Source: a virus
Taxonomy: Duplodnaviria > Caudoviricetes
DNA length: 58,248 bases
IMG/VR virus record: IMGVR_UViG_3300021197_000769
Coordinates: 1-58,248 of that record
Reading direction: 5' to 3' (one strand)
The position numbers were made by a program, and so were the translations under genes. Of the stretch, positions 1 through 58,248 are shown in pieces (positions within the stretch are counted from its first letter, which is position 1; each line of letters opens with the position of its first letter). A model generated the notes under the pieces. The model did no database searches. It had not been told where the DNA came from and saw only the letters and a program-made list of their open reading frames with translations.

Positions 1-4
1 TAAT

Positions 5-38
5 AAAACGCCAGTGAACTTAATCACTGGCGTTTTTT
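5..38. terminator. Bidirectional rho-independent terminator
   Basis: Perfect 13-bp stem AAAACGCCAGTGA / TCACTGGCGTTTT, 6-nt loop, A-run on the left and T-run on the right. Lies downstream of the last minus-strand gene (82) and, if the window circularises, of the last plus-strand gene (58230). Confidence 0.85.
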
Positions 39-81
39 AGTTAGAAGCCTTAGGTATGGTACGCCTATTGTATATGCTTCT

Positions 82-441
82 TTACTTACCGCATTCTTCG
101 CCGGTTGCTACATTTACCCAGTTTTCTTTTTCGAACCAGTCTCTTAGAGTAGCTCCTTTCTTTCTAGCCCCTTTAACATTGCTTCTATCAGATCTTTCTC
201 TCTTGCCGCTTTTACCTGCCGTACGCTTAGCTCTTATTACAGCGTCTTTTTCTTTTTTACTCATAGATGCTACTTTAGCCGCTGGTAAACAGGCTTTTGT
301 TGTTCCGCCGCCTTTTGTTTTACTTTTCATTTTAGGCCCACCTGCTTTCGTACATTTTACGCCATATCCTGATGCGTATGCACTTGGCCATACCTTATAC
401 TTTCTTTTTGCTGCTGCTTTACATGCTGGTGATATTTTCAT
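82..441 (-). CDS. Small basic (Lys-rich) phage protein
   Basis: 119-aa ORF co-directional with the late arm, ATG 9 nt after the giant gene's stop; KYKVWPSAYASG and LRDWF.E.WV motifs. Confidence 0.75.
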   Translation of the reverse strand: MKISPACKAAAKRKYKVWPSAYASGYGVKCTKAGGPKMKSKTKGGGTTKACLPAAKVASMSKKEKDAVIRAKRTAGKSGKRERSDRSNVKGARKKGATLRDWFEKENWVNVATGEECGK

Positions 442-449
442 AACTAATA

Positions 450-3400
450 TTACTTTATTTTTTTTGTTGTTACTTTTACTTTTTTTGATTGCATTTTTTT
501 CCCCCCTTTGCTAAAAAATTTAATCGATTTATCTTTCTTAGCCTTTTTTTCTGCCTCTTGCTCTTTCTTTGTTAACCCAAGTGACCACTTATCCCAGCCT
601 AGTACTAAACCTATTCTTTGATAAGTGTGCATGTCTTCAGTTATAGCAGCTTCAACATTTTGAGCTTTTCTAATTACCCTATCTAATGGAACATTTCCTA
701 CGGCTGCTACAGTGTTACCTACAGCTAAATAAGCTGGGTTTTGTATATCAAATCCCATTGTTTCCATTTTATCTTTATCCCATTCAAAAGCTTTACCAAC
801 TGATTTTATTTTGCTGTACTTAGAAGATATAGGTGGGGATATTTTTAATAGCTCATCAGCTACATTACTATATTTAGGTCTGTCTTTTTCGCTTTCTTTA
901 TAAATTTTAAGCCCTACATTTTTTATTGTAGATACTACAGCCCCGGCAATACCAGTACCTCTTAATATAGAATCTAGCATTGAGTTCGCAATATTGATAG
1001 TTTTGTCAGTTGTTAAACCTTCTTCGTCTTCATCATCAAATGCTAAGCCAATTAATGCTTGTTGTAAGGCGGTAAATATAAGGTTCTGTACAGCCATGTA
1101 ATAAACAATCTTAGATATATTTGTTTTAGCGTCCCCACGCCCATTCTTAAGGTCTAAGACGGCTTTTTTTGTTAATCTAGCATATTGAGATGGGGTATTT
1201 GCAAAAGCTAATATAATGCGTCCTAATGGACCCGCTTGTTGCTGACTAATTTTATCTGGCCGACTTGATTGCTGAGAATCTTCTGCAGCTTCTCTAAAAT
1301 CATCAAAAGCCATTTGTTCTGCTTCAGCTTGGCTTAGCGTATCATCAGCCTTCATTAATGAATTAATTCTATTTCTATAAAAAGTTGCGCCACCTGAAGA
1401 TATTGCAAAGCTATCAGCTATCTGCGTAGGTGTAAATCCAAGTTGTAGTAATCTTGCTATTACAGCTTTAGGCCCGCCTTTTTTAGCTAAGCTTGCTATT
1501 TCTGCCTCTTCTACTTCCATTTTAAGCCCACCTCTACGATCTACTAAGTAGTCAGAATTAAATAAATACTTAAAATCTTTCCAATATTGTTTTTGATTTG
1601 CGAATGCTTTCCCAGCCGCAATTGGGTTGTTATCTGACCAATTTATAAAGTTAATTGAAGATATTGTTTGCAGAATAGCAGATCTAGTATTGAAGAACAT
1701 AATAACACCAGTAGACGCATTAAGGTAATCCATAAACCTACCTGTTAATCTATCCATATTTGGAGATCTGTTTCTACCACTCTTCATTCTATCTAATGAA
1801 TTTTCAAGGGCTTCTCTATAGTTACTACCAAAAGCGGCTTGTAATTTATTAAGGTTATCACTTGAAAATATTTCATCAACATTATTTTGCCATACTTGTA
1901 AATATTTTGTTCTAGTATCTGTATTAAGAACCTCTAAAAGATCTGTGGTTATGGTTCCTGTGGTCCAACTTTTTTCTGGCTTAGCATATCCCTCATTTTT
2001 AGTAAGTGCTATCAATGTATTTGCAAATTGCTGAAGTTCAGGATTTTTATTCATAAACTCCCCAAGTTCTGCTTTATCTGAATCATTTATTCCAGGAATA
2101 GTATTGCCTTGCTTGGTCCATATGTGATACCGAACGGCTTGTTCTCTTGTAAAATCAGATCCTGGTATTTTTTTAGCTAAGTCTTTAGGTGTTATATCTA
2201 ACTTATCTACTAAAGCATTGTAGTTTTTCATCATAGATATTCTAGCAGCACTTATATTTCTCATTGCTGCCGCATAAGGATCTAACAAGTTTTCCTTGTA
2301 CCACGCCATTTGAGCATCTCCTACTTTGCCTTTACCTAAAGTTGTGTACAATAATCCTAAAAAATCTTCTGCACTAGGCGGTATAAAGAACTTAAACCTT
2401 CCTTTACCATCACCTCTTACTTTTGCTCTTGCTGCAGACACCTCTCTACTACTTGGTATACCTGTTTTGTTTTCTATTATGTCGTTAAACGTTTTATTAA
2501 GACTTTGTTTTTTGCTAAACTTTATTTGTTTGTCAACTTCGTCGTCATATATGGCTTCAGCATTATCAATAGTTTCTTGAACAGTAGGCTCACCCTCTAA
2601 TTGTGAATCTTTTGGTAAAGCTTTATTATTTCCTTCTGCTGCTTTCTCTTTGGATTTTTGTAATGCTTTTTCTTTTAATGACACCTTATTGCCAGAAGCA
2701 TCTATACCAATGTCTACAGCAAAGCTTTTACCATTTATATTTATTAATGTTGACGGGTCTATTCCCCCTTTTATTTTTGCAACTTCTGGATTAAAATACC
2801 TATCATACCAGTTTTTCCAGCCTTCTGGCATTAATAATTTAAACCCTGCAGCATTTACCTTATTATTACTATCCTCACTTAAAGCTATTATATTATAGTT
2901 GTCTTTTATTTTATTAAATTCCGTTTTAAAATCTTTTTTAGGATCTAATATAGATTCCATTAAATTAAGGTAAGCTAACTGAGATGGCACAGCGTGCTCA
3001 TAATATAATTTACCAGCGTTTAATTGATAGCCTGTTATAGGGGCCCCTATTCTATGGGGATTAGTAGACTCATTGATTGAGTTTTCTAAAAAGTACATTA
3101 TAGGAACAGCCATATTTTTGTCTTTGCTTATAATGTCATTTATGTCATTCCACATTTTGTCAAAAACTTTACTGTTCTTTTCGTTATACTTATCTATTTT
3201 ACCACTTTTTAAAGCTTTTTTAAATTTTTCTTCAGTAGACCCTATAGCTCTACTAGGGCCTGTTCTCCCAACTGTAACTCTTTTAGGTAAATTTAAAGCC
3301 GCTAACCTTTTTCTTAAATAATTAGATATAGCCTTGTCTCCGCCTAAAGCTTTTGACCTAAATTGTAGAACAGTTCTGTTTAAAAGCTTAAAGTCCTCTG

Positions 3401-6400
3401 TGTTAAAAATATTTATTAATGGAAGAACCATATTATTTATATAGTTGTCTACATCCTTTTCCGTTCTTATCTCTGTATAGTTTAAATTATACTTGTTTAA
3501 TAAGTCTTTGCTTGATTTACTAAACATTATGTCTGCTTTACCAGCAGCTATATCCTGTTTCTCTTGGACTGTAACATCACCATATTCTCTAATCAGTTGA
3601 TTTGCAGATAATCTAGCCATAAGGTTTATCATACCTTGTAGCGTCTTGCTTTCTCTACCTCTTCCTGACGCATCAACAGTAACCATTAAGTCACCATTTG
3701 CATCCATACCAAAAGCTCTTAGAACATCTGTTTTATCTAAACCTCTTTTTAATATAAATGGTGCTAACCCATTCTTCTTTGTGAACCTAGGATTCTTATT
3801 ATATAACTCTTGTAATATGTTATTAGGTAAGTTAGTAGCAGTTCCTTGTAATTCCTTGCTAGTTAAACCACCTGGAGGTATTGCACCCTTAGGCAATAGT
3901 TTTAATATTAGGTCAATGTTTTCATTAGCCCATGCTCTAGCCGAAGTGTAATCCGCTCTATTAAATACAGTTTTCTTATCGGATAACTTTTTAACCGATA
4001 TTTTTAGTTCTTCTGAAATAGGTTCCAAAACGGCTAGTAAGGCCGCATCGTTTTTTTTAACGCCTATCTTTGCAAAGGTTCTTTCCTTAGCCGGTATATC
4101 CTTAGTTACTTCTTCTATTGTATCGATTGTTTTGTTTAATGCAACTTCATCCGCAATAAATTCTTCAGCTGGTTTTATTAAATCTGCAACCCTAGCGTCT
4201 TCTTCTGCAATTTCTATTGCTGTGCTAGTGGATTCAAAAGGCAATACATCATCTGATGCAATACCTCGCATACCTTCACTTTCAATGTCTTTTGTAAAGT
4301 CTGTTCCTAATATTCTCTCCGATGCGGCTATTGCTCTTAATGGCAAATTTTTATTTATGTATGCTGCAAGCGGAACACCTGATTCAGGCTTGTAGGTTCT
4401 TATTAAATCTATTAAGCCTCCTTTACCTGTGTTTATTTCGTCAGTTAGCAATTGTCTATCAAACCCAGGAGCATTCTCCCTTTTGTTAACAAGCCCGGCA
4501 ACCATGCCTCCAAACTGTTGTATTATTTCAAAGCTTCCATCAACACCTTTTTCTTCGTATATTTTTTGTACTTTTTCAGATGCCGCTTTTCCTGCCTCTG
4601 TTACAGGCTTAGCTCCCTCTTTTGCTTTTGGCTTAGCCTTAACCTCCGTAGGTCCTTGCTCTTCTATCTGCTTAATTTTAGCTTCTAGTACTGCTTCTTG
4701 AGATTCAAACTCTTCAAAGCTTATTTCACCAGCATTTCTTTTATCAAATAGGTCATCTATTTGCTTGCCAATTTTATTGATTTCAGATTTTTGAGCAGAG
4801 GTTAATGCTTTTGAAAACTTTATTTTGTCTTTGCTTTTAGGCTTTTTAATGCCTGCAAGTTTCTTTTGGGATTTAGTTAATTTACCTTTTTTAATACTTT
4901 TGTTGTAGTCTTTTACAAAATTTAATACGTCTTGGCCTGTATCAAATTTTATCTTAACACCCATTTTTTGTAATATCTCTCTTAAAATATTACCTATTTT
5001 AGCTAAAGTACTTTCATTAATGTTAAAAGTACCCTCAGCTAAAGCGTCCGATGTTAATGTTAATATTTCTTCCCACTCTACATCAAAGTCACCCGAAGTT
5101 AGTATCTTATCAACGACCGCATCCCATCCTTCAGGGTTTACGAGTTCATTTGTTTTTTTGTTTTTTACATATTGGCTTATTCTTTTCCCAAGCTTACTAG
5201 TCTTCATTTGCTCAGGATTAGAATCGTATAAGAACTTAAATAATTTCTTGCCTAGTTCGGCGCTTTGGCCCTTTTTTGTAAAAGACTTAGCAAGTAAAGC
5301 GTGTAAAAATTCGTGTGCAGCAACATTAACGTCTTCCGCTACTGCTGAAGCGTCTTTATTAATTACTATTACATTAGATCCATCTTTAAGTGTTATAAGA
5401 AAGCCCTGTGCTTCTCCAACAGAGTCTATCATTCTTTCTCCCTCTTTCGCTTCCTCTTTATCTTTAAATGGTTGCCTTTTACCTTCCTTAATTAAGTTCT
5501 CAACATAGCTTCGTACTTCTTCCCCTGTTTGGAATGTTTTAACTTCTGTATTTTCAAATCCTTCTGTTAATTTTTCAACTGTTTCTAAAGTTTCTTCAAA
5601 CCCGCCTAAATCGTTAATTGTTTCATTTAGTGCATCAATCTTTTTTTCTAGCTTAGTAATCTCTTCAGGATCAGTTGCTTCTTCAATATCAAATTTGTAG
5701 TCTTCTCTTTCCTCAATCAATTCATTGATTTTTGCTCTATTATCTGCTTGTTCAGCAACTCCACCATCTATTAAATCCCCTCCTAAAAACACATTTCTAG
5801 TAACTTCTTCCCCATCTACAATTATGGTTTTCTTAGAAGATGGCTTAACTTTTTTCAATGCCTCAGGAATGTCACCATCTATTACAATCTTTTGATTCCT
5901 ATTCAACGTCGGCTTTTTAAATTCCCCCTCAAAAATAGGTCTTGCTTCTATCAACGCTAAAAATTTACTTTTATCCCCTGATACTTTGTCTAGTTTAGAT
6001 TGTAAATTTTCTACTGTTTCTTTAGTATTGCCCCTTGCTTCAAGAGCTTTTTCTAAAATAGCCTCCTGTGCAGTTAAATCAAGTATTGTTCTATTTTCAG
6101 CGGCAGTTGCTTTAGTAGCAATAGTTTCTGCTGTTTCAAAAGTATTTATAAACTCTTCTGTTAGTAAATTTATTTGCTCCTTAACATTTTTTGAATCAAA
6201 CCCAGGTTGGTTAGCATTTGCTTGTGACAATAAATTTTCAACGGTTTTGTTAATTCTATTTATATTTTTTAATTCATTATTTTTTAAATATAAATATTGT
6301 GCCCCTGGAATAGTTGCAAATGTTGCAGATGTTGGCAATGACGCCGAAGCTTCAATAGCCCCCTGCCTAGCGGCCTTAGTAAAGTCCAATTCTTTACCTT

Positions 6401-8255
6401 TTGCCCAATCGTCAATTAAGCTTTCTGAACCCCCTTGAAAAAGTTCAGTACCGGGCTCTACAAAAATTGCATTTACAGCATCTTTCCCAAGCTGTCTTTT
6501 TAGTCCCGGATCTATTCTAATGCCTTGTCTTGTTGCTGCAGAAATAGTTTTGTTAACCGAACCAAGGCTACCTTTTATCATTTTGCCAAATTGGAATGTA
6601 TCAACCAAACCAAGTGTTCCTACCAAGCCAGATGCAACTCCGGCGCGGCCTTTGCTAACACCTTCTTTTCTAAGATTGTAATATGTTTCTTTCTGAAGAG
6701 CATTAGCAACTATGTATTTACCCGCCACTGGTATTGCCGCCGCAGCCATATACGAAGCAGATTCAAAGCCTAGCTTTGCTGCACCATTTATAAATCCAGT
6801 AATATCTCCATTTGCTAGCCTATCAATAACATCCTCTGTTTTATATAATTGAGGCCCACTTATTGCCTTTGAAGTTCTGTCTAGCTCGTCATAGTATCTT
6901 CTTAAAAATACGTCGTCTATGTCTTCCCCTGTTTTTTTTGATTCTTTTTTTGCTGTAGCGTAAGCGTTTTTTGCAGAAATTGTTACCATTCCTGCACCAC
7001 CAATTGGGGCAGCTTCAAATGAGCCTAAAACACCCGATACCTGTTCCGCATCTAAAAACCAGTCTAAACCCTCCGCTGCAAGCATTTTTAGACCTTTACT
7101 AAAAACATTGTAAAATCCTGCCGCACTTGCTCTTGCACTTCTAGTATATTCACCAGTCTCGGCGGCTTCAATTTGTTGGTTATTTATAGCTTGTAAATAC
7201 TCGTCGTTTTTTATATTTAGTTTAACAGAACCTTCCCCATTTAATATATCTTCATATTTATTTGATCCTAAAAATTTTTCCATTTCAGAACGAGGCACAG
7301 CTTTATTATCTATATAATATTCTGCTCCAGCTTCGTAAAAATCAACATCTGTATTTTTCTTTATTAAGTCTGCTTTTAATTTTTCTATTGTTTTTATTTG
7401 GCCCTCTAAATTAGTTCTTTCAGGGCTATCAAGCGGGTTTGCAAAATCAGCCACTCCTATTGGTCTAAATGTAGCTTTAGGCGTAGGTAGGTTTTCTATT
7501 TCTTCTTTTAGCTTTGCTATACGCTCATCAAAGGCCTGCAGCTGTTCTGGAGTGGTTCTTTTAATATCTCCAAGTACCTCTTTTCTACCGGGTACAAGGT
7601 TTATGTTAGATTCCCTCCACTCTGTTATGTTGTTGCCATATTTAGCATTAAGATTAGTAAACTTTTCTGCATTTTCATTTAATATTTTTAGCTCTTTGTT
7701 CACCTCTTCCCGCATTGTATCATCAACGGATTCAGGATTTGCATTGGCGGCAAAGTTTAAAGCATCGAGTGCTGCTCTAGCGGCATTGGCTTTTTTAGCA
7801 TAAGAGCTTAAGCTATCTTGTGCTCGGAAAAATTCATCATTTATCAATGCTATCTCACTAACCTCCTTATCTGGATCTAATGCCCTATCAATAGCTAATT
7901 GTCTTTTTTGCTCTGGTGATATTGTAGACGGATCCACGATAACCTTTGGGGTTACTGGTTCTATTTTCGGTTCTAAATTTATTTTAAACTGAACTTTTGG
8001 ATCATACTTATCTTCATTATCCTCTTCTTGTGGCGCTAAAGGTCCAACCCCAGATGCTGAAACTTCTTCCGTTGCTGTGGCCACATCTTCCTCCACAACA
8101 ACATCTTTCTTTCCCGGCTTTTCAACTGCAAATTTCTCAAAAAAACTTTTAGCCATTGCATCTATATCCTCTTCGGAATATCCTTGTTCGTACATTAGCT
8201 TGGAATTGGCGTTAAGCCTATTTAGCATTTCAGGTGTTAATTCTTTATCGTTCAT
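450..8255 (-). CDS. Giant internal virion/ejection protein, polyvalent-type: zincin peptidase + sigma70-like + HNH-like + membrane-associated C-terminal domain
   Basis: 2601 aa; last and largest of three genes after the tail genes (T7 gp14/15/16-like order). HEFLH at 5301-5315, sigma region 2-like 4305-4532, region 4-like 3978-4118, EHAVP..N..N at ~2860-2999, hydrophobic helices near the C-terminus. Confidence 0.8.
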   Translation of the reverse strand: MNDKELTPEMLNRLNANSKLMYEQGYSEEDIDAMAKSFFEKFAVEKPGKKDVVVEEDVATATEEVSASGVGPLAPQEEDNEDKYDPKVQFKINLEPKIEPVTPKVIVDPSTISPEQKRQLAIDRALDPDKEVSEIALINDEFFRAQDSLSSYAKKANAARAALDALNFAANANPESVDDTMREEVNKELKILNENAEKFTNLNAKYGNNITEWRESNINLVPGRKEVLGDIKRTTPEQLQAFDERIAKLKEEIENLPTPKATFRPIGVADFANPLDSPERTNLEGQIKTIEKLKADLIKKNTDVDFYEAGAEYYIDNKAVPRSEMEKFLGSNKYEDILNGEGSVKLNIKNDEYLQAINNQQIEAAETGEYTRSARASAAGFYNVFSKGLKMLAAEGLDWFLDAEQVSGVLGSFEAAPIGGAGMVTISAKNAYATAKKESKKTGEDIDDVFLRRYYDELDRTSKAISGPQLYKTEDVIDRLANGDITGFINGAAKLGFESASYMAAAAIPVAGKYIVANALQKETYYNLRKEGVSKGRAGVASGLVGTLGLVDTFQFGKMIKGSLGSVNKTISAATRQGIRIDPGLKRQLGKDAVNAIFVEPGTELFQGGSESLIDDWAKGKELDFTKAARQGAIEASASLPTSATFATIPGAQYLYLKNNELKNINRINKTVENLLSQANANQPGFDSKNVKEQINLLTEEFINTFETAETIATKATAAENRTILDLTAQEAILEKALEARGNTKETVENLQSKLDKVSGDKSKFLALIEARPIFEGEFKKPTLNRNQKIVIDGDIPEALKKVKPSSKKTIIVDGEEVTRNVFLGGDLIDGGVAEQADNRAKINELIEEREDYKFDIEEATDPEEITKLEKKIDALNETINDLGGFEETLETVEKLTEGFENTEVKTFQTGEEVRSYVENLIKEGKRQPFKDKEEAKEGERMIDSVGEAQGFLITLKDGSNVIVINKDASAVAEDVNVAAHEFLHALLAKSFTKKGQSAELGKKLFKFLYDSNPEQMKTSKLGKRISQYVKNKKTNELVNPEGWDAVVDKILTSGDFDVEWEEILTLTSDALAEGTFNINESTLAKIGNILREILQKMGVKIKFDTGQDVLNFVKDYNKSIKKGKLTKSQKKLAGIKKPKSKDKIKFSKALTSAQKSEINKIGKQIDDLFDKRNAGEISFEEFESQEAVLEAKIKQIEEQGPTEVKAKPKAKEGAKPVTEAGKAASEKVQKIYEEKGVDGSFEIIQQFGGMVAGLVNKRENAPGFDRQLLTDEINTGKGGLIDLIRTYKPESGVPLAAYINKNLPLRAIAASERILGTDFTKDIESEGMRGIASDDVLPFESTSTAIEIAEEDARVADLIKPAEEFIADEVALNKTIDTIEEVTKDIPAKERTFAKIGVKKNDAALLAVLEPISEELKISVKKLSDKKTVFNRADYTSARAWANENIDLILKLLPKGAIPPGGLTSKELQGTATNLPNNILQELYNKNPRFTKKNGLAPFILKRGLDKTDVLRAFGMDANGDLMVTVDASGRGRESKTLQGMINLMARLSANQLIREYGDVTVQEKQDIAAGKADIMFSKSSKDLLNKYNLNYTEIRTEKDVDNYINNMVLPLINIFNTEDFKLLNRTVLQFRSKALGGDKAISNYLRKRLAALNLPKRVTVGRTGPSRAIGSTEEKFKKALKSGKIDKYNEKNSKVFDKMWNDINDIISKDKNMAVPIMYFLENSINESTNPHRIGAPITGYQLNAGKLYYEHAVPSQLAYLNLMESILDPKKDFKTEFNKIKDNYNIIALSEDSNNKVNAAGFKLLMPEGWKNWYDRYFNPEVAKIKGGIDPSTLININGKSFAVDIGIDASGNKVSLKEKALQKSKEKAAEGNNKALPKDSQLEGEPTVQETIDNAEAIYDDEVDKQIKFSKKQSLNKTFNDIIENKTGIPSSREVSAARAKVRGDGKGRFKFFIPPSAEDFLGLLYTTLGKGKVGDAQMAWYKENLLDPYAAAMRNISAARISMMKNYNALVDKLDITPKDLAKKIPGSDFTREQAVRYHIWTKQGNTIPGINDSDKAELGEFMNKNPELQQFANTLIALTKNEGYAKPEKSWTTGTITTDLLEVLNTDTRTKYLQVWQNNVDEIFSSDNLNKLQAAFGSNYREALENSLDRMKSGRNRSPNMDRLTGRFMDYLNASTGVIMFFNTRSAILQTISSINFINWSDNNPIAAGKAFANQKQYWKDFKYLFNSDYLVDRRGGLKMEVEEAEIASLAKKGGPKAVIARLLQLGFTPTQIADSFAISSGGATFYRNRINSLMKADDTLSQAEAEQMAFDDFREAAEDSQQSSRPDKISQQQAGPLGRIILAFANTPSQYARLTKKAVLDLKNGRGDAKTNISKIVYYMAVQNLIFTALQQALIGLAFDDEDEEGLTTDKTINIANSMLDSILRGTGIAGAVVSTIKNVGLKIYKESEKDRPKYSNVADELLKISPPISSKYSKIKSVGKAFEWDKDKMETMGFDIQNPAYLAVGNTVAAVGNVPLDRVIRKAQNVEAAITEDMHTYQRIGLVLGWDKWSLGLTKKEQEAEKKAKKDKSIKFFSKGGKKMQSKKVKVTTKKIK

Positions 8256-8261
8256 TTTTTA

Positions 8262-9995
8262 TTAAATTAAAGGCCCAAACCCAGATTGTAAAATAACTTT
8301 TCCATTTTTATCAAATCTTATTGGTGCTGGCTTAGATACTGTCCTAACTTCTATTGGTACGAATTTTTCTTCTAAGTAAGTTTTTATCTTATCCATATCA
8401 TTAAATATATCGTATCCTTCATCTAATATTGGAACATAATCTTTAAACATTGTTTCTTCACCGTCTTCTACTTCTTTTCTTAGTTGTTCTCTAACAGGGT
8501 AAAATTTACCATCTTTTATTTCAAAGTTAATATTTGGCGTAATTAAACCACCCATTTCTTTTCTAAATGCATCTATTATATCCTTCTCATCTATATCTGA
8601 TGCTTTAATTGGAATGCCACTTTTGCCAGGTTTTGTTTTTCGTATTTTAGCAACATTGGATTCTAAATTTTCAAATGCTCTATCAATCTGGCCTTGTATT
8701 TGATTAGCTTTTAATTGTATGTCTCTAGGTTTATCAGCTTTGGTATCGCTAGCCATAGATTTTCTAAGCCTTTCAGTTGCGGCAGCATCAATTTCTCTTT
8801 TAGGGTCACTAAATGCGCCGGCCCCATTGGCAGATATCTCATGTACCATTCGCATAAAACCATCATATTCGTCGTCACTTAAAAAAGCTGTGCTTGGTGA
8901 ATTATTTTCTGTGTCCATAATAAATTCTCCAAATTCGTTAGTGATAGGGGTTACTTTATCTTCCCGCTCTGCTTTGCCCTCTGCATTCTTATATATAGAT
9001 CCATCTTTATTTCTTTTAAAAAATCTATATCCAACAGCATCGCTACCCGGAATTTTTTCTCCTATACCCTCCTCTTGGAGTAAATCTAGCATTGATTCCA
9101 CTCCATTTTTTATAATTAACTCGCCATACTCTGTTGCAGCGGGTTCAACAGAAGAATACAGCTTATCTGAATCAATACTTTCTATATTATATATGGAGCT
9201 TGCAACATTTTCAGTTGATTCTTTTATAAACATGTCAGCAGGAGTATTATTGGCCTTTAAAACATCTATCCCCTTTAAAATTTCTTGTGTACCCCCGATA
9301 ACATCAGGATTTATCCTGTAGCTTTGTCTATTAAATTTTGTTTCAGGGTTTTCGCCCCCTAAAAAATTAGCGTAATCTCTTATTGTAACTCCATCTTTTT
9401 TACGCTCAAGGTAGTCATGGTATTCTCCATCATCGCCTAACTCAACTCCATAACTTTTTTCCCATCCAGTTCCAGAGGAGTATGCTTCTAAAAAATTGCC
9501 TGTTGCAGAGGCAGGAGAGATTTGATTTGGTTTTGATCCAACCCCCTTTGATAGATCATTATTTATTTGTTCGTCCGAGGCCTCTAAGTTAGCTAAACTT
9601 GTTTGAAGTCCATTAAAATACTGTTGCCCCGCAGCAACTAATCTAGTTTCTTTGTTATATTCCTCCGTTCCAGTCTCTAATCCCCCTGGTAGGGTTCTTA
9701 TTCTTCCATTAGCGGTTTGCATGGAAACAAATTTAGTAGCGTCCGTAACGCTTTGAGCATTAAGGGAACTATTTTCAATATTTGAATTTCCAATAGAAAG
9801 GCGTTTAGCCTCCTCTGTATGAATTTTTCTTATAGCCTTATCAGTCTCTTCTTTTTGTTTAGCTCTTTTTTCGGATTGTTTTAATGAGGCTTGCAAAATT
9901 TTATTAAAATTAGCAGAAAGTCTATCTGTTGTAGCCCTAGATATTTTACCCGATTGTGTATCAACTAATGATGCTGGTTTTCTATATGTACCCAT
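8262..9995 (-). CDS. Putative internal virion (ejection) protein
   Basis: 577-aa hydrophilic ORF between the Ala/Gln-rich gene and the giant gene; function is positional inference only. Confidence 0.6.
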   Translation of the reverse strand: MGTYRKPASLVDTQSGKISRATTDRLSANFNKILQASLKQSEKRAKQKEETDKAIRKIHTEEAKRLSIGNSNIENSSLNAQSVTDATKFVSMQTANGRIRTLPGGLETGTEEYNKETRLVAAGQQYFNGLQTSLANLEASDEQINNDLSKGVGSKPNQISPASATGNFLEAYSSGTGWEKSYGVELGDDGEYHDYLERKKDGVTIRDYANFLGGENPETKFNRQSYRINPDVIGGTQEILKGIDVLKANNTPADMFIKESTENVASSIYNIESIDSDKLYSSVEPAATEYGELIIKNGVESMLDLLQEEGIGEKIPGSDAVGYRFFKRNKDGSIYKNAEGKAEREDKVTPITNEFGEFIMDTENNSPSTAFLSDDEYDGFMRMVHEISANGAGAFSDPKREIDAAATERLRKSMASDTKADKPRDIQLKANQIQGQIDRAFENLESNVAKIRKTKPGKSGIPIKASDIDEKDIIDAFRKEMGGLITPNINFEIKDGKFYPVREQLRKEVEDGEETMFKDYVPILDEGYDIFNDMDKIKTYLEEKFVPIEVRTVSKPAPIRFDKNGKVILQSGFGPLI

Positions 9996-10013
9996 GTTCC
10001 TTTATTATTTTTA

Positions 10014-10748
10014 TTACCCTAAGCCCCCGAAGCCTTTGCTTATATTTCCACTACCAAAGCCTGTTCTAGGCATAAAGGTTTTTCTAGGTATACTTATATT
10101 ACTTTTTTTGCCAAGGCTGCCAAGGTCAAACTGTCCACTACTAATTCCTGCCCCCGCTAAACTACCGGCCATATCTCCTAATGCGCCAAGGCCACTTGAA
10201 AAAGCCGCTCTTTTATCAATTGTCGATTGCATTTCTCTTGCTCTTTGCTCATCAGTTAATGATTGTGTTCTATCTAATTGTTCCACAATGCGAGCTTCTG
10301 CTCTTAACCCTTCTTCTAATTTTTTCTGTTGTAAAACCGCTTCTCCTTCGGCTCTTAATTTTTCGTTAGCCGCCTCTTGTTTTTCTATGCTAGCCGAAAC
10401 CCCCTTTTTACTTGATAAAGCTGCTTGTGCTAATGCCGTAGCCCCACCTGCTGCTCCGCCTGTTGCTCTGATTGTGTCTAATGTATTTGCTAAAGCAATA
10501 TCTGTTTGCTCAATTTGCATTTCTGCGGCTTGTGCTGCGACACCTAAGTTAGCATATGTGTTACTAAATTGTCCTTCAAAATTATTTACAAGATCTCTTC
10601 TTTCTTGCTCTAAATTTTTTAAAGTCCTTTCCAAAGCCTCTCTTTTGCCTTTAGCATCTGCTTTATCTTTTTTTGCATTAGCCATACCTACTATAGTATT
10701 AGTTATAGCTGATCCCGCTTGTACTAACATTGCTGCCATTAGTCCCAT
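10014..10748 (-). CDS. Putative small ejection/pilot protein
   Basis: 244 aa, Ala/Gly/Gln-rich coiled coil with hydrophobic Gly-rich N- and C-terminal segments, typical of podovirus gp14-like proteins. Confidence 0.65.
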   Translation of the reverse strand: MGLMAAMLVQAGSAITNTIVGMANAKKDKADAKGKREALERTLKNLEQERRDLVNNFEGQFSNTYANLGVAAQAAEMQIEQTDIALANTLDTIRATGGAAGGATALAQAALSSKKGVSASIEKQEAANEKLRAEGEAVLQQKKLEEGLRAEARIVEQLDRTQSLTDEQRAREMQSTIDKRAAFSSGLGALGDMAGSLAGAGISSGQFDLGSLGKKSNISIPRKTFMPRTGFGSGNISKGFGGLG

Positions 10749-10762
10749 ATTATTTTATTTTT

Positions 10763-12529
10763 TTAAGATTTAACATATTTTGAGGATACCGCAAATAATG
10801 TTTTAGTACCACCTACATCTGTGGTGCTGTCGGTACTAATTTTAACAGTTGCAAAGTATCCTTTTATTCCGCTCATGCTATCGTTTGATGCCACTTGCCC
10901 TGGCATACCGAATGGTATACTTTGGGAAACAGCCCCTGTTGAATCAACACCTTTATTTATTAGGTTAGCATAATATTTGTTTTCTTTTCTATCAAATCCT
11001 ACTCTATATGTTATTCCACCTTCAATATATGCGCCCTCATCGTAGCTATATACAAGTGATGTTTTATCTTGATAGTTAATTGATTCTATACTAAGTCCCG
11101 TTGGGTCTGATAAAAAGTAATCCGACTGCCAACCGTTAGACCCTTCGTAGTTTACTGTTTGGAAATTTTTAGAGATATAAACATCGGGATTAAAGGATAG
11201 TATAACCGATGTTGGGTAATACGTTCCATAGAAGTACCCTCTATTATTAATTACACTTTTATCGTAATGTTTCCAAATAGATGCACCTTTGCATGTGTAA
11301 TAACTGCTATTTAATGTACCGCCAAAGCTTGGGTCGTAATCCCAAAAACTTGTCCAAGCATTATTTGATTCATTAAATGATAGTGTGTTGTACGTTTCTA
11401 TATTATCCCCATCATTAAATACTTGTGTTGATACAACATACTTATCATGGTAGTTGTCGTATGCTCCAACAATTTTATCTTTAACATAACTAAATAAAGA
11501 TATTTCTCCAGTATCACCCCCCGACAATGGATTGTCAAAAATAATATCAATATCTGGGTCGGTTTTTCCAATATATATATAAGCTTCAGGTGTAGGAGTA
11601 CTACCGCTGTTAAAAAATATGCCCTTTACATAAAAATTATTAGGGGTTATTCCTAATATACCCATACCTACTTCTATAGTATTAGGAATTTCTGTAGTTC
11701 CCTCGGGTAAATCTAAAATAAGGTACTCATTGCCTGGACCTATTTTTGCCGTAAAAGTATTCTCTTTTGATTTATTTATAGTGGTAACAGTAGCTAAGTC
11801 ATCTCTAAAGAAGTCTCTCATTCCATATGAACTTATTTCCGTTATACCATCTCTTGATAGCCTTAAAATAGCTCCTCTGCTTCTGTCAGAAAAATACATT
11901 CTGTATCCTTTAAAGGCAAAAGATTCTGGGTTTTGACTAATGCCATATTCTCCAGTATATTGGTTAACCTGGCCTAAAACTAACCTTGACGCTGTCAATG
12001 CAGGGTTTCCATCTGCAGTGTATATTGCGTCCTTGTCTATTAAGGCATTACTAACTTTATCTTCCTGAAATATTATTAGGTTGGTATCAGTGGTGTATAA
12101 CTTTTGTATGCCTCCGTATCTTGGGTCAACTTCTTTTGTTATGTTTTCTCCTGTAGAAAAAACGTTAGTTTCGTTTAATCCAGTTAACCGATTGTATAGT
12201 CCAGAGTATATTATTCCGTTGCTAAGTATTAGTTCTGAATCTTCAGACTCTGTTATATAAGCCTTTACTCCAAAATCTACTGATGTATTATTGTATCCTC
12301 CTCGTATCCTAGACTCTTCTATGTACCAATACTTTGTTTGGTAACCCTCAAAAGTTTGCCCGCCTAAAGCATATAGTGGAAATCGGGGATACCCTTCTAT
12401 ATTACTCCATGCTAGTCCAGGCCAAACAGCAGCTCCAGATGATTGCTCAGCAATTACTGGACCAACCCCCGTTGCAACCTTTTTTAACAAAAAAGAATTA
12501 AAGTACTGTACTTCTGTAGTAGCGCTCAT
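10763..12529 (-). CDS. Tail stabilization/nozzle (muzzle)-like protein, C-terminal-type part
   Basis: 588 aa beta-rich; motifs YGGIQKL, LIIFQEDKVS, GEYGISQNPES, YFSD..RGAILRLS.DGITEIS..GM recall crAss-like/P22 gp10-like tail stabilization proteins. Confidence 0.65.
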   Translation of the reverse strand: MSATTEVQYFNSFLLKKVATGVGPVIAEQSSGAAVWPGLAWSNIEGYPRFPLYALGGQTFEGYQTKYWYIEESRIRGGYNNTSVDFGVKAYITESEDSELILSNGIIYSGLYNRLTGLNETNVFSTGENITKEVDPRYGGIQKLYTTDTNLIIFQEDKVSNALIDKDAIYTADGNPALTASRLVLGQVNQYTGEYGISQNPESFAFKGYRMYFSDRSRGAILRLSRDGITEISSYGMRDFFRDDLATVTTINKSKENTFTAKIGPGNEYLILDLPEGTTEIPNTIEVGMGILGITPNNFYVKGIFFNSGSTPTPEAYIYIGKTDPDIDIIFDNPLSGGDTGEISLFSYVKDKIVGAYDNYHDKYVVSTQVFNDGDNIETYNTLSFNESNNAWTSFWDYDPSFGGTLNSSYYTCKGASIWKHYDKSVINNRGYFYGTYYPTSVILSFNPDVYISKNFQTVNYEGSNGWQSDYFLSDPTGLSIESINYQDKTSLVYSYDEGAYIEGGITYRVGFDRKENKYYANLINKGVDSTGAVSQSIPFGMPGQVASNDSMSGIKGYFATVKISTDSTTDVGGTKTLFAVSSKYVKS

Positions 12530-12553
12530 TTATATATATTTTTATAATAAGTT

Positions 12554-15500
12554 TTAAGGATTGTTAACTCTCAATATAAAAGAGAAATCCTCTATTTTTT
12601 TGGAGCCAACACCAGGGCTAGTAACAACTGTTGGAGTATTAGTTAGCGGAGTCGTAACTATACTGCTAGAGGCTGCATCAAATACTTCCATAGTTATTAA
12701 ATATTCTGTTTGTACATTTGTGTCTTGAGGATTTTGATTTGGTGTGTATAACCCTGGAAATTTAGTATATTCCCACTCAAGAGTAGTAAAATTATAATCA
12801 GCTTCAGTCCTTTCCTCTAAAGACGTAACTGTAGGATTAAATACCTTAACGTTATCTACATTTATTTGTAAAGACTCCTTTAAAGGACTTGCCTGCGTTT
12901 CTGGGTCAAAACTAAGCCTTGCATATTCTGATGCAGTCTTTCTACTATCATAAAACCAAGGATTTCCTGCAAAAAGCTGTGGTAACTTTATGTAAACACT
13001 TTTTATAACTATTGAAAGACCTTGCTTGTAAAGTAAATCGCTAAATGCCCCATTCCTAAAATCAAATGAAAGCCCTGTGTCAATAAACCCTGTACTGTCT
13101 TCTATTGGCAGTTGAAAGTCATATGTACCCCAAAAAGTTGTTGTGCCGCTCCTCGTGATTCTATTGCCACTGTTTAAGTCAGAGTTCATACCGTAAGTGA
13201 ACTGTGTTATATTTTGCTTGTTAGAAACAGAATTATCACCTGTATCAGATATAGGGGGTGAATTTTTTAATATACTTTTTGATGCGTTGACGGTTACATT
13301 GCTTTTTAATACTTCTGTAACACCAGATTGAGCAACCGCAAACTCTATTGTAAACTTGTATCTATCATTAACAGAACTATTGCTCGTATAAACAAAACTA
13401 GCATTTGTAGATGTTTTTATATACCACCCAGAAGTTCCGTTAGCTTCTAACTCAAAAAGATTACTACCTGTTATGTCTACATCGTTTCCTGAAAAAACAG
13501 AAACTATCTTTGCGGTAACAGTAACACCACTCACACCTTGTATATTTAAACCTTGATAATTTTTAACAATAAACGAACTTCCAGGAGTATTTAGTCTAGT
13601 GCCACCCTCAGTACTTTCGGTAAGATTAAAAGACCAATTTTCAATTGCAACAGCCGTTAGACCAGCATCTCCAAATTTTATATCCGTATTAAGCTCAGAT
13701 ATTAGCCCTGATGTACTTGTCTCATAAAATATATCTATTTCAGACCTTGTTGGAGCCGTTTCATAAACATTTAATGTTGTATTTTCAAATGTTATAGGGT
13801 AAGATGTGTCTACAACTGGAGAGAATCCTCCAATTGCACCAATTGTTTTTTGTGTGGATATTCTACCTATAAGCGGATTACGCCCTACCGCATCAAGTTT
13901 GGGCATACCATAAAATGGAGACTTATCATAAGGGCCCCCATCTACGTCTTTATCTAGCCCCGTTTCGTCTCTCAACCCTATACTTACAACCTTGTCTGGC
14001 GTAGTGCTAGGTATAAATTGGAATGATTCTGATATATTTGACTTGTATATTGAGTTAGTAACCCTACCAAATAGTCTTTCTGAACTTGAGAACTGTACTT
14101 GGTTTGGTCCTACCTCATTCAAATCTCTTGGAACTTTATTTATGTTGTCAGAAAATAAAGTTATAAATGCTACACTGTTTGATATTGTAGTAGATGTTTG
14201 TGGTGAATTATTTAGTATACTTGGTAGATATACGTTGTAGTATTCTTGTTCTTTTTGTTGCACTACTAACTTGTAACTGTACCAGCCCAATGGATTTTCT
14301 GAACTATATAATCCAGCATACCCTGGCGAAGAAATTTCAGATGGTATTAATTTATTCCACAAAGCTTTAATTGAACTACCTCTATATACATTAGGTCTTT
14401 CACCTTGCCCTGAAATAAATTCTGTATTAGCAACATTATACTTATTGTACCCTGTTGCAAACTCAGAAAGTATAACATCTGATTGCCTTCCATACCTATC
14501 AGATAATACCACACCAAGTGTGTAAGACCTGTTTTGCTTTAGCACGTGGTTTGGGTACTCTATTTCGCTGTAGGAGCCAAATTGTCCTAGCTTTGCTTTT
14601 TCTCCTAAAGATATACTATATCCTAAGGTTTTTGGTCTAGCAGTTCTTACCAAATAATTTCCATACATCACCCTATTACCGGCAACTTCTTGGGACTTAG
14701 CCCTAATTGGTACCTTGTCAGAGGCTCTTGATGTTTCGTTTGATGGTAAGGTTTTTATAGGTGCCTGAGATGTATAGTTGTATGTTATTCTATTTGTGTC
14801 TGTTATGGCTCGTAACTCTTCAGTCGTAATAGTGTTAACAACCTTGATAGCCACTTGATCTGACTCCTTATATAGAATATCAATTTCTTTTACATGTAAG
14901 TCGTCTGGCAAAGCACTAACAGTTGAAACACCCTCTGGCATAGTAATAACTATCCCCACAGTGTTCACTTTGTTTTCCATAAATGAAACTATCGTACTCT
15001 GCACAGCGTTAACTTCATCTGACTCTGCTGCGTCATCATTTATGTTAGTGGGTCCCCCGCCGGTATCATTTTGTTTATCTAGAAAATATCCATCCTGTTT
15101 TGGTATAAACGCCGCCTGCGTAAATGGTGCTGCAAGAGAGTACTCGTCGTTGTCGTACTTGAACCTATAGCTAAACCTAACAAACTTATCTGAAAGATAT
15201 TCGCTGTCCCCTTTAAAATTAGCATCATAGTACGGGTTAGCGCCTATAAGAACTTCTCCAGATATTGGAGCGGTTGATGCTGGGGAATATGTTATTGTAA
15301 ATGGTTGGTTAGGCCTATTAGTACCTGGTGTATTAGCGGTTACACCTGTTATTTTTGTTTTAGAGGCTAGGGTTATATCATCTGTAGTAATATATGTACC
15401 AATCCAATTATCTAATTGGTTGTAGTTAGCAGGCCCAAATTTAGGGTCTGCAATTTCAAATGTATTAGTAGTCGCATTTGAAACAGTCCAATATTGCATA

Positions 15501-16456
15501 CCAGGCAACCCTTCAGAGGTTACGTCCTTCATTGTGGAATCTTTAAAAAGATTGCCATCCCGAACTAATAGCTTTATCTCTCCTATCATATTAGACACAG
15601 GGCCTATTGCTTGGTCTAAAAGGGCGGCATCTATTGTAACTTCTTGACCCGCTGCGTAGCCACTGCCAGTTGTAAACGTAGGAAAGTTAGTAGCATATAC
15701 GGTTGCGGCTATTACTTCATTGTTAAGCGCATATATTGCGTACTGACCCTGTTGGCCAGTTCCAGACCCAAACGCTCCTAAATATGTTCCGTCATTGATA
15801 CTTGTTGGCTGCTGAATAACCCGCATTGGGCTGTTGTCCAATAGGCTGCCCACCGAACTGTTTGCCGCCAACATAGGAGGCTGCCATGGATAGTACTTAG
15901 CAACAGATATGTTGTCTTCATTACTATAATACCCAGGTGTTTCTAGCGCTTTTTTAACATTTATTTTTCTTGGTTGATTTCTGTCATCTGTAAAAAACAA
16001 TAAATCCTCTAATAGATTTATGCCAAGAACTGGTTTTGTTTTTGAGAAATTTAAAAATGCTCCACTGACAAGTATGCTACCTTGAGCTGTATTTACGTCG
16101 TACATACATATATAATGGCTTGAGCCAACAAAAGTAATTCCTGAAATTACCTCTGTATCTGATGCAAAGTTATCTAAACCACTAGCCGATGTATCATTCC
16201 AGTTTGTAATAAAACAAAATAATCTGTCCCCTGCATTGTCTATGTAAAATCCTATTATCTCAAGGCCTTTATCTGTAAGACCAAAATCTGTTTCTATTAT
16301 ATTTCCAGGAACATTTTGTAGCTGTCCTGAATCTCCTCCCTCAGAGTTTATTATAACAGCGTTTCTTGCATCTATATACTCTTTATTTGAAATTAATCTA
16401 GGGGTAAGATCCTTGTTCATCTTAGCCCCTAGAAAAAGATTTTTAACCTCTGCCAT
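12554..16456 (-). CDS. Large tail protein (stabilization/muzzle-like, N-terminal-type part)
   Basis: 1300 aa beta-rich; N-terminal KMNKDL.PRL....EY.DA.N, LLFFTD.RNQPRKIN, RFSYRFKY, GNRVMYGNY, GVVLSDRYGR motifs. Confidence 0.65.
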   Translation of the reverse strand: MAEVKNLFLGAKMNKDLTPRLISNKEYIDARNAVIINSEGGDSGQLQNVPGNIIETDFGLTDKGLEIIGFYIDNAGDRLFCFITNWNDTSASGLDNFASDTEVISGITFVGSSHYICMYDVNTAQGSILVSGAFLNFSKTKPVLGINLLEDLLFFTDDRNQPRKINVKKALETPGYYSNEDNISVAKYYPWQPPMLAANSSVGSLLDNSPMRVIQQPTSINDGTYLGAFGSGTGQQGQYAIYALNNEVIAATVYATNFPTFTTGSGYAAGQEVTIDAALLDQAIGPVSNMIGEIKLLVRDGNLFKDSTMKDVTSEGLPGMQYWTVSNATTNTFEIADPKFGPANYNQLDNWIGTYITTDDITLASKTKITGVTANTPGTNRPNQPFTITYSPASTAPISGEVLIGANPYYDANFKGDSEYLSDKFVRFSYRFKYDNDEYSLAAPFTQAAFIPKQDGYFLDKQNDTGGGPTNINDDAAESDEVNAVQSTIVSFMENKVNTVGIVITMPEGVSTVSALPDDLHVKEIDILYKESDQVAIKVVNTITTEELRAITDTNRITYNYTSQAPIKTLPSNETSRASDKVPIRAKSQEVAGNRVMYGNYLVRTARPKTLGYSISLGEKAKLGQFGSYSEIEYPNHVLKQNRSYTLGVVLSDRYGRQSDVILSEFATGYNKYNVANTEFISGQGERPNVYRGSSIKALWNKLIPSEISSPGYAGLYSSENPLGWYSYKLVVQQKEQEYYNVYLPSILNNSPQTSTTISNSVAFITLFSDNINKVPRDLNEVGPNQVQFSSSERLFGRVTNSIYKSNISESFQFIPSTTPDKVVSIGLRDETGLDKDVDGGPYDKSPFYGMPKLDAVGRNPLIGRISTQKTIGAIGGFSPVVDTSYPITFENTTLNVYETAPTRSEIDIFYETSTSGLISELNTDIKFGDAGLTAVAIENWSFNLTESTEGGTRLNTPGSSFIVKNYQGLNIQGVSGVTVTAKIVSVFSGNDVDITGSNLFELEANGTSGWYIKTSTNASFVYTSNSSVNDRYKFTIEFAVAQSGVTEVLKSNVTVNASKSILKNSPPISDTGDNSVSNKQNITQFTYGMNSDLNSGNRITRSGTTTFWGTYDFQLPIEDSTGFIDTGLSFDFRNGAFSDLLYKQGLSIVIKSVYIKLPQLFAGNPWFYDSRKTASEYARLSFDPETQASPLKESLQINVDNVKVFNPTVTSLEERTEADYNFTTLEWEYTKFPGLYTPNQNPQDTNVQTEYLITMEVFDAASSSIVTTPLTNTPTVVTSPGVGSKKIEDFSFILRVNNP

Positions 16457-16459
16457 ATT

Positions 16460-17398
16460 TTATGATTTTATCCATTTAGATTTTCCTCTCATTACTTGGG
16501 TTATTTCCTCAAGCTTAATATTAGATAATCTTATTTTAGCATTCCTTAGTTTAGCACTTCTTTCTCTTTTTAATCGCTGAACAATATATTCTGGCTGATT
16601 AATACGTGTAGATATGATCGCATGGCTTATATGGGCATACATGGCGTCCTCTATCATTTTAGGGACCCTAGTATCCAAATCATAAGCTAAACCGTCTGAG
16701 ATGTACTCTATGACGATCAACTTATCTTTTAAGTTACTTGAGAATGTAAAGACTCCTCTTACGTCATCAACGCCAAACCATCCGTTCTTTTGAACTAATG
16801 CGGGATCTTCCCCATATCTTTGGCCATATGCTGCACCCCAATAAATATTCCCAACATATTCGTCAGCAAAATCATAGCCCTCATTTAAAGATTTCGCATC
16901 ATATAACCCTGTTATCTTTTTAGTATCAGCTTCTCTCCATCTTGATACTGTTTGTGGCGGGTCAGTGTCTATGTTTTCACCAGAATTATCTTGTATGGGA
17001 ACGCCCGTAGAGTCTTGCTCTAAGGCTTCTGCTGGATTTATTGTAAGGTTTGTATTTGGGTATATAATTCTTTTTACCCCCAACTTATCAATGTAAGATA
17101 ACCTAACATAATTTACATAGTCTTGGGGCATTATGGCTGTTAGACTCGGAGATATAGTTAACTCTTGAGACTTTATAGTCTTTAGTGTGTCGTAACTAAA
17201 TTCTTGCATCCCACGTTTTGCGTGAAATATTACATCAGTCCTTTTAACACTTGGTATTAATTTACCTGCTCCAACGTATGCAACAATAAAGTTATTAATA
17301 ACATCGTTTAAAGAAGTGTACTGATAGCCCCCATAATTATCGCCATCATAGTATTCTGCATTATTTTCGGTGATTAAACCACCATTTGGATTTGGCAT
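16460..17398 (-). CDS. Structural protein, putative tail ring/adaptor
   Basis: 312 aa; MPQDYVNYVRL motif and position between capsid and tail genes. Confidence 0.6.
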   Translation of the reverse strand: MPNPNGGLITENNAEYYDGDNYGGYQYTSLNDVINNFIVAYVGAGKLIPSVKRTDVIFHAKRGMQEFSYDTLKTIKSQELTISPSLTAIMPQDYVNYVRLSYIDKLGVKRIIYPNTNLTINPAEALEQDSTGVPIQDNSGENIDTDPPQTVSRWREADTKKITGLYDAKSLNEGYDFADEYVGNIYWGAAYGQRYGEDPALVQKNGWFGVDDVRGVFTFSSNLKDKLIVIEYISDGLAYDLDTRVPKMIEDAMYAHISHAIISTRINQPEYIVQRLKRERSAKLRNAKIRLSNIKLEEITQVMRGKSKWIKS

Positions 17399-17404
17399 AT
17401 CTTA

Positions 17405-18484
17405 TTAGCTTTTTTCGTTTATTTCTTCTTTCTGTATTTGACTTGCAGCAACCTGTATAACTTGTGGGTCTTTTATTACAACCCCAAAGTAAAATAGCAC
17501 TTTCATAATAAAGCTTGTTTGCTCTGCTACATCTAACTCTATATCCGTAGAGCCGTATGTGCTACCAGAGTTTAAGTCTTGCGCCCTTAGAGTAATTGTT
17601 GGGCCTATAGATTCAGGTGGAGGATTAGGGCCAATAGGGGGATAAGATAAAGCCCCATTACTTACGGTGAGTATATCACCTGCTTGGTAGTTTTTACCAC
17701 CAGATACCACATTAATATCTGAAATTACTTCGTTACCAACTGTTCCGCTAACTATTATTGTAAACTCAAGTCCAGACCCTGCTGGATTAAGCTGTGTATA
17801 AGCTACCCCGTTATATGTACCTAATTGAATATTTGATGCTTCGGCCGTAATGCTGTCATTTAGTGTTCCAAGACCAACGTTAACTCCTGTCGCTTCATAA
17901 ACATTAGTATCATAAATATATTGTCCTACAGGTCCAATAGTATACCCCCATCTAGGGTCTTTTGGCTTTCTTAGAAAGTTAACAGATATGTCACTTGTTA
18001 TGGTATCAGGTTTTACAAATAGCTTGTCGTTTTCAAGCAAATAAGTTGGAAAAGATGTTGTTGATTTAGTTAGTGGGGATTTTTGAATGTTATAGAAATC
18101 CATTCTTTGCAGTCTCTGAAGCTCAGTTGTATCATTATATACTACAGAGCCTAACGAATAAAGCTCTACTTCATCACCATAAGAATCTGTTGTTGGCAAT
18201 GAAAAGTAAGCAGGTGTTGTTCCTACTGTTGGCACATAGGTTGATGTACCAAAGGTTTTAAATATGGAAAGATGCTCGTCAATAGCGGCAACTCTATCCG
18301 CATAATCTGTGTCAGACTGAGACACTCTTAATTGTTGGTTTAAAGAGTTGGTATAGTCGCCAAATATTTCTAGCTGTACCTGAGTGGCAATCTTATTAAA
18401 CTCATCTGGAGTTACATAACCTCTTTCCTCCTTATTAAGGATTAGCAGTACAGTCTTATATACGGTATTTACATTTATTGCCAT
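17405..18484 (-). CDS. Structural protein, putative tail tubular/ring protein
   Basis: 359 aa; N-terminal LNKE.RGY.TP.EFN and NFLRKP.DP.WGY motifs, with an inserted beta-rich segment (GGKNYQAGDILTV). Confidence 0.6.
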   Translation of the reverse strand: MAINVNTVYKTVLLILNKEERGYVTPDEFNKIATQVQLEIFGDYTNSLNQQLRVSQSDTDYADRVAAIDEHLSIFKTFGTSTYVPTVGTTPAYFSLPTTDSYGDEVELYSLGSVVYNDTTELQRLQRMDFYNIQKSPLTKSTTSFPTYLLENDKLFVKPDTITSDISVNFLRKPKDPRWGYTIGPVGQYIYDTNVYEATGVNVGLGTLNDSITAEASNIQLGTYNGVAYTQLNPAGSGLEFTIIVSGTVGNEVISDINVVSGGKNYQAGDILTVSNGALSYPPIGPNPPPESIGPTITLRAQDLNSGSTYGSTDIELDVAEQTSFIMKVLFYFGVVIKDPQVIQVAASQIQKEEINEKS

Positions 18485-18507
18485 ATTTTTATTTTGTTTT
18501 ATTATAT

Positions 18508-18537
18508 GGGTAGACCAACGGTTAAGTTAGCCTACCC
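18508..18537 (-). other. Intergenic RNA hairpin without U-tail
   Basis: Minus-strand GGGTAGGCTAAC-TTAACC-GTTGGTCTACCC: 12-bp stem that pairs fully only on the minus strand (two G.U pairs). Confidence 0.55.
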
Positions 18538-18556
18538 TTATAAATATAGTTACGTG

Positions 18557-19411
18557 TTATCCGAACTTTTTCTCTATGCTCGAATATACTTGCATGCCTT
18601 CATCAGTTTTAAACCAACGAGCCAGCGCAGAGTATGGGTGCTCTTCAAAAGGGACTGTCATAAGTTTCTTCCCATTTGATGCCCACATAAAGGTTTTTTG
18701 ATCCGGAGATATAGATAATATTCCAGCTTCAACCGCTCTAATGCCAAAACTTCTAAGCTCTACATTTTCGTCATTCGCTAGACTTATAAATAAAGCAGGA
18801 TTACTTTTAGCGAGTAACATTAAATCTCGCTTAAGCTCTTTACTTGTCATTTTATTAACAGAAGTTCCTAATTCTGTTCTAAGAATTGCTTCTGCGTGGT
18901 CTATGTCTAATCCTTGTGCCAATACTAGAGCTTCTATTTCAAGATTAATATCTTCTAATTCATCTACTGCAACAGCAACATCATCTTGCTCTTTATATGT
19001 CCTGTTTTTTTGTGGGTGGTATAAAGATAATAACTTTTGTAAGCTTTGTTTTTGCTTTGGAACCATTAATACACCATTTTTAAAAACAATATGAGCTAAT
19101 GTTGATGGGCCTTCTTGTTCATCAACAAATACTGACACTTGGTTTGTTGCATACCTAAGCTCCCTTTCATATCCTAACTTTTCGTCAAAGTACATTAAGG
19201 GGTGTCTTTGTGAGTGTTTTGCCGTTAAAGTAAATGTTAATGGAGAAACTCCATTAGCTAAATAGTACATTCTATCTTTAATCTCCCATCCAGATTTTAA
19301 TTCTTTTTTTTCAATAACCGGAACAACCATAACAGGTTCTTCTTGTATAATTTGTTTTTTAGGAGCTACATTTTTTGTAGCTGCCTTTATTTTTTTGGCT
19401 TTTGTTTCCAT
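18557..19411 (-). CDS. Conserved virion-associated protein downstream of major capsid
   Basis: 284-aa ORF directly after MCP; RELRYA.NQ.S.FVDEQ motif; helical C-terminus. Confidence 0.65.
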   Translation of the reverse strand: METKAKKIKAATKNVAPKKQIIQEEPVMVVPVIEKKELKSGWEIKDRMYYLANGVSPLTFTLTAKHSQRHPLMYFDEKLGYERELRYATNQVSVFVDEQEGPSTLAHIVFKNGVLMVPKQKQSLQKLLSLYHPQKNRTYKEQDDVAVAVDELEDINLEIEALVLAQGLDIDHAEAILRTELGTSVNKMTSKELKRDLMLLAKSNPALFISLANDENVELRSFGIRAVEAGILSISPDQKTFMWASNGKKLMTVPFEEHPYSALARWFKTDEGMQVYSSIEKKFG

Positions 19412-19430
19412 AATATATAATAAAATTTAA

Positions 19431-19483
19431 TAAAAAAATAAAAGTAATAGTTACCCCCGCCTAGTTGACGAGGGCAACATTAC
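19431..19483 (-). terminator. Rho-independent terminator after major capsid gene
   Basis: Minus-strand GTAATGTTGCCCTCGTC-AACTA-GGCGGGGGTAACTATTAC followed by TTTTATTTTTTT, starting ~12 nt after the MCP stop. Confidence 0.75.
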
Positions 19484-19495
19484 AATAATTAACTA

Positions 19496-20983
19496 CTATG
19501 ATTTTGTAAATAATACAAAGTTGTTAGCAGCTTGAGTAACTAAACATCTTTCAGATAAGAAGTTAACTGTCATTGCATCTAAATCAGAAGTATTGGCACC
19601 TCCAACAGATCCAGTAATCCAAGACTTCATTCTTCTGTCGTCAGCCTCTGAAGCTCTATAACGTACGTGTAAGAATGGTCGTCTGATGTTAGTACCTAGC
19701 ATTTGATCGTATACTGTGCTTGTTCCAGCAGGAACTAATACACCTTCTACATTATCAATTAAACCACGAGTTGTAGCATCATTTAAGTATTTCCAGTCAG
19801 TCTTGTAGAAATCGTAAGAACCTCTTCTGAAACCGTCAAATCCTAAGTTTAATGCCATTTCTTCAGAGTTTTCAAATACACCGTAAGATGTACCACCTGC
19901 TCCGTAAGAATTTTGTGCAGCTAACATATCATCAAAGTCTAAAGAAGTAGCTCTGTCTAAGAATAACATATTCTCTTCAATAGCTCCTTGCTTATCAAGA
20001 TTTGCTAAAATTAAATCAAAGTCACCTAAAGCACTTCGTGTTCCAGCACCACCAGCTCCAGCACCACTTGCGTAGTTTTGGTATACGTTACCTCTTGCTG
20101 TAATAGCAGCAAAAAGACCTTCAGTACCAGCAGAATCTTGCCCACCTACAGCAGCTTTAACAGCGGCGCTTGTAGCAAGCTCTCCTTCAACCATTGCCAT
20201 TTCTAAATAGTCTTGGAAACGTAATCTTGTTTCTCCTTCAGACTTCAAGTACCATAGATATCCTGATGTTCCATCTTCAGCAGCAACTTCAACCCATCCA
20301 ATTTGTGCAGCATCAGAACCATTTACCTCATAAGTGTCCTTAATAATAATTGGTTTGTTACTGTACTGCTGGAATGAAGCCTCTAAAGAACCTTGCATTC
20401 CGAATGTTCCTTTAGCAAATTCAGAGCCATAAACAAATACGCTAAATTCTGCATCAGCTGTTAAGGCTGGAGTAGATATTGCGGCTAAAGAAGCAGCAGT
20501 ATAAGGAAGCACAGTAAAAGTAAGGGCATCTACAGCGCTAACGTAGCAAGTTACAGTTGTTCCAACTCCGTTAGTTCCGCCAGTAACTTGCAATACTACA
20601 GTATTACCAACTCTCATAGCATTTTTAGAAGCTAATCCATCGTCCCCTAATGCTGGCAACTCAAGTACTCCATTTGCTAATTCACCAGTAGCAACAGTAA
20701 CATCCGAATATCCAATGTGCAGCCTGTTTTGCTCAGACCATACAACTTGGTCAGAAGTCATTGGCATTTCAGCGCCTACCATTCTTAAGAATCCTGATAG
20801 AGTTCTGTTACCATATCGCTCTACCTCAGCTTCATAAAGTTCTGGTAAATACTGTTGTGAAAAGTCATTACCAGCTTCGCTAGTAAAATCTAAATAATTG
20901 TAAGGTGATGCACTCTTAGAAGGCATCGGGCTTAAATTGAATTTCCCTAAAGGGTCATTCGGTGTTGGAAAAAATTGTCCCAT
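19496..20983 (-). CDS. Major capsid protein
   Basis: 495 aa; portal-scaffold-MCP order, followed by a strong terminator; QQYLPELYE.EVERYGNR and GTEGLFAAI..RGN motifs of crAss-like/flavobacterial HK97-fold MCPs. Confidence 0.85.
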   Translation of the reverse strand: MGQFFPTPNDPLGKFNLSPMPSKSASPYNYLDFTSEAGNDFSQQYLPELYEAEVERYGNRTLSGFLRMVGAEMPMTSDQVVWSEQNRLHIGYSDVTVATGELANGVLELPALGDDGLASKNAMRVGNTVVLQVTGGTNGVGTTVTCYVSAVDALTFTVLPYTAASLAAISTPALTADAEFSVFVYGSEFAKGTFGMQGSLEASFQQYSNKPIIIKDTYEVNGSDAAQIGWVEVAAEDGTSGYLWYLKSEGETRLRFQDYLEMAMVEGELATSAAVKAAVGGQDSAGTEGLFAAITARGNVYQNYASGAGAGGAGTRSALGDFDLILANLDKQGAIEENMLFLDRATSLDFDDMLAAQNSYGAGGTSYGVFENSEEMALNLGFDGFRRGSYDFYKTDWKYLNDATTRGLIDNVEGVLVPAGTSTVYDQMLGTNIRRPFLHVRYRASEADDRRMKSWITGSVGGANTSDLDAMTVNFLSERCLVTQAANNFVLFTKS

Positions 20984-20997
20984 TTTGTTTTGTTTTT

Positions 20998-22191
20998 TTA
21001 ATTTTTAAATTGTGATTTTTTAATTTTTAATCTTGAAGAATCTGCTCCGGTTACGGACTTAATCCTAATGCCATTTACAAATACAGCATCACCAGCTGTT
21101 TGTCTTGGAGTGTCTGATACGTTCTTAGAACTATCTACAACCTCCTTAACAGCGTCTGCTTTGCCTTGTTCATAAAAGTGATTAGCAATCTGATCCATAT
21201 TTTGAGCAGCATACATTGCCTTGTGATAACCTTCGTGATTGACTATCTCGCCTTGCCCGTCGACAAACTTTTTTACAAAATTATCAATACTAGATTGTTG
21301 CTCAGCAACTTTACTTGGGTTATTAATGCCATATCTAAATTTCTTTCCTCCGACTTCGTATTCAAAACCTTTGAAATTGTCGTTTAAAAGATTAGATGTA
21401 GCTTTCTTAAACCTTTCGTGCCTCTGCTCGGTTAAGCTTGCTTCTTCGTTGTATCGGTTGAAGAACTCCATTGCTTTTTGCTGCTCTTGGGTTACGCCTG
21501 GTCTTAACTTAATCTCATCGTAATATTTACCCTTCAAGTTTTCTAAAAAGCTTTTGGCTTCTGCAACTTCTTCTTTATACGCTAATTTTCTTTTACGTAT
21601 ATCTCTTTCTTCATCAATGTCTTCGTCATACGAAAAATTGTCTTCCAAAAGGAATTTTATTTCTTCATCGTTTAGATGAGGTTTACTTTTTTTATAGTAC
21701 TCTTTTAAAAGTACATCATTATCCACGTTTGAGTAATCTGCATTAAGTCTAACATAGTCTTCAACAGTTCCCCCCGTTTCTTCCATAAAAGCAACAAGCT
21801 TTTCAACATTTTCAGGCAACGGCTTACCCGTTATTTTTTCATCCCTGATTGCTTCTTTAGCTTCCTTTACAACTTCTTTTACTTCTTTAGCTTCCTCTTC
21901 AGTTATTTCTTGGATGCCAGCAAACCCTTCATCTTGAACGGCGCTTTCCCCTGATGGTACTTCTGTATCCACTTCTTGTACAGTTTCGGCTGGTTTATCT
22001 GCAACCACTGTTGTTGTTTCTTGCTCTTTATCGGCATTGTCTTTTGTTAAATCAACTTTAATAGGCTCTTCCTCTACCTTATCTTTAGCAGATAAATCCA
22101 CTTTAATAGTTTCGGCTTGCTTATTAAACTTTTTCATTTTAGGCTTACTTTTTATTTTAAAGTCGCCTTCTTGTTTTACTTCTTCTGACAT
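20998..22191 (-). CDS. Capsid scaffolding protein (putative)
   Basis: 397 aa, very acidic N-terminal half, helical, between portal and MCP. Confidence 0.7.
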   Translation of the reverse strand: MSEEVKQEGDFKIKSKPKMKKFNKQAETIKVDLSAKDKVEEEPIKVDLTKDNADKEQETTTVVADKPAETVQEVDTEVPSGESAVQDEGFAGIQEITEEEAKEVKEVVKEAKEAIRDEKITGKPLPENVEKLVAFMEETGGTVEDYVRLNADYSNVDNDVLLKEYYKKSKPHLNDEEIKFLLEDNFSYDEDIDEERDIRKRKLAYKEEVAEAKSFLENLKGKYYDEIKLRPGVTQEQQKAMEFFNRYNEEASLTEQRHERFKKATSNLLNDNFKGFEYEVGGKKFRYGINNPSKVAEQQSSIDNFVKKFVDGQGEIVNHEGYHKAMYAAQNMDQIANHFYEQGKADAVKEVVDSSKNVSDTPRQTAGDAVFVNGIRIKSVTGADSSRLKIKKSQFKN

Positions 22192-22219
22192 AATATAATA
22201 TAATATAAATTAAAAAATT

Positions 22220-24625
22220 CTATCTAGGCCCGAACTTCTCTAGCCCAAAGCCCCCTAATACATCATTACCTGAACTTTCAAAGTTTTTCGGTAATAGGTT
22301 ATTTTTTCTTTGGTCAATCATTTCAGACTGCTGTGTACCTGTTATTTTTACACGCTTATCTTTCCTGTCCTCTATTTCTTTTTCTCTTTCAGATTCAGAC
22401 TTGATTCGCGCTTGGGCTAATTGCATGTTAAAGTTAAACTCTTCAGCCATAAGCTCTCGCTTAATTTGTGCCTCTGTTTGCATTCTTTGTATTTCAAACT
22501 GAGATTTAGCTTGCTCAAGATTTACTTTTTCTGCTGTCAATGCTTGCTGCTTTTGAACTTCTGCCATTGCGGTCTGTTCTGCTAGCTGTGCATTAGCTTG
22601 TGCTTGTGCCTGTATATTAGCTTGTTGCGCTTGTTGTGCAGCGGCTGCTTTTTCTTTTCTTCTAGTCTTTAATATCTCATTTGCTAACTGAAGATTTTTT
22701 ACTTGCCTAATGTCTATTGCATCCTCTAAATCAATACCACCTGATTGCAAAGCAACTTGAATATTTTGTTCTAGCTGTGCCTTTTCTTCTTCATCTGGTT
22801 CTAACTCTAAGAATATACCAAAGTCATGTAGGTTAAGTTCCTTTATGCTATCTAACGTAGCAACATTAAAATGCGTTATACTGTTCTTTAATGAGTTCGC
22901 AGTTAAAGCATATTCTAATGAATCAGCTATTCTTCTCGAGACGTTTTCGCACGTTCTAAGAGCTAAATAACAACTTGCTTGCAATATATGTCTTGTTGCT
23001 ACATTGGATTGGTTAGCGGCCATCTTTTGCAGCCCTACGAGTGCATCTTTAGCTGGAGCAGAACCGTCTCTTGCTTCATTCAGCCCAGTCACATCCCGTA
23101 TCATTTGCAAATAGTATTGATATGTTTGGATTAGTGATTGTATTTTTGCCCCTCCACTCGATGTCTGTAGCTCTTGAATCGGCACCTTGCCTCTATTCAA
23201 TTCACCATCTTGCGTCATAGACCTACCTAAAACACTACCCGTTTGGAAATACATATTAAGTGCTTCGGCAGGATTGTAGTTTGTTCCGTTACCTAAATCA
23301 ACTTCTGCTAAGCCGTCAACATCTAAGAATACTCCGTCAGGAACCATTCTAGACATTACTTGCTGTAACTTAAGGTGAGTTAACTGAATCATATCCGCAA
23401 ACCCAGTAATTCTATTTACTAATGAATCAATTCTTCCATTATAAATTCTAGGGGCACATATAACATAATTCATATCTACCTTAGTAGTATCTGCAAATGG
23501 TCTTGTCATATTTTCCGCAAGCTTCCATTCTAGCATTTGGTTATTGCCTAATACTTTTGCTCCACTATATAATACCTCTATGCTTCTTGATACTCTTTTA
23601 AACGTATCATTTTCTGGCGGATTAAAGCTATCTGTCTTTTGTATTGCTTTTTCTAATCCATTTGCGCCTTGCTTTATTTTAAATACTTGATTGTTGTATG
23701 TCTTGTATTCAAAATATAATATTTGTACTGTATTCTCGTCATACCCTTGCCAGCCTGTAATGTAGTTTCTATTGCCTGGCATTTCCTCAATACGCTTAAG
23801 CTCATCTTCCGGTATATTTGGAAATTGCTTTTTTAACTCAGGTATTGATACTGATCTCACTTCCCCTACATAATATATGTCTTCAAAGTTTGGATCATCT
23901 GTATAAGAATAAACCATATTAGCTGGATCACAATACTCTGTAACAACACCATTTGCTTTGTTCCAAGTTGTTTTTACTGCCCCTATGCCTAATACGGTTA
24001 AATCGTAATTGTATCTTTTCCTAACCTCATTAAACTTGTTTTTAGCAAGTACTTGGTTTATAACTTCTTCTTCCGCTATTTCTATTGATTGCTTATAGTC
24101 AAGCTGCATATGAGTAGCTAACTCTTCCGGCGTATCAGGAAGCTTATCAGGATTGTCTGTATTAAATGCGTCAATTCCTGTTTCTTCTTTAAGCTTAAGA
24201 AGCTGCTCTTTCATTATGATGTCTTGCAACATCTTTTGAGCATAGTCAGTTCTTTTCTTTGTAGAGCCAGGGTCTTGTGCATAAGCTTTTATCTCGTACT
24301 CTTTTTCTGTAATACCATTAGACACTATATCTACAAACTTTGAAATTACAGGAACTGGCTTCCAATCAAGGTTTAAGTAAGATAGATCGCCATTTATTGC
24401 TAGCTCATCTTTATATTTTTGCACGGGCTGTTCGCCTCTTGCATATAATCTAAGTGTATGGAAATGATTGTAATTTGTAGCAAATCTATTGCCAACTCCT
24501 CCTTGCTGGAACCATTCTGCTTCAATTGCTCTACCAACCTGAACGCCATATTCATAGCTTGATTTTTCCTCATCACTAACAACTTGGCTAGGGAATACAC
24601 TGTTTGGATTTGCGCCTACGTTCAT
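22220..24625 (-). CDS. Portal protein
   Basis: 801 aa directly after the terminase; IRDVTGLNEARDG motif; long Gln/Ala-rich C-terminal coiled coil (P22/crAss-like barrel). Confidence 0.85.
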   Translation of the reverse strand: MNVGANPNSVFPSQVVSDEEKSSYEYGVQVGRAIEAEWFQQGGVGNRFATNYNHFHTLRLYARGEQPVQKYKDELAINGDLSYLNLDWKPVPVISKFVDIVSNGITEKEYEIKAYAQDPGSTKKRTDYAQKMLQDIIMKEQLLKLKEETGIDAFNTDNPDKLPDTPEELATHMQLDYKQSIEIAEEEVINQVLAKNKFNEVRKRYNYDLTVLGIGAVKTTWNKANGVVTEYCDPANMVYSYTDDPNFEDIYYVGEVRSVSIPELKKQFPNIPEDELKRIEEMPGNRNYITGWQGYDENTVQILYFEYKTYNNQVFKIKQGANGLEKAIQKTDSFNPPENDTFKRVSRSIEVLYSGAKVLGNNQMLEWKLAENMTRPFADTTKVDMNYVICAPRIYNGRIDSLVNRITGFADMIQLTHLKLQQVMSRMVPDGVFLDVDGLAEVDLGNGTNYNPAEALNMYFQTGSVLGRSMTQDGELNRGKVPIQELQTSSGGAKIQSLIQTYQYYLQMIRDVTGLNEARDGSAPAKDALVGLQKMAANQSNVATRHILQASCYLALRTCENVSRRIADSLEYALTANSLKNSITHFNVATLDSIKELNLHDFGIFLELEPDEEEKAQLEQNIQVALQSGGIDLEDAIDIRQVKNLQLANEILKTRRKEKAAAAQQAQQANIQAQAQANAQLAEQTAMAEVQKQQALTAEKVNLEQAKSQFEIQRMQTEAQIKRELMAEEFNFNMQLAQARIKSESEREKEIEDRKDKRVKITGTQQSEMIDQRKNNLLPKNFESSGNDVLGGFGLEKFGPR

Positions 24626-26839
24626 TTAATTTATTATTTTTGAATAACTTCCAGAATTGTCATATCTTTTCATTCCTAGATTTATATTTTTTCTTACTAC
24701 TTTATTTATTGGCGCATAACGGTTTCTGTTACAAGCCATAATGGCCAAGCCAGAGCTAATAGAAGCATCATGCTTTGTTCTATTATTTATATTAAATCTT
24801 GCCCAGTCTTCTAACGTTCTTTGAAAGTAAACGTCCCCCATTTCATCATCACCTAAAATTCCAACAAGTTCCTCTATATATGTTTCTATTGCAGCAGCAT
24901 GAGCCTGAATAATATCTTGACTTGAGTTAGGTATACCACCTATTTCTCTTTCTGTAACTGATAACTTATTATACGCTTTATCTGGTCTATTCATTGAATA
25001 CCCTCTATAGCCTCTATTTTTAAAATGGTATAATAGTCTAGGCTTATTGTTCTCTGCTAATATTGGCATACCATAAAATACGCAAGCCATTAATACATCC
25101 TCAAAAAACATTTCTGCCGTTTGAGGCCTAGCAATATATTCTAAAAAGAAATGATTAGCAGGAGCTTCTTCCATACTAAACTTTGTTAGCCCATGCAAAG
25201 CGCCATTAGAGCCCCTACTATCCACTGTTCCTGATATATCGTAACTATCACACCCAAACGCTCCTAAGTGTTCATTACCCGGATAATTTGTTCCGTGCTT
25301 AGATATAATCCTATTTTGTAAACTAATAGGAGGTATCCATGAAACATGAAACCTTCCGTCTTTATTTGGCATAAACATCACTTTAGTGTCTTTAATACCA
25401 TTTTCCCATTGAAAGTTTCCCCTTGTAACTAATGTACTTGCAGCCATAGATTCATTGTGGTCTATTTGCTGGTATATTTTTGTTAGATTAAACAGAGACT
25501 CCTTCGCTTCATCTCTAAAAGCGTGCTGTTCTGTTCTTGGAAACTGTCTATAAAATTCATTCAACCCATCTTGGTCGTCTTTTAAACCTGCAACTTCATT
25601 GTCCCAAAACTCAATAACGCCCTGTTTAATAGGCATACCATAAGGGTCCTCTACTTTGCCTTCTGGTTTATCGAATACAGGTAGCCCATAAGAATCGATG
25701 TATCCTTCGTAATTCCATTCCATAGGTATGAACAAAGAATATAGTCCTGAGCTAGTCTGTCCATTGCTGTTCCTTCTTGTAACGTCTGACGCATAATATA
25801 ATTTTTTAAAATTATCTCCTCCCTTGTCTAAAGCATTTGATGTTGAACCCATCATGCACTTCCCTATTATCCTGCTACCTAATCTAAGACAAGTCTTTGT
25901 AACTCTCCAGTTATTTAGTATATTATTAGGTTTCTCCCATTTGCCGGATTCATCGTGTACAAGTAGTTTTAATTTTTCTCCATCATAGGAGTTATCACCT
26001 GTATTTTTCCAGTCAATCGTAGTATCCAGTCCTTTGAGATCTTCCGGGTTCTCATTAGCATCAAGTTTCCTCCTTGTAAGCTTTGAGGCCGGTATCCTAT
26101 ATGCAAGCTCTGTCTTTGGTCTGTCCATACCATCTTGTATGGGCTTAAAGAAGAACGGGTAGTTAACCGAGATTGGTACAACCTTGTCGGTAAACATCTT
26201 TTTTGCATCAGGCCCCGACTTCGAAAGTATTCCGTATCTGGAATCAACTGATATTGTAGCAAGGTTGACTGTCTCTCCTGACGACATAAAGGAGAATCCA
26301 CTCCGTCTATTTTTAAGATAACACATTCCAAAGGATCTATAATCCGCTTTGCAGGCTTCCCAGAATATATAGAATAATCTGTTTGATTCCCTAAAGTCTG
26401 GTGGTCCAACATCAATCTTTGACCATTGCAGGTACATATAATGAGTCCCAGTAATGTAAGTAGGATTACCCTTATTATTAAACCAAAATCCCTGCTCTCT
26501 TCTTTCAAATTCTTTTTCAATGTAATCGTACCATTTTTCTTTAAATTCTTCAGGATACTCCTTCCAATCAAAAATTGTTTTTATTCTACTTAATTCTTTT
26601 GGGTACTCTGTATGGGACCACTTTTTGTCTTTAAAGTTATGAGTTTCAAACTCAGCAGGTAAGGCTATTTTAAGATTTTGTATTTCATAAATCTCTCCTA
26701 TCTTACCAGTTTTACTTATAATGACCATGTCATGATCCTCATCATAACCATACTTCCAGGTCTTGTGCCTGTTTTTCTTTTTTATGGTGGATGCCTTTAT
26801 GTAGTTGTCTAGAACTTTATATAGTGTCTGCTCGTACAT
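24626..26839 (-). CDS. terL: Terminase large subunit
   Basis: Walker A-like KNRRSGFS, Walker B LLVHDESGKW, coupling motif GSTSN, RNase H-like GCDSYD and HDASISSG. Start placed at ATG 26839 (MYEQ), just after the upstream stop; the ORF track extends to 26884. Confidence 0.9.
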   Translation of the reverse strand: MYEQTLYKVLDNYIKASTIKKKNRHKTWKYGYDEDHDMVIISKTGKIGEIYEIQNLKIALPAEFETHNFKDKKWSHTEYPKELSRIKTIFDWKEYPEEFKEKWYDYIEKEFERREQGFWFNNKGNPTYITGTHYMYLQWSKIDVGPPDFRESNRLFYIFWEACKADYRSFGMCYLKNRRSGFSFMSSGETVNLATISVDSRYGILSKSGPDAKKMFTDKVVPISVNYPFFFKPIQDGMDRPKTELAYRIPASKLTRRKLDANENPEDLKGLDTTIDWKNTGDNSYDGEKLKLLVHDESGKWEKPNNILNNWRVTKTCLRLGSRIIGKCMMGSTSNALDKGGDNFKKLYYASDVTRRNSNGQTSSGLYSLFIPMEWNYEGYIDSYGLPVFDKPEGKVEDPYGMPIKQGVIEFWDNEVAGLKDDQDGLNEFYRQFPRTEQHAFRDEAKESLFNLTKIYQQIDHNESMAASTLVTRGNFQWENGIKDTKVMFMPNKDGRFHVSWIPPISLQNRIISKHGTNYPGNEHLGAFGCDSYDISGTVDSRGSNGALHGLTKFSMEEAPANHFFLEYIARPQTAEMFFEDVLMACVFYGMPILAENNKPRLLYHFKNRGYRGYSMNRPDKAYNKLSVTEREIGGIPNSSQDIIQAHAAAIETYIEELVGILGDDEMGDVYFQRTLEDWARFNINNRTKHDASISSGLAIMACNRNRYAPINKVVRKNINLGMKRYDNSGSYSKIIN

Positions 26840-26840
26840 A

Positions 26841-27125
26841 TTAACTGAATTTGGCTCTACCTTCTGCAAACCCTTTAAACTCACTTTTCTTTTTAGTGCT
26901 GTCTTTGGGTTTATCTTCTAACATTTCTTTTTCTTGCTCAATTCTATTTAGAATTTCAAAAGCATCAAAAATCGCTAGCTTCTTAGTTGCTGCGGCATTC
27001 TTTAACTTATCCGCGGCTAAGTCGTCGTCTGAATCAACAATAGCTTCTTTAGCTACTTTTATTAATTCTTCAACCGCTCTTTGTCCAGCTTGGATTATAC
27101 TCTTCTTCGTTTCCTTTACGTTCAT
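26841..27125 (-). CDS. Putative terminase small subunit
   Basis: 94-aa helical protein immediately upstream of terL; DKLKNAAATKKLAIFDAFEIL motif. Function is positional. Confidence 0.55.
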   Translation of the reverse strand: MNVKETKKSIIQAGQRAVEELIKVAKEAIVDSDDDLAADKLKNAAATKKLAIFDAFEILNRIEQEKEMLEDKPKDSTKKKSEFKGFAEGRAKFS

Positions 27126-27666
27126 GCTTCGCAACGATATTAATTAATTTCATACAATATAATAGTTCGCCATCAATGATAAACTCAAACTCTGACGCTG
27201 GTCTAAAGGAAACTAAATCCTCTTCATTTATTCCAAGGCCAACCAAACCTTTGTTGCCAAACTTTAATATTCCTATAAGTGGCTTTTCCGAATCTAAAGA
27301 AAATATATCGTGATTTACTAAAGGCTTTACAAAACAATAATCAAGATGAGTCTTGTTTGCTCCATACATATATATTTGATCAGGTGAACAAACATACATA
27401 TCTTCTTTAATAAAACTTCTACTGTTTTTCTCGTTGCCTCTAATATCATAGAACCTTCTAAATACATTGTGATGCACTATAACCTTATCCCCAACTTTTA
27501 TGTCAGTTTTTATAGCTAACGGTAAAGCAACAACTTCTGCTACTTTACTTACACTTTTAAATTCTTCAATTCTTGTATTGACTATTAGGTCAACCTCATC
27601 AATCTTTACAGTATTATTGTATCGACCCTCTATGGGTTTTACGATAAAATCGTGAATACTTTTCAT
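27070..27666 (-). CDS. GroES-like protein with two tandem GroES folds
   Basis: Two units, each with F.VKP, an (AEVVA/GILKF) strand and (IKVGDKVIV / INEEDLVSF); second unit ends EFIIDGELLYCMKLINIVA like cpn10. Confidence 0.6.
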   Translation of the reverse strand: MKSIHDFIVKPIEGRYNNTVKIDEVDLIVNTRIEEFKSVSKVAEVVALPLAIKTDIKVGDKVIVHHNVFRRFYDIRGNEKNSRSFIKEDMYVCSPDQIYMYGANKTHLDYCFVKPLVNHDIFSLDSEKPLIGILKFGNKGLVGLGINEEDLVSFRPASEFEFIIDGELLYCMKLINIVAKHERKGNEEEYNPSWTKSG

Positions 27667-27893
27667 TAATACTGTAAATCGTACTCAACTGAAATAGCCA
27701 TATTGCTATTAAACTTTTTCCAACGTAGTACTTCGTCACCTTTACTTATGTAGATGTTGTAAGAACTATCTTTCTCGTCAAGGAGAATGTCAGATATTTC
27801 GTGACCGCCATACACTTGCTGTCCTATAGAATAGTGCATTGCGTCATTTTTGTAATCAGATCCTATACTGATTTTTCTTACAACACCACTCAT
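27666..27893 (-). CDS. Hypothetical protein
   Basis: 75 aa, start/stop overlaps with both neighbours; RKISIG.DYKNDAMHY motif. Confidence 0.7.
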   Translation of the reverse strand: MSGVVRKISIGSDYKNDAMHYSIGQQVYGGHEISDILLDEKDSSYNIYISKGDEVLRWKKFNSNMAISVEYDLQY

Positions 27894-28129
27894 TACTTAG
27901 ATTCTTCTTCCTCAACAGCAGTATAAGTACCATCATCAAGGTTAATGTTTACACGACCATACTTTTCTTCTAAGCTGGTTTTTGTTTCTTCGACTTCTTG
28001 ATTTACATCAAGCATTACACCCATAACCTCGTGCTTCCTAAGTTCTAGTGTCCCAATGTCTTGTTTAATTTGAGCAATTTTTGTTTGTTGCTCTCTGATG
28101 AGCTCTAGCTCTTCATCTGTTATTCTCAT
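27893..28129 (-). CDS. Small coiled-coil protein
   Basis: 78 aa heptad-rich, ends LEEKYG.VNINL.DGTY; AT-rich leader. Confidence 0.7.
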   Translation of the reverse strand: MRITDEELELIREQQTKIAQIKQDIGTLELRKHEVMGVMLDVNQEVEETKTSLEEKYGRVNINLDDGTYTAVEEEESK

Positions 28130-28179
28130 TATATTAAATTTAATTTGATTACTTACTTCTTATTATCACTCGCTTTTTA

Positions 28180-28623
28180 CTATTTTTCTGCACTGCTGCC
28201 ATAGTAGTATGCGAAGATGTTACTAATAACAACTCCTTCAACCATACCCATTAGATGTACAAAGAGCTCATTGTGTAAAACACCCTCCTCGTAAACTACT
28301 GCATATATAATAAACATAAACGACAACAACCCAACAATACCTGTTAGCATCATCATTATATCCTTGTTGCCTGTTTTCTTTACCTCAACCTCTCTACTTC
28401 TTGCTGAGTCCCTGTCTTTAACCTCTAGCTCGTACATCTCTTTTGTCTTTGCTAACGCTACTTTTTTGTCCTCAGGCTTAATTTTTTCGTCTTTTTCAAT
28501 GAGGTTCTTTACCATCCCTAATACGCCTGCATCTGGCAATAAGTCCCCAGCTATATCTAATATGTGCGGGGCCGTATTACCTAAAAATGCGCCTAGCTTT
28601 GTATCCTTAAATTTTTTAGACAT
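28180..28623 (-). CDS. Holin-like membrane protein
   Basis: 147 aa; DRDSAR..E followed by two hydrophobic helices and C-terminal YYYGSS, resembling 3TM/GTA-type holins; near the endolysin. Confidence 0.6.
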   Translation of the reverse strand: MSKKFKDTKLGAFLGNTAPHILDIAGDLLPDAGVLGMVKNLIEKDEKIKPEDKKVALAKTKEMYELEVKDRDSARSREVEVKKTGNKDIMMMLTGIVGLLSFMFIIYAVVYEEGVLHNELFVHLMGMVEGVVISNIFAYYYGSSAEK

Positions 28624-28966
28624 TATATTTTGTATCTTTATATTTAGTTTTAGATTTTTTATAAGCCTCTTTTTCCCAAGGCGAATTAGCGGGACTAGCC
28701 ATAGCTATTTTAGGATTATTTTTTGAATACTTTTTACCCTTCCAATAGATATTATTGTCGTCGTAATCTAGGTCGCCTCGTGACATTTGATTAATATGAA
28801 CGGCTTCGTGCCTAATAACTTCCTTATGAAATTTAGGATCTAGCTTCTCATTTATTACAATAGTGCCGTTGTTATTGCTTTGACCAAGAACGCCCTCCCC
28901 CAAGTCTGCTTGATAGACTGGAGTAGGTTCATTCTTATATGGTGGGTTAGATAACTTAAAAGCCAT
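28616..28966 (-). CDS. Small zincin-like metallopeptidase
   Basis: 116 aa; G.IVIN strand, RHEAVH (HExxH) and distal PWEKEAY. Confidence 0.65.
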   Translation of the reverse strand: MAFKLSNPPYKNEPTPVYQADLGEGVLGQSNNNGTIVINEKLDPKFHKEVIRHEAVHINQMSRGDLDYDDNNIYWKGKKYSKNNPKIAMASPANSPWEKEAYKKSKTKYKDTKYNV

Positions 28967-29178
28967 TACTTGCCGTAAGTATTCTTACTCATCATTGAAA
29001 CACCTCTGCCACCCATATGTTTACCTATTTGGCAACCACACTTCATCATTAAACCACTTTCTTTCATCATAGGTTTTTTATCACCCATCATCATAGGTTT
29101 TTTATCGCCCATCATCATAGGTTTCTTATAAGAACCCATAGAGGTTCCTGCCATATTAATCATGTTTCCCTTTTCCAT
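28966..29178 (-). CDS. Small Met/Lys-rich repeat protein
   Basis: 70 aa with KKPMMMGD repeats; translationally coupled to the next gene. Confidence 0.6.
   Translation of the reverse strand: MEKGNMINMAGTSMGSYKKPMMMGDKKPMMMGDKKPMMKESGLMMKCGCQIGKHMGGRGVSMMSKNTYGK
29065..29124. repeat. 24-bp tandem repeat (about 2.5 copies) in coding sequence
   Basis: CATCATAGGTTTTTTATC(A/G)CCCAT x2 plus partial third copy. Confidence 0.85.
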
Positions 29179-29200
29179 TTTTATATATATTTATTTATTA

Positions 29201-29521
29201 TTAACAGTTCCATCTTCTTCTTGCGGCAAGTCCACGTTCGCTCTTCCAGCTTTTAGATCTAGCACAAAATGCTTTTCTACGCTTTGCTGCTTTTCCCCCT
29301 GGCTTCAGCTTAGAAGGATCCTTAGTTACGGCAGTTTGTAGTTTGCTTCCAGGATTATCTCTTTTATATTTTTCAACACCTTTTTTAGTCATGCCACCTC
29401 CAGCGGCAGCACCTGTTCCAGTTTTGTTTGCTTTGTTATAGTATCCTAAAGATTTCTTTTTTGATGGAGCCGGTGGTTTGCTTTTTGCAAATAACGGACT
29501 TGATGGTTGTGTATATGCCAT
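29201..29521 (-). CDS. Small basic phage protein
   Basis: 106 aa Lys/Arg-rich; GGMT.KG..Y..NPGSKL and RRKAFCARS..W..RRWNC motifs. Confidence 0.75.
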   Translation of the reverse strand: MAYTQPSSPLFAKSKPPAPSKKKSLGYYNKANKTGTGAAAGGGMTKKGVEKYKRDNPGSKLQTAVTKDPSKLKPGGKAAKRRKAFCARSKSWKSERGLAARRRWNC

Positions 29522-29982
29522 TATATTATTTTATATCGTGTTCTGCCGTGCTCCTTATAAGCTGCTAAACATCTGTTCCTATTTTCTTTTGAGGAAACGT
29601 AAGATACGTGTACCCAATCTGGGTTCTCATCGTTACCAAACTCCCATATCATCTGATCAAAGTCTAAATTCTTTTTTATAAACTCATACATTTCAGCATT
29701 AGTTGCATGACCGTATGAATCATCTAAATCCATAGCTTGACCTTTACAGTGCTGTGAGGTTGTACTACCTCCGACAGATTTGTTTAATTCAGGAGAACGA
29801 AAGAAGCTATTAATCCGTATAGGGCCTCCTACGTGCTTTCTAAGGGGTTCAAATATCTTTTCTGATAAAATACCCATACATTCAAGTTGAGTCTCATCAG
29901 GGGCGTTATTTAAGCCCATTCGTGCAGCTGTTGCACTTCTTGTAGCTTCTTTATAAGATATGTGTTTACTTATCTTATCCAT
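29521..29982 (-). CDS. Peptidase M15-family endolysin
   Basis: INSFFRS..LN..VGG...SQH..GQA.D and WVHVSY: Zn ligands H, D, H of peptidase M15. Confidence 0.85.
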   Translation of the reverse strand: MDKISKHISYKEATRSATAARMGLNNAPDETQLECMGILSEKIFEPLRKHVGGPIRINSFFRSPELNKSVGGSTTSQHCKGQAMDLDDSYGHATNAEMYEFIKKNLDFDQMIWEFGNDENPDWVHVSYVSSKENRNRCLAAYKEHGRTRYKII

Positions 29983-29987
29983 AGCTT

Positions 29988-30131
29988 TTATTTTTTCTTT
30001 TTAGCTTTAGCTTTTAGAATTGCTTTCTTTAATGCTGGCGGCAACTTATCTAGCTTTTTATTGGCTACTGCTTTTGTAGCTTTTTTTGCACCTGCTTTTG
30101 CGCCTTTTTTTACTACTTTCTTATATGGCAT
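29988..30131 (-). CDS. Very basic Lys/Ala-rich micro-protein (histone H1-like composition)
   Basis: 47 aa from ATG 30131: MPYKKVVKKGAKAGAKKATK...LPPALKKAILKAKAKKKK. Confidence 0.65.
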   Translation of the reverse strand: MPYKKVVKKGAKAGAKKATKAVANKKLDKLPPALKKAILKAKAKKKK

Positions 30132-30135
30132 AATA

Positions 30136-30306
30136 TTATTTTTTATTGTGTTTTTTATATTTTTTTGCAATTGAAACCCATTTAAAAGCGGTATACCCTA
30201 TGGTTACCAATAATAAAAGTATTTTAAGTATTACTTCTATATCCGACATGGTAACCATCATTACCACCATATTGGCTATATACAATTTTAAATCTCCCAT
30301 TTCCAT
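30136..30306 (-). CDS. Small membrane protein, putative holin (not in ORF track)
   Basis: Hand-translated 56 aa MEMGDLKLYIANMVVMMVTMSDIEVILKILLLLVTIGYTAFKWVSIAKKYKKHNKK; fills the gap exactly, start overlaps the upstream stop; hydrophobic segments plus basic tail. Confidence 0.65.
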   Translation of the reverse strand: MEMGDLKLYIANMVVMMVTMSDIEVILKILLLLVTIGYTAFKWVSIAKKYKKHNKK

Positions 30307-30527
30307 TAGTTCATACCCATTCCATTCTTGCCTTTAGCAATTTTTGAAATTGGACCTGGAATGTATTCTGGCATATTTTTGGCTAATAGCTGGATGCCTT
30401 TGCAACCACTACTAGATCCATAGCCTCGTGGCTGGTTATCCATATTTAATGGGCCATCCCATAATATATTACTGCCTTGCTCGGCACCATACATTCTTTT
30501 TGTTTTTACCATTTTTTTACTTTTCAT
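30306..30527 (-). CDS. Hypothetical protein
   Basis: 73 aa; WDGPL...PRGYGSSSG..G motif; in operon. Confidence 0.65.
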   Translation of the reverse strand: MKSKKMVKTKRMYGAEQGSNILWDGPLNMDNQPRGYGSSSGCKGIQLLAKNMPEYIPGPISKIAKGKNGMGMN

Positions 30528-30536
30528 AGCTTTTAT

Positions 30537-30749
30537 TTATACTAGCCCCCTGTCACTTGTAGTGCCAAAAATATTATTAGCTGCAAGTTGGGTTCGTGGT
30601 GAAAAATTTGTATTAGTTGCTTGTACTAGTGGATCAACAATGGGAGTCATAGGTGCTATTGGTGGAATTGCAATCTCTGAGTTTGCTTCGCCCTGTACGG
30701 CTTTTGCCATAGCATCTAGCCTGGCTTGCTCCATTTCAAGTTCATTCAT
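30537..30749 (-). CDS. Hypothetical protein
   Basis: 70 aa in operon with 9-nt gaps. Confidence 0.6.
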   Translation of the reverse strand: MNELEMEQARLDAMAKAVQGEANSEIAIPPIAPMTPIVDPLVQATNTNFSPRTQLAANNIFGTTSDRGLV

Positions 30750-30758
30750 AATAATTAT

Positions 30759-31205
30759 TTATATTGATTTATCGTTGTTTACGTTTTTAATAGATTTTAT
30801 AAGGACCTTATCAGAATATCTTTTGCCCTTCATTATAACATTCCTTTTTTTACTGGTTGGAATGTCTTCTTCTCCTAACATTATGCGGTATATTTTATTT
30901 ATTAGTTGCTTCCCTTTAAAAGAAACTTTATATACGTTACTTTTTGTTGTAGTTCTATTTCTTTTAGCAAATACGTTTATCCAGTCATTTGCTTTTAATC
31001 TTGCCCATCTTCTGTTGTCCCAACTATAAGAATAAGCTCCATCTATAAAATCAAGTCTGTTGAAAAGACCAATGCAGTCTAGGTAAATTAATAACTCTAG
31101 ATCTGCATCAGAAAGTCCATTGTTTCTGCAAGCCCACCGCCTGATAATGCGGTAATGCTTTAGTAGACTTAAATTCTTTATATCATTGGCCTCCAAACGT
31201 TTCAT
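30759..31205 (-). CDS. Putative winged-helix (MarR-like) DNA-binding protein
   Basis: LSDADLELLIYL...RL....WI.VF...VYKVSFKGKQLI pattern; ATGA overlap with groES. Confidence 0.55.
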   Translation of the reverse strand: MKRLEANDIKNLSLLKHYRIIRRWACRNNGLSDADLELLIYLDCIGLFNRLDFIDGAYSYSWDNRRWARLKANDWINVFAKRNRTTTKSNVYKVSFKGKQLINKIYRIMLGEEDIPTSKKRNVIMKGKRYSDKVLIKSIKNVNNDKSI

Positions 31206-31462
31206 AAAACAACAACAACGTCAAATTCTTTAATAACCTTATATATCACTTTATCAATCTCCATATCAAACCCCGCGTGTCTATCGTAGTAAATAGTGTC
31301 TCCATCTTGTACTCCTTCAACTAGCGTTCCTATGGTCTTCACTTTAGCTTCCCTGTACCTTATATCTTCTCTGTGGCTCTCTCCTAAAATTAAACCACCT
31401 TTAGTAGATACTTCTTTCTCCTTTACAGGCTCTATCAACATATACTTCCCTACTGCCTTCAT
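31202..31462 (-). CDS. groES: Co-chaperonin GroES
   Basis: MKAVGKYMLIEP..E..TKGGLIL (mobile loop), V..IG..V.GV..GD.IYY; adjacent to groEL. Confidence 0.9.
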   Translation of the reverse strand: MKAVGKYMLIEPVKEKEVSTKGGLILGESHREDIRYREAKVKTIGTLVEGVQDGDTIYYDRHAGFDMEIDKVIYKVIKEFDVVVVL

Positions 31463-33000
31463 TATGCTCTTAAGTTATTAATTACACAATCGGTTGCTAG
31501 TATCGTATTGGCTACAGATGCCGCATTCTTTAATGCACTCTTTGTAACAAGTAGTGGGTCAACAATTCCTGCCTTAATCATATTGACTAATTTTCCTGTA
31601 ACTACATTGTAACCATACCCTTTTTTAGTAGGGTATTCAAATTTAGTGATATCAGCATTGGACATTATAACATCAAATGCAGCTCTAATAGCCTTTAAAA
31701 GTATTTCTTCTCCTATGTTAGATGGTGTTATCTTATCACTAGCATTTAGTAAAGCAATTCCTCCACCTGGAAGTATACCCTCTTTAATAGCTGCCTTAGT
31801 AGCACAGATTGAATCCTCAACCCTGTCGGCCTTCTCTTTTAATTCAACCTCTGAGTTAGCTCCTACTTTAACGACACCAACCTTACCTCCAAGTCTTGAA
31901 AGCCTTTTTTCAAGTAAGTGCTTCTTTCCGTTAATCTTTGTAGTCTTTAATTCTTTCTTAAGTTGCTTAATTAAGTCTTTAACGTCATCACTCATCCCAT
32001 CCACTTGGATGATTGTTTCGTCAGATGTAGTTGTTGACTTTAAGCACGTTCCTAAGTGACTCACATCAATTAGGTCCATATCGTCTCCAAGGTCTTCGTT
32101 TATTACTGTAGCTCCTGTTAGAACTGCGAAGTCTTGTAGTGTTTGCTTTTTATTTATGCCAAAGTCAGGTGCATCAATAATGTTTGCCTTGATGTTACCC
32201 TTTGATACATTCATTGAAATTGCTGTAACTAATTGTTCGTCAGCATCTCCAATAATTAATAGTTCTTTCTTGTTTTTAATAACGTGTTCAAGAATGCTTT
32301 GAACCTTTCTTACGTTGGGTATCTTGCTCTCTACGATTAGTACAAGCGGGTTATTTAACTCACAAGCACCTTTCTCTTTGTTATTGATAAAGTGGTGGTT
32401 TTTTAATCCTTTATCTAACGAAGCTCCATCAACTATTTCAACCGATGTTTCTTCGTCATTAGATATTTCCATACTTACCACACCATTCTCACCAACGTCT
32501 TCGAAAGATTTAGCTATCATTGACCCTAAGTTAGAGTCGTTGTTAGAAGATATTGTAGCAACCTGCTTTAGCATATCACCACTTACGTCTACAGCCTTAC
32601 TTTCTAAGTACTTAACAACCTTTTCAACGGCAGAGCTTATTCCATCTCTTACCTCTCTTGAGTTGTAGTCCTTTGTTTCAAATGCCTCTTTTAAAATAGA
32701 GTGCGCTAGCACCGTAGCAGTTGTTGTTCCGTCCCCTGCTTCCTTAACGGTTTGTCTAGCTGCTTCCTTTAGAAGCGTAGCACCCATATTTTCAACAGGG
32801 TCTAGTAGCGTAATTGAATTAGCTACTGTCACCCCATCCTTTGTGATTAATGGTTTTCCAGATGAGTCCTCAAGCATAACGCACTTACCGCTTGCTCCTA
32901 GCGTGGAGCTTACTGCCTTAGTTAGCTTTGATACACCTTCAAACACTTTATTTTTACCTTCGTCTCCGAAGTTTAGATTCTTAACGATTTCGTTAGACAT
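31462..33000 (-). CDS. groEL: Chaperonin GroEL
   Basis: ITKDGVTVA, GDGTTTATVLA, GILPGGG, GIVDP..VT.SAL.NA.SVA signatures; 512 aa, no GGM tail. Confidence 0.95.
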   Translation of the reverse strand: MSNEIVKNLNFGDEGKNKVFEGVSKLTKAVSSTLGASGKCVMLEDSSGKPLITKDGVTVANSITLLDPVENMGATLLKEAARQTVKEAGDGTTTATVLAHSILKEAFETKDYNSREVRDGISSAVEKVVKYLESKAVDVSGDMLKQVATISSNNDSNLGSMIAKSFEDVGENGVVSMEISNDEETSVEIVDGASLDKGLKNHHFINNKEKGACELNNPLVLIVESKIPNVRKVQSILEHVIKNKKELLIIGDADEQLVTAISMNVSKGNIKANIIDAPDFGINKKQTLQDFAVLTGATVINEDLGDDMDLIDVSHLGTCLKSTTTSDETIIQVDGMSDDVKDLIKQLKKELKTTKINGKKHLLEKRLSRLGGKVGVVKVGANSEVELKEKADRVEDSICATKAAIKEGILPGGGIALLNASDKITPSNIGEEILLKAIRAAFDVIMSNADITKFEYPTKKGYGYNVVTGKLVNMIKAGIVDPLLVTKSALKNAASVANTILATDCVINNLRA

Positions 33001-33062
33001 AATTATATTGAATTAAATTAAATTAAATTGTTACTCCTTTGACCTGGAGTTAAGGTTTATTA

Positions 33063-33323
33063 TTATCCTAAGTCTACAGAAACCCAAGTCGCTTCACCCG
33101 CAGCTCCAGTCTCAGTACAGACATATATTCCACCATTAAAAAAAACCATATCTCCTTTTACTCCAGCCCCCTCTAATGGGTCTACATCTACAATCTTAAT
33201 AAACCCTGCGATGTCATTGATTTTTACACCTTGGTTGTTTGTTCTTGTGTTCTTTGGTTGTAAGTCTGTTCCACTATCGAAACCACTAAATACCGTGTCT
33301 AAGTTAATTTTTTCGTTTGCCAT
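33063..33323 (-). CDS. Hypothetical, possibly structural protein
   Basis: 86 aa; ends G.KGDM.F....IYVC......ATW, as seen in fibre/decoration modules. Confidence 0.6.
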   Translation of the reverse strand: MANEKINLDTVFSGFDSGTDLQPKNTRTNNQGVKINDIAGFIKIVDVDPLEGAGVKGDMVFFNGGIYVCTETGAAGEATWVSVDLG

Positions 33324-33369
33324 TTTAAATTTTGTTTGTTATTGTTGTTATATATAGTTACTTATTTTT

Positions 33370-33630
33370 TTACTTTTTTACTCTATTCTTTGCAACGTGT
33401 AGCATTCTTTCTTCTAATTTAGATACCCTAACCGTTAACTCAAGTATAGTTTGATTTGCTTCTTTCAACTCATCCTCTAATTCTTCTATTCTTTTTTGTT
33501 TGTAGCTACTATGGCTTGAGGACACAGAGTGGCTTATATCCATCTTCTTTTTTATGATGCTCCAAACCTCTTTAATCCCAAACGAACCAGCTAATCCACC
33601 TACTATTAATATAAGGTTTTCACTATCCAT
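33370..33630 (-). CDS. Membrane-anchored coiled-coil protein
   Basis: 86 aa; N-terminal hydrophobic segment followed by heptad repeats; possible lysis accessory protein. Confidence 0.6.
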   Translation of the reverse strand: MDSENLILIVGGLAGSFGIKEVWSIIKKKMDISHSVSSSHSSYKQKRIEELEDELKEANQTILELTVRVSKLEERMLHVAKNRVKK

Positions 33631-33745
33631 ATGATTTTTTTTTATTGTTTATGTCATAGAGTAGATTTAATTAGATAGGATTTTTATGGTATTATATTAT
33701 AATATTCCTTTATGTTTGTTTTGCCTAAAGACACTTTTTAATTTT

Positions 33746-33946
33746 TTAACTTAGTTTTGTTTCGTCTAGTAAAATATCTTCCTTTGTTATTTGCTCGTAG
33801 CTCACACCTTTAACTGTTAGTTCTGAGGCTTTGTTGTCGCCAAAATAAAAGCCTGTTCTATTATCTTTTAAAGTGCAAGGTCTTGGATTTCTAAAAAATC
33901 CTTCATCGTTAATGTATATCCCTAAATTGTCTGTAAAAAATATCAT
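33746..33946 (-). CDS. Hypothetical protein (possible fibre chaperone)
   Basis: 66 aa, ATGA-coupled to the upstream LamG gene. Confidence 0.55.
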   Translation of the reverse strand: MIFFTDNLGIYINDEGFFRNPRPCTLKDNRTGFYFGDNKASELTVKGVSYEQITKEDILLDETKLS

Positions 33947-35355
33947 ATACTTATAAATTGTGGTGATGTAAAATTGTACAGTGTTGCGTTTTCTCCATCA
34001 GCTCCAGTGTCGATTAATTCTGTTGTAGAATCATCCCCTGTGCCTGCATAGGCTCTAGTTGGTGTTCCAAGTATAGATGTTGGGTCGATAGGTGTACCCG
34101 AATTATATAAAGATAATGCTTCCGCAGGCGTAGCAACTGTCCCCTCATAAATAGCTGAATAAGCCATTACACCATTTTGAACATTAAACCCTAACAATTC
34201 GCCTATTACTAATTTTTGCGTTGTTAAGGAAGGCATTACTGCAGCCGTTGTAGAAGTTAGTGCCTGCGATACTCCATTAATATATATTTTTACCCTATTG
34301 GCTTCTGCTAAAGAACTATCGTAAGTGAACATCATTAACGACATACCGCTAGTTGTTCCATCTAAAGCGTTTGTAGCAGCGGTATTATTATTTCTTATGT
34401 TTACTGAAATAAAATTATTATCCTTCCAACTAAAATTCCATCCATATCTAAAGGTTGAATCCATACAATTAATGGTATTATTTCCGTTAACTCTCCGATT
34501 AGTCCACATAAAAACGGTTAACTTTGTTGCTCCCATTCCTACTGCAGATGCTTCTGCATAAGCGTCTACATTATCAACCTTAAAGTTTAACGCTTGCGTT
34601 AGCGGAAATAAATGAGCCACCCAAAATTCAGGAGGTCTTGTAAAATTATTTAATGTTAAATCTTCTCCTGCGCTTCCTTCGTCAATTGCTGTTAAATCCC
34701 CATCGCTTCCATTTAATCTATAATAGCTTGTCGGTGTTCCTAAACCTATGCCATTAGCGAATTGACCGTTACCTGAATTGTAAGCCGCAACTGCTTCTGT
34801 TCCTGTTCCTGCAACTCCATCCCAAATTGCTACTTCGTCATATTTAGAAGCCCCGTAAATTGGTGAAGATGTAGCACCGCCAATCTCAAAGCTATTTCCA
34901 ACATTTGATGCTAAAGATGTAGGTATTGTGCCTGTTATGCTTAAAGCAGTTAAAGTTCCATTTATCCATATTTTAAGTCTATTTGCTTCGCTTAAAGTTC
35001 CGTCATAAACAACAAAATAGTGATTCCATTCGTTAAAGTTAGGTACATTGCAAAATGCTAAACTAGAATCTGTATTCCTAAACACTAAAATCATAGTTGA
35101 GTTAGCGTCATTAGTTGTCATTAACCAACTATTATCCGCTGATACCCTACTACCTAAAAATGCTCTACTACCTATTGAATCTATCCAACAAGATATAGTC
35201 ATTTTATTAGAATTATTCCCTATCTGACCCCCTCGACTTGCATAATCATTTACGCCATCTGTTAGCAAAGCATTACCAAAAGTAAAAGCCTTTTCCCCAA
35301 CTAAATTTAAATTAACATTATATGGGCTTATTGCTGATGCTGATATAAATGGCAT
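33943..35355 (-). CDS. Tandem LamG/concanavalin A-like lectin virion protein
   Basis: 470 aa with two repeats of TISCW / NEWNHYFVVYDG / KIWING / DEVAIW / YNSG. Confidence 0.75.
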   Translation of the reverse strand: MPFISASAISPYNVNLNLVGEKAFTFGNALLTDGVNDYASRGGQIGNNSNKMTISCWIDSIGSRAFLGSRVSADNSWLMTTNDANSTMILVFRNTDSSLAFCNVPNFNEWNHYFVVYDGTLSEANRLKIWINGTLTALSITGTIPTSLASNVGNSFEIGGATSSPIYGASKYDEVAIWDGVAGTGTEAVAAYNSGNGQFANGIGLGTPTSYYRLNGSDGDLTAIDEGSAGEDLTLNNFTRPPEFWVAHLFPLTQALNFKVDNVDAYAEASAVGMGATKLTVFMWTNRRVNGNNTINCMDSTFRYGWNFSWKDNNFISVNIRNNNTAATNALDGTTSGMSLMMFTYDSSLAEANRVKIYINGVSQALTSTTAAVMPSLTTQKLVIGELLGFNVQNGVMAYSAIYEGTVATPAEALSLYNSGTPIDPTSILGTPTRAYAGTGDDSTTELIDTGADGENATLYNFTSPQFISI

Positions 35356-35657
35356 TACTTGTATACTATTATAGCACCACCAGTACCTACTGTAATGCTT
35401 TGAAACAACTCACCTGCTGGGGCTTGTATTAATGAACCCTGCTTTAATGTAACACCCGACAAGTTCATTGCCGTCAAGTAGTTATCTGTATCTACTGCTG
35501 TACTTGCATCCCCACCTAACAATGTTGTTATTTCGGTGTCGGCTTGTACAATAAACGCATAAGCATTTACTTCTGTGTGCGCCCCTGCCGCCAAATACTC
35601 AGAGCCGAATGTACCTATTAATCTACTTGGATTTACACCCTTACTTTTACTTGCCAT
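35355..35657 (-). CDS. Stand-alone ~100-aa module paralogous to the N-termini of the two upstream genes
   Basis: Shares GS.YL, F.VQ.DT.I..L.GGDAS, MNL.GVTLK.G.LI..P.GE.F with 35721-36833 and 37026-38999. Confidence 0.75.
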   Translation of the reverse strand: MASKSKGVNPSRLIGTFGSEYLAAGAHTEVNAYAFIVQADTEITTLLGGDASTAVDTDNYLTAMNLSGVTLKQGSLIQAPAGELFQSITVGTGGAIIVYK

Positions 35658-35720
35658 ATTTTTTTATTTTTTATATAATTTTATCTTGTACTAGAAACAC
35701 CCCTGTTCCTTTTATGTAAT

Positions 35721-36833
35721 TCATTCGTATACTGAGTAATAATCATTAATATTTGTTTCTATTCCTACTCTATTAGCTGATTGGTTTGTTGGATAGAATA
35801 CACCCATCTGAAAAGACCCATTAAACTCAAGGCCTAAGGCTCCGTGAGCGTTACCTATATTGAACAATCCAATAGTGTTATTTAAAGCTATTGAAGAATT
35901 ATTATTTTCAACTCCATTTATATAAGATTTAGCGTTAGTTGTACTTTTTTGAGCATAAGTTATTTTCTGAGATATTGTTGCAGCTATTGACCCTGCTAAA
36001 AATGCCCCGTCAAAAACTAATACGTTGGTAGGTGTTATAGCAAATGTGTTTTTGTTACTACCACCAAGAGTATCTCTAACGCCAAACGGTCTAGTATTGT
36101 CGTTTTGATAATTTTTATAAACAGACACAAAAGACGCAATAGGCTCATTGAAGCCATTTTGAGATTCCAAGTAGTCATTTACGCCATCAAACACAGCGCA
36201 GGGTTTCCCGTTCTCTAATTCAATAACTCCAGAGCTTACTATCTTAGGTTGTCTACTACCTTCAACTTGCGTTGCGTCATTACCTCCCCCACTTTGGTCA
36301 TACCAAGTTACTACAAATCCATCGCCTGAACCAACAAAAGCAAGTAGAGCAGCAGTATCTAATTCTCCATCGCTATTAAAACCGATGTTTTGATTGACTG
36401 GAGTACCAACACTTCTTCTTACTTCAATAGCGTCTCCTTCATAGTTAGCTCTTAGTTTTCTTAAAGAATAAGCAGCCGAAGCATTTGGATATAAATCTAG
36501 CAGTCCAACAAAAGGTCCAGGCTTCTCACCTTTAAATACAGAGTTGTAAGCCAATGCAGAGCCTTCACTAATGTTTATGTTTTGAAATGCTTCCCCTGCG
36601 GGAGACACTATTAACGCCCCCTTCTTAAGGGTCACCCCGTCAAGATTCATTGAAGACTTGTAGTCTACATCAGTAGCAGTCACAGAAGCATCTCCACCCT
36701 CAAGCAATGTTATAATTGTATCCTCTTGAGTGACAAACTCAGTGCAATTAACCTCCGTGTGGTCAGTCGCACTTAAGTACTTAGAACCCAAGGGCTGAGA
36801 AAGTCTATTTTGTATTACACCTTTACCTGCCAT
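35721..36833 (-). CDS. Virion lectin-like protein (shared N-module + one ConA/arabinofuranosidase-B-like domain)
   Basis: GLLD.YP.A.AAYSLRKL, WYDQSG.GNDATQ, FDGVNDYL, IETNIN.YY. Confidence 0.75.
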   Translation of the reverse strand: MAGKGVIQNRLSQPLGSKYLSATDHTEVNCTEFVTQEDTIITLLEGGDASVTATDVDYKSSMNLDGVTLKKGALIVSPAGEAFQNINISEGSALAYNSVFKGEKPGPFVGLLDLYPNASAAYSLRKLRANYEGDAIEVRRSVGTPVNQNIGFNSDGELDTAALLAFVGSGDGFVVTWYDQSGGGNDATQVEGSRQPKIVSSGVIELENGKPCAVFDGVNDYLESQNGFNEPIASFVSVYKNYQNDNTRPFGVRDTLGGSNKNTFAITPTNVLVFDGAFLAGSIAATISQKITYAQKSTTNAKSYINGVENNNSSIALNNTIGLFNIGNAHGALGLEFNGSFQMGVFYPTNQSANRVGIETNINDYYSVYE

Positions 36834-36835
36834 TT

Positions 36836-37036
36836 TTAAATTATTTCGTCTTCTATCGCAGGTAGTTCTGTAACAGTCGTTAGTGTTGTTGGGTATTTAT
36901 CGTGAACTATCATATAATGGTATCCATCAATTTCTATAGGCTTTGCCCATCTAATTGTTCCACCTGTGTAGTTTTCACCTGCTGTTACTTCAGCGTCATA
37001 CGCAAGGCACTCCGCCTCTGTTCCTTTAATATACAT
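36836..37036 (-). CDS. Hypothetical protein (possible fibre chaperone)
   Basis: 66 aa between paralogous lectin genes, overlapping the upstream stop. Confidence 0.6.
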   Translation of the reverse strand: MYIKGTEAECLAYDAEVTAGENYTGGTIRWAKPIEIDGYHYMIVHDKYPTTLTTVTELPAIEDEII

Positions 37037-38999
37037 TGTAAAAATTATTAATGTTTGTTTCTATTCCTGTTCTGTTTGCCGATTGGTTTGATTCGTACAT
37101 TATCATTTCTTGAATATTTCCATCCATTGCGAAATAACTTCCTCTTGAGCCGATACTTTTTTCATGAAAGTTTGACCTAGCTAAGTTGCTACTTACTCCT
37201 TCAACTGTGTTGTTAAATGTTTTAGAACTCGGACTTATAGCAAGAGAACTAATTATATTTTGCCCTGTAATATTTCCACCTATTGTTCCATAATTTGCAC
37301 CTACAAAACCATAGGTGTTATTACCTGAACGATTATATGTTAATGCGTAAATATCTCTTGCGTCTGCAATGTTGTATAAATTTTGATTCACCGTAGAATC
37401 ATTTTCTGCCACTGCAAATATTGACTTTTCTGTTGCACTTCCACCTGATGTAAATGGATATTGTGATAAATTTAAGTCCGTTAAGAAAGGAGCTAAAAAT
37501 TTTATAGAAGGTCTTTCGTTTAACTCATTTACCACTCCATTGCTTACAATTATAGGTTGTCTTGCTGCACTAGTTTGTGTTGCATTAATACCATTACCAC
37601 TCTGGTCATACCACTTATAAACAAAAACATTATTAGAACCTGCAAAAGAAAGCAAAGAATCTGTGTCTAAACTACCATCATAAAGTAAACCAATATCTAA
37701 AGTAGAGGTAGTATTATCAACTGTTTTCCTAACTTGTATCGCAGCTCCTGTGTATGCTGAGTTCAATGCTCTTAAAGAGTAGGCTGCTGAAGCATTAGGA
37801 TAGTCATCTAGTAATCCTGCTTGGCTGCCATCCCAATATAGATTATAGTGTTTATTAATATTTGTTTCTATGCCACTTAGGTTACTTGCTTCATTTGAGG
37901 TGTAAATAATTAAAGATTGTTGATTTCCGTCAAAATATTGACCTCCATCTGCTCCCGAACCAATAGCAAAACCTGCTGAACCACTAGAGCCAATAGTACC
38001 TGCCCAGTTACTTACTGTTTTTGATTCATATTGTACTCCGTTTTGTCGACTTATTGCAATTCCAGTAGTGCCATTAAATGCCAAAGTGCTTAATGAATTT
38101 ACGCCACTTGTTGCAGGCGTATTACTTGCAGACTCATAGCCGTCACCATCGTTTATAAAAACTCCATTAACTCCTAAATATGGTCTATTAATTATATATC
38201 CCTGCGTACCTATTATGTCGTCTGCCCATATTCTGCCATTTACTGACCCGTTATTTTTATTAACCGAAAATGAATAAATATTATTTTCTGAGTAATCTAA
38301 TGAGTTACCGACACCTAAAGTTAAAAAGTCATCTACTCCATCAAACACAGCGCAGGGTTCCCCGTTCTGTAAATTAATGCTACCACTATTTACAATTTGT
38401 GGTTGTGCAGATGCGCTACCTTGCGTTGCGTCATTACCTCCACCGCTTTGGTCATACCAAACAGAAACGTGAGCATCATCAGAACCTGCTTTAGATAATA
38501 AATCAGCTGTATCTAAATTTCCATCTGAATCAAACCCTATATCGTAAGTGGGTTGAGGATTTGTTGCTGTATCAATTCTTACTTGAATAGCTGAACCTGC
38601 ATAGTCAGCTCTTAGTTTTCTTAGCGAATAAGCTGCCACAGCATCAGGGTAATCATCTAATAGCCCAACAAAAGAGCCAGGCTTTGTTCCGCCAACAACA
38701 CAGTTGTAAGCCATTATAGAGCCACTATCAATAGTTATACTCTTAAACGCTTCACCTACAGGTGCAACTATTAATGCCCCCTTCTTTAGTGTAACGCCAC
38801 TAAGGTTCATTGATGTCTTGTAGTCAATACTGTTTTCAGATATAGAAGCATCCCCACCTGTAAGTACTGATATAACAGTGTCCTCCTGGACAATAAACTC
38901 ATTAGAGTTTACATCCGTGTATACCCCTGAAGGTAAGTACTTAGACCCAAATGGGTTTAGTAGTAACTCCTCGTCTTGTTGATATATTGGGTTTACCAT
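37026..38999 (-). CDS. Virion lectin-like protein (shared N-module + two ConA/arabinofuranosidase-B-like domains)
   Basis: 657 aa; two copies of GLLDDYP.A.AAYSLR.L...WYDQSG.G..ATQ...IETNIN..Y. Confidence 0.75.
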   Translation of the reverse strand: MVNPIYQQDEELLLNPFGSKYLPSGVYTDVNSNEFIVQEDTVISVLTGGDASISENSIDYKTSMNLSGVTLKKGALIVAPVGEAFKSITIDSGSIMAYNCVVGGTKPGSFVGLLDDYPDAVAAYSLRKLRADYAGSAIQVRIDTATNPQPTYDIGFDSDGNLDTADLLSKAGSDDAHVSVWYDQSGGGNDATQGSASAQPQIVNSGSINLQNGEPCAVFDGVDDFLTLGVGNSLDYSENNIYSFSVNKNNGSVNGRIWADDIIGTQGYIINRPYLGVNGVFINDGDGYESASNTPATSGVNSLSTLAFNGTTGIAISRQNGVQYESKTVSNWAGTIGSSGSAGFAIGSGADGGQYFDGNQQSLIIYTSNEASNLSGIETNINKHYNLYWDGSQAGLLDDYPNASAAYSLRALNSAYTGAAIQVRKTVDNTTSTLDIGLLYDGSLDTDSLLSFAGSNNVFVYKWYDQSGNGINATQTSAARQPIIVSNGVVNELNERPSIKFLAPFLTDLNLSQYPFTSGGSATEKSIFAVAENDSTVNQNLYNIADARDIYALTYNRSGNNTYGFVGANYGTIGGNITGQNIISSLAISPSSKTFNNTVEGVSSNLARSNFHEKSIGSRGSYFAMDGNIQEMIMYESNQSANRTGIETNINNFYNVY

Positions 39000-39013
39000 A
39001 TTGTATCTTTGTT

Positions 39014-40336
39014 TTATGCTAGGTCTCCGTATATTACATAATTATCATCAGCTATTTTCTTTACTGTAGCCTGCCCGTATCTTTCTGTTATTAATACGCT
39101 TGCTGTGCCACCATTTAAAAAAGTTCCAGATGTTACACCTACTGTAATTTGAGACAAAGGGTTTATTAGGTTGACTTCTGTTCCAACAGCAATATCAGAA
39201 GAATCTGTTATGCTAAAGTCTGTATTTATTGCTGCTGATAATACTAATGTTTTACCAAAGTATTCATCTGATAGTGAAACAGCGGGGTCAGATAAGGTTT
39301 CTACTGGGCTGTACCCTTGTATAGATACATTACCATCAATGCCCGTTACCTCAGTAACACCTGTGTTAGATATGGTAACTTCACCTGACATTGCAACTGA
39401 CTGCCCCACATTAGATGCGTCACCTACAATGATTTGTGAATTTGGTACATTAGGTATACTAGCCCCTTGACTCACCGTAGCCACTTGAAGTACACCTGCT
39501 CCAAGACCTGCTAATTTTAATATAACAGCAACAGGTTGAATAATGTTAGTTCCTGTTGGTCTTGTACCCGTAAGTCCTCCGCCTGGTGCTACATACAGTA
39601 CATCCCCTACATCTACACCATAATTGTTTGTTCTGATTTCATCTAATACTCCTACAATTAGTGAATGACCAATATGTCCTGCTGGAATATCGTTTTCCGC
39701 TAGGCCAATACAAGGCATTAAATCAGTAGTTCCATTAGTAGCGTTAGCAGGTTCAACCTCAGCAACTCCCTCAGACTCATTCCATCCTGTAGCGTGTAAA
39801 GGTGTTCCTTTAAGGATTGTTGATACGGTATCATTTTTTACCGTTTCTATAATAGTAGTATCTTTATACTCTAAAGCAGTACCTGCTTCATTTACAGTGG
39901 GTACTTGATGCGGTGTACCTATAGCTGTTAATCCCGTACCACCTTTTGTAGTCGGTACTGTACTTAAACTCAATTCAGCAATTCCATCTGTCGTGCTTAC
40001 CGCTATTGGTTCCCCTATTCCTGGATTAACCTCTCTAATAGCAGTTGACCAAGTGTTATCACCCCTTAAAAAATTAGTTGCACCAGGAGTTCCCGTTGCA
40101 GATAAGTCCCCTGTCAATGTTACTGTCCCTGTGACAGGATCATTTGGGGAGTAATTTATAAAAATACCATCAGTAGCTTGGAATGTGCTAACTCCTATAT
40201 CGCCTCCTGACCCTAAATCTAAAATACTATCTACTGTAACTCTTTTTGTTGCGTTTCCATCTTGTGTGTCTACAATTAAAAACTCATCCTCTATTACGGG
40301 TTGGCCCTTTACTGGGTATGTATAATTTATTGCCAT
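39014..40336 (-). CDS. Tail fibre-like protein
   Basis: 440 aa Gly/Thr/Val-rich; NFLRGDNTW, VPTTKGGTGLT, GDVLYV..GG.LT.T.P fibre motifs. Confidence 0.7.
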   Translation of the reverse strand: MAINYTYPVKGQPVIEDEFLIVDTQDGNATKRVTVDSILDLGSGGDIGVSTFQATDGIFINYSPNDPVTGTVTLTGDLSATGTPGATNFLRGDNTWSTAIREVNPGIGEPIAVSTTDGIAELSLSTVPTTKGGTGLTAIGTPHQVPTVNEAGTALEYKDTTIIETVKNDTVSTILKGTPLHATGWNESEGVAEVEPANATNGTTDLMPCIGLAENDIPAGHIGHSLIVGVLDEIRTNNYGVDVGDVLYVAPGGGLTGTRPTGTNIIQPVAVILKLAGLGAGVLQVATVSQGASIPNVPNSQIIVGDASNVGQSVAMSGEVTISNTGVTEVTGIDGNVSIQGYSPVETLSDPAVSLSDEYFGKTLVLSAAINTDFSITDSSDIAVGTEVNLINPLSQITVGVTSGTFLNGGTASVLITERYGQATVKKIADDNYVIYGDLA

Positions 40337-40611
40337 TATTTCTTTATTTTTTTACCTTCTTTTTTAGTTCCGTTACCGTCATTACCACGGTTACGCTTTA
40401 CTGACTCAAACTTACCATCCTCGTGATCGTAGTCTTTACCCTTTATATTCACGCCGTTCTTCTTAGCCTTATTTCTCTTTCTTTGGTTCTCCGCCTTCAT
40501 CTTCGTTCGCCTATCCGTAAGAGCATACTTTAAGTCTCTCTCTTCTTTTCTTTTTCTAGCACCTGGACTTAACTTCTGTTTAGGTCCACCGGGTTTACGA
40601 GGCTTAGCCAT
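40336..40611 (-). CDS. Small basic protein with minimal HNH-like motif
   Basis: 91 aa; GKDYDH.DG..ESVKRNRG; first gene of the late arm. Confidence 0.6.
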   Translation of the reverse strand: MAKPRKPGGPKQKLSPGARKRKEERDLKYALTDRRTKMKAENQRKRNKAKKNGVNIKGKDYDHEDGKFESVKRNRGNDGNGTKKEGKKIKK

Positions 40612-40686
40612 ATTATCGATGTTTAATTTTGTGTTCTATACTTATAAATAGTTACACAGGAAACACAATACTTACATAGACAAAAC

Positions 40687-40734
40687 GTGACAATAGCCTG
40701 TTATTATATATACTTAATAACCTAACGTCACACT
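40687..40734 (+). promoter_or_regulatory. Dyad element, copy A
   Basis: GTGACAATAG-CCTGTTA-(AT core)-TAATAAC-CTAACGTCAC-ACT; homologous to 43012-43060 and (inverted) 47957-48004. Confidence 0.7.
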
Positions 40735-40771
40735 ACCTGGCGTTTTGATTTTTTTTTTAAAAAAATTTTTT

Positions 40772-40831
40772 TTAGATATAGAGATATTTAGTTAGATGTA
40801 GAGATATTGGGTTAGATATAGAGATATTTGG
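40772..40831. repeat. Three tandem 20-bp iteron-like repeats
   Basis: TTAGATATAGAGATATTTAG / TTAGATGTAGAGATATTGGG / TTAGATATAGAGATATTTGG, preceded by a pure T/A tract (40748-40773). Confidence 0.8.
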
Positions 40832-41025
40832 GGTTATACATATATTTTTTTACAAATTTTCAAAAAGGAAATGATTTTCATTTTACCCAGCCCCCCAGGT
40901 TTTTTCTGGATCGGCGTATATATACCGGGTTTTTACGATTTTCCTGCCACATATTTGAGTTTTTCTGGGGCAGCACACGACAGCGAGCGCAGCGAGCGGA
41001 GCGAAGCGGAGGGGGTGTATAGCAC

Positions 41026-41067
41026 CGCAGACATAATACGTGGTTGACATGATAATAATAGTGTAAC
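41026..41067 (+). promoter_or_regulatory. Early promoter-like motif copy 1
   Basis: CGCAGACATAATACG-N9-TGATAATAATAGTGTAAC. Confidence 0.75.
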
Positions 41068-41104
41068 AAATGATAAGAATACGATCAATGTAAGTAAAGA
41101 ATTT

Positions 41105-41145
41105 CGCAGACAAAATACGTAGTGTATTTGATAATAATAGTGTAA
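41105..41145 (+). promoter_or_regulatory. Early promoter-like motif copy 2
   Basis: CGCAGACAAAATACG-N9-TGATAATAATAGTGTAA, upstream of ATG 41182. Confidence 0.8.
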
Positions 41146-41181
41146 GTAAGTTAATAAGTTAATAATTAAATAATTAAAATT

Positions 41182-41520
41182 ATGAGTAATCAAGAGATCA
41201 TTGCAAAAGCAATAAGTAAGTTAAGTGACGAAGAGAAAGCCGTAATCTACCCACCAGTGTTCAGAAAGAACTTCGTAGTCCGCAAGAGTTGGATGGGACG
41301 TAACCAAGTAATAACATTCGACACTAAGCCGACTAAGACTAAGCCAAGTGTGCGAGTAACGTACAACCACGACGAGGTGTTGGAAGCGATGTTGCCGAGA
41401 CTCAACCTGATGCCATGCTGGGCAAAGCGAGAATACTGGTCACAGAGCACAGACATGCCGAGCACAGTAAAGCATCTGGGCAAGCGTGAAGCAATCGAAG
41501 CTGAGGTTACTGAAAAGTAA
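41182..41520 (+). CDS. First early gene, hypothetical
   Basis: 112 aa after two promoter-like motifs and an A-rich leader. Confidence 0.75.
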   Translation: MSNQEIIAKAISKLSDEEKAVIYPPVFRKNFVVRKSWMGRNQVITFDTKPTKTKPSVRVTYNHDEVLEAMLPRLNLMPCWAKREYWSQSTDMPSTVKHLGKREAIEAEVTEK

Positions 41521-41575
41521 TCTTAGCACCCCTCGGGGTACAATTAATCAAGTATATACCATTAAAATTAGACAA

Positions 41576-41923
41576 ATGGCAACAGAATTAAAGAAATTTG
41601 CAAGTGTAATGCCTGCAACGTCAACCACACCCTTTACAACCGTAGCAACCATGGGCCTGACAAGGTTCTCAGGAGGCTCAGCCGGGACAAAACTTCAGAT
41701 AACGATCCAAAACGGTGTTACCCAACACGGGATCACATGCACGACTCTGAATAGAGCACAGGTCAAAGACCTAGTAAAGACACTCCAAGAAGCTTTCGAG
41801 CTCACAGACGAGCCGGATGACGACCAGGACGAGGAAATCCTAAGCGACTGCTGCGGCGCGGACTCTTGGTGGAGCGACAGAAGCCTCTGCGGGGAGTGCC
41901 TTGAGCACGCGGACTTCACCTAA
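41576..41923 (+). CDS. Early protein with C-terminal Zn-ribbon
   Basis: Start moved to ATG 41576 (MATELKK); ends SDCCGA...LCGECLEH. Confidence 0.65.
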   Translation: MATELKKFASVMPATSTTPFTTVATMGLTRFSGGSAGTKLQITIQNGVTQHGITCTTLNRAQVKDLVKTLQEAFELTDEPDDDQDEEILSDCCGADSWWSDRSLCGECLEHADFT

Positions 41924-41948
41924 CCTGCAATATAGCCAGGGCTGTAGG

Positions 41949-41975
41949 CAACTGTTGCGATTTTTGCAACAGTTG
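41949..41975. other. Intergenic perfect inverted repeat
   Basis: CAACTGTTGC-GATTTTT-GCAACAGTTG, 10-bp stem. Confidence 0.6.
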
Positions 41976-42050
41976 AAATACGACCAGCGCGGAGCGCGGG
42001 GAGGGCAGCCGAAGGCTGTATAGCATATAGCATTTTCGGTATATATAGTT

Positions 42051-42092
42051 CGCAGACAAAATACGTAGTTATTATGATAATATATGTGTAAC
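42051..42092 (+). promoter_or_regulatory. Early promoter-like motif copy 3
   Basis: CGCAGACAAAATACG-N9-TGATAATATATGTGTAAC, upstream of ATG 42124. Confidence 0.8.
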
Positions 42093-42123
42093 AAAGTTAA
42101 TAATTAAACAAACAAAAAAAGTT

Positions 42124-42441
42124 ATGAAAAGTAATATGACATTAACACGGGAACAAGTAATAGCTATCGCGGATCGATTAGATGATGTAATCGGCGATCA
42201 CTTTTATGACTCTATTATAGCTGAGGTAGATGAAGAGATTGAAGACGCGGACGTATATGAAATAAAAAAAGAGTTAGCCCTAGGCTATCTAGAAGAATGT
42301 ACTAAATCCCAAAAACAAATAGAATATCGCTCCGATGTACTAGCGGAGATTGACAATCTAAACCAGTACTTAGCAGGTAATGTAACTAAGATGGGGTTGA
42401 TAGAGGGTCTAGAAGGATTGCTAAGAACAATAAGAAAATAG
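42124..42441 (+). CDS. Acidic early protein, hypothetical
   Basis: 105 aa, Asp/Glu-rich, own promoter motif and leader. Confidence 0.7.
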   Translation: MKSNMTLTREQVIAIADRLDDVIGDHFYDSIIAEVDEEIEDADVYEIKKELALGYLEECTKSQKQIEYRSDVLAEIDNLNQYLAGNVTKMGLIEGLEGLLRTIRK

Positions 42442-42450
42442 CAATATAAT

Positions 42451-42470
42451 GGGGTGAAACTCCCCTTTTT
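42451..42470 (+). terminator. Weak terminator-like hairpin
   Basis: GGGG-TGAAACT-CCCC-TTTTT, 9 nt after the stop. Confidence 0.45.
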
Positions 42471-42570
42471 CTCTAAATGCTATACGGTCTGGCCCTGCAA
42501 TAAGGTCGAAAGAGTAGACTCCGCTGCGCTCCGTGCTATATGCTATACGGTGAAAGCGGATCAATAGGTT

Positions 42571-42612
42571 CGCAGACAAAATACGTCACCTAAATGATAA
42601 TATATATGTAAC
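42571..42612 (+). promoter_or_regulatory. Early promoter-like motif copy 4
   Basis: CGCAGACAAAATACG-N9-TGATAATATATATGTAAC, upstream of ATG 42638. Confidence 0.8.
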
Positions 42613-42637
42613 GAATAAATAACTAAATAAATAAAAA

Positions 42638-42820
42638 ATGGAAAATTCACTAAAGCACTACGGCTATTACGATGTACTCACTGTTGGTACCTTCAATCTC
42701 TATATAATGAACGAAAAATTCTATACGAAAGACGAGTTTATGAAGAAGATGTTCGGTGAAGAGTTTATGAATAGCGAAAACAAAGGAGAAAAGGTGCAAT
42801 ACGAAGATCTGGAAGGTTAA
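42638..42820 (+). CDS. Early hypothetical protein
   Basis: 60 aa between promoter copies 4 and 5. Confidence 0.6.
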   Translation: MENSLKHYGYYDVLTVGTFNLYIMNEKFYTKDEFMKKMFGEEFMNSENKGEKVQYEDLEG

Positions 42821-42825
42821 CACCG

Positions 42826-42867
42826 TGCAGAAATAATACGTCACTGTAATGATAATATATGTGTAAC
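42826..42867 (+). promoter_or_regulatory. Early promoter-like motif copy 5
   Basis: TGCAGAAATAATACG-N9-TGATAATATATGTGTAAC. Confidence 0.8.
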
Positions 42868-42881
42868 GAAAATTAAACAAA

Positions 42882-43001
42882 ATGAATTTAGAGGAAATTA
42901 GAGACGATATTGCAAATAGTGAGTTCGGTATGGATTACTGTCAACTCGGTGTACTAGAGAAAGAATGGGTAGATGACGAGATCGACGGGTGCGATTTCTA
43001 A
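42882..43001 (+). CDS. Acidic 39-aa early micro-protein (not in ORF track)
   Basis: MNLEEIRDDIANSEFGMDYCQLGVLEKEWVDDEIDGCDF directly after promoter copy 5. Confidence 0.6.
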   Translation: MNLEEIRDDIANSEFGMDYCQLGVLEKEWVDDEIDGCDF

Positions 43002-43011
43002 CCAAAAAAAC

Positions 43012-43060
43012 TGCGACGATAGCCTGTTATATTATTAACTTAATAAGCTAATGTCACACT
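43012..43060 (+). promoter_or_regulatory. Dyad element, copy B
   Basis: TGCGACGATAG-CCTGTTA-(AT core)-TAATAAG-CTAATGTCAC-ACT. Confidence 0.7.
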
Positions 43061-43148
43061 TTTCCAAAGGTTAAACAGAGAGAGAGTGTGTGTTATCTAA
43101 ACACTATTATTTGAAGGTATTTTTATACTGAAATATAGTTACACTCTT

Positions 43149-43188
43149 TGCAGACAAAAAACGTTACTGAATTGATAATAAATATGAA
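43149..43188 (+). promoter_or_regulatory. Early promoter-like motif copy 6
   Basis: TGCAGACAAAAAACG-N9-TGATAATAAATATGAA. Confidence 0.75.
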
Positions 43189-43204
43189 TTTAAAATTTAA
43201 TAGA

Positions 43205-43387
43205 ATGAAGGAGTTAGAAAGTAGATTAGAGGACTTTGATTGGTGGTTCAATATGGCTGACGATTTTAGCAAGTACAAGGCGGGGAATGCGGAATACACT
43301 CGACTTAGAGAGTACATGAAGACCTTACCAGATCAAGAAGCGGTCGATGACCTCTACAATAAACATTGTCCTTGGGGTAAAGAGTAA
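43205..43387 (+). CDS. Early hypothetical protein
   Basis: 60 aa from ATG 43205; FDWWFNMADD...Y..G motif. Confidence 0.65.
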   Translation: MKELESRLEDFDWWFNMADDFSKYKAGNAEYTRLREYMKTLPDQEAVDDLYNKHCPWGKE

Positions 43388-43507
43388 AAACGATGTCTTA
43401 CAAAAGTCGGTAATAAAAGCCGCAGGTGAAAGCTACCTACCTACTATGCAAGTGGTAGCTGAAATAACACGAAATCTGGTGTTATGGATTAACAAACAGT
43501 ACATACA

Positions 43508-43592
43508 GGGAGTTATTAACTTCCGGAGGTTATGGTAGTAAATACTACTGGGATAGTATTTATGAGGGGTTCGATTCCCCTTGCTTCCACTA
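43508..43592 (+). ncRNA. tRNA-like structured RNA (non-canonical)
   Basis: Canonical T-arm AGGGG-TTCGATT-CCCCT (43565-43581), 3' acceptor strand GCTTCC-A pairing with GGGAGT (43508) or GGAGGT (43525), 9-bp stem TAAATACTA/TAGTATTTA with 6-nt loop. No canonical D-arm or 7-nt anticodon loop; ends CTA, not CCA. Confidence 0.45.
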
Positions 43593-43612
43593 AAATTAAT
43601 AAATAAATAACT

Positions 43613-44185
43613 ATGAAAAAGATTAAAAAAGTAAGTGAGCAGCAGAGTTGCCAATACACCACTACGTACAAAGTAGACTATGGTATGTTTCAAGTAGATG
43701 TAGAGGTGTACTCAGATGAATTTGAAATAGCGGATTTAAGTAACAAGCTATTTTCGTGTGAAATTCAGGATGTGGGGTTTGAGTTTAGTATAAACGGCAA
43801 ACGATGCAAATATGAAGGATTTAAAGAGCTATATAACAAGCTACACGGTGAAGGTTCTTACCTTGATTTAAACAAAGAATTAGCTGACTATATAGAAGTG
43901 CAGCACCAAAATCTATCTGATAGACCCTATGTACAGAATCTTAGCGTTGACAAAGCAACTGAGTATCTTTCAGAATTACTAACTGACTCTACTTATGCAA
44001 CAGGTACAACTATGTTAGGCAATAAGGAAATAGTATACACAGATAAATGGGCTATTATAGAACTAGCTAAAATTGCAGAACCTAATAAAGTCCATCTAGT
44101 AAAGTGCAAACGAACTAATTGCTCTTCAGGCAAGGAGTATGCTCACTCTATATTCGATCTAAGCGAATACTTTGTTGGCGAATAA
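43613..44185 (+). CDS. Early hypothetical protein
   Basis: 190-aa ORF with A-rich leader. Confidence 0.7.
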   Translation: MKKIKKVSEQQSCQYTTTYKVDYGMFQVDVEVYSDEFEIADLSNKLFSCEIQDVGFEFSINGKRCKYEGFKELYNKLHGEGSYLDLNKELADYIEVQHQNLSDRPYVQNLSVDKATEYLSELLTDSTYATGTTMLGNKEIVYTDKWAIIELAKIAEPNKVHLVKCKRTNCSSGKEYAHSIFDLSEYFVGE

Positions 44186-44190
44186 TCGGT

Positions 44191-44232
44191 TGCAGATTAA
44201 ATACGGCACCGCAATGATAATAAATATGTAAC
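44191..44232 (+). promoter_or_regulatory. Early promoter-like motif copy 7
   Basis: TGCAGATTAAATACG-N9-TGATAATAAATATGTAAC. Confidence 0.8.
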
Positions 44233-44247
44233 AAATAATAAATAAAA

Positions 44248-44397
44248 ATGGGATTAACAAAAGAATACGTAGAAGAGCTAGTTAATATTTCGGATCCTGA
44301 TGGCGTCTGGGCAATGATGCAAGGTCTAGAAATGTGGGAGGAGGTCGAATATATTGAAGAAAAATACTTTAATAATAATGAAACAAATAATAATTAA
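44248..44397 (+). CDS. Acidic 49-aa early micro-protein (not in ORF track)
   Basis: MGLTKEYVEELVNISDPDGVWAMMQGLEMWEEVEYIEEKYF... directly after promoter copy 7. Confidence 0.6.
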   Translation: MGLTKEYVEELVNISDPDGVWAMMQGLEMWEEVEYIEEKYFNNNETNNN

Positions 44398-44675
44398 ATA
44401 CTATGAAAAATAAATCAGATCTATGGAGTCCATATCAAAAAGCTGATATTTTAGCAGGTAACATGTTTGGTGAAATGGGATTATTCTCATTAAGAGACGA
44501 CCAATTAGATCAGATCATAGATCTAAAGAAAGCAGATAAATTGGCTAAGAAACAGTTTGGTGAGTTTGGATTTAAAACTTTAGCTGTAAAAGAAATGGAA
44601 GAGCTGATTGATAATAATTCTAAACTACTACGAGTTAGTTGAAACAAATAATAATTAAATACTATGAAAAATAAA
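44379..44675 (+). repeat. Exact 36-bp direct repeat pair (44379-44414 and 44640-44675) flanking a gene
   Basis: TGAAACAAATAATAATTAAATACTATGAAAAATAAA present twice; includes leader and first codons (MKNK). Confidence 0.85.
44403..44642 (+). CDS. Early protein with internal duplication
   Basis: 79 aa; KADILAGNMFGEMGLFSL / KADKLAKKQFGEFGFKTL. Confidence 0.7.
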   Translation: MKNKSDLWSPYQKADILAGNMFGEMGLFSLRDDQLDQIIDLKKADKLAKKQFGEFGFKTLAVKEMEELIDNNSKLLRVS

Positions 44676-44918
44676 AAACACAATGGTTACTTTAACTACG
44701 AAACGTGGCGAGTAATGCTAGAGATATTAGGAGACATCGAATGGGATGCTGATGAAGAAGTAACTGCAGATCTTCTTGAAGAAATTGTAAACGACGTTGT
44801 CTTCAACAATACAGTTGAAAAAGATTGTCTCGCTGCTAGCTATGCAAGATCCTTCTTGTCTAACGTAAACTACTACGAATTAGCTGAAACAATAAACGAA
44901 GATAGAGTTGCAGACTAA
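44664..44918 (+). CDS. Conserved acidic phage protein
   Basis: 84 aa; HNGYFNYETW.V and VNYYELAE motifs common in small phage early proteins. Confidence 0.7.
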   Translation: MKNKKHNGYFNYETWRVMLEILGDIEWDADEEVTADLLEEIVNDVVFNNTVEKDCLAASYARSFLSNVNYYELAETINEDRVAD

Positions 44919-44949
44919 ATACGCAAACTTATTGATAATATATATGAAC
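44909..44949 (+). promoter_or_regulatory. Early promoter-like motif copy 8
   Basis: TGCAGACTAAATACG-N9-TGATAATATATATGAAC; overlaps the upstream stop codon. Confidence 0.8.
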
Positions 44950-44967
44950 ATTAAATAATTAAATACT

Positions 44968-45204
44968 ATGAAACAAACAGAAATGAATGTAATATTAGCT
45001 CAGCTAAAAACTACACATATGATGGATCAAGCTATGGACGGCTCACACAGTGCTGAGTGGGCAATGAGAAAGTTCGAACCACTACTTGAAATAGGTTACT
45101 CCTATGAAGACATTGCTACCTATGTTGCAATTAAATTACAAGAACTCACAATTAAAGACGAAAGTTTTGCTAAAGATAGACCAAGATATAATGAAGATAA
45201 ATAA
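44968..45204 (+). CDS. Early hypothetical protein
   Basis: 78 aa after promoter copy 8. Confidence 0.65.
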   Translation: MKQTEMNVILAQLKTTHMMDQAMDGSHSAEWAMRKFEPLLEIGYSYEDIATYVAIKLQELTIKDESFAKDRPRYNEDK

Positions 45205-45448
45205 CCTAAAAAGCTTTGTCGGTACTAATATATTTAGTATCACATTTACCAAGAAAGATGGATCAACACGTAAAATGGTCGCTAGGCTGGGAGTAAAATC
45301 CCACCTACGTGGCGGCACAAAAAAGTTCTCTGATGAAGAGCGAGATCTAATAACCGTATTCGATATGAATAACAGAGGTTACCGATCATTCAAAACCACA
45401 AACGTGATTAACCTAAAATGTAACGGAATAACAATTAATTTTAAATAA
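45191..45448 (+). CDS. WYL/Sm-like SH3 beta-barrel protein
   Basis: FSITFTKKDGSTR.M and ITVFDM...GYRSF; start moved to ATG 45191. Confidence 0.7.
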   Translation: MKINNLKSFVGTNIFSITFTKKDGSTRKMVARLGVKSHLRGGTKKFSDEERDLITVFDMNNRGYRSFKTTNVINLKCNGITINFK

Positions 45449-45455
45449 TAATACC

Positions 45456-45830
45456 ATGCAAAAGACTAGAGAAGAAATAGAAAAAAGATTAGCTCAGATT
45501 GATGTGTTTATTACTGAATCAGATATTAGTACAAAAAGACATAATAATGAGAAAGCAATGTTAATCAATGAGTTACAAGATATAAACAAACCAGTGATTG
45601 ATGATGAGATACTAGACCAGATATATGAGGTGATACAAAATCACATGGAAGATATAAACGAAATAGAACCTTGCGACTGTGAGTTTAATTTCGAAATAGA
45701 CCGCGATAATATGGTATATGTTGATTCAATGCAAGTACTAAAGAATCAAGATTATTTTGCTGAATCACTATATAATGACCTTAAAACTTTATTCAAAGTA
45801 AACAAAGAAGAAGATGAAGGTAGCGTTTAA
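45456..45830 (+). CDS. Acidic hypothetical protein
   Basis: 124-aa ORF in operon. Confidence 0.65.
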   Translation: MQKTREEIEKRLAQIDVFITESDISTKRHNNEKAMLINELQDINKPVIDDEILDQIYEVIQNHMEDINEIEPCDCEFNFEIDRDNMVYVDSMQVLKNQDYFAESLYNDLKTLFKVNKEEDEGSV

Positions 45831-45999
45831 TCAAGACACAATAGATTATTTTGCTACTAAAGCTGAGTACCTTGAAGATTCATTAAGAGATGAAATACAG
45901 TTATTTGTAGAAGAGAACTGTCAACCAGAAGGAATAGAAACGTACGAAGACATAGCTGAAGAATTATATAACCAAGTAACACAAAATAAAAATGTATAA
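45814..45999 (+). CDS. Acidic hypothetical protein
   Basis: 61-aa ORF overlapping neighbours. Confidence 0.55.
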   Translation: MKVAFNQDTIDYFATKAEYLEDSLRDEIQLFVEENCQPEGIETYEDIAEELYNQVTQNKNV

Positions 46000-46213
46000 C
46001 GAAAAGAAAACATGGGTATTTTATGGTGCAAATAATAATGGTGATATAATTATCCACTTTATAAAAGACTGTAAGATCCCACACAAAACAAAAGAACAAG
46101 CAACTATGCTACAATTACTAAACGACGATGTATACTGGGCTATAGGTTACGAGACATCCTCTAATTGGAATTTATATAACCGTCAAAATATATCTAACAT
46201 AAGAACATTATGA
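45992..46213 (+). CDS. Hypothetical protein
   Basis: 73-aa ORF, ATGA-coupled to the next gene. Confidence 0.55.
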   Translation: MYNEKKTWVFYGANNNGDIIIHFIKDCKIPHKTKEQATMLQLLNDDVYWAIGYETSSNWNLYNRQNISNIRTL

Positions 46214-46551
46214 ATAAAGAAAAACAAATATTAAATACCGTGTTATATATGGTATGCACATATTACGGAGTAGAACCAGATGACGTTAAAGGAAAGAGTA
46301 GAGAGCGGCACTTAGTAATTGCAAGACAAGTATACTGCCACTTAGCGAGAACATATACTAGATCCACATTTAAACAGATAGGTTCTATTATAAACAGGGA
46401 TCATGCAACCGTAATCCATAGTAATAATCTAACTAAAGTTTTATCTACTATAGAGAAAAAAACAGCATACGATATTCGATCTATTATACAATTAAATCCT
46501 GAAATAAAAGAATTGTTTCAAATTGGGAATGCTATGCTATACACTATATAA
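46210..46551 (+). CDS. Stand-alone DnaA domain IV-like HTH protein
   Basis: VC.YYGV...DVKGKSRER.LVIARQVYCHLAR..T..TFKQIG..INRDHATVIHS matches the DnaA C-terminal signature (RDHTTV.H); no AAA+ domain. Confidence 0.85.
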   Translation: MNKEKQILNTVLYMVCTYYGVEPDDVKGKSRERHLVIARQVYCHLARTYTRSTFKQIGSIINRDHATVIHSNNLTKVLSTIEKKTAYDIRSIIQLNPEIKELFQIGNAMLYTI

Positions 46552-46558
46552 GATCGGT

Positions 46559-46598
46559 TGCAGACAAAATACGATCTAATATTGATAATAATAATGAA
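46559..46598 (+). promoter_or_regulatory. Early promoter-like motif copy 9
   Basis: TGCAGACAAAATACG-N9-TGATAATAATAATGAA, upstream of ATG 46614. Confidence 0.8.
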
Positions 46599-46613
46599 TA
46601 TAAATTAAATCTA

Positions 46614-47105
46614 ATGAATATATTTTACCTACACAAAGATCCTGTGCAAGCTGCTAACATTCAGTACAATAAGCACGTTGTTAAAATGATACTTGAGTCC
46701 GCTCAAATGCTATCTACTGCTCACCACCACTATGCTGAAACCTTAGGCTACGATGCTACTTATATACCATATAAAAAAGCACATTACAACCACCCATCCT
46801 CTATATGGGCACGAGAAAATAGCAGACAATACTATTGGTTATTCAATCATATGTTAGCCCTCGGTAATGAGTATACAAAAAGATATGGCAAAATACACTT
46901 AAGTATTCAAAAATGTTTCGCATCTTTACAGAACTGTCCAGTTGGCATGCCTCTTGGCGGATCCTTTTCAGAGCCTCCACAGTGTATGCCTGATGAATAT
47001 AAAGTACCAAACGATAGTGTTCAAGCTTACTGGAATTATTACATTGGTGATAAACACTCAGTAGCTAATAAAGATGAAAAAATATTTACTAAAAACCCAT
47101 TTTAG
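46614..47105 (+). CDS. Pyrimidine-dimer DNA glycosylase (DenV-related family) protein
   Basis: MNIFYL..DP..AA, KHVVKMILESAQMLSTA, H.NHPS.IW, EY..RYGK.H, PQCMPDEYK, AY.NYY...K. Confidence 0.7.
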   Translation: MNIFYLHKDPVQAANIQYNKHVVKMILESAQMLSTAHHHYAETLGYDATYIPYKKAHYNHPSSIWARENSRQYYWLFNHMLALGNEYTKRYGKIHLSIQKCFASLQNCPVGMPLGGSFSEPPQCMPDEYKVPNDSVQAYWNYYIGDKHSVANKDEKIFTKNPF

Positions 47106-47106
47106 A

Positions 47107-47391
47107 ATGACTGAAAAACAAATGAGACAACTAACTGAAATGATTATTGAAGCAATAGACAATAAACAACGTGAGTTAGATAAAGAATTCTATGCTAATA
47201 TAGATAACCGTGTAGATATTGCGTATAGTCCACACCCTTTAGAACAAACAATGTCTGAAAATGAGCGGGTGCTAAATAAGCTGCATGAACTTTATAGTAT
47301 GCAATTAACCTTGATATCAGAAGAAAAGTTTGAGCTAGCAGAAGAAATTAAACAAACAATAAAAGCAGTTAAAGAAAATTATAAGTTATGA
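47107..47391 (+). CDS. Hypothetical protein with C-terminal UVR (UvrB/UvrC)-like motif
   Basis: LISEEKFELAEEIKQTI; start moved to ATG 47107. Confidence 0.6.
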   Translation: MTEKQMRQLTEMIIEAIDNKQRELDKEFYANIDNRVDIAYSPHPLEQTMSENERVLNKLHELYSMQLTLISEEKFELAEEIKQTIKAVKENYKL

Positions 47392-47594
47392 GAAAATTTA
47401 ATAGATATAAACAAAATTTAACAAGAATTGGTAATGATATATATTCTTACGACACACATGTAGCTGAGATAAAAGACGACAAGTTATATAAATTAAGATG
47501 GAGAGTAAGAGGTATGTCTTCAAGCCCAACAACCTCAAAGCATATTAATTATGTTGCTAATGAATTAAACTTAACTATAATAGATTATGATTAA
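47388..47594 (+). CDS. Conserved small phage protein
   Basis: 68 aa; IYSYDTHVA and S.TTSKHINY motifs. Confidence 0.7.
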   Translation: MRKFNRYKQNLTRIGNDIYSYDTHVAEIKDDKLYKLRWRVRGMSSSPTTSKHINYVANELNLTIIDYD

Positions 47595-47739
47595 ATTTAT
47601 GATATATAATAATGACGAAGTAACATTTATACTTAAAGAGTCATTAGATGAAGCTAAGCAATTTGCAATAATGTACTGTGATCATTCTCACGAGATCATA
47701 GTCAGACAAGTAAACGATATTAAATACATCGGATTTTAA
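47587..47739 (+). CDS. Hypothetical 50-aa protein (not in ORF track)
   Basis: MIKFMIYNNDEVTFILKESLDEAKQFAIMYCDHSHEIIVRQVNDIKYIGF fills the gap with overlapping start/stop. Confidence 0.55.
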   Translation: MIKFMIYNNDEVTFILKESLDEAKQFAIMYCDHSHEIIVRQVNDIKYIGF

Positions 47740-47924
47740 TGAAAAGTATAATTATGAAAAATAAAAAGTATTGCAGGGTAAGACATCATATATGGTTTTT
47801 AGAAAATCGTATAAAAGAATTAAAATATATTATTCTGAATGGTGCAATAAATCATAAGATAATGTTTACTGAAATAATGTTATTTAAAAAATATAATCGA
47901 AGATTATCTTTAATAAAAATGTAA
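47739..47924 (+). CDS. Hypothetical basic protein
   Basis: 61-aa ORF coupled to the previous stop. Confidence 0.45.
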   Translation: MKSIIMKNKKYCRVRHHIWFLENRIKELKYIILNGAINHKIMFTEIMLFKKYNRRLSLIKM

Positions 47925-47956
47925 ACAAACAATATAAAAATATTGTTACAATAAAA

Positions 47957-48004
47957 AGTGTGACAATAGGTATTATATATAAAGAGTAACAGGCTAATGT
48001 CGCA
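47957..48004 (-). promoter_or_regulatory. Dyad element, copy C (inverted), overlapping the ATG at 47997
   Basis: Reverse complement TGCGACATTAG-CCTGTTA-(AT core)-TAATAC-CTATTGTCAC-ACT. Confidence 0.7.
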
Positions 48005-48617
48005 TGAAAGAAACCTCGATTATTTAAATCGAAGACGTATAATTTACAGGAGGCATCCAATAACAGATGAACCAACAACAGTCTATGACTGGGGTATGTA
48101 CTACGAGAATGGCACATATGAGTGTTTTGAATTATTTAGAACAGATGCAAAGATTAATACGTTTAAGTCTCTTAAATGGCATTTATTAGTGTTATGGTAT
48201 CTCAACTCTGACATGGATCAAGATGAGTTAAATAGTTTAGCAAAATTTATTTGTATTAAATCAAATGGTTTTGTTACATTTGAAGTGTCAGAATATATTC
48301 TAAAGAATATTATATATGAAGTTAGCATGTGTGATTTAGATATACAGCCTAAAAATAAGATTAGAAAGATAATCTTTAAACCATTCTGTGGATTAACTAA
48401 AAAAGAAAAGTTAAGTATAGTTGGCAAAATGATAGGTAGAAGTAAACAAATAAATCAAGATAATATATATGAATGTATGCTGGAGATTAACGATAATAAA
48501 AATAAAATAACAATAACTGGCCTTGCAAAGATGTTATCTTGCAGTACAAGAACGATCTATAGGACTATGAGTAATGAGTTAAAAAAAGAAAAAGAACTAT
48601 TAAATCAGGGATTATAG
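47997..48617 (+). CDS. DNA-binding protein with C-terminal HTH (candidate replication initiator/regulator)
   Basis: 206 aa; ITITGLAKMLSCSTRTIYRTM helix-turn-helix; first gene of the replication block. Confidence 0.7.
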   Translation: MSHERNLDYLNRRRIIYRRHPITDEPTTVYDWGMYYENGTYECFELFRTDAKINTFKSLKWHLLVLWYLNSDMDQDELNSLAKFICIKSNGFVTFEVSEYILKNIIYEVSMCDLDIQPKNKIRKIIFKPFCGLTKKEKLSIVGKMIGRSKQINQDNIYECMLEINDNKNKITITGLAKMLSCSTRTIYRTMSNELKKEKELLNQGL

Positions 48618-48650
48618 ATTGAGTCTGGCTATGTTATAATTAATAGCCCT

Positions 48651-49406
48651 ATGAAAAAATACAGTGTAACAAATTACATTCGGTACAAAGAAGATTTAAA
48701 AAAATCTATGCCAGACGATAAACTATGGAATGAATATAGTAGAGATGAAATGATAATAAAGTTCTTACCTTTAGTAGAAAATTTAGCAAGAAAGTTTGCT
48801 ACATCACAGCAAGCTAGTGGTATACTAACTATAAATGATCTTATACAGATCGGGTCTGAAGCTTTAATCAGAGCAACAGATAAGTTAGATTACAACAAGC
48901 TTAATGAATCTGAAGATATTGAAAAGACTTTAAAGTCATTTCTTAGTAAAAGAATTAAAGGAGCAATTAGACGTAGAATAGATATGAATAGTGGAGGAAT
49001 TAAAATACCAGAGCATAAAAGAAGTCAGATGCGAAAAAATCCAGATGATAAAAGTATGGTACAGATGTTTTTTAATTCTATATTCTTAAGTATCGATGCC
49101 GTAAATATGGATGAAGATGGTAACACACTATACCATAATATAGTTGACAAGTCAGAACCATATAATATTAATATATTAAATGCTTATTTGAAAGGATTAA
49201 TGCAGAAACATTTAACAATAAATGAATATCAAGTATTACGATTATCTTATGGACTAGACTGTGAGAAGCACTCGGCTAAAGAGATAGCTCATATATTAGG
49301 GCTTAAAGGTATCAGTAATCACGTAAGAGTTTCAGAGCTAAAGAAACAAGCAGTTAATTCACTTGTAGATAAAGTTGATCACGAGCAAGTTATTGATTAT
49401 TTATAA
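48651..49406 (+). CDS. Sigma70-family RNA polymerase sigma factor
   Basis: Region 2 FLPLVENLARKF...DLIQIGSEALIRA.DK.D...RIKGAIRR.I; region 4 LT..EYQVLRLSYGL...SAKEIA..LG....RVSELKKQA. Confidence 0.9.
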   Translation: MKKYSVTNYIRYKEDLKKSMPDDKLWNEYSRDEMIIKFLPLVENLARKFATSQQASGILTINDLIQIGSEALIRATDKLDYNKLNESEDIEKTLKSFLSKRIKGAIRRRIDMNSGGIKIPEHKRSQMRKNPDDKSMVQMFFNSIFLSIDAVNMDEDGNTLYHNIVDKSEPYNINILNAYLKGLMQKHLTINEYQVLRLSYGLDCEKHSAKEIAHILGLKGISNHVRVSELKKQAVNSLVDKVDHEQVIDYL

Positions 49407-49460
49407 TTGATAATTCAAATAAAATAACTAAATTTGTAAACAATAATAAATTATATATCC

Positions 49461-50003
49461 ATGAAATTAAATGAGAAACTGGCAACTGTCCAGACTAAGT
49501 TCAAATCCAAAAAGAGTAGATATAATTCTTTTGGCAAGTATTACTTCAGATCTGCTGAAGACATTTTAGAAGCAACAAAACCATTCCTATTGGACCTCGG
49601 CGTTTCTGTTGTAGTAAAAGAAACTTTAATAAGTACTGACCCATTCCCTGTATTAGAAGTAACTGCAACAATATCAGATGGTAGTGATGCTATACACTCA
49701 AGTGCTATTGTTGGTATCGATCTTGTTCAAAAAGGTATGCAAATGCCTCAAAAGTTTGGTAGTGCTTCATCATATGGCAAAAAATATGCTTTAGGTAATT
49801 TATTTTTAATAGATGACACTGCAGATAGTGATGCTAGCAATACTCACGATAAAAGCAGCTCTACTAAAGCATCCTTAAGTACAACTAAAGATCCTGCATT
49901 TGCTAAAGCAAAAGAATACATAAAATCAGGTGGTAAAATTGAGGCAATCAAAGCTAAATATTCTTTGTCTAAAGAAGTTGAATCGGAACTAACAACCCTA
50001 TAA
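49461..50003 (+). CDS. ERF-family ssDNA-annealing recombinase
   Basis: YNSFGKYYFRSAEDILEA.KP and Q.FGSASSYGKKYALGNLFLIDD..D.D. Confidence 0.85.
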   Translation: MKLNEKLATVQTKFKSKKSRYNSFGKYYFRSAEDILEATKPFLLDLGVSVVVKETLISTDPFPVLEVTATISDGSDAIHSSAIVGIDLVQKGMQMPQKFGSASSYGKKYALGNLFLIDDTADSDASNTHDKSSSTKASLSTTKDPAFAKAKEYIKSGGKIEAIKAKYSLSKEVESELTTL

Positions 50004-50004
50004 T

Positions 50005-50742
50005 ATGGACAAGAAAAATAAAAAAGAAATACTTAAACGTCTACAAAACGACGAAGATTACTATGGAGACTTCGGTAAACAATTCTTAAGTAACTCTAAT
50101 ATAAGTACTTTAATGAATAACCCTCTTGCTTTAGGCAATGACATAATTAAGTCAAACGCTTTGGTAATAGGTAGTTACTTCCACGTAGCAATACTTGAAC
50201 CAGATAAACTTAAGAAGTTTAAAATTATCGACGCTACCACTAGGAATACTAAGGCTTATAAAGAATTATCTGGAGGCGAGATATGCTTATTACAACACGA
50301 GGTAGATAAGATAGACCTTATGATTGAAAAAGTTTTAGAAAACGATGTGTGTACTAGCTTAATTCGTGGTAATGTTGATTATGAAGTGCCTGGTATAACG
50401 GAAATAGAAGGTAATTTTTGGAAAGGTAAAGCTGATATACTTAATCACGATGATAAACTTATAATAGACTTAAAAACTACTGGGGATATTAATTCATTCC
50501 AATATAGTGCTAAAAAATATAACTACGACAGTCAAGCTTACATATATAAACATATCTTTGGATATGATATGATTTTCTTAGTTGTAGATAAAACAACTCA
50601 TCAGATAGGTTTATTTGATTGCTCAGAAGCTTTTTATGAAAGAGGCTATAATAAAGTTATAGCAGCTAGCAATATTTACGATCTATTTTATAAAACAGAA
50701 GATTTTGAACCAAAACAATTCTTTATATCAAAAACTTTGTAA
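50005..50742 (+). CDS. PD-(D/E)XK exonuclease (RecE/ExoVIII-like)
   Basis: LSNS.I, GSYFH.AILEP, KGKADIL, IIDLKTT, Y.YDSQAYIY; next to ERF. Confidence 0.8.
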   Translation: MDKKNKKEILKRLQNDEDYYGDFGKQFLSNSNISTLMNNPLALGNDIIKSNALVIGSYFHVAILEPDKLKKFKIIDATTRNTKAYKELSGGEICLLQHEVDKIDLMIEKVLENDVCTSLIRGNVDYEVPGITEIEGNFWKGKADILNHDDKLIIDLKTTGDINSFQYSAKKYNYDSQAYIYKHIFGYDMIFLVVDKTTHQIGLFDCSEAFYERGYNKVIAASNIYDLFYKTEDFEPKQFFISKTL

Positions 50743-50780
50743 CTTTAACCCCTTAATATAAATTAAAAACAATTAAAATT

Positions 50781-51098
50781 ATGGCATCAATTATTAATGC
50801 AAGTATCAATTTAAATAATATTGATAAAAGTAAAATCATCGAAGGTAAGAAAGGTAAGTACTTACCAATAAGTATTGTTATAAACGATGAAGTAGATCAG
50901 TTTGGTAATCAAGGACCAATAACGATTGCTCAGTCCAAGGAAGAGCGTGAAGCTAAATCAGCTAAGACTTATTTAGGTAATGTAAAAGTTGTTTGGACTA
51001 ATGGTGATAATGTAGCTGCGGCTCCTAGAGAAGGTCAACAAGCACCTGCTCCTGCAAGACAGTCTGCTCCAGCTCCATCAGATGATCTACCATTCTAA
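50781..51098 (+). CDS. Single-stranded DNA-binding protein (Bacteroidetes-phage type)
   Basis: 105 aa; GKKGKYL, DQFGN, Q.KEEREAK..K.YLGN; flexible tail ending DDLPF. Confidence 0.75.
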   Translation: MASIINASINLNNIDKSKIIEGKKGKYLPISIVINDEVDQFGNQGPITIAQSKEEREAKSAKTYLGNVKVVWTNGDNVAAAPREGQQAPAPARQSAPAPSDDLPF

Positions 51099-51193
51099 TG
51101 ACAGTTTGCGAATTATGCGGAGATGATATGATTCAAAGTGATTATGACTTCTCCGATATATGTATAAATTGTTTAGAAGACTCAGATTATTAA
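51098..51193 (+). CDS. 31-aa CxxC...CxxC micro-protein (not in ORF track)
   Basis: MTVCELCGDDMIQSDYDFSDICINCLEDSDY; TAATG coupling to ssb. Confidence 0.55.
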   Translation: MTVCELCGDDMIQSDYDFSDICINCLEDSDY

Positions 51194-51210
51194 TACTTAA
51201 ATTAAATTAA

Positions 51211-52926
51211 ATGAATATAGAACATACGGAAATTAATGGTTTCCAGATTGATAAGTTTAACCAGTATGATCTTGAAGCGGGTAAAACACAGGGGAGTTGT
51301 CCTCTGTGTTCCGCCAATAGAAAAGCTAAAAACCAAAAAGCTAAGTGTGCTAGCTATGATTGGGAGCGTGGACTTGGAACTTGTCATAATTGCAATAGTA
51401 GTTTTCAATTACATACCTATAAGCGTAAAGGCAAAGCTGAAAAAGTATACTTAAAGCCTGAACCTTACGTGCTACAAACACCTGGAACTAAAGTTGAGGA
51501 GTGGTTTAAAAAAAGAGGTATATCTAAGAAAACACTAGAAGATCTTAAGATTAATGAAGGCACAGAATTTATGCCGCAGACTGGTAAAACAGAAAACGTT
51601 ATTAAGTTCAATTACTTTATGGGTGGGGAGTTAACCAACATTAAGTCTAGAGATGGTAGAAAGAATTTTAAATTACATAAAGGAGCTGAAAAAATATTTT
51701 ATAATATTGATAGTATAATAGGTCATCCTGAATGTATTATAGTAGAAGGTGAGATGGACGTCTTAGCACTACACGAAGCTGGTATAACTAACGCAATATC
51801 AGTGCCTAATGGAGCAACGCTCAACAATAACAATTTAGATTACTTAGACTCTTGTATTGATTACTTTGAGGATAAAGAAAAAATAATATTAGCAGTAGAT
51901 TCTGATGAAGCCGGGCAAGCCTTACAAAAGGAATTAGTTAGAAGGCTTGGTGCTGAGATCTGTTATCTAGCTACTTTTGATGACTGCAAAGATGCTAATG
52001 AATATTTATTAAAATATGATAAAGATAAACTCGCTAATAGGATTAGAAAAGCTTCGCCTGTTCCGCTTGAAAATGTTACTACATTTAAAGATATTGAAGA
52101 TGATATTACGGATTTTGTACGTAACGGTTTTAAACCTGGATTTCAAATCGGCTTACCAAATTTTGATAGCATATTCTCAACTTATACTGGTCAGTTTATT
52201 ACTGTCACTGGCATACCTTCTTCCGGGAAATCTGATTTTGTCGACCAAATGGTTGTGGGATATAATAAAAATTATGGATGGAAGACGGCTTTTGCTTCGC
52301 CAGAGAATCAACCTACTTATTTGCATGCACATAAGCTAATGAGAAAAACTTGGGAGGGTATGCCTTCTGCTACAGATATTGGAGGGGATAAATGGGAACA
52401 AGTAGCGGATCATTGCAATAGTAATTATTTTCATATAGATATGGAGAAGTATACTTTAGAATCTGTATTACGCAAGGGGGCTGAGCTAGTAAAGCGGAAA
52501 GGAATTAAATGTTTAGTTATTGACCCGTTTAATAAAGTAAGAGATGTTGACTGCAAGACAGAAGATGTTAATAGATATACTATGGAATATCTAATGAAGA
52601 TTGAAATTTTTGCTAAGAAATATGATGTACTTGTTTTTATTGTTGCTCACCCAACTAAGATGTACAAAGATAAAGATGGTAAAATTGAAGAACCTACAAT
52701 GTATAACATTAAGGGTGGTGGTGAATGGTATGATGCTAGCTATCATGGGCTGTTGGTGCATAGAGATTACGAAGCTAAAACTGTTAAAGTAAAAGTTTTA
52801 AAAATAAAGTTTCAAAACCTTGGTGAGAATGGGGCATCGGCTAATTTTACTTGGGAGCCAAATTCTGGATGTTATGTTCCACACATATCAGATACAGTTG
52901 TTAATGAACCTATGCCCTGGGAATAA
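51211..52926 (+). CDS. Bifunctional DNA primase-helicase (T7 gp4/Twinkle-like)
   Basis: Zn finger CPLC...CHNC, TOPRIM IVEGEMD / AVDSDEAG / KDANE, Walker A GIPSSGKS, Walker B LVIDP, IVAHP. Confidence 0.92.
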   Translation: MNIEHTEINGFQIDKFNQYDLEAGKTQGSCPLCSANRKAKNQKAKCASYDWERGLGTCHNCNSSFQLHTYKRKGKAEKVYLKPEPYVLQTPGTKVEEWFKKRGISKKTLEDLKINEGTEFMPQTGKTENVIKFNYFMGGELTNIKSRDGRKNFKLHKGAEKIFYNIDSIIGHPECIIVEGEMDVLALHEAGITNAISVPNGATLNNNNLDYLDSCIDYFEDKEKIILAVDSDEAGQALQKELVRRLGAEICYLATFDDCKDANEYLLKYDKDKLANRIRKASPVPLENVTTFKDIEDDITDFVRNGFKPGFQIGLPNFDSIFSTYTGQFITVTGIPSSGKSDFVDQMVVGYNKNYGWKTAFASPENQPTYLHAHKLMRKTWEGMPSATDIGGDKWEQVADHCNSNYFHIDMEKYTLESVLRKGAELVKRKGIKCLVIDPFNKVRDVDCKTEDVNRYTMEYLMKIEIFAKKYDVLVFIVAHPTKMYKDKDGKIEEPTMYNIKGGGEWYDASYHGLLVHRDYEAKTVKVKVLKIKFQNLGENGASANFTWEPNSGCYVPHISDTVVNEPMPWE

Positions 52927-53180
52927 TGCCAAATATAAAAGGAAAGGGGGCGTGGGACATGGGTAAGTACTTTATTACTTCAAAAGAGTATAAAGCGAGT
53001 GCTTGGTGTATTAAAAACAATATATTTGTTTGTGTTGTTCCAATAAGACCTGGAGAGTGGGGTATAGAGATTAGCATCGCAGGAAAAATAAGTAAGTCTC
53101 CATATATATATAAAAAAAATATTATATGGGCAAAGTTACACGAATATTATACATACTACTATGATAAATATGCAAAATGA
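52926..53180 (+). CDS. Hypothetical protein
   Basis: 84 aa coupled to the helicase stop. Confidence 0.6.
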   Translation: MPNIKGKGAWDMGKYFITSKEYKASAWCIKNNIFVCVVPIRPGEWGIEISIAGKISKSPYIYKKNIIWAKLHEYYTYYYDKYAK

Positions 53181-53985
53181 ATATAAAAAATTATTAGCCG
53201 ATATACTATCTAATGGCGCTGAAAAGCCAGATAGAACAGATACAGGCACAAAAGCTTTGTTTGGTAAAACAATTAAACACGATATGGCTTTAGGCTTTCC
53301 AGCTTTGACTAGCAAGAAAGTATTTTTTAACTTAGCAAGAACAGAATTGCTTTGGATATTAAATGGTCGAACAGACTTAAAATATTTAGAGGATAATGGT
53401 GTTAAGTACTGGAGACCAGACTACAACCGTTCTGGAAGAATAGACGAAACATTAGGCCCAGTATACGGAAAGCAATGGCGCGATTTTAATGGAGTAGACC
53501 AGCTCAAAACTCTTGTGGCTAATATTATTAAAGATCCAAGTTCAAGACGTCTTATGGTTAGCTCATGGGCTCCACACGAGATGAATGATATGGTTTTACC
53601 TCCTTGTCATTATGCTTTTCAAGTTTTTATTAATGATGGAACTTTAAGTCTATTGTGGATGCAGCGGTCTGCTGATGTGTTCTTAGGTTTACCTTACGAT
53701 ATTATGATGTATGGGTTATTATTAGAATTGTTAGCTAAAGGTGCAAACTTAAAACCTGGACAATTAATAGGGCAGCTTGGCGATTGTCACTTGTATAGCA
53801 ACCATATAAAGCAAGCACAAGAGTTTCTAACAAGAAAAAATAGAAAGTTACCTACATTACAATTAAATAATGGAATAAATATGACTAACTTTAATGAGTT
53901 GTATATTCCTAATATGACTGAAATAAAATTAAATAACTACAATCCTTATCCTGCTATAAAAGCAGAGCTTAGCGTTGGTAAATAA
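53170..53985 (+). CDS. thyA: Thymidylate synthase-family enzyme (ThyA fold, Asn-to-Asp specificity variant)
   Basis: DRT.TGT, ELLW, LGPVYGKQWR, SRR, LPPCH, QRSADVFLGLPYDI, GDCHLY.NH. Confidence 0.88.
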   Translation: MQNEYKKLLADILSNGAEKPDRTDTGTKALFGKTIKHDMALGFPALTSKKVFFNLARTELLWILNGRTDLKYLEDNGVKYWRPDYNRSGRIDETLGPVYGKQWRDFNGVDQLKTLVANIIKDPSSRRLMVSSWAPHEMNDMVLPPCHYAFQVFINDGTLSLLWMQRSADVFLGLPYDIMMYGLLLELLAKGANLKPGQLIGQLGDCHLYSNHIKQAQEFLTRKNRKLPTLQLNNGINMTNFNELYIPNMTEIKLNNYNPYPAIKAELSVGK

Positions 53986-53992
53986 AACAACT

Positions 53993-54766
53993 ATGAAATA
54001 TTATTTATATCACATTCCCGGTAAAAAAATAGGTGTAACTACTAACCTTAAAAGTAGAGTTACAGAACAGCAAGGCTATAAAGAAGGCGAGTACGAAGTA
54101 CTAATGGCCTCTGACAATATTGACTTTATATCTACAATGGAGGTTGAGCTCCAGGCTAAATATAATTATACAGTTGATAGGCAATTATATAAAAATGTAA
54201 TCAATAATAATAACATGAAAATAAATGTAACTGAGGCAACAACTACTTTTCCCGTGCCGGCTAATAAGCTAAAGGGTAATTTAATGGATATGATAGGCTT
54301 AAAGTGGGATACTCACTTAGGCGAGTTTGAACTTACAGTCGATAAGATTCCTTGGATTCTTAAGAATATTACTGTTTCTATGTTTAATTCTAATAGATGC
54401 TACATATATAACAAAGCTTTCTATGAAGAGTTTATTAATAATCCTGAACCATTTAAGCAAGCAGAAACTTTAGAAATGTTTAATAACATTAGAGCATGGG
54501 CTAAGGAACGAGGCTTATATGACAAGGGAGATGCTAAGACCCAATACTTAAAACTTCAAGAAGAGGCTGGAGAGTTAGCTAGGGCTTTATTAAAAGATGA
54601 TCAGGTAGAAGTTGTTGATGCAATAGGAGATATGGTTGTTGTGTTAACTAATCTTGCTCATTTAAGAAATTTAACTATTGAAAGCTGTACAAAATCGGCA
54701 TATAACGTAATTATGAATAGAACCGGCTCTATGGTAAACGGTACGTTTGTTAAAGACAATAAATAA
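53993..54766 (+). CDS. GIY-YIG-like N-terminus fused to MazG-like NTP pyrophosphohydrolase
   Basis: N-term YYLYHIPGKKIGVTTNLKSR...E; C-term WA.ERGL...QYLKLQEEAGELA...DAIGDMVVVL..LA. Start moved to ATG 53993. Confidence 0.75.
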   Translation: MKYYLYHIPGKKIGVTTNLKSRVTEQQGYKEGEYEVLMASDNIDFISTMEVELQAKYNYTVDRQLYKNVINNNNMKINVTEATTTFPVPANKLKGNLMDMIGLKWDTHLGEFELTVDKIPWILKNITVSMFNSNRCYIYNKAFYEEFINNPEPFKQAETLEMFNNIRAWAKERGLYDKGDAKTQYLKLQEEAGELARALLKDDQVEVVDAIGDMVVVLTNLAHLRNLTIESCTKSAYNVIMNRTGSMVNGTFVKDNK

Positions 54767-54767
54767 T

Positions 54768-54983
54768 ATGAAGAAGAAAGAAATAGAATTTCGTGATCCT
54801 GTTGTTGAGCGAGTAGTAGATAAGTTTATATCTAGATCCGATGTAGGTTACAAAAAGTACGGCATAACTCTTAATGATGATCCATCTGAAATTATTGAAT
54901 GGCTTAATCATTTACAAGAAGAACTTATGGATGCTGTATTGTATTTACAAAAAGCTAAAGAGTCGCATGAAAAAAATGTATAA
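54768..54983 (+). CDS. Small all-alpha NTP-pyrophosphatase-like protein
   Basis: 71 aa; RS.VG..KYG.TL...WL.HLQEELMDAVLY (EExxD helix). Confidence 0.6.
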   Translation: MKKKEIEFRDPVVERVVDKFISRSDVGYKKYGITLNDDPSEIIEWLNHLQEELMDAVLYLQKAKESHEKNV

Positions 54984-55425
54984 AAAAAGAAGTAAGAAAC
55001 GTGGTCCTGTCGTAGCAAAGAAAGTTGTTTACGACGGGATTAAGTTTGCTTCTGGTCTTGAAAAGTATATGTATATAGCTTTGAAAAAAGCTGGTATAAA
55101 GTTTCAATATGAATATAGATCATTTGAGTTGCTTCCTGGATTTAAATTTGACCAATGCTGTTATGAAAGGCAATCTAATGGTAAGGGAGAATATAGAGAT
55201 AGAGGTAATAAAAAGATTATTGGTATAAAATACACACCAGACTTTGAGGGAGAAAACTTTATAATAGAAACAAAAGGCAGGGCAAATGATTCATTCCCAC
55301 TAAGATACAAATTATTCAAATCATTATTAGCAGAAACAGAGCCTAATATTGTATTATATAAACCACAAAATCAAAAAGAATGCGACAGGACAGTAGAATT
55401 GATACTCGATTCCAGAAAGAACTAG
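54967..55425 (+). CDS. T7 endonuclease I-like Holliday junction resolvase
   Basis: FASGLE, FQYE, YTPDF, IIETKG PD-(D/E)XK motifs. Confidence 0.75.
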   Translation: MKKMYKKRSKKRGPVVAKKVVYDGIKFASGLEKYMYIALKKAGIKFQYEYRSFELLPGFKFDQCCYERQSNGKGEYRDRGNKKIIGIKYTPDFEGENFIIETKGRANDSFPLRYKLFKSLLAETEPNIVLYKPQNQKECDRTVELILDSRKN

Positions 55426-55550
55426 CCCGCAAAAAATATGCTGAGAGGCAATTTGACAAGTGGGTTAAATGGAGTATAGCCCATAGAGGTAAAGTTCTTT
55501 TTAAAGAAGTAATTGAAAAGCAAATAGAATATAACGTAACAAAATTATGA
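55380..55550 (+). CDS. Hypothetical 56-aa protein (not in ORF track)
   Basis: MRQDSRIDTRFQKELARKKYAERQFDKWVKWSI...; fills the gap, ATGA overlap with the next ORF. Confidence 0.45.
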   Translation: MRQDSRIDTRFQKELARKKYAERQFDKWVKWSIAHRGKVLFKEVIEKQIEYNVTKL

Positions 55551-55699
55551 AACAAAACGAAGATGAAGCAGCCTGGTATTTAGAGCTGGGATTATATCCT
55601 GGAATTTTATTAGGATTTAGAACATACGATCAAGGAGATATAAATACACATGTGTTATACTTTCCATTTATTGAACTAGCATTATCAATTTATAAATAA
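55547..55699 (+). CDS. Hypothetical 50-aa protein (not in ORF track)
   Basis: MKQNEDEAAWYLELGLYPGILLGFRTY...HVLYFPFIELALSIYK. Confidence 0.6.
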   Translation: MKQNEDEAAWYLELGLYPGILLGFRTYDQGDINTHVLYFPFIELALSIYK

Positions 55700-55703
55700 A
55701 GAA

Positions 55704-55916
55704 ATGAAAGGACAAAAACAAAGTAGGATAGATCTAGTAGAAAAAAAGATTAAAGCTTTAACAAATGTTATGCAAGGCATAATGAATGAGATGGCTCAAA
55801 TGAAAGATCTATCAGTAGGCACATTAGAAACAATTAAGTTAATGCCAGATTATGAAGAGGCACTTAACAAATTAAAAGAAAACTTAAAAAAAGAAGAAGA
55901 TGATGATAGCAATTAA
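55704..55916 (+). CDS. Coiled-coil hypothetical protein
   Basis: 70-aa ORF in operon. Confidence 0.65.
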   Translation: MKGQKQSRIDLVEKKIKALTNVMQGIMNEMAQMKDLSVGTLETIKLMPDYEEALNKLKENLKKEEDDDSN

Positions 55917-56058
55917 AATATTTATAGCTTTATCTATTGTTTCAATTATTACAACAATAGGAGTAATATTTACAGCGTGGATGCTTATAAAAGATATTAA
56001 AGAAAATAAAGAAGATATAATTTCAGAACAATTAAAAGAAATATTAAACAGACTATAA
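55900..56058 (+). CDS. Single-TM micro-protein (not in ORF track)
   Basis: 52 aa MMIAIKIFIALSIVSIITTIGVIFTAWMLIKD...; ends 3 nt before the RNR start. Confidence 0.5.
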   Translation: MMIAIKIFIALSIVSIITTIGVIFTAWMLIKDIKENKEDIISEQLKEILNRL

Positions 56059-56061
56059 AAA

Positions 56062-57924
56062 ATGGAAATATCAAACAAAATATTATCAGACATCACGGTG
56101 TATATGAAGTATGCAAAGTATAAGCCACTATTAAATAGACGAGAAGATTGGTATGAGCTTGTTACTAGAAATAAAATGATGCACACTAAAAAGTATCCTC
56201 ATTTAAAAGAAGAAATAGATGAGGCATATAAATTAGTTTATGATAAAAAGGTTTTGCCTTCAATGAGATCATTACAATTTGGTGGTAAACCAATAGAAAT
56301 ATCCCCTAATAGAGTTTATAATTGTGCTTACTTGCCTATTGATTCTGTTGATTCTTTTAATGAAACAATGTTTTTATTGCTCGGCGGAACTGGTGTTGGA
56401 TATTCTGTACAACAGCATCACGTTAACCAGCTGCCATCAATTAGTAAACCTCATGTTAAAAGAACAAAAAGATTTTTAATTGGTGATTCTATTGAAGGTT
56501 GGGCAGATGCCATTAAGGTTTTAATGAAGTCTTATATGGGTGACAAAAGAAGTTCTAATATACAATTTGATTATTCAGACATTAGAGCTAAAGGGGCACA
56601 GCTAGTTACTTCAGGTGGTAAAGCGCCAGGACCTCAGCCACTTAAGGAGTGTATATTCAAAATTACAGGTATATTAGATTCTAAATCTGATGGAGATAGT
56701 TTAACCACGTTAGAGGTGCATGATATAATATGTCATATTGCAGACTCTGTATTGGCTGGAGGTATTAGACGTGCTGCATTAATTAGTTTATTCTCTGCCG
56801 AAGATGATCAAATGATTAGCTGTAAATCTGGCCAGTGGTGGGAATCAAATCCCCAAAGAGGTAGAGCTAACAACTCAGCTGTGCTTATGAGACACAAGGT
56901 AACTGAGTCTTTCTTTATGGACTTATGGAAACGTGTTGAGCTTAGCAATGCAGGTGAGCCCGGTATATATCTTAATAATGATAAGGATTGGGGTACTAAC
57001 CCTTGTTGTGAGATTGCTTTAAGACCATTCCAGTTTTGCAACTTGTGTGAAGTTAATGCATCGAATATTGAGTCTCAAGAAGACTTAAATAATAGAGTTA
57101 AGCATGCTGCTTTTATTGGGACACTACAAGCTGGATATACCGAGTTCCATTACTTAAGAAGCATATGGAGAGAGACTACTGAAAAGGATGCTTTGATTGG
57201 TGTATCTATGACAGGTATTGGATCAGGTGTTGTACTCGGTTATGATATGGGTGAAGCCGCTGAAGTTGTAAAGAAAGAAAATTCAAGAGTAGCAAAGTTA
57301 ATTGGTATCAATCCTGCGGCACGCACAACAACCGTTAAGCCTGCTGGGACGACTTCTCTTGCGCTTGGAACTTCTTCTGGCATTCATGCTTGGCATAATG
57401 ATTATTATGTCCGTAGAATACGCGTAGGCAAGAATGAATCAATGTATAAATACCTTGCTAAGAATCACCCCGAGTTAATAGAAGATGAATATTTCCGACC
57501 TCACGACACGGCTGTAATTAGTATACCGCAAAAAGCGCCTAAAGGTTCTATACTTAGAGATGAATCGCCATTTGATTTACTTGAAAGGATAAAGAAAGTT
57601 GCACAAGAGTGGGTTGTACCAGGTCATAGAAAAGGATCTAATACACACAATGTATCTGCAACGGTATCTTTGAAAGCTGATGAGTGGGACAAAGCCGGTA
57701 AATGGATGTGGGAAAACAGAAATCATTATAATGGTTTATCTGTATTACCTTATGATGGTGGTACTTATATGCAAGCCCCATTTGAAGATATAACAGAACA
57801 AGAGTATAACGATAGGTTGAAGCACCTAGTTAATGTTGATCTTACTAATATAATAGAGGTAGAAGATGAAACAGATCTAGCGGGCGAGATTGCTTGTGGT
57901 GCTGATGGTTGTGAAATTAAATAA
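56062..57924 (+). CDS. nrdJ: Class II (adenosylcobalamin-dependent) ribonucleotide reductase
   Basis: LPSMRSLQ, YNCAY, GGTGVGYS, AGGIRRAA, TNPCCEI, VKPAGT.S, C-terminal CGADGCE redox pair; no beta-subunit gene in the window. Confidence 0.88.
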   Translation: MEISNKILSDITVYMKYAKYKPLLNRREDWYELVTRNKMMHTKKYPHLKEEIDEAYKLVYDKKVLPSMRSLQFGGKPIEISPNRVYNCAYLPIDSVDSFNETMFLLLGGTGVGYSVQQHHVNQLPSISKPHVKRTKRFLIGDSIEGWADAIKVLMKSYMGDKRSSNIQFDYSDIRAKGAQLVTSGGKAPGPQPLKECIFKITGILDSKSDGDSLTTLEVHDIICHIADSVLAGGIRRAALISLFSAEDDQMISCKSGQWWESNPQRGRANNSAVLMRHKVTESFFMDLWKRVELSNAGEPGIYLNNDKDWGTNPCCEIALRPFQFCNLCEVNASNIESQEDLNNRVKHAAFIGTLQAGYTEFHYLRSIWRETTEKDALIGVSMTGIGSGVVLGYDMGEAAEVVKKENSRVAKLIGINPAARTTTVKPAGTTSLALGTSSGIHAWHNDYYVRRIRVGKNESMYKYLAKNHPELIEDEYFRPHDTAVISIPQKAPKGSILRDESPFDLLERIKKVAQEWVVPGHRKGSNTHNVSATVSLKADEWDKAGKWMWENRNHYNGLSVLPYDGGTYMQAPFEDITEQEYNDRLKHLVNVDLTNIIEVEDETDLAGEIACGADGCEIK

Positions 57925-57930
57925 ATTGAT

Positions 57931-58230
57931 ATGAGCATAAAAAAAATATCCTCAGAATATAAGTCTTTACCTAAGAAAGATATGCGTAACGCAGTGATAG
58001 AAAACTTTGTGTTTGGAATATTAGGGTCTACTATTGTAGTGTTTATATCTCTTAGGATTGACATAGCAGTCCTTATAGCTTACTTAGTGTATTATTTTTA
58101 TGTAGGTCGTGTTATTAATAGACCTAAGTATGTAACATCAATAGGTAAATTTATATTGTTCCCAATACCAACGGCTCTTGGAGCTTTTACGGGTTACAAA
58201 ATAGCTGGGCTATTAGCAGAGTATATCTAA
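57931..58230 (+). CDS. Small multi-TM membrane protein
   Basis: 99 aa with about three hydrophobic segments; last gene of the plus arm. Confidence 0.65.
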   Translation: MSIKKISSEYKSLPKKDMRNAVIENFVFGILGSTIVVFISLRIDIAVLIAYLVYYFYVGRVINRPKYVTSIGKFILFPIPTALGAFTGYKIAGLLAEYI

Positions 58231-58248
58231 TAAACATTAATGCTATAC

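Follow-up and report, generated by a model that had tools for sequence, protein, structure and literature searches.

A conserved hydrophobic-x-F-S-K motif at module junctions of a giant marine podovirus protein with a predicted zincin domain

Hydrophobic-x-F-S-K (phi-x-FSK below) is a real conserved junction motif in the family of P0001, a giant protein encoded in the virion module of a marine podovirus. We propose that P0001 is a polyprotein processed at this motif by its own predicted zincin, a metallopeptidase-like domain; of the explanations weighed here self-processing is the best, and we put its chances at about even.

Genomic setting and modules of P0001

The window (the whole stretch of DNA analyzed, 58,248 nucleotides) comes from a marine podovirus with relatives among Flavobacteriia phages and crAss-like phages. 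Relatives of its portal point to marine Flavobacteriia as the probable host. The P0001 gene comes after those for terminase, portal, capsid, and muzzle, and giant genes annotated “structural protein” occupy the syntenic position in MW202828 and Flavobacterium phage elemoE. This synteny with annotated structural proteins, together with structural similarity, suggests that P0001 is packaged in the virion. P0001 matched no family in Pfam (E <= 1; the LPD, MuF, and peptidase models were all without a match) or in PHROGs (E <= 0.01), and nothing was found among PDB sequences or, by tblastn, in cultured phages. Its metagenomic family is very large and marine (2197 matches; 1510 clusters at 50% identity). 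The features of the gene, from the N-terminus of the protein, are as follows.

450..8255, minus: giant ORF P0001, 2601 aa; last virion-module gene seen in the window
5616..8255, minus: N-terminal region, aa 1-880; aligned by only 3-9 of 119 relatives, the closest
7095-7109, minus: NVFSK; retained by 1 of 8 aligned relatives
4851..5615, minus: predicted zincin domain, aa 881-1135
5301..5315, minus: HEFLH, aa 981-985; on helix H98-111 of the model
5067..5069, minus: E1063, candidate third zinc ligand; on helix aa 1061-1074 (model H181-194)
4809..4823, minus: site A, IKFSK, aa 1145-1149; pLDDT <50, model residues 258-269
4659..4799, minus: helical hairpin, aa 1153-1199; AF2 H273-294 and H300-319, pLDDT 81-91
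4302..4595, minus: sigma-factor region-2-like fold, aa 1221-1318; from fold and language-model evidence only
3546..4178, minus: second part of the site A-B module, aa 1360-1570; AF2 pLDDT 75-90
3516..3530, minus: site B, IMFSK, aa 1576-1580; low confidence (pLDDT <50) in each of the two models
2658..3515, minus: swappable cargo module, aa 1581-1866; well folded, pLDDT 85-93; E1753-H1754 conserved
2526..2657, minus: linker, aa 1867-1910; travels with the C-terminal module
2511..2525, minus: site C, IKFSK, aa 1911-1915; where a predicted helix (aa 1892-1916, pLDDT ~77) ends
453..2510, minus: C-terminal module, aa 1916-2601; conserved, helical, the universal part of the family
507-524, minus: IKFFSK near the C-terminus; any [FYL]S[KR] in 16 of 242 C-terminal tails

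Relatives differ in the modules they carry. The cargo module is replaced by an unrelated one in P0002-P0007, and others encode a zeta-toxin-like kinase (P0027 and P0059) or DUF6934. In the Atlas, the P0001 cargo falls into unnamed clusters only, with a GH-E nuclease at 0.76 as a weak lead, and a single 169-aa protein was found as a stand-alone copy. Foldseek/BFVD relates the C-terminal module to PolyVal, LPD, and MuF-C proteins (E 1e-10 to 1e-4) at low TM-scores (0.17-0.36); the model of aa 1561-2601 returned helical-hairpin noise only against the PDB (Foldseek, VIA-align), a result that barely bears on the cargo or on most of the C-terminal module. With many unrelated domains that vary from relative to relative, in a virion context, the P0001 family is one of phage polyvalent proteins.

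The sigma-factor region-2-like fold appears to lie in the module bounded by sites A and B. Sequence membership in the sigma-70 family was rejected in Pfam, own-genome, and hhalign comparisons: Sigma70_r2 (Pfam, E <= 10) matched 0 of 10 family segments and, within the window, matches another gene alone (48651-49406), whose sigma factor gave an hhalign probability of 0.9% against the sigma-2-like module. No sigma-4 domain was seen in P0001, and no fold match covers aa 1360-1570, searched as part of a larger model. Identity as a virion RNA polymerase is also ruled out, as P0001 lacks the DxDxD motif and gave no match.

Recurrence, conservation, and exchange at the motif

The earlier note had located I-[KM]-F-S-K three times in P0001, each copy downstream of HEFLH, and all of these positions hold; a WEE that it put at about 5068-5076 lies at 5067-5075 (aa 1061-1063), one base off. 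Composition alone predicts 0.006 copies of I[KM]FSK rather than three. At least three copies arose in 0 of 20,000 shuffles of P0001, and at least five FSK in 0.065%. A scan of stop-to-stop frames of at least 60 aa in all six frames of the window found, within listed-gene frames, five FSK in P0001 and otherwise one LNFSKT, in a 1300-aa neighbour protein. Two weaker variants, IKFFSK and NVFSK, do exist where the note placed them, but they are not conserved and are probably chance occurrences. The serine codons of sites A to C are TCA, AGT, and AGC; they differ, so selection is acting on protein rather than DNA. A DNA-level recombination signal is ruled out, given that these codons belong to different codon families, and so is a frameshift signal, as no heptamer is common to the three sites; further evidence against the latter is that no minus-strand ORF of at least 100 aa overlaps the gene save one at its 3’ end.

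Across 259 family proteins, FSK occurs 536 times against 174 expected, with two or more copies in 166 of them. The distribution of phi-x-FSK is strongly polar: in the 244 proteins with HExxH, 4 copies lie upstream of it and 270 downstream, and the corresponding counts in 67 IMG/VR genes are 0 and 67. Relative to composition, this is a roughly 12-fold excess downstream of the peptidase and a frequency at or below chance upstream. Extra FSK copies are commoner in proteins with a longer cargo region, but not in all length classes.

Conservation at domain borders in homologues, as the earlier note expected, is evident at two homologous linkers, where F-S-K forms an island. At site B, the motif residues are kept by 100 (F), 121 (S), and 98 (K) of 134 aligned relatives; at site C, by 144 (F, plus Y in 31), 165 (S), and 143 (K) of 210; flanking columns at both sites reach at most ~40%. 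The evidence for an association between the motif states at B and C is weak (odds ratio 3.1, p 0.005, uncorrected for relatedness). Site A is weakly conserved, with FSK in 22 of 161. The claim that each site occupies a linker between domains finds support for A and B, which fall in low-confidence linkers of the AlphaFold models, but not for C, which is modelled in a helix.

The note had also suggested asking whether homologues exchange modules at FSK, and the alignments show swaps at the motif. High identity between P0001 and P0005-7 begins within ~5 residues of site A; identity to P0002-7 stops exactly after the IMFSK of site B and resumes at KSKEKAAEGNN in the linker that precedes site C. 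More generally, BLAST alignment ends are enriched in the 10 residues after Phe, 11.4-fold at FSK (524 instances) and 15.1-fold at phi-x-FSK (291 instances), compared with 0.7-2.2-fold for seven control tripeptides. F-S-K also appears at junctions that are not homologous to one another, with serine codons drawn from different families.

The motif is not universal. Its strict form is missing in 100 of the 259 members; variants include LSK, YSK, FSN, FSL, and FYD, and in one clade of 9 proteins two sites have diverged to unlike sequences, LSK and FYD. Site C is replaced by IESSK/IESGK in the close relatives P0004/P0007, though the flanking module is 88-89% identical. A cargo insertion within the C-terminal module (P0027, P0036) has no flanking motif, and the syntenic giants of MW202828 and elemoE possess HExxH and lack the phi-x-FSK series. 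Gene fission at the motifs was not found: 75 of 80 IMG/VR loci form one contiguous ORF, four are cut by contig ends, and one is frameshifted, not at a motif.

The predicted zincin and the processing of P0001

The models portray the peptidase domain as a lethal-factor-like zincin. H981, E982, and H985 are invariant (35 of 35 rows in alignment A4, 60 of 60 in A3), and E1063, the candidate third zinc ligand, shows no variation in A4 and conservation of at least 90% in A1 and A3. Identity to the zincin fold of anthrax lethal factor (PDB 1j7n, 1pwv, 1yqy) is 10-13% with no sequence-level match, and most fold matches align to the toxin’s non-catalytic domain I; no toxin function is implied. Of the 259 family proteins, 244 carry HExxH. 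EELFH replaces it in four full-length members and HDVLH in one, all of which retain FSK motifs; EELFH is present in 5 of 75 IMG/VR genes, and members with EELFH that keep the motif amount to about 3-7%. P0046 has no peptidase domain, yet four FSK. A predicted complex of the peptidase (aa 881-1140), the site-B linker (aa 1561-1605), and zinc scored 0.01, which counts neither way.

We propose that P0001 is a virion-packaged polyvalent polyprotein in which a variable N-terminal region, the lethal-factor-like zincin, a series of linker-separated modules, and the conserved helical C-terminal module follow one another, and that flexible linkers bearing phi-x-FSK would be cut by the cis-encoded zincin, either once the particle is assembled or once the protein has been ejected into the host. 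The C-terminal module may resemble the corresponding ends of other phage polyvalent or ejection proteins. The scissile bond would most likely join the variable residue to Phe (phi-x|F-S-K); a hydrophobic P2, variable P1, and hydrophobic P1’ would be consistent with lethal-factor and thermolysin-type specificity. The product lengths given in the earlier note follow from the site positions, to within two residues (1147, 431, 335, and 688 aa), and would correspond to a ~127 kDa N-terminal/peptidase product, a 49-kDa module bearing the sigma-2-like fold, a 38-kDa swappable cargo, and a 78-kDa C-terminal module.

Self-processing is favoured by the motif’s excess, its conservation at linkers, its junction position and downstream polarity, the intact catalytic signature, and disorder at sites A and B, and also because no other peptidase was found in the ORFs scanned and the motif is essentially confined to P0001. 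Several observations weaken it: site C is modelled in a helix and lost in P0004/P0007; conservation at site A is weak; the motif persists in EELFH, HDVLH, and peptidase-less members, and its strict form is missing from 100 of 259; the P0027/P0036 insertion is unflanked; and, in the available text of PMC5512222, the N4 virion RNA polymerase (vRNAP), with a related zincin, is described as uncleaved.

Some of these weaknesses would be explained if the motif were never cut. Each module’s phi-x-FSK could instead be a docking or assembly tag for a common partner (e.g., the capsid interior, portal, conserved C-terminal module, or the phage chaperonin), with the zincin acting otherwise, for example on the host envelope or host proteins after ejection. 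We regard such a tag as unlikely, though it ranks highest among the rivals. It accommodates the motif’s persistence where HExxH is altered or absent, the helix modelled at site C, the uncleaved N4 protein, and the intact giant ORF of full-length IMG/VR genes, none of which (0 of 75) is split at the motif; the consulted part of a preprint on phi24B (10.64898/2026.04.10.717836) likewise proposes a peptidoglycan-degrading role for the metallopeptidase of a polyvalent protein. A docking tag, however, need sit neither exactly at module borders nor only downstream of a peptidase, no partner has been identified, and sites A and B are predicted to be disordered and unpacked in the models.

The linkers may also be cut in trans, by a host protease after ejection or by another phage protease missed by the libraries used. 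Such an arrangement, somewhat less probable than docking, directly accounts for the motif in EELFH, HDVLH, and peptidase-less members, and has a precedent in the head-internal proteins of T4 and phiKZ, which are processed in trans at short motifs. Against it, Pfam found no peptidase family in 20 other window ORFs and PHROGs no protease in 20 window ORFs, the other virion proteins of the window lack the motif bar the single LNFSKT, and the zincin’s catalytic residues are invariant in most members. Least probable of all is that the motif has no dedicated function and is an inherited linker-capping preference, with breakpoints located there only since recombinants that break folded modules are inviable. 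Breakpoints are indeed expected in linkers anyway, many members lack the strict motif, and the 259 proteins are related, so that counts are not independent events; but F-S-K is far more conserved than neighbouring linker columns, arises at non-homologous junctions from differing serine codon families, and shows the polarity described above. On balance, self-processing remains our preferred reading.

Relation to known systems and implications

P0001 is a variant of the known polyvalent-protein theme, for which Iyer, Burroughs, Anand, de Souza, and Aravind proposed zincin autoprocessing in 2017 (PMC5512222). Like the proteins described in the consulted sections of that work, it is giant, multidomain, and located in a phage virion module, features HExxH and a downstream Glu of a lethal factor-related zincin, and belongs to a family with variable effector-like domains and a possibly PolyVal/LPD/MuF-C-like C-terminus. 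It differs in having no Pfam LPD, MuF, or peptidase match and in harboring one putative sigma-2-like module. Those sections name no cleavage-site motif, whereas a defined motif at the junctions is described here, along with its polarity and its connection to module swaps. The N4 vRNAP, packaged uncleaved according to the same source, has a C-terminal domain with a C1 HExxH subdomain and a large helical C2, as the excerpted text of PMC13434306 reports. P0001 resembles this ejected giant virion protein in that a zincin-like HExxH subdomain precedes an extensive, largely helical part without known relatives, but it has no RNA polymerase domain and no detected sequence similarity.

Processing of head proteins in T4 and phiKZ offers a further parallel, in that short motifs direct the cutting of internal or ejected proteins, as we predict for P0001. 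The prohead proteases T4 gp21 and phiKZ gp175 are separate, trans-acting proteins of a non-zincin type that cleave after Glu; the candidate protease of P0001, in contrast, is part of its substrate.

Phages and conjugative elements often encode giant polyvalent proteins. Processing of these by their zincin domain has been assumed since 2017, and the literature searched, represented by partial texts, yielded no defined cleavage site. The P0001 family supplies explicit, mutable candidate sites and a clear four-product prediction, together with a natural series of variants (FSK, LSK, FYD, and EELFH). If the sigma-2-like module is real, it would point to a new route to host transcription takeover. 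It is conceivable, if improbable, that after ejection into a Flavobacteriia host, self-cutting at phi-x|F-S-K frees a sigma-factor-like protein and exchangeable effector cassettes, and that the sigma-factor-like protein redirects the host RNA polymerase to early phage genes. Delivered as a protein, such a factor would offer another route beside the virion RNA polymerases used by N4-like and crAss-like phages, and the cleavage sites would form the borders of a cassette system. Finally, confirmation of self-processing would show that modules can be exchanged without disturbing processing, and the motif could then serve to delimit cargo cassettes across thousands of giant phage proteins that lack annotation.

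The giant gene in its virion module

The giant gene encoding P0001, a 2601-aa protein, lies at the end of a minus-strand virion module that also encodes terminase, portal and further structural proteins, on a 58-kb virus contig estimated to be 91% complete; its product, we infer, is packaged in the virion. P0001 carries three copies of I[KM]FSK (sites A, B and C) and a predicted zincin metallopeptidase domain. The motif coordinates of the earlier note all proved correct.

450-8255, minus strand: giant ORF P0001, 2601 codons
aa 383-387 of P0001: NVFSK
aa 981-985 of P0001: HEFLH, the HExxH instance
aa 1145-1149 of P0001: site A, IKFSK
aa 1576-1580 of P0001: site B, IMFSK
aa 1911-1915 of P0001: site C, IKFSK
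aa 2578-2583 of P0001: IKFFSK
10763-12529, minus strand: tail-region protein, 588 aa, Crassvirus muzzle C-terminal domain (PF25729, E 2e-8)
19496-20983, minus-strand virion module: capsid-like "virion structural protein"
22220-24625, minus-strand virion module: portal
24626-26884, minus-strand virion module: terminase
MW202828, 741-12320: giant gene (L003), two HExxH motifs
elemoE, gp18: giant gene (L005), one HExxH motif

The muzzle-domain protein connects this lineage with the tail architecture of crAss-like phages. The portal shares 40-51% identity with its counterparts in Flavobacterium phage "elemo", in Cellulophaga, Tenacibaculum and Maribacter phages, and in an uncultured podovirus. Two portal relatives, MW202828 and elemoE, have a giant gene in the corresponding place, with a product of 3859 and 3694 aa, respectively, annotated as a structural protein. 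Neither giant has detectable sequence similarity to P0001 or a hydrophobic-x-F-S-K (phi-x-FSK) series; any processing of these two proteins would have to use a different site motif.

The phage also encodes GroEL (31462-33000, minus) and a GroES-like protein (27070-27666, minus), a pair likewise annotated in elemoE and MW202828, and a 470-aa protein with a Laminin_G_3/concanavalin-A-like lectin domain (33943-35355, minus; E 5e-17) that is possibly a receptor-binding or decoration protein. GC and AT skew flip sign at ~41000-42000, the border between the minus-strand virion block and a plus-strand replication block (ERF, PDDEXK protein, primase-helicase, thymidylate synthase and ribonucleotide reductase).

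The junction motif across the family

The amino-acid composition of P0001 predicts 0.006 copies of I[KM]FSK, and three copies were reached in 0 of 20,000 shuffles. FSK is nearly missing from real genes elsewhere in the window. The serines of the three sites are encoded by TCA, AGT and AGC, and conservation of the motif thus acts on the protein. P0001 contains no cysteines and six histidines, two of them within HEFLH.

A word-indexed search recovered 2197 relatives (1430-4552 aa) and an exhaustive search with aa 900-2000 matched 1510 cluster representatives, all of them metagenomic. Among 119 listed relatives, the C-terminal ~650 aa align in every one (45-60% identity), aa 1226-1575 in about 96-109, the peptidase region in about 80, and the first 800 aa in fewer than 10. 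Of 259 proteins collected by similarity to P0001, 244 carry HExxH. A recurrent P-[LI]-E-E-L-F-H clade (P0033, P0076, P0161, P0183 and 5 of 75 IMG/VR genes) has Glu in place of the first His, with FSK junction motifs present.

These 259 proteins are mutually related, and counts are not independent events; FSK occurs 536 times versus 174 expected, with two or more copies in 166 proteins. At the position homologous to site B, F, S and K are found in 100, 121 and 98 of 134 aligned proteins; at site C, in 144 (plus Y in 31), 165 and 143 of 210. Adjacent linker columns are far more variable, and F-S-K at both positions is an island of conservation, favoring I/V/L at -2, K/M/Q at -1 and S/T/A at +3. 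Site A is much weaker (FSK in 22 of 161); the looser pattern [FLY]S[KR] is found there in 62 of 161 proteins versus about 10% expected. Internal copies tend to rise with the length of the B-C cargo region, from a mean of 0 (<300 aa) through 0.15 (300-449) and 0.72 (450-599) to 2.0 (750-899); the 600-749 aa class departs from this trend (0.2).

Occurrence is strongly polar relative to HExxH: 4 phi-x-FSK copies upstream versus 270 downstream, or 0.023 versus 0.68 per 1000 aa. Given a composition estimate of about 0.055, the upstream density does not exceed chance, while the downstream density exceeds it about 12-fold. The 67 IMG/VR genes that carry HExxH have 0 copies upstream and 67 downstream.

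Module exchange and predicted structure

When the 259 proteins are compared with one another by all-against-all BLAST, breakpoints, taken as alignment ends and starts, concentrate at the motif. Alignment ends are enriched 11.4-fold (FSK) and 15.1-fold (phi-x-FSK) in the ten residues after Phe, where seven control tripeptides give 0.7-2.2; starts are enriched 5-9-fold from -20 to +9. The earlier note had suggested comparing cargo exchange with motif positions, and the correspondence holds at A and B and is approximate at C. Relatives P0002-P0007, 80-98% identical to P0001 on both flanks, match it through ...AGKADIMFSK, are unrelated from the next residue on, and regain identity at KSKEKAAEGNN, 46 residues upstream of site C. 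For relatives whose peptidase is divergent (HEGGH), similarity becomes high at site A, no more than about five residues from IK[F/L]SK.

We built two AlphaFold2 models of P0001 segments from alignments of collinear relatives. In the first (aa 881-1600; mean pLDDT 74.6), confidence is good for the peptidase (aa 881-1135), in which three strands precede the HExxH helix and E1063, the candidate third zinc ligand, sits on a later helix; beyond site A follow a helical hairpin and confident helical domains at aa 1220-1320 and 1360-1570. In the second (aa 1561-2601; mean pLDDT 68.6), the cargo module is well predicted (aa 1581-1860, pLDDT 85-93), and the all-helical C-terminal module is confident over aa 1920-2160 and poor beyond. 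The placement of the motifs in interdomain linkers, as the earlier note had it, agrees with the models for site A (pLDDT below 50) and site B (below 50 in both, a terminal stretch in the first), not for site C, a helix end with pLDDT about 77.

No named relative was found for the cargo module (aa 1581-1866). Cargo in relatives includes a zeta-toxin-like P-loop kinase, DUF6934 and a HAD-like segment. In locus L062, whose giant gene is split into overlapping frames (L062:9589-9837 and neighbours), probably by sequencing frameshifts, the cargo bears a HAD-type DxDxT motif (FDFDDT) and site C reads MFSE.

The resemblance of a P0001 segment to sigma-2 is a tentative lead, rated at somewhat under even chances. 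Pfam Sigma70_r2 matched 0 of 10 family segments, hhalign against the window's own sigma gene gave 0.9% probability, and the segment occurs in only 22 of 80 IMG/VR loci. The sole Sigma70_r2 match in the window is that separate 251-aa sigma gene (48651-49406, plus; E 3.7e-6), whose relatives are very numerous and conserved (the best 120 of 8000 scored candidates are at least 70% identical). At L010:8603-8980 and L063:8660-9031, I-V-K-F-S-K, perhaps a degenerate form of the junction motif or an alternative to it, lies ~10 residues before the sigma-2-like domain; most other loci instead have a conserved I-[IV]-K-E-S-R-S-E-E-A-S.

Candidate self-processing

We propose that P0001 would be synthesized and packaged as one chain, after which the zincin would cleave exposed linkers. 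Natural gene fission was found in none of 75 full-length genes, a pattern consistent with selection to keep the protein as one polypeptide. Lethal factor cleaves at hydrophobic-x|hydrophobic, and thermolysin-type zincins prefer a hydrophobic P1'. Because the motif (hydrophobic at -2, variable at -1, Phe at 0) fits these rules, the cut would fall before Phe, phi-x|F-S-K.

Several observations count against self-cleavage. Strict phi-x-FSK is missing in 100 of 259 members; one clade has LSK at site B and FYD at C, mutually unlike; site C, modeled as helical in P0001, has been lost from P0004 and P0007. FSK persists in EELFH members (4 of 259; 5 of 75 IMG/VR genes), in an HDVLH member and in P0046, which has no peptidase domain. 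Insertions within the conserved C-terminal module, a zeta-toxin-like P-loop kinase in P0027 (aa 1061-1217) and a ~150-aa segment in P0036, map near P0001 aa 2302-2317 and have no FSK on their flanks. Finally, N4 vRNAP is reported in PMC5512222 to be uncleaved.

By architecture, P0001 is a member of the zincin-bearing phage polyvalent proteins, and would work like them. Self-processing of such proteins was put forward in 2017 (PMC5512222), and within the openly accessible literature covered, PMC13434306 and the phi24B preprint included, we found neither a defined cleavage motif for them nor a report of a virion-delivered sigma-like protein. The new elements are the motif at the junctions, its polar placement with respect to the peptidase, the coincidence of motif and cassette exchange, and a candidate product map.

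What the first reader, a model, noticed from the sequence alone, without database searches (positions are those of the whole stretch)
450..8255. Candidate new system: virion-injected polyprotein that releases a sigma factor to fire a dedicated set of early promoters
Seen: the 2601-aa protein occupies the large-ejection-protein slot and reads, N to C, as HExxH peptidase (aa ~981), IKFSK (1145), sigma70-like regions 2 and 4 (aa ~1242-1426), IMFSK (1576), HNH-like domain, IKFSK (1911), hydrophobic C-terminal domain. Nine copies of a bipartite promoter-like motif with fixed spacing precede the earliest genes (41.0-46.6 kb). The free-standing sigma gene (48651) lies downstream of them, so it cannot be made before they fire unless host holoenzyme reads them. 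Known: N4 and crAss-like phi14:2 inject a whole RNA polymerase for early transcription, and phage polyvalent proteins often carry zincin peptidases. Inference: this phage injects a ~430-aa sigma-containing fragment, cut out by its own zincin, that redirects host core RNAP. I know of no described virion-delivered sigma factor, but could not check the literature.
Basis: partly seen in the sequence, partly recalled or inferred. Interest (0 to 1): 0.93.

Follow-up and report, generated by a model that had tools for sequence, protein, structure and literature searches.

The report
Sigma-like domain in phage cargo protein
A giant protein that this marine phage probably carries in its particle contains a module shaped like the RNA-polymerase-binding part of a bacterial sigma factor, so the phage may inject its own promoter-recognition factor to start its early genes, which has not been tested in the laboratory.

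Summary
The sequence observations mostly hold. The 2601-aa ORF, HEFLH at aa 981 and three I[KM]FSK motifs are there, plus a fourth, IKFFSK at aa 2578. The nine-copy bipartite motif is real (0 expected by chance).

Residues ~1221-1321 fold like sigma-factor domain 2. VIA Z is 6.5-8.1 against 10 different sigma factors, and sigma complexes dominate the Foldseek list. The nearest ESM-Atlas clusters carry Sigma70_r2. A co-fold with Flavobacterium beta-prime 1-420 scores 0.74 against 0.00 for the best control, at region-2.2-like residues.

Sequence profiles do not support this. Pfam gives 0 of 31 family members, and hhalign gives E 0.066.

No sigma-4 was found. Residues 1357-1578 form a confident compact domain with no PDB match (best Z 3.5). 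The HNH-like and hydrophobic C-terminal labels were not confirmed.

The module, the motif and a free-standing sigma gene occur together in relatives. All three are missing from the cultured sister phage elemoF. I therefore could not tell which sigma reads the motif. Self-cleavage at FSK is untested and is not a feature of the whole family.

Verdict: a credible candidate for an injected sigma-like factor, supported only in silico. I put about 0.38 on the full mechanism.

The parts
450..8255 (-). Giant ORF of 2601 aa, a polyvalent cargo or ejection-type protein
   Evidence: 795 homologues of 1430-4552 aa at E<=1e-3. 331 clusters at 50% identity.
5556..8255 (-). Variable N-terminal part, aa 1-900
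   Evidence: Not covered by BLASTP matches in the 113 relatives compared. A family profile matches the N-terminal part of elemoF gp18, but with a high bias score.
4824..5555 (-). Zincin-like peptidase module, aa ~901-1144 (HEFLH at aa 981-985, nt 5301-5315)
   Evidence: HExxH plus a downstream E are at least 90% conserved in 45 relatives. Only weak Pfam zincin hits (M78 0.043, DUF3267 0.07). 191 of 205 family members carry HExxH.
4809..4823 (-). IKFSK motif 1, aa 1145-1149
4626..4808 (-). Long helical hairpin, aa ~1150-1210
   Evidence: Model helices 6-27 and 33-52. Only generic coiled-coil matches.
4293..4595 (-). Sigma-factor domain-2-like module, aa ~1221-1321. It is the most conserved stretch of the family.
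   Evidence: VIA Z 8.1 (rmsd 2.6, 86 aligned) to SigB and Z 6.5-7.4 to nine other sigma factors. Foldseek list dominated by sigma complexes, best E 0.11. ESM Atlas nearest cluster carries Sigma70_r2, score 0.96. Co-fold with RpoC scores 0.74 against 0.00 for the best control. 50-68% identity in distant relatives.
4188..4292 (-). Acidic linker of low confidence, aa ~1322-1356
   Evidence: pLDDT below 50 at model residues 180-207. D+E fraction 0.29.
3531..4187 (-). Compact conserved domain of unknown fold, aa ~1357-1575
   Evidence: Model pLDDT 87.5 and pTM 0.86. Best VIA Z 3.5, and none of 48161 chains reaches Z>=5. Best Foldseek E 0.47.
3516..3530 (-). IMFSK motif 2, aa 1576-1580
   Evidence: A motif of this kind sits at this alignment column in 19 of 45 relatives.
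2526..3515 (-).
   Evidence: Shared by about 37 of 113 relatives. No Pfam match. Function not established.
2511..2525 (-). IKFSK motif 3, aa 1911-1915
   Evidence: A motif of this kind sits near this boundary in 10 of 45 relatives.
525..2510 (-). Conserved C-terminal domain, aa 1916-2577
   Evidence: Shared by ~105 of 113 relatives. Nearest named ESM-Atlas clusters are LPD39 (28% of members, score 0.95) and LPD38 (0.93); this is a lead only. No strongly hydrophobic window.
507..524 (-). IKFFSK motif 4, aa 2578-2583
41027..41057 (+). Early promoter-like motif, copy 1
   Evidence: 1 mismatch.
41106..41136 (+). Early promoter-like motif, copy 2
   Evidence: 0 mismatches.
42052..42082 (+). Early promoter-like motif, copy 3
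42572..42602 (+). Early promoter-like motif, copy 4
42827..42857 (+). Early promoter-like motif, copy 5
43150..43180 (+). Early promoter-like motif, copy 6
44192..44222 (+). Early promoter-like motif, copy 7
44910..44940 (+). Early promoter-like motif, copy 8
46560..46590 (+). Early promoter-like motif, copy 9
48651..49406 (+). Free-standing phage sigma factor, 251 aa
   Evidence: All 8000 candidates scored reached E<=0.001; most of the 120 listed are 70-74% identical to it.
10763..12529 (-). Muzzle-protein homologue that marks the cargo-gene neighbourhood
   Evidence: Pfam crAss_MUZ_C 2.1e-8, above cut-off.
8262..10748 (-). Two ORFs (244 and 577 aa) between the muzzle gene and the giant ORF. 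They occupy the position of crassvirus cargo proteins C1 and C2.
   Evidence: No Pfam or PHROG match. The assignment is by gene order only, compared with PMC10172136.

Best explanation
The ORF encodes a polyvalent cargo protein of an uncultured marine podovirus. The phage has a crAss-type muzzle and is a sister to Flavobacterium elemoviruses. The ORF sits where crassviruses encode their virion-packaged RNA polymerase.

Its conserved core reads, in order:
- a zincin-like peptidase;
- a helical hairpin;
- a very divergent sigma-factor domain 2 (aa ~1221-1321);
- an acidic linker;
- a 220-aa domain of unknown fold;
- a C-terminal domain resembling large-polyvalent-protein (LPD) domains.

**Proposed mechanism (all steps inferred)**
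1. The protein is ejected into the cell ahead of or with the DNA.
2. Its sigma-2-like module docks on the beta-prime clamp helices of host core RNA polymerase.
3. Together with the unknown domain, which stands in for sigma-4, it directs the host enzyme to the phage-specific early promoters RCARAMNNAAYACG-N9-KGATAATA.
4. These promoters express the small early genes and, further downstream, the free-standing sigma gene.
5. The free-standing sigma then takes over middle and late transcription.

**What is shown in silico:** the fold, the predicted docking, the reality and conservation of the motif, and the co-occurrence.

**What is inferred:** packaging and ejection, DNA recognition by the module, any proteolytic release, and the order of events.
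For: **1. Fold**
- The model of aa 1148-1578 has pLDDT 84.2.
- By VIA, model residues 74-174 match SigB (Z 8.1, rmsd 2.6, 86 aligned), AlgU 7.4, sigma-28 7.1, SigE 7.0, ShbA 6.9, sigma-32 6.9, pro-sigma-K 6.8, SigA domain 2 6.8, RpoS 6.7 and sigma-70 6.5.
- That is 10 of the 13 rows covering this range.
- About 32 of 49 Foldseek rows are chains from sigma or initiation-complex entries. Chain identities were not checked, and no E-value is below 0.1.

**2. Language-model features.** The nearest cluster carries Sigma70_r2 in 100% of members (score 0.96). All 10 of the 10 best family-bearing hits share that family or clan.

**3. Docking**
- The co-fold with RPOC_FLAJ1 residues 1-420 scored 0.74 in the median run. 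The best of 3 controls scored 0.00.
- This mark was reached by 58 of 80 solved complexes and 2 of 110 mismatched pairs.
- Runs agree in at least 90% of contacts, and partner pLDDT is at least 78.
- The interface is beta-prime 288-319 and 337-340 against the stretch 'QLLTDEINTGKGGLIDLIR'.
- The pass may reflect memory of solved sigma-core complexes.

**4. Conservation.** This stretch is the most conserved part of a family of 331 clusters.

**5. Motif**
- Nine copies in the window against 0 expected.
- 7-10 copies in G001-G004, 5 in G006 and 9 in G008.
- A variant with AATAYN in place of AAYACG occurs in 5-7 reverse-strand copies in each of G007, G014 and G015.
- Every relative that holds both the module and its early region has the motif: 9 of 9 (G000-G004, G006, G007, G014, G015).

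**6. Sister phage.** The cultured sister elemoF has a 3694-aa giant protein in the same slot. It lacks the module, the motif and the free sigma. It carries a TTTG..TAnnTTTG match at the head of its early operon.

**7. No host-type promoter.** No such match lies in the window's early region.

**8. Gene order.** Muzzle gene, two ORFs, giant ORF mirrors PhiCrAss001 gp44, then gp45 and gp46, then the RNA-polymerase cargo (PMC10172136, passages read).

**9. No phage RNA polymerase.** None was seen among the 25 ORFs scanned besides the giant protein, and the giant protein has no DxDxD motif.
Against: - **Sequence profiles do not see a sigma factor.** Pfam gives no Sigma70 hit for the protein, its pieces, 31 family members or the G007 version.
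- hhalign against the free-sigma family gives E 0.24. Against 20 host sigma ORFs it gives E 0.066, or 0.37 for the sigma-2 part alone.
- A PDB profile search finds nothing.
- **Structure scores are modest.** VIA Z values of 6.5-8.1 lie in the range the tool says a common helical arrangement can reach.
- **No sigma-4 was found**.
- **The free-standing sigma is a confound.** It is present in every relative whose contig covers its expected position, so it could be the reader of the motif.
- The three contigs without it all break exactly where it would lie, and no end-to-start closure was found.
- **A host-type promoter may drive the sigma gene.** A match lies 369 nt upstream of it here and 341 nt upstream in G002, that is in 2 of 6 genomes.
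- Read as cAGACA-17-GATAAT, the motif also resembles an ordinary sigma-70-type promoter.
- **Packaging is inferred from synteny only.** The host is inferred from the 85 phage records with a similar capsid-type protein.
Confidence: 0.38

Rival explanations
1. The sigma-2-like module is an injected binder of host RNA polymerase, not a promoter-specificity factor.

By occupying the beta-prime clamp helices it could do one of two things:
- displace host sigma-A and so shut off the host;
- tether polymerase at the DNA entry channel and help transcription-coupled genome entry.

The nine-copy motif would then be read by the free-standing sigma or by host holoenzyme.
For: - The fold and docking evidence bears only on core binding.
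- No sigma-4 or other known DNA-binding fold was found next to the module.
- The free sigma co-occurs with the motif wherever this could be checked.
Against: - The module and the motif share the same presence or absence across relatives.
- The 220-aa domain after the module is conserved with it in most relatives. This suggests a two-part reader rather than a simple plug.
- No host-type promoter match lies in the early region.
Confidence: 0.27
2. The free-standing sigma (48651-49406) reads the nine-copy motif. The small-gene cluster is then a middle class of genes.

The sigma gene is first expressed from a host-type promoter inside the upstream gene. The giant protein plays no part in promoter choice.
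For: - The motif can be read as -35 cAGACA, a 17-nt spacer, and -10 GATAAT. That suits a two-domain sigma.
- TTTG-N21-TAnnTTTG lies at 48250-48282, 369 nt upstream of the sigma gene. A like match lies 341 nt upstream in G002.
- The sigma gene is found in G000-G006, G008 and G009.
Against: - The host-type match is present in only 2 of 6 genomes. It lies in a conserved coding stretch that may explain it.
- Total host-type matches in the window equal the chance expectation, 3 against 2.95.
- The motif has three conserved blocks, including AAYACG inside the would-be spacer.
- A different element, CGTAAYTATAW, sits just downstream of the sigma gene and before structural genes in several genomes. 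It is a candidate for the free sigma's own promoters, although it is not enriched genome-wide.
Confidence: 0.2
3. The helical module only looks like sigma domain 2 and has nothing to do with RNA polymerase. It could be a structural or chaperone-like part of an ejection protein. The predicted docking would then be an artefact of the model's memory of sigma-core complexes.
For: - No sequence-profile method reaches significance.
- Foldseek's best E-value is 0.11.
- VIA's own notes warn that Z below 8 may reflect a common arrangement.
- The docking tool warns that pairs resembling solved complexes can pass from memory.
Against: - Three different kinds of method point to the same family: structure alignment, language-model features and co-folding with controls.
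- 10 of the 13 VIA rows covering this range are sigma factors.
- The contact residues fall on the stretch that aligns with region 2.2.
- The G007 version reads '...KFDPRINDNWSTYAGSQL', which resembles the region-2.3 signature of sigma-70 proteins as I recall it.
Confidence: 0.15

Closest known systems
Virion-packaged RNA polymerases: N4 vRNAP, crAss-like phi14:2 gp66 and PhiCrAss001 gp47/49/50, and the P23-45 tape-measure-fused RNAP
   Same: - A giant protein encoded beside tail and cargo genes.
- Thought to be delivered with the DNA to start early transcription from a dedicated promoter set.
- The same gene position after the muzzle gene (abstract of bioRxiv 10.1101/2020.03.07.982082 and passages of PMC10172136).
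   Different: - No polymerase catalytic motif. The DFDxD motif named in that abstract is absent, as is any DxDxD.
- No fold match to 6vr4 beyond Z 2.3 for aa 1342-1578.
- The protein would borrow the host core enzyme rather than bring its own.
T4 gp55 and other minimal phage sigma factors (recalled, not tested here)
   Same: A sigma-domain-2-only protein that binds the beta-prime clamp helices and reads a single -10-like element (TATAAATA in T4, GATAATA here).
   Different: - gp55 is a small free protein made after infection, and it acts late.
- Here the module is embedded in a 2601-aa presumed virion protein and is linked to early promoters.
- No homology to gp55 was tested.
Polyvalent proteins of phages and conjugative elements (Iyer et al. 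2017, PMC5512222)
   Same: - A giant multidomain protein with a zincin-type metallopeptidase and variable effector modules.
- The paper proposes autoproteolytic release of domains after injection (passages read).
- The C-terminal domain is nearest to LPD38 and LPD39 clusters by ESM features.
   Different: - The word 'sigma' occurs 0 times in that paper, so a sigma-like module is not among its listed domains.
- LPD membership here is only a lead.
T4 Alt, an injected ADP-ribosyltransferase that retargets host RNA polymerase
   Same: A virion-delivered protein that biases host polymerase towards phage early promoters (as described in PMC5512222).
   Different: Alt modifies the polymerase chemically. 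Here the proposed action is stoichiometric binding as a specificity subunit.
Elemovirus giant structural protein (elemoF gp18, 3694 aa)
   Same: - The same genome slot in a phage whose capsid-type protein is 44.5% identical.
- Annotated as a structural protein.
- Possible N-terminal homology, though the bias score is high.
   Different: - It lacks the sigma-like module and the C-terminal domain.
- The elemoF genome lacks the motif and the free sigma.

Membership tests
Sigma-70 family (Pfam Sigma70_r2 / Sigma70_r4) | Sequence match to the Sigma70_r2 profile above its cut-off | tested here: not met
   - No Sigma70 hit at E<=1 or E<=10 for the protein, for five pieces of it, for 31 family members or for the G007 version.
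- hhalign gives E 0.066-0.37.
Sigma-70 family | Domain-2 fold (helical bundle of regions 1.2-2.4) | tested here: met
   - VIA Z 8.1 (rmsd 2.6, 86 aligned) to SigB, and Z 6.5-7.4 to nine more sigma factors, over model residues 74-174.
- 5h6x_B: TM 0.58 normalised by the target, rmsd 4.4.
- The Z values are modest by the tool's own notes.
Sigma-70 family | Binding of domain 2 to the beta-prime clamp helices | tested here: inconclusive
   - In silico only. Score 0.74 against 0.00 for the best of 3 controls.
- The mark was reached by 58 of 80 solved complexes and 2 of 110 mismatched pairs.
- At least 90% of contacts are shared between runs, and partner pLDDT is at least 78.
- The pass may come from memory of solved complexes.
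- That beta-prime 288-319 are the clamp helices is my inference from recalled E. coli numbering.
Sigma-70 family | Domain 4 (helix-turn-helix that reads the -35 element) | tested here: inconclusive
   - Not among the Foldseek or VIA matches of the aa 1342-1578 model. Best Z is 3.5, and no chain reaches Z>=5.
- A co-linear but non-significant hhalign alignment places an HTH-like stretch opposite region 4.2.
Sigma-70 family | Promoter-specific initiation with core RNA polymerase | not testable with these tools
   Needs in vitro transcription.
crAss-type virion RNA polymerase | DFDxD catalytic motif and two-barrel fold | tested here: not met
   - No DxDxD anywhere in the 2601 aa.
- 6vr4_B appears only at Z 2.3 for aa 1342-1578.
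- Only aa 1148-1578 were folded.
Polyvalent proteins (Iyer et al. 2017) | Giant phage protein that combines a zincin metallopeptidase with several unrelated modules | tested here: met
   - HExxH and a downstream E are at least 90% conserved.
- The modular conservation map has variable inserts.
- Relatives carry Zeta-toxin/AAA, LysM or DUF6934 domains.
Polyvalent proteins | LPD38/LPD39 C-terminal domain | tested here: inconclusive
   - Pfam finds no hit.
- The ESM Atlas nearest named clusters are LPD39 (28% of members, 0.95) and LPD38 (0.93); these are leads only.
Self-processing polyprotein | Conserved cleavage motif at module borders, tied to the peptidase | tested here: inconclusive
   - [ILVMF]xFS[KR] is enriched: 56 observed against 9.9 +/- 3.3 in shuffles across 45 relatives.
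- It sits at two module borders, in 19 and 10 of 45 relatives.
- But 85 of 205 members have none, and its count is unrelated to HExxH, with means of 1.11 and 0.86.

The most novel reading that the evidence does not exclude
A large, abundant clade of marine Flavobacteriia-type podoviruses has replaced the injected RNA polymerase of its crAss-like relatives with an injected, minimal sigma factor.

In this reading a sigma-2 module is fused to a new kind of upstream-element-reading domain. It is carried inside a polyvalent cargo protein and turns host core polymerase onto a three-block early promoter at time zero, before any phage protein is made.
Probability: 0.35. Interest if true: 0.9.

Novelty: new variant of a known kind. 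Interest (0 to 1): 0.72.

Why it matters
Phages are known to start early transcription in three ways. They use the host holoenzyme, inject a complete RNA polymerase, or inject an enzyme that modifies the host polymerase. An injected sigma-like subunit would be a fourth and cheaper route.

It would explain how phages of Bacteroidota, whose host promoters are unusual, can use promoters unlike the host's from the first minute.

The family is large. There are 331 clusters at 50% identity for the module. All 8000 scored candidates for the companion sigma reached E<=0.001, from marine and other metagenomes. No cultured member was found among 50,697 phage records.

The 220-aa domain with no structural match is itself a candidate new DNA-binding fold.

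**Literature check**
- Six phrases for an injected or packaged sigma factor returned only papers on reovirus sigma proteins, 13 of 13 by title.
- The polyvalent-protein survey does not contain the word sigma.
- Subscription journals and supplementary files were not searched.

Tried and rejected
- **Family scans of the giant protein.** PHROGs returned 0 families. Pfam returned only chance-level hits (GvpG and the like).
- **PDB sequence searches.**
  - The whole protein hit only amylases, at E>0.1.
  - The 431-aa piece gave one SigA row at E 9.
  - A profile of 31 sequences found nothing relevant.
- **BLASTP of the free sigma against the giant protein.** No match.
- **Searches of 50,697 phage records.** No match for blastn of the ORF, nor for tblastn of the 431-aa piece, the 129-aa core or the free sigma.
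- **Related loci.** The single-sequence search in viral contigs found none. The alignment-based search found 220.
- **Host from genomes.** The module occurs in four contigs binned with Parvibaculum, Arcobacter and Flavobacteriaceae MAGs. Binning of phage contigs is unreliable, so I did not use it.
- **crAss-type RNA polymerase.** Rejected, because there is no DxDxD motif.
- **G005 'promoter repeat'.** It turned out to be a coding repeat, IDNVSVKEV. That contig lacks the early region.
- **Contigs that might separate the two sigmas.** Three ~56-kb contigs have the module and a motif variant but no free sigma. All three break where the sigma gene would be, and no closure was found.
- **Candidate late promoter GTAAYTATW.** Not enriched, 8 against 8.4 expected.
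- **RNA evidence.** No RNA holder was listed. No reads were laid.
- **tRNA scan.** None found.
Full report
**What the window is**

The window is a whole IMG/VR virus record of 58,248 bp, rated 91% complete. Structural genes lie on the minus strand from about 40.6 kb down to 0.45 kb. They include:
- large terminase, 24626-26884;
- P22-type portal, 22220-24625;
- a protein with the crassvirus muzzle C-terminal domain, 10763-12529;
- GroEL and a GroES-like protein.

Small ORFs, a sigma factor, Erf, an exonuclease, a primase-helicase, thymidylate synthase and ribonucleotide reductase lie on the plus strand from 41 kb onward.

None of the 25 other ORFs scanned looks like an RNA polymerase.

A capsid-type protein (19496-20983) has tblastn matches in 85 phage records, each covering at least 80% of it, at below 60% identity (44-50% in the rows listed). 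Of these, 68 are Flavobacterium elemoviruses, 15 are Cellulophaga phages, one is a Maribacter phage and one is unnamed. A Flavobacteriia host is therefore a reasonable inference, not a demonstration.

**The observation**

The 2601-aa ORF and its short motifs are as described, with a fourth FSK-type motif near the C-terminus.

The nine-copy motif is exact in position and strand. It was never seen in 100 shuffles.

**The family**

Residues 1148-1578 have 795 homologues at E<=1e-3, among proteins of 1430-4552 aa. They have 331 clusters at 50% identity.

A BLASTP map over 113 relatives shows three conserved blocks: aa ~900-1140, ~1200-1580 and ~1900-2560. Two variable regions lie at aa 1-850 and 1600-1900.

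The most conserved stretch anywhere is aa ~1212-1337, at 50-68% identity even in distant members.

HExxH and a downstream glutamate are at least 90% conserved.

**Is it sigma-like?**

Sequence methods say no.
- Pfam finds no Sigma70 domain in the protein, its pieces, 31 relatives or a divergent relative.
- hhalign against the phage's own sigma family gives E 0.24.
- Against 20 sigma ORFs taken from three MAGs it gives E 0.066, or 0.37 for the core alone. The alignment is nevertheless co-linear.

Structure and other methods say yes for domain 2.
- An AlphaFold model built on 46 sequences has pLDDT 84.2.
- VIA-align against 48,161 chains ranks SigB first (Z 8.1, rmsd 2.6, 86 residues). It lists nine more sigma factors at Z 6.5-7.4, all over model residues ~74-174.
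- The other high rows only match the preceding helical hairpin.
- Foldseek has no significant E-value (best 0.11). About 32 of its 49 listed rows come from sigma or initiation-complex entries.
- ESM-Atlas feature search puts aa 1205-1345 next to Sigma70_r2 clusters at 0.96.
- In the relative G007 the same region reads '...KFDPRINDNWSTYAGSQL'. To my recollection this resembles the region-2.3 signature of sigma-70 proteins.

**Docking**

I co-folded model residues 65-185 with residues 1-420 of Flavobacterium johnsoniae RpoC.
- The scores were 0.74, 0.74 and 0.75. The best of three controls scored 0.00.
- This mark was reached by 58 of 80 solved complexes and 2 of 110 mismatched pairs.
- The runs share at least 90% of contacts, and partner pLDDT is at least 78.
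- The interface is beta-prime 288-319 and 337-340. I take these to be the clamp helices by analogy with E. coli numbering, which I recalled.
- On the module side the contacts fall on the stretch that aligns with region 2.2.
- The tool warns that such a pass can come from memory of solved sigma-core complexes. It shows likeness, not binding.

**What follows the module**

Residues 1342-1578 fold on their own into one compact domain (pLDDT 87.5, pTM 0.86). It has no structural neighbour. Foldseek's best E-value is 0.47 and VIA's best Z is 3.5, with no chain at Z>=5.

Sigma-4 was therefore not found, and the 'regions 2 and 4' reading is only half right.

The C-terminal 660 residues are nearest to clusters carrying LPD39 or LPD38, which is a lead only. 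No part of the protein is strongly hydrophobic.

**The FSK motifs**

In 45 relatives [ILVMF]xFS[KR] occurs 56 times, against 9.9 +/- 3.3 in shuffles. It clusters at the end of the sigma-like block (19 of 45) and at the start of the C-terminal domain (10 of 45).

The motif is not a family trait, though. 85 of 205 members have none. Its count does not follow the presence of HExxH. The complete relative G006 has the module but neither HExxH nor FSK.

Self-cleavage at FSK is possible but unsupported.

**The promoters in relatives**

- The motif RCARAMNNAAYACG-N9-KGATAATA occurs in 7-10 copies in G001-G004, 5 in G006 and 9 in G008.
- A variant with AATAYN occurs in 5-7 reverse-strand copies in each of G007, G014 and G015.
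- The copies are always on one strand and are clustered ahead of small ORFs.
- Every relative that holds both the module and its early region has the motif, 9 of 9.
- G005, G009 and G010 are cut in or before the early region. G008 is cut before the module.
- The cultured sister elemoF has a 3694-aa structural protein in the same slot. It has no module, no motif and no free sigma. It shows a TTTG..TAnnTTTG match at the head of its early operon.
- That Bacteroidota-type pattern is recalled, not taken from a call. It has no match in the window's early region.

**The confound**

The free-standing sigma is found in G000-G006, G008 and G009. The same co-occurrence therefore fits the idea that it, not the module, reads the motif.

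Three ~56-kb contigs have the module and the motif variant but no sigma, by protein search or by the PHROG 351 profile. The positive controls G000 and G001 score 1.4e-21 and 2e-20. All three contigs break between the early region and the replication genes, and their ends do not close on each other. They decide nothing.

A host-type promoter match lies 369 nt upstream of the sigma gene here and 341 nt upstream in G002. It is found in only 2 of 6 genomes, and it lies inside a conserved coding stretch.

**Judgement**

I hold with fair confidence, about 0.65-0.7, that this family of cargo-slot giant proteins carries a sigma-2-like module that binds RNA polymerase.

The full mechanism is that it is injected and fires the early promoters. 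This is the best single reading, at about 0.38. Close behind are two rivals: an injected polymerase binder without promoter specificity, and the free sigma as the reader of the motif.

**Literature**

- Six phrases for an injected or packaged sigma factor returned 13 papers, all on reovirus sigma proteins by their titles.
- The polyvalent-protein survey contains 'sigma' 0 times (passages read).
- The crassvirus structure paper describes cargo proteins encoded after the muzzle gene (passages read).
- The phi14:2 preprint states that crAss-like phages encode a virion-packaged protein with a DFDxD motif (abstract seen).
- Supplements were closed.

Noticed in passing
window 43508-43592 (+): A tRNA-like or tmRNA-like element lies inside the early region. 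Rfam tmRNA scores 17.5 bits (E 6.6e-4), far below the gathering score of 47, and ARAGORN finds no tRNA. Similar '...GGTTCGAATCC...' ends lie just upstream of early ORFs in G001 (near 61488) and G002 (near 1423).
   Followed up: partly
window 40682-40734, 43008-43060 and about 47950-48004: A ~50-bp palindromic element (GTGAC...TTATTATATATA...GTCAC) occurs at three places: the divergent junction, inside the early region, and just before the gene upstream of sigma. Its k-mers (CAGGCTAA, GTCACACT) recur in the intergenic DNA of 4-5 related genomes. It may be an operator or a switch between gene classes.
   Followed up: partly
window 40766-40832: Three tandem 20-nt repeats (TTAGATATAGAGATATT-like) lie next to long A and T runs. 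A GC-rich block at ~40960-41020 lies between the divergent modules. This could be an origin or a genome end.
   Followed up: no
window 18538-18553, 33346-33361, 40640-40655 (-); also G001 3080 and 3770, G004 35185: CGTAAYTATAW-like elements lie upstream of structural genes and just downstream of the sigma gene in relatives. They are candidate promoters for the free-standing sigma. The core is not enriched genome-wide, 8 against 8.4 expected.
   Followed up: partly
window 48250-48282 (+): This is the only match to the Bacteroidota-type promoter pattern (TTTG-N21-TAnnTTTG) that lies on the strand of the genes around it. It lies 369 nt upstream of the sigma gene, inside the preceding ORF. A like match lies 341 nt upstream of the sigma gene in G002.
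   Followed up: partly
window 31462-33000 (-) and 27070-27666 (-): The phage encodes GroEL (PHROG 5725, 3.7e-135) and a GroES-like protein. The related elemoviruses have these as well.
   Followed up: no
L234 (G006:C1:50300-56800): In a relative rated 100% complete, the giant protein is only 1926 aa. It keeps the sigma-2-like module (2.8e-47) and the C-terminal domain, but has neither HExxH nor an FSK-type motif.
   Followed up: partly
G007, G014 and G015 contig ends (L232, L241-L245): Three contigs of ~56 kb from different assemblies all break within about 1 kb of the same two places. These flank the segment where the sigma gene lies in the window's type. The segment may be hard to assemble, or hypervariable.
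   Followed up: partly
window 42000-42050, 42490-42570, 40970-41026: GC-rich stretches followed by 'TATAGCA'-like words precede several copies of the early motif. Their role is unknown.
   Followed up: no

Follow-up and report, generated by a model that had tools for sequence, protein, structure and literature searches.

The window, meaning the whole stretch of 58,248 nucleotides that was analysed, has a G+C content of 35.4% and carries on its plus strand a thymidylate synthase (ThyA) homolog within a replication module. The upstream neighbour in this module is a primase-helicase (51211–52926, + strand), assigned by family match to the Toprim and DnaB-like type and 72–91% identical in relatives. 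It is followed by a conserved ORF of 84 aa (52926–53180, +) that overlaps the start of thyA by 20 nt; tblastn matched this ORF in most relatives at 30–86% identity, and it had no match in Pfam, PHROG or NCBIfam. Next come the thyA homolog itself (53161–53985, +), a gene for a three-part protein of 257 aa (53993–54766, +; gene 2) and a gene for a small conserved protein of 71 aa (54768–54983, +; gene 3). These three genes are contiguous, in two gene orders, in 78/80 loci (those extending far enough). Further downstream, 56062–57924 (+) encodes a class II (B12-dependent) ribonucleotide reductase, identified through PHROG 367 (432 bits) and the Pfam RNR-II insertion domain and probably serving dNTP supply; just 6 of 80 relatives have an RNR homolog inside the flank.

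The thyA homolog encodes 274 aa and begins at ATG 53161, not at 53170 as an earlier sequence-only reading had it. The protein matches PF00303 at full length (286 bits, cut-off 24.3; profile positions 2–266 of 266) and PHROG 160, and exceeds the equivalog cut-off of NCBIfam TIGR03284 with 271 bits. Its best PDB match is 6auj (E 3e-68), and it shares 43–53% identity with ordinary ThyAs. Relatives were sought with six peptide patterns, among them the N-terminal MINMQNEY.

The motif QRSADVFLGLPYDI claimed in the sequence-only reading is present, with the codon GAT at 53698–53700 (+) in the frame of the ORF. This codon encodes Asp180 in the numbering of the phage protein, the counterpart of Asn177 in E. 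coli and Asn229 in L. casei. In HMMER alignments to solved thymidylate synthases, the residue lines up with the Asn in 'GVPFNI', which agrees with the earlier claim of an Asp at the dUMP-specifying Asn; in the L. casei chain 1njc, one of the best PDB matches (E 9e-64), the motif reads 'pfdi' and its Asp aligns with Asp180. MAFFT alignment to E. coli ThyA likewise sets the phage Asp at position 177. The remainder of the active site is largely that of a ThyA. Unchanged relative to E. coli ThyA by MAFFT are R21, E58, W80, Y94, R126, R127, L143, C146, H147, Q165, R166, S167, D169, G173, H207 and Y209, a set that includes the catalytic Cys146, the phosphate-binding Arg21, Arg126, Arg127, Arg166 and Ser167, and all of the residues used by canonical ThyA for the hydride step (Glu58, Trp80, Tyr94, Leu143, Asp169, His207 and Tyr209). 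The PPCH, SRR and HLY motifs, previously described as intact, were all found. The Leu-Pro-Pro-Cys-His codons (53596–53610, +) retain the equivalents of Leu143, the catalytic Cys146 and His147, and [V/A]LPPCHY was recovered by pattern in 80 of 81 loci. The codon GAT at 53674–53676 (+) retains the Asp169 equivalent, and is thus not the Asn that marks 5-hydroxy-dCMP synthases under the rule given in PMC13326640. Among the 12 residues within 6 Å of dUMP C5, as listed in the same source, the phage protein differs only at A142V, C168A and N177D.

The Asp is strictly conserved. It occupies position 177 in 121/121 close-family proteins (the query and 120 homologs among the matches listed, 71–97% identity), and in 81/81 related IMG/VR loci, 78 of them found by pattern (GAT in 69, GAC in 9) and the other three read directly. 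The possibility that the Asp is a sequencing error absent from relatives had been raised with the original observation; its presence in every one of these proteins and loci, encoded by both GAT and GAC, rules out error or chance. Conservation through this synonymous variation indicates, at the level of sequence, that the Asp is under purifying selection. The clade has further features of its own: the substitutions F62I, I79Y, N134A, F176Y, S180M and Q219Y, with I79Y and S180M each found in 0/137 Asn-type rows, and a C-terminal Gly-Lys (53977–53982, +) that extends two residues past the canonical ThyA C-terminus (E. coli Ile264 equivalent). By alignment of the family against Asn-type rows, the extension is of two residues in 119/121 family proteins and three in the other 2/121, with no extra residues in 131/137 Asn-type rows.

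Gene 2 adjoins thyA in 79/80 loci. Its product has three parts: an N-terminal region with a putative GIY-YIG-like motif, a middle domain that is conserved and, at the C-terminus, a MazG/PRA-PH pyrophosphohydrolase domain (residues about 152–257; nt 54446–54763). The domain passes the PRA-PH cut-off (27.8 bits against 21.3) and falls below that for MazG (20.7 bits against 22), and the matching PHROG MazG families, 1992 and 715, cover only residues about 146–256. The predicted model (pLDDT 86) has a MazG fold at residues 152–257, within which lie EExxE...D acidic motifs; by VIA it gave Z 10.1 to 1vmg (rmsd 2.2, 83 residues aligned) and Z 9.5 to 7ody, and its Foldseek matches include DCTPP1 and S-2L MazG. 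Whole-model fold searches were dominated by this domain, and the N-terminal ~150 residues lie outside it. In the N-terminal region the alignment (A1) that displays the acidic motifs also contains YxxYHIPGKKIGVT...R...E, which we tentatively take, from the general GIY-YIG signature, to be GIY-YIG-like. Domains of this MazG type occur across diverse phages (1532 records), including phages not known to be modified, and 0 of these 1532 records cover at least 80% of the gene 2 protein. One record matching the MazG domain, StenR_269, was set aside as it has ThyX and no ThyA neighbour.

The sequence-only reading had described both genes downstream of thyA as MazG-like NTP pyrophosphatases, which holds for gene 2 and finds no support for gene 3. 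Gene 3 has no sequence match in Pfam, NCBIfam or PDB and matches only unknown-function families in PHROG; hhalign against gene 2 gave a probability of 0.2%; and its predicted model, a two-helix hairpin, has no Foldseek match. Its sole resemblance to MazG is an invariant EELxDA motif, part of its invariant QEELxDA, and its assignment as a pyrophosphatase is not supported. Among 80 loci, gene 3 follows MazG-L in 62 and lies directly upstream of thyA in 16.

Several genes that might accompany such a module were sought. The dCMP-deaminase family PF00383 had no match in the window (E up to 1) or in five relatives that are 96–100% complete (E up to 0.1). No phage dNMP kinase turned up, since the helicase has the one convincing Walker A motif of the window, and neither DHFR nor DNA polymerase A is recognisable in the phage; family scans and the Walker A search thus bear out the caveat, voiced at the outset, that no kinase, deaminase or phage DNA polymerase could be recognised. 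The window has a single PF00303 match and hence no second thymidylate synthase, and ThyX is absent from the window and from four relatives rated 100% complete by CheckV. Family scans of the window recognised no glycosyltransferase or other 5hmC-tailoring gene.

The phage belongs to a marine podophage family that is uncultured and has relatives among phages of Flavobacteriia. IMG/VR yielded 198 confirmed stretches of this family, and its metagenomic proteins number in the thousands. An outgroup search with P0123 added one further family member (L096) with the same gene order. Cultured phages contain no near-identical DNA, and their ThyAs are all distant from the query: each of the 4103 matching records in a collection of 50,697 falls below 60% identity. 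The structural and replication relatives MW202828, Elemovirus elemoD and Cellulophaga phage phi10:1 have no ThyA. A MazG-L profile also gave no match in these three, although the profile is insensitive and missed even the small MazG of phi10:1, a phage with a related replication module that has a MazG gene and no ThyA. Literature searches found no Asp-type ThyA in phages of Flavobacteriia; the sequence sets of the 2024 preprint and of MetaGPA may already include the clade.

A phylogeny of ThyA, proposed as a check on the original observation, gave a divided answer. FastTree and a quick IQ-TREE run scatter the Asp-type rows, with 10 and 8 changes, respectively, of which at least 4 and at least 2 are forced by starred branches. 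However, a single clade of all 19 Asp rows was not rejected by the AU test (p 0.061), and joining the lineages of the query and PaMx74 gave a better tree (lnL +28, p 0.73). We therefore take no position on whether the Asp arose independently of the Xp12/PaMx74 lineage.

Turning to function, published residue rules point to the substrate and product. In the MetaGPA study (eLife 2021), changing Asn177 to Asp is reported to turn ThyA towards dCMP with 5mdCMP as product, a switch described for the enzymes of two species; Asp177 is enriched among cytosine-modified contigs, and position 147 ranks second among the sites that separate modified from unmodified contigs. A further paper (NAR 2026, PMC13326640) associates Leu143 with methyl products and Asp or Glu at 143 with hydroxymethyl products, and gives Asp169 to Asn as the mark of 5-hydroxy-dCMP synthases. 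Under these rules, the combination of Asp177, Leu143 and Asp169 makes 5-methyl-dCMP the most likely product, as in Xp12 and PaMx74. We therefore consider that ORF 53161–53985 probably encodes a folate-dependent dCMP C5-methyltransferase (5-methyl-dCMP synthase) with the ThyA fold, a prediction from sequence that we hold with modest confidence. The cytosine-directed ThyA proposed in the sequence-only reading is thereby the best reading and is consistent with what has been published on Asp177 homologs, while its choice of 5-methyl- or 5-hydroxymethyl-dCMP narrows: Leu143 and Asp169 favour 5-methyl over both 5-hydroxymethyl and 5-hydroxy.

In the proposed pathway, Asp in place of the Asn that reads the O4/N3 edge of uracil would let the pocket accept the N3/N4-amino edge of cytosine. 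By the chemistry of ThyA, the retained Cys would attack C6 of dCMP, methylene-tetrahydrofolate would add at C5, and hydride transfer from the folate would yield 5-methyl-dCMP and dihydrofolate. The adjoining MazG/PRA-PH-domain protein would probably hydrolyse dCTP, both supplying dCMP and lowering the canonical dCTP pool. Because this MazG type is widespread and phi10:1 carries a MazG gene without ThyA, removal of canonical dCTP is an analogy rather than a finding. Host kinases would then convert 5-methyl-dCMP to the triphosphate, and the host replicase, with priming by the primase-helicase of the phage, would insert 5-methylcytosine into phage DNA, where it may blunt restriction enzymes with C-containing sites. 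In a preprint (bioRxiv 10.1101/2024.12.05.627091), 5mdC was obtained in E. coli with the Xp12 enzyme and with five of seven Asp177 metagenomic homologs, the other two giving none; T4 gp1 kinase was added in these assays to bring 5mdC into DNA. Since no phage dNMP kinase was found here, it is uncertain whether host kinases would allow 5mdCMP to reach DNA.

The same enzymatic product could serve another end. If a host dCMP or dCTP-level deaminase acted on it to give a thymine nucleotide, 5-methyl-dCMP would be mainly a route to thymidylate, providing dTTP without dUMP and leaving little or no 5mC in DNA. Such a role, which we consider unlikely, would suit the high demand for T implied by the G+C content of the window and a phage that has no other thymidylate synthase and no 5mdCMP kinase, and a flux from 5mdCTP to dTTP has been proposed for Xp12-type phages, with labelling data cited, in the preprint (bioRxiv 10.1101/2024.12.05.627091). 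The documented cases, however, have a phage deaminase beside thyA, whereas PF00383 is missing from the window and the near-complete relatives; moreover, an Asn-type ThyA with host dUMP would do the same job, so that dTMP supply by itself hardly accounts for Asp in all 81 loci.

Doubts about the substrate and the product also deserve weight. The protein might still act on dUMP, as a thymidylate synthase of ordinary or dual specificity in which compensating changes in the pocket let the Asp be tolerated. Its proximity to canonical ThyAs in identity and in TIGR03284 score, its retained His147, substitutions peculiar to the clade and close to the active site (I79Y, F176Y and S180M), an RNR and ThyA context typical of nucleotide-supply genes and the two of seven Asp177 homologs without 5mdC in the preprint all lean that way. 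Yet Asn177 is carried by 137/137 Asn-type alignment rows (by class definition), so dUMP enzymes do not vary freely here; 136/150 library representatives also have Asn177. The single-residue switch to dCMP and the enrichment of Asp177 reported in eLife 2021 also oppose it; we regard this alternative as quite unlikely. For the product, a dCMP hydroxymethylase making 5-hydroxymethyl-dCMP would be conceivable if a displaced C-terminus left the active site open to water. In canonical ThyA, closure of the C-terminus is needed for hydride transfer, and the two-residue extension could disturb that closure; Asp177 is, in addition, common to T4 gp42. Against these points stand Leu143 instead of the Asp or Glu of T4-like and MilA hydroxymethylases, a C-terminal segment that is present in the phage protein and has no aligned counterpart in T4 gp42, the remoteness of T4 gp42 itself (only 58 bits to PF00303 and a very long branch in the tree), and a window in which no 5hmC-tailoring gene or glycosyltransferase was recognised. 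Hydroxymethylation is accordingly very unlikely in our estimate.

Returning to the favoured dCMP methyltransferase, a broader and more tentative proposal can be built upon it: that this marine podophage family swaps much or all of its cytosine for 5-methylcytosine by means of a minimal pre-replicative module (Asp-type ThyA, three-domain MazG protein and 71-aa partner), relying on host kinases and the host replicative polymerase alone, without a phage deaminase, kinase, DHFR or DNA polymerase. We consider this possible, though on balance doubtful. If dCMP is methylated, a large uncultured marine phage family would have 5-methylcytosine DNA, which would bear on the escape of these phages from restriction and on methylation-sensitive library preparation and methylation calling in marine metagenomes; the module would represent a compact, polymerase-independent means of placing 5mC in DNA.

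Among known systems, the principle that Asp177 directs the enzyme to dCMP is already established (1992 mutagenesis, MetaGPA 2021 and the 2024 preprint), so the gain here is one of breadth and context, not kind; that preprint screened IMG/VR for Asp177 (bioRxiv 10.1101/2024.12.05.627091). The closest comparison is with the Xp12/PaMx74 type, whose deoxycytidylate methyltransferase is a ThyA homolog that makes 5mdCMP and whose phage C is replaced by 5mC. PaMx74 and AXL1, documented or putative 5mC phages, represented this type in our analysis; a published Xp12 qPCR primer had 0 matches in IMG/VR. The phage protein shares with both Asp177, Cys146, Asp169, Tyr176, Arg126/127, His207 and Tyr209. In each case thyA lies in a replication module beside a helicase, and a PRA-PH gene adjoins the Asp-type thyA (PaMx74 gp53 next to gp52; AXL1 gp64 next to gp63), with the PRA-PH domain C-terminal in gene 2 and N-terminal in gp53 and gp64. 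This shared neighbourhood counts in favour of the methyltransferase reading.

Several differences from this type were counted against the methyltransferase reading. The phage protein has only 29% identity to PaMx74 gp52, ordinary ThyAs being nearer, and it retains His147, where PaMx74 and AXL1 have Pro. It also keeps the canonical 140s loop and, unlike the PaMx74 type, a full C-terminal tail; PaMx74 and AXL1 are gapped at position 143, so the Leu143 rule is not checkable on them. Also counted were the two residues added at the C-terminus and the substitutions I79Y and S180M, changes that may bear on the folate step, and the lack of an adjacent dCMP-family deaminase or DHFR and of DNA polymerase I, which sets the module apart from the Xp12 type. 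For comparison, the preprint gives a deaminase-family gene as adjacent in 104/149 modified contigs (bioRxiv 10.1101/2024.12.05.627091).

The engineered dCMP methylases E. coli N177D and L. casei N229D have an otherwise canonical site, as does the phage enzyme (His147, Leu143 and Asp169 kept); the latter is a natural, strictly conserved variant with additional clade-specific changes. With the dCMP hydroxymethylase T4 gp42 it shares the fold, the catalytic Cys and the Asp at the specificity position, whereas T4 gp42 has Asp143, Thr147, Asn176 and no C-terminal tail, and the phage protein has Leu143, His147, Tyr176 and a tail. The flavin-dependent 5-hydroxy-dCMP synthases RB69 gp48 and DLP3 gp80 have Asp177 and the ThyA fold in common with it, and their diagnostic D169N and L143E do not occur in the phage protein. 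Gene 2, in turn, has the helical fold and acidic motifs of the MazG/PRA-PH all-alpha NTP pyrophosphohydrolases (cyanophage S-2L 7ody and the mouse/human dCTPase DCTPP1), a group that T4 gp56 joins by function, and carries about 150 extra N-terminal residues. What distinguishes this locus from the known cases is its context: a phage in which no deaminase, DHFR, P-loop kinase, DNA polymerase A or second thymidylate synthase is recognisable, a ThyA homolog with a family-specific two-residue C-terminal extension, and a setting in a marine podophage family.

The ORF at 53161–53985 (+) encodes a 274-aa ThyA homolog covered end to end by Pfam Thymidylat_synt (286 bits). The motif QRSADVFLGLPYDI, noted in the sequence-only reading, was confirmed with its Asp codon (GAT, 53698–53700) in the frame of this ORF; the Asp falls at the equivalent of Asn177 both when the protein is aligned by HMMER with solved structures and when it is aligned by MAFFT with E. 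coli ThyA. Among the functional residues checked in the MAFFT alignment, the remaining catalytic residues are intact, as that reading had held: R21, E58, W80, Y94, R126, R127, L143, C146, H147, Q165, R166, S167, D169, G173, H207, and Y209 are as in E. coli ThyA. Within the 12 residues lying ≤6 Å from dUMP C5, as listed in PMC13326640, the only changes are A142V, C168A, and N177D.

A sequencing error is contradicted by the retention of Asp in relatives, both as homologous proteins and as IMG/VR loci. Of 8000 candidate proteins scored, 7999 matched at E 0.001, and the 120 close homologs listed (71–97% identity) all carry Asp (119/120 by pattern; 121/121, query included, by alignment). Of 204 pattern-matched IMG/VR stretches, 198 encode a relative; the best 80 of these, together with one further locus, all encode Asp (81/81). 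The codon is GAT in 69 and GAC in nine of the 78 loci found by pattern, and the other three read LPYDF. Judged from these sequences, the Asp is under selection.

With the wider ThyA family clustered at 50% identity, the 150 best cluster representatives have Asn (136), Asp (13), or Ser (1) in the 177 column; an earlier pattern count of the same representatives gave 123 Asn, 12 Asp, 1 Ser, and 14 unmatched. Asp rows are scattered in the trees, but an AU test favored the tree uniting the query lineage with that of phages PaMx74 and AXL1 and did not rule out one clade holding all Asp rows (p 0.061); we therefore make no claim of independent origin. The query family is distinguished by F62I, I79Y, N134A, F176Y, S180M, and Q219Y at positions at least 80% conserved in the 137 alignment rows with Asn177, none of which contains Tyr79 or Met180 (0/137 each). 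Of its 121 members, 119 run two residues (Gly-Lys, 53977–53982) past the canonical C-terminal end and the other two run three past it, an extension absent from 131/137 Asn-type rows and from all 16 other Asp-type rows.

The window (58,248 bp, an IMG/VR virus record; ~91% complete by CheckV; 35.4% G+C) carries virion genes on a minus-strand arm and a replication module on a plus-strand arm. The portal (22220–24625, −) has matches in phages only, at ~40% identity in 68 Flavobacterium (Elemovirus), 15 Cellulophaga, two Tenacibaculum, and one Maribacter records, and is 51% identical to that of the uncultured podovirus MW202828.1. Also on the minus strand, this podophage, a relative of Flavobacteriia phages, encodes a structural protein (10763–12529) whose C-terminal domain is of the crAss-like muzzle protein type (PF25729, 34.9 bits) and a GroEL-like chaperonin (31462–33000; Cpn60_TCP1, 186 bits); the annotation of MW202828.1 includes groEL and a 10-kDa chaperonin. 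A 2601-aa ORF without Pfam match (450–8255, −) could encode a giant virion or ejected protein; the corresponding end of the virion-gene arm in MW202828.1 holds an ORF of ~11.6 kb (741–12320 of that record).

The plus-strand arm encodes, in order, a sigma-like protein, an ERF recombinase, a PD-(D/E)XK exonuclease, a small ORF, a primase-helicase, an 84-aa ORF, the ThyA homolog, two small genes, a DUF1064 resolvase-like gene, and a class II ribonucleotide reductase (56062–57924, +). The sigma-70-like protein (48651–49406, +; PHROG 351) is a weak assignment, its matches to regions 2 and 4 falling short of the cut-off. This strand also encodes a 113-aa protein consisting of little more than a DnaA C-terminal helix-turn-helix domain (46210–46551, +; 75.6 bits) and a protein that matches PHROG 624 'DNA binding protein' strongly (46614–47105, +; 163 bits) and pyrimidine-dimer DNA glycosylase below threshold (21.8 bits versus a cut-off of 23); the latter candidate would be notable if the phage carries modified cytosine, as it may. 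The conserved 84-aa ORF (52926–53180, +), which matches no family, shares 20 nt with the region of the thyA start codon, an overlap suggesting translational coupling. Ribonucleotide reductase type varies inside the phage family: class II is present in the window and 6/80 loci, most relatives lack any reductase gene within 10 kb, and one locus (L096, 5623–8206) has apparent class I subunit genes, judged by eye from ORF translations.

The suggestion that two MazG-like genes follow thyA stands for the C-terminal domain of gene 2 (MazG-L, 53993–54766, +); for gene 3 (54768–54983, +; 71 aa), sequence, profile, and model searches gave no link to NTP pyrophosphatases. Gene 2 has three conserved parts by alignment. 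Its MazG/PRA-PH domain is backed by profile matches and by the fold of the model (pLDDT 86), which scores Z 10.1 against 1vmg and 9.5 against the S-2L MazG-like enzyme; DCTPP1 is in the Foldseek list for the same model. The N-terminal 150 residues (53993–54445) comprise two conserved regions: one that we read as GIY-YIG-like from the motif YxxYHIPGKKIGVT..R...E, and a middle domain, matching no known family, in which the motifs T-T-F-P and RCYIYNK are invariant. A MazG domain of this type is found in 1532 phage records spanning many hosts, and no record among them covers ≥80% of the gene 2 protein. Cellulophaga phage phi10:1, whose primase-helicase is the closest to the window's (44% identity), encodes a small MazG plus a pair of DNA methyltransferases and no ThyA; MazG alone is thus no mark of cytosine replacement. 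A MazG-L homolog directly follows thyA in 79/80 loci, the sole exception ending just past thyA. Gene 3 follows MazG-L in 62/80 and lies immediately upstream of thyA in 16/80 (L031, L032, L037, L038, L053–L058, L062, L064–L068); the other two end too early. That the trio stays contiguous in both arrangements modestly supports joint action of the three genes.

Searches of the window and its relatives bore out the caveat that deaminase, polymerase, and kinase are missing. No dCMP-deaminase-family match was found in the window or five relatives 96–100% complete, no DNA polymerase A in those five relatives, no polymerase of any family among the window's larger ORFs as scanned against Pfam and PHROG, no ThyX in the window or four complete relatives, and no DHFR. 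The only convincing Walker A motif is the helicase's; a novel kinase is still conceivable, since small ORFs without family match remain.

We consider conversion of dCMP to 5-methyl-dCMP the most likely function of the query enzyme, with moderate confidence. MetaGPA (PMC8670742) states that Asn177 to Asp turns ThyA to dCMP, with 5mdCMP as product, and names 177 and 147 as the sites that best discriminate cytosine-modified from unmodified phage contigs. Rivals are that the enzyme is a supply route from 5mdCMP to dTMP, that it retains dUMP activity, or that it hydroxymethylates. Against hydroxymethylation, PMC13326640 links it to Asp/Glu at 143, and assigns Asn at 169 to flavin-dependent 5-hydroxy-dCMP synthases; because the query has Leu143 and Asp169, these rules point to 5-methyl-dCMP. 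Hydroxymethylation is retained mainly for the family-specific two-residue C-terminal extension. Closure of the active site in canonical ThyA is aided by the C-terminal carboxylate. The MazG-domain neighbor might, though this is less likely than not, supply dCMP from dCTP, an analogy drawn from the Pamexvirus arrangement and from T4, which has a dCTPase; entry of 5mC into virion DNA would hinge on host kinases.

Asp-type ThyA is an already known kind. According to 10.1101/2024.12.05.627091, IMG/VR was screened for ThyA homologs with Asp at the 177 site, five of seven such enzymes and the Xp12 enzyme made 5mdC when co-expressed with T4 gp1 kinase, Asp-type thyA genes co-localize with a 5mC-selective deaminase and with domains of PRA-PH and of DNA polymerase A, and phages Xp12 and PaMx74 are named as having full C-to-5mC replacement. 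PaMx74 has the order PRA-PH hydrolase gp53, thyA gp52, deaminase gp51, DHFR gp50, matched in AXL1 by gp64, gp63, gp62, and gp61, and both clusters lie near a helicase and DNA polymerase I. Their ThyAs have Asp177, Tyr176, and Pro147; the query shares Asp177, Tyr176, and a PRA-PH neighbor, but has His147, lacks the other partner genes, and is only 29% identical to PaMx74 gp52. T4 gp42, in turn, has Asp143, Thr147, Asn176, and no C-terminal tail. New here are the phage family, its pared-down gene context, the retention of His147, and the extended C-terminus.
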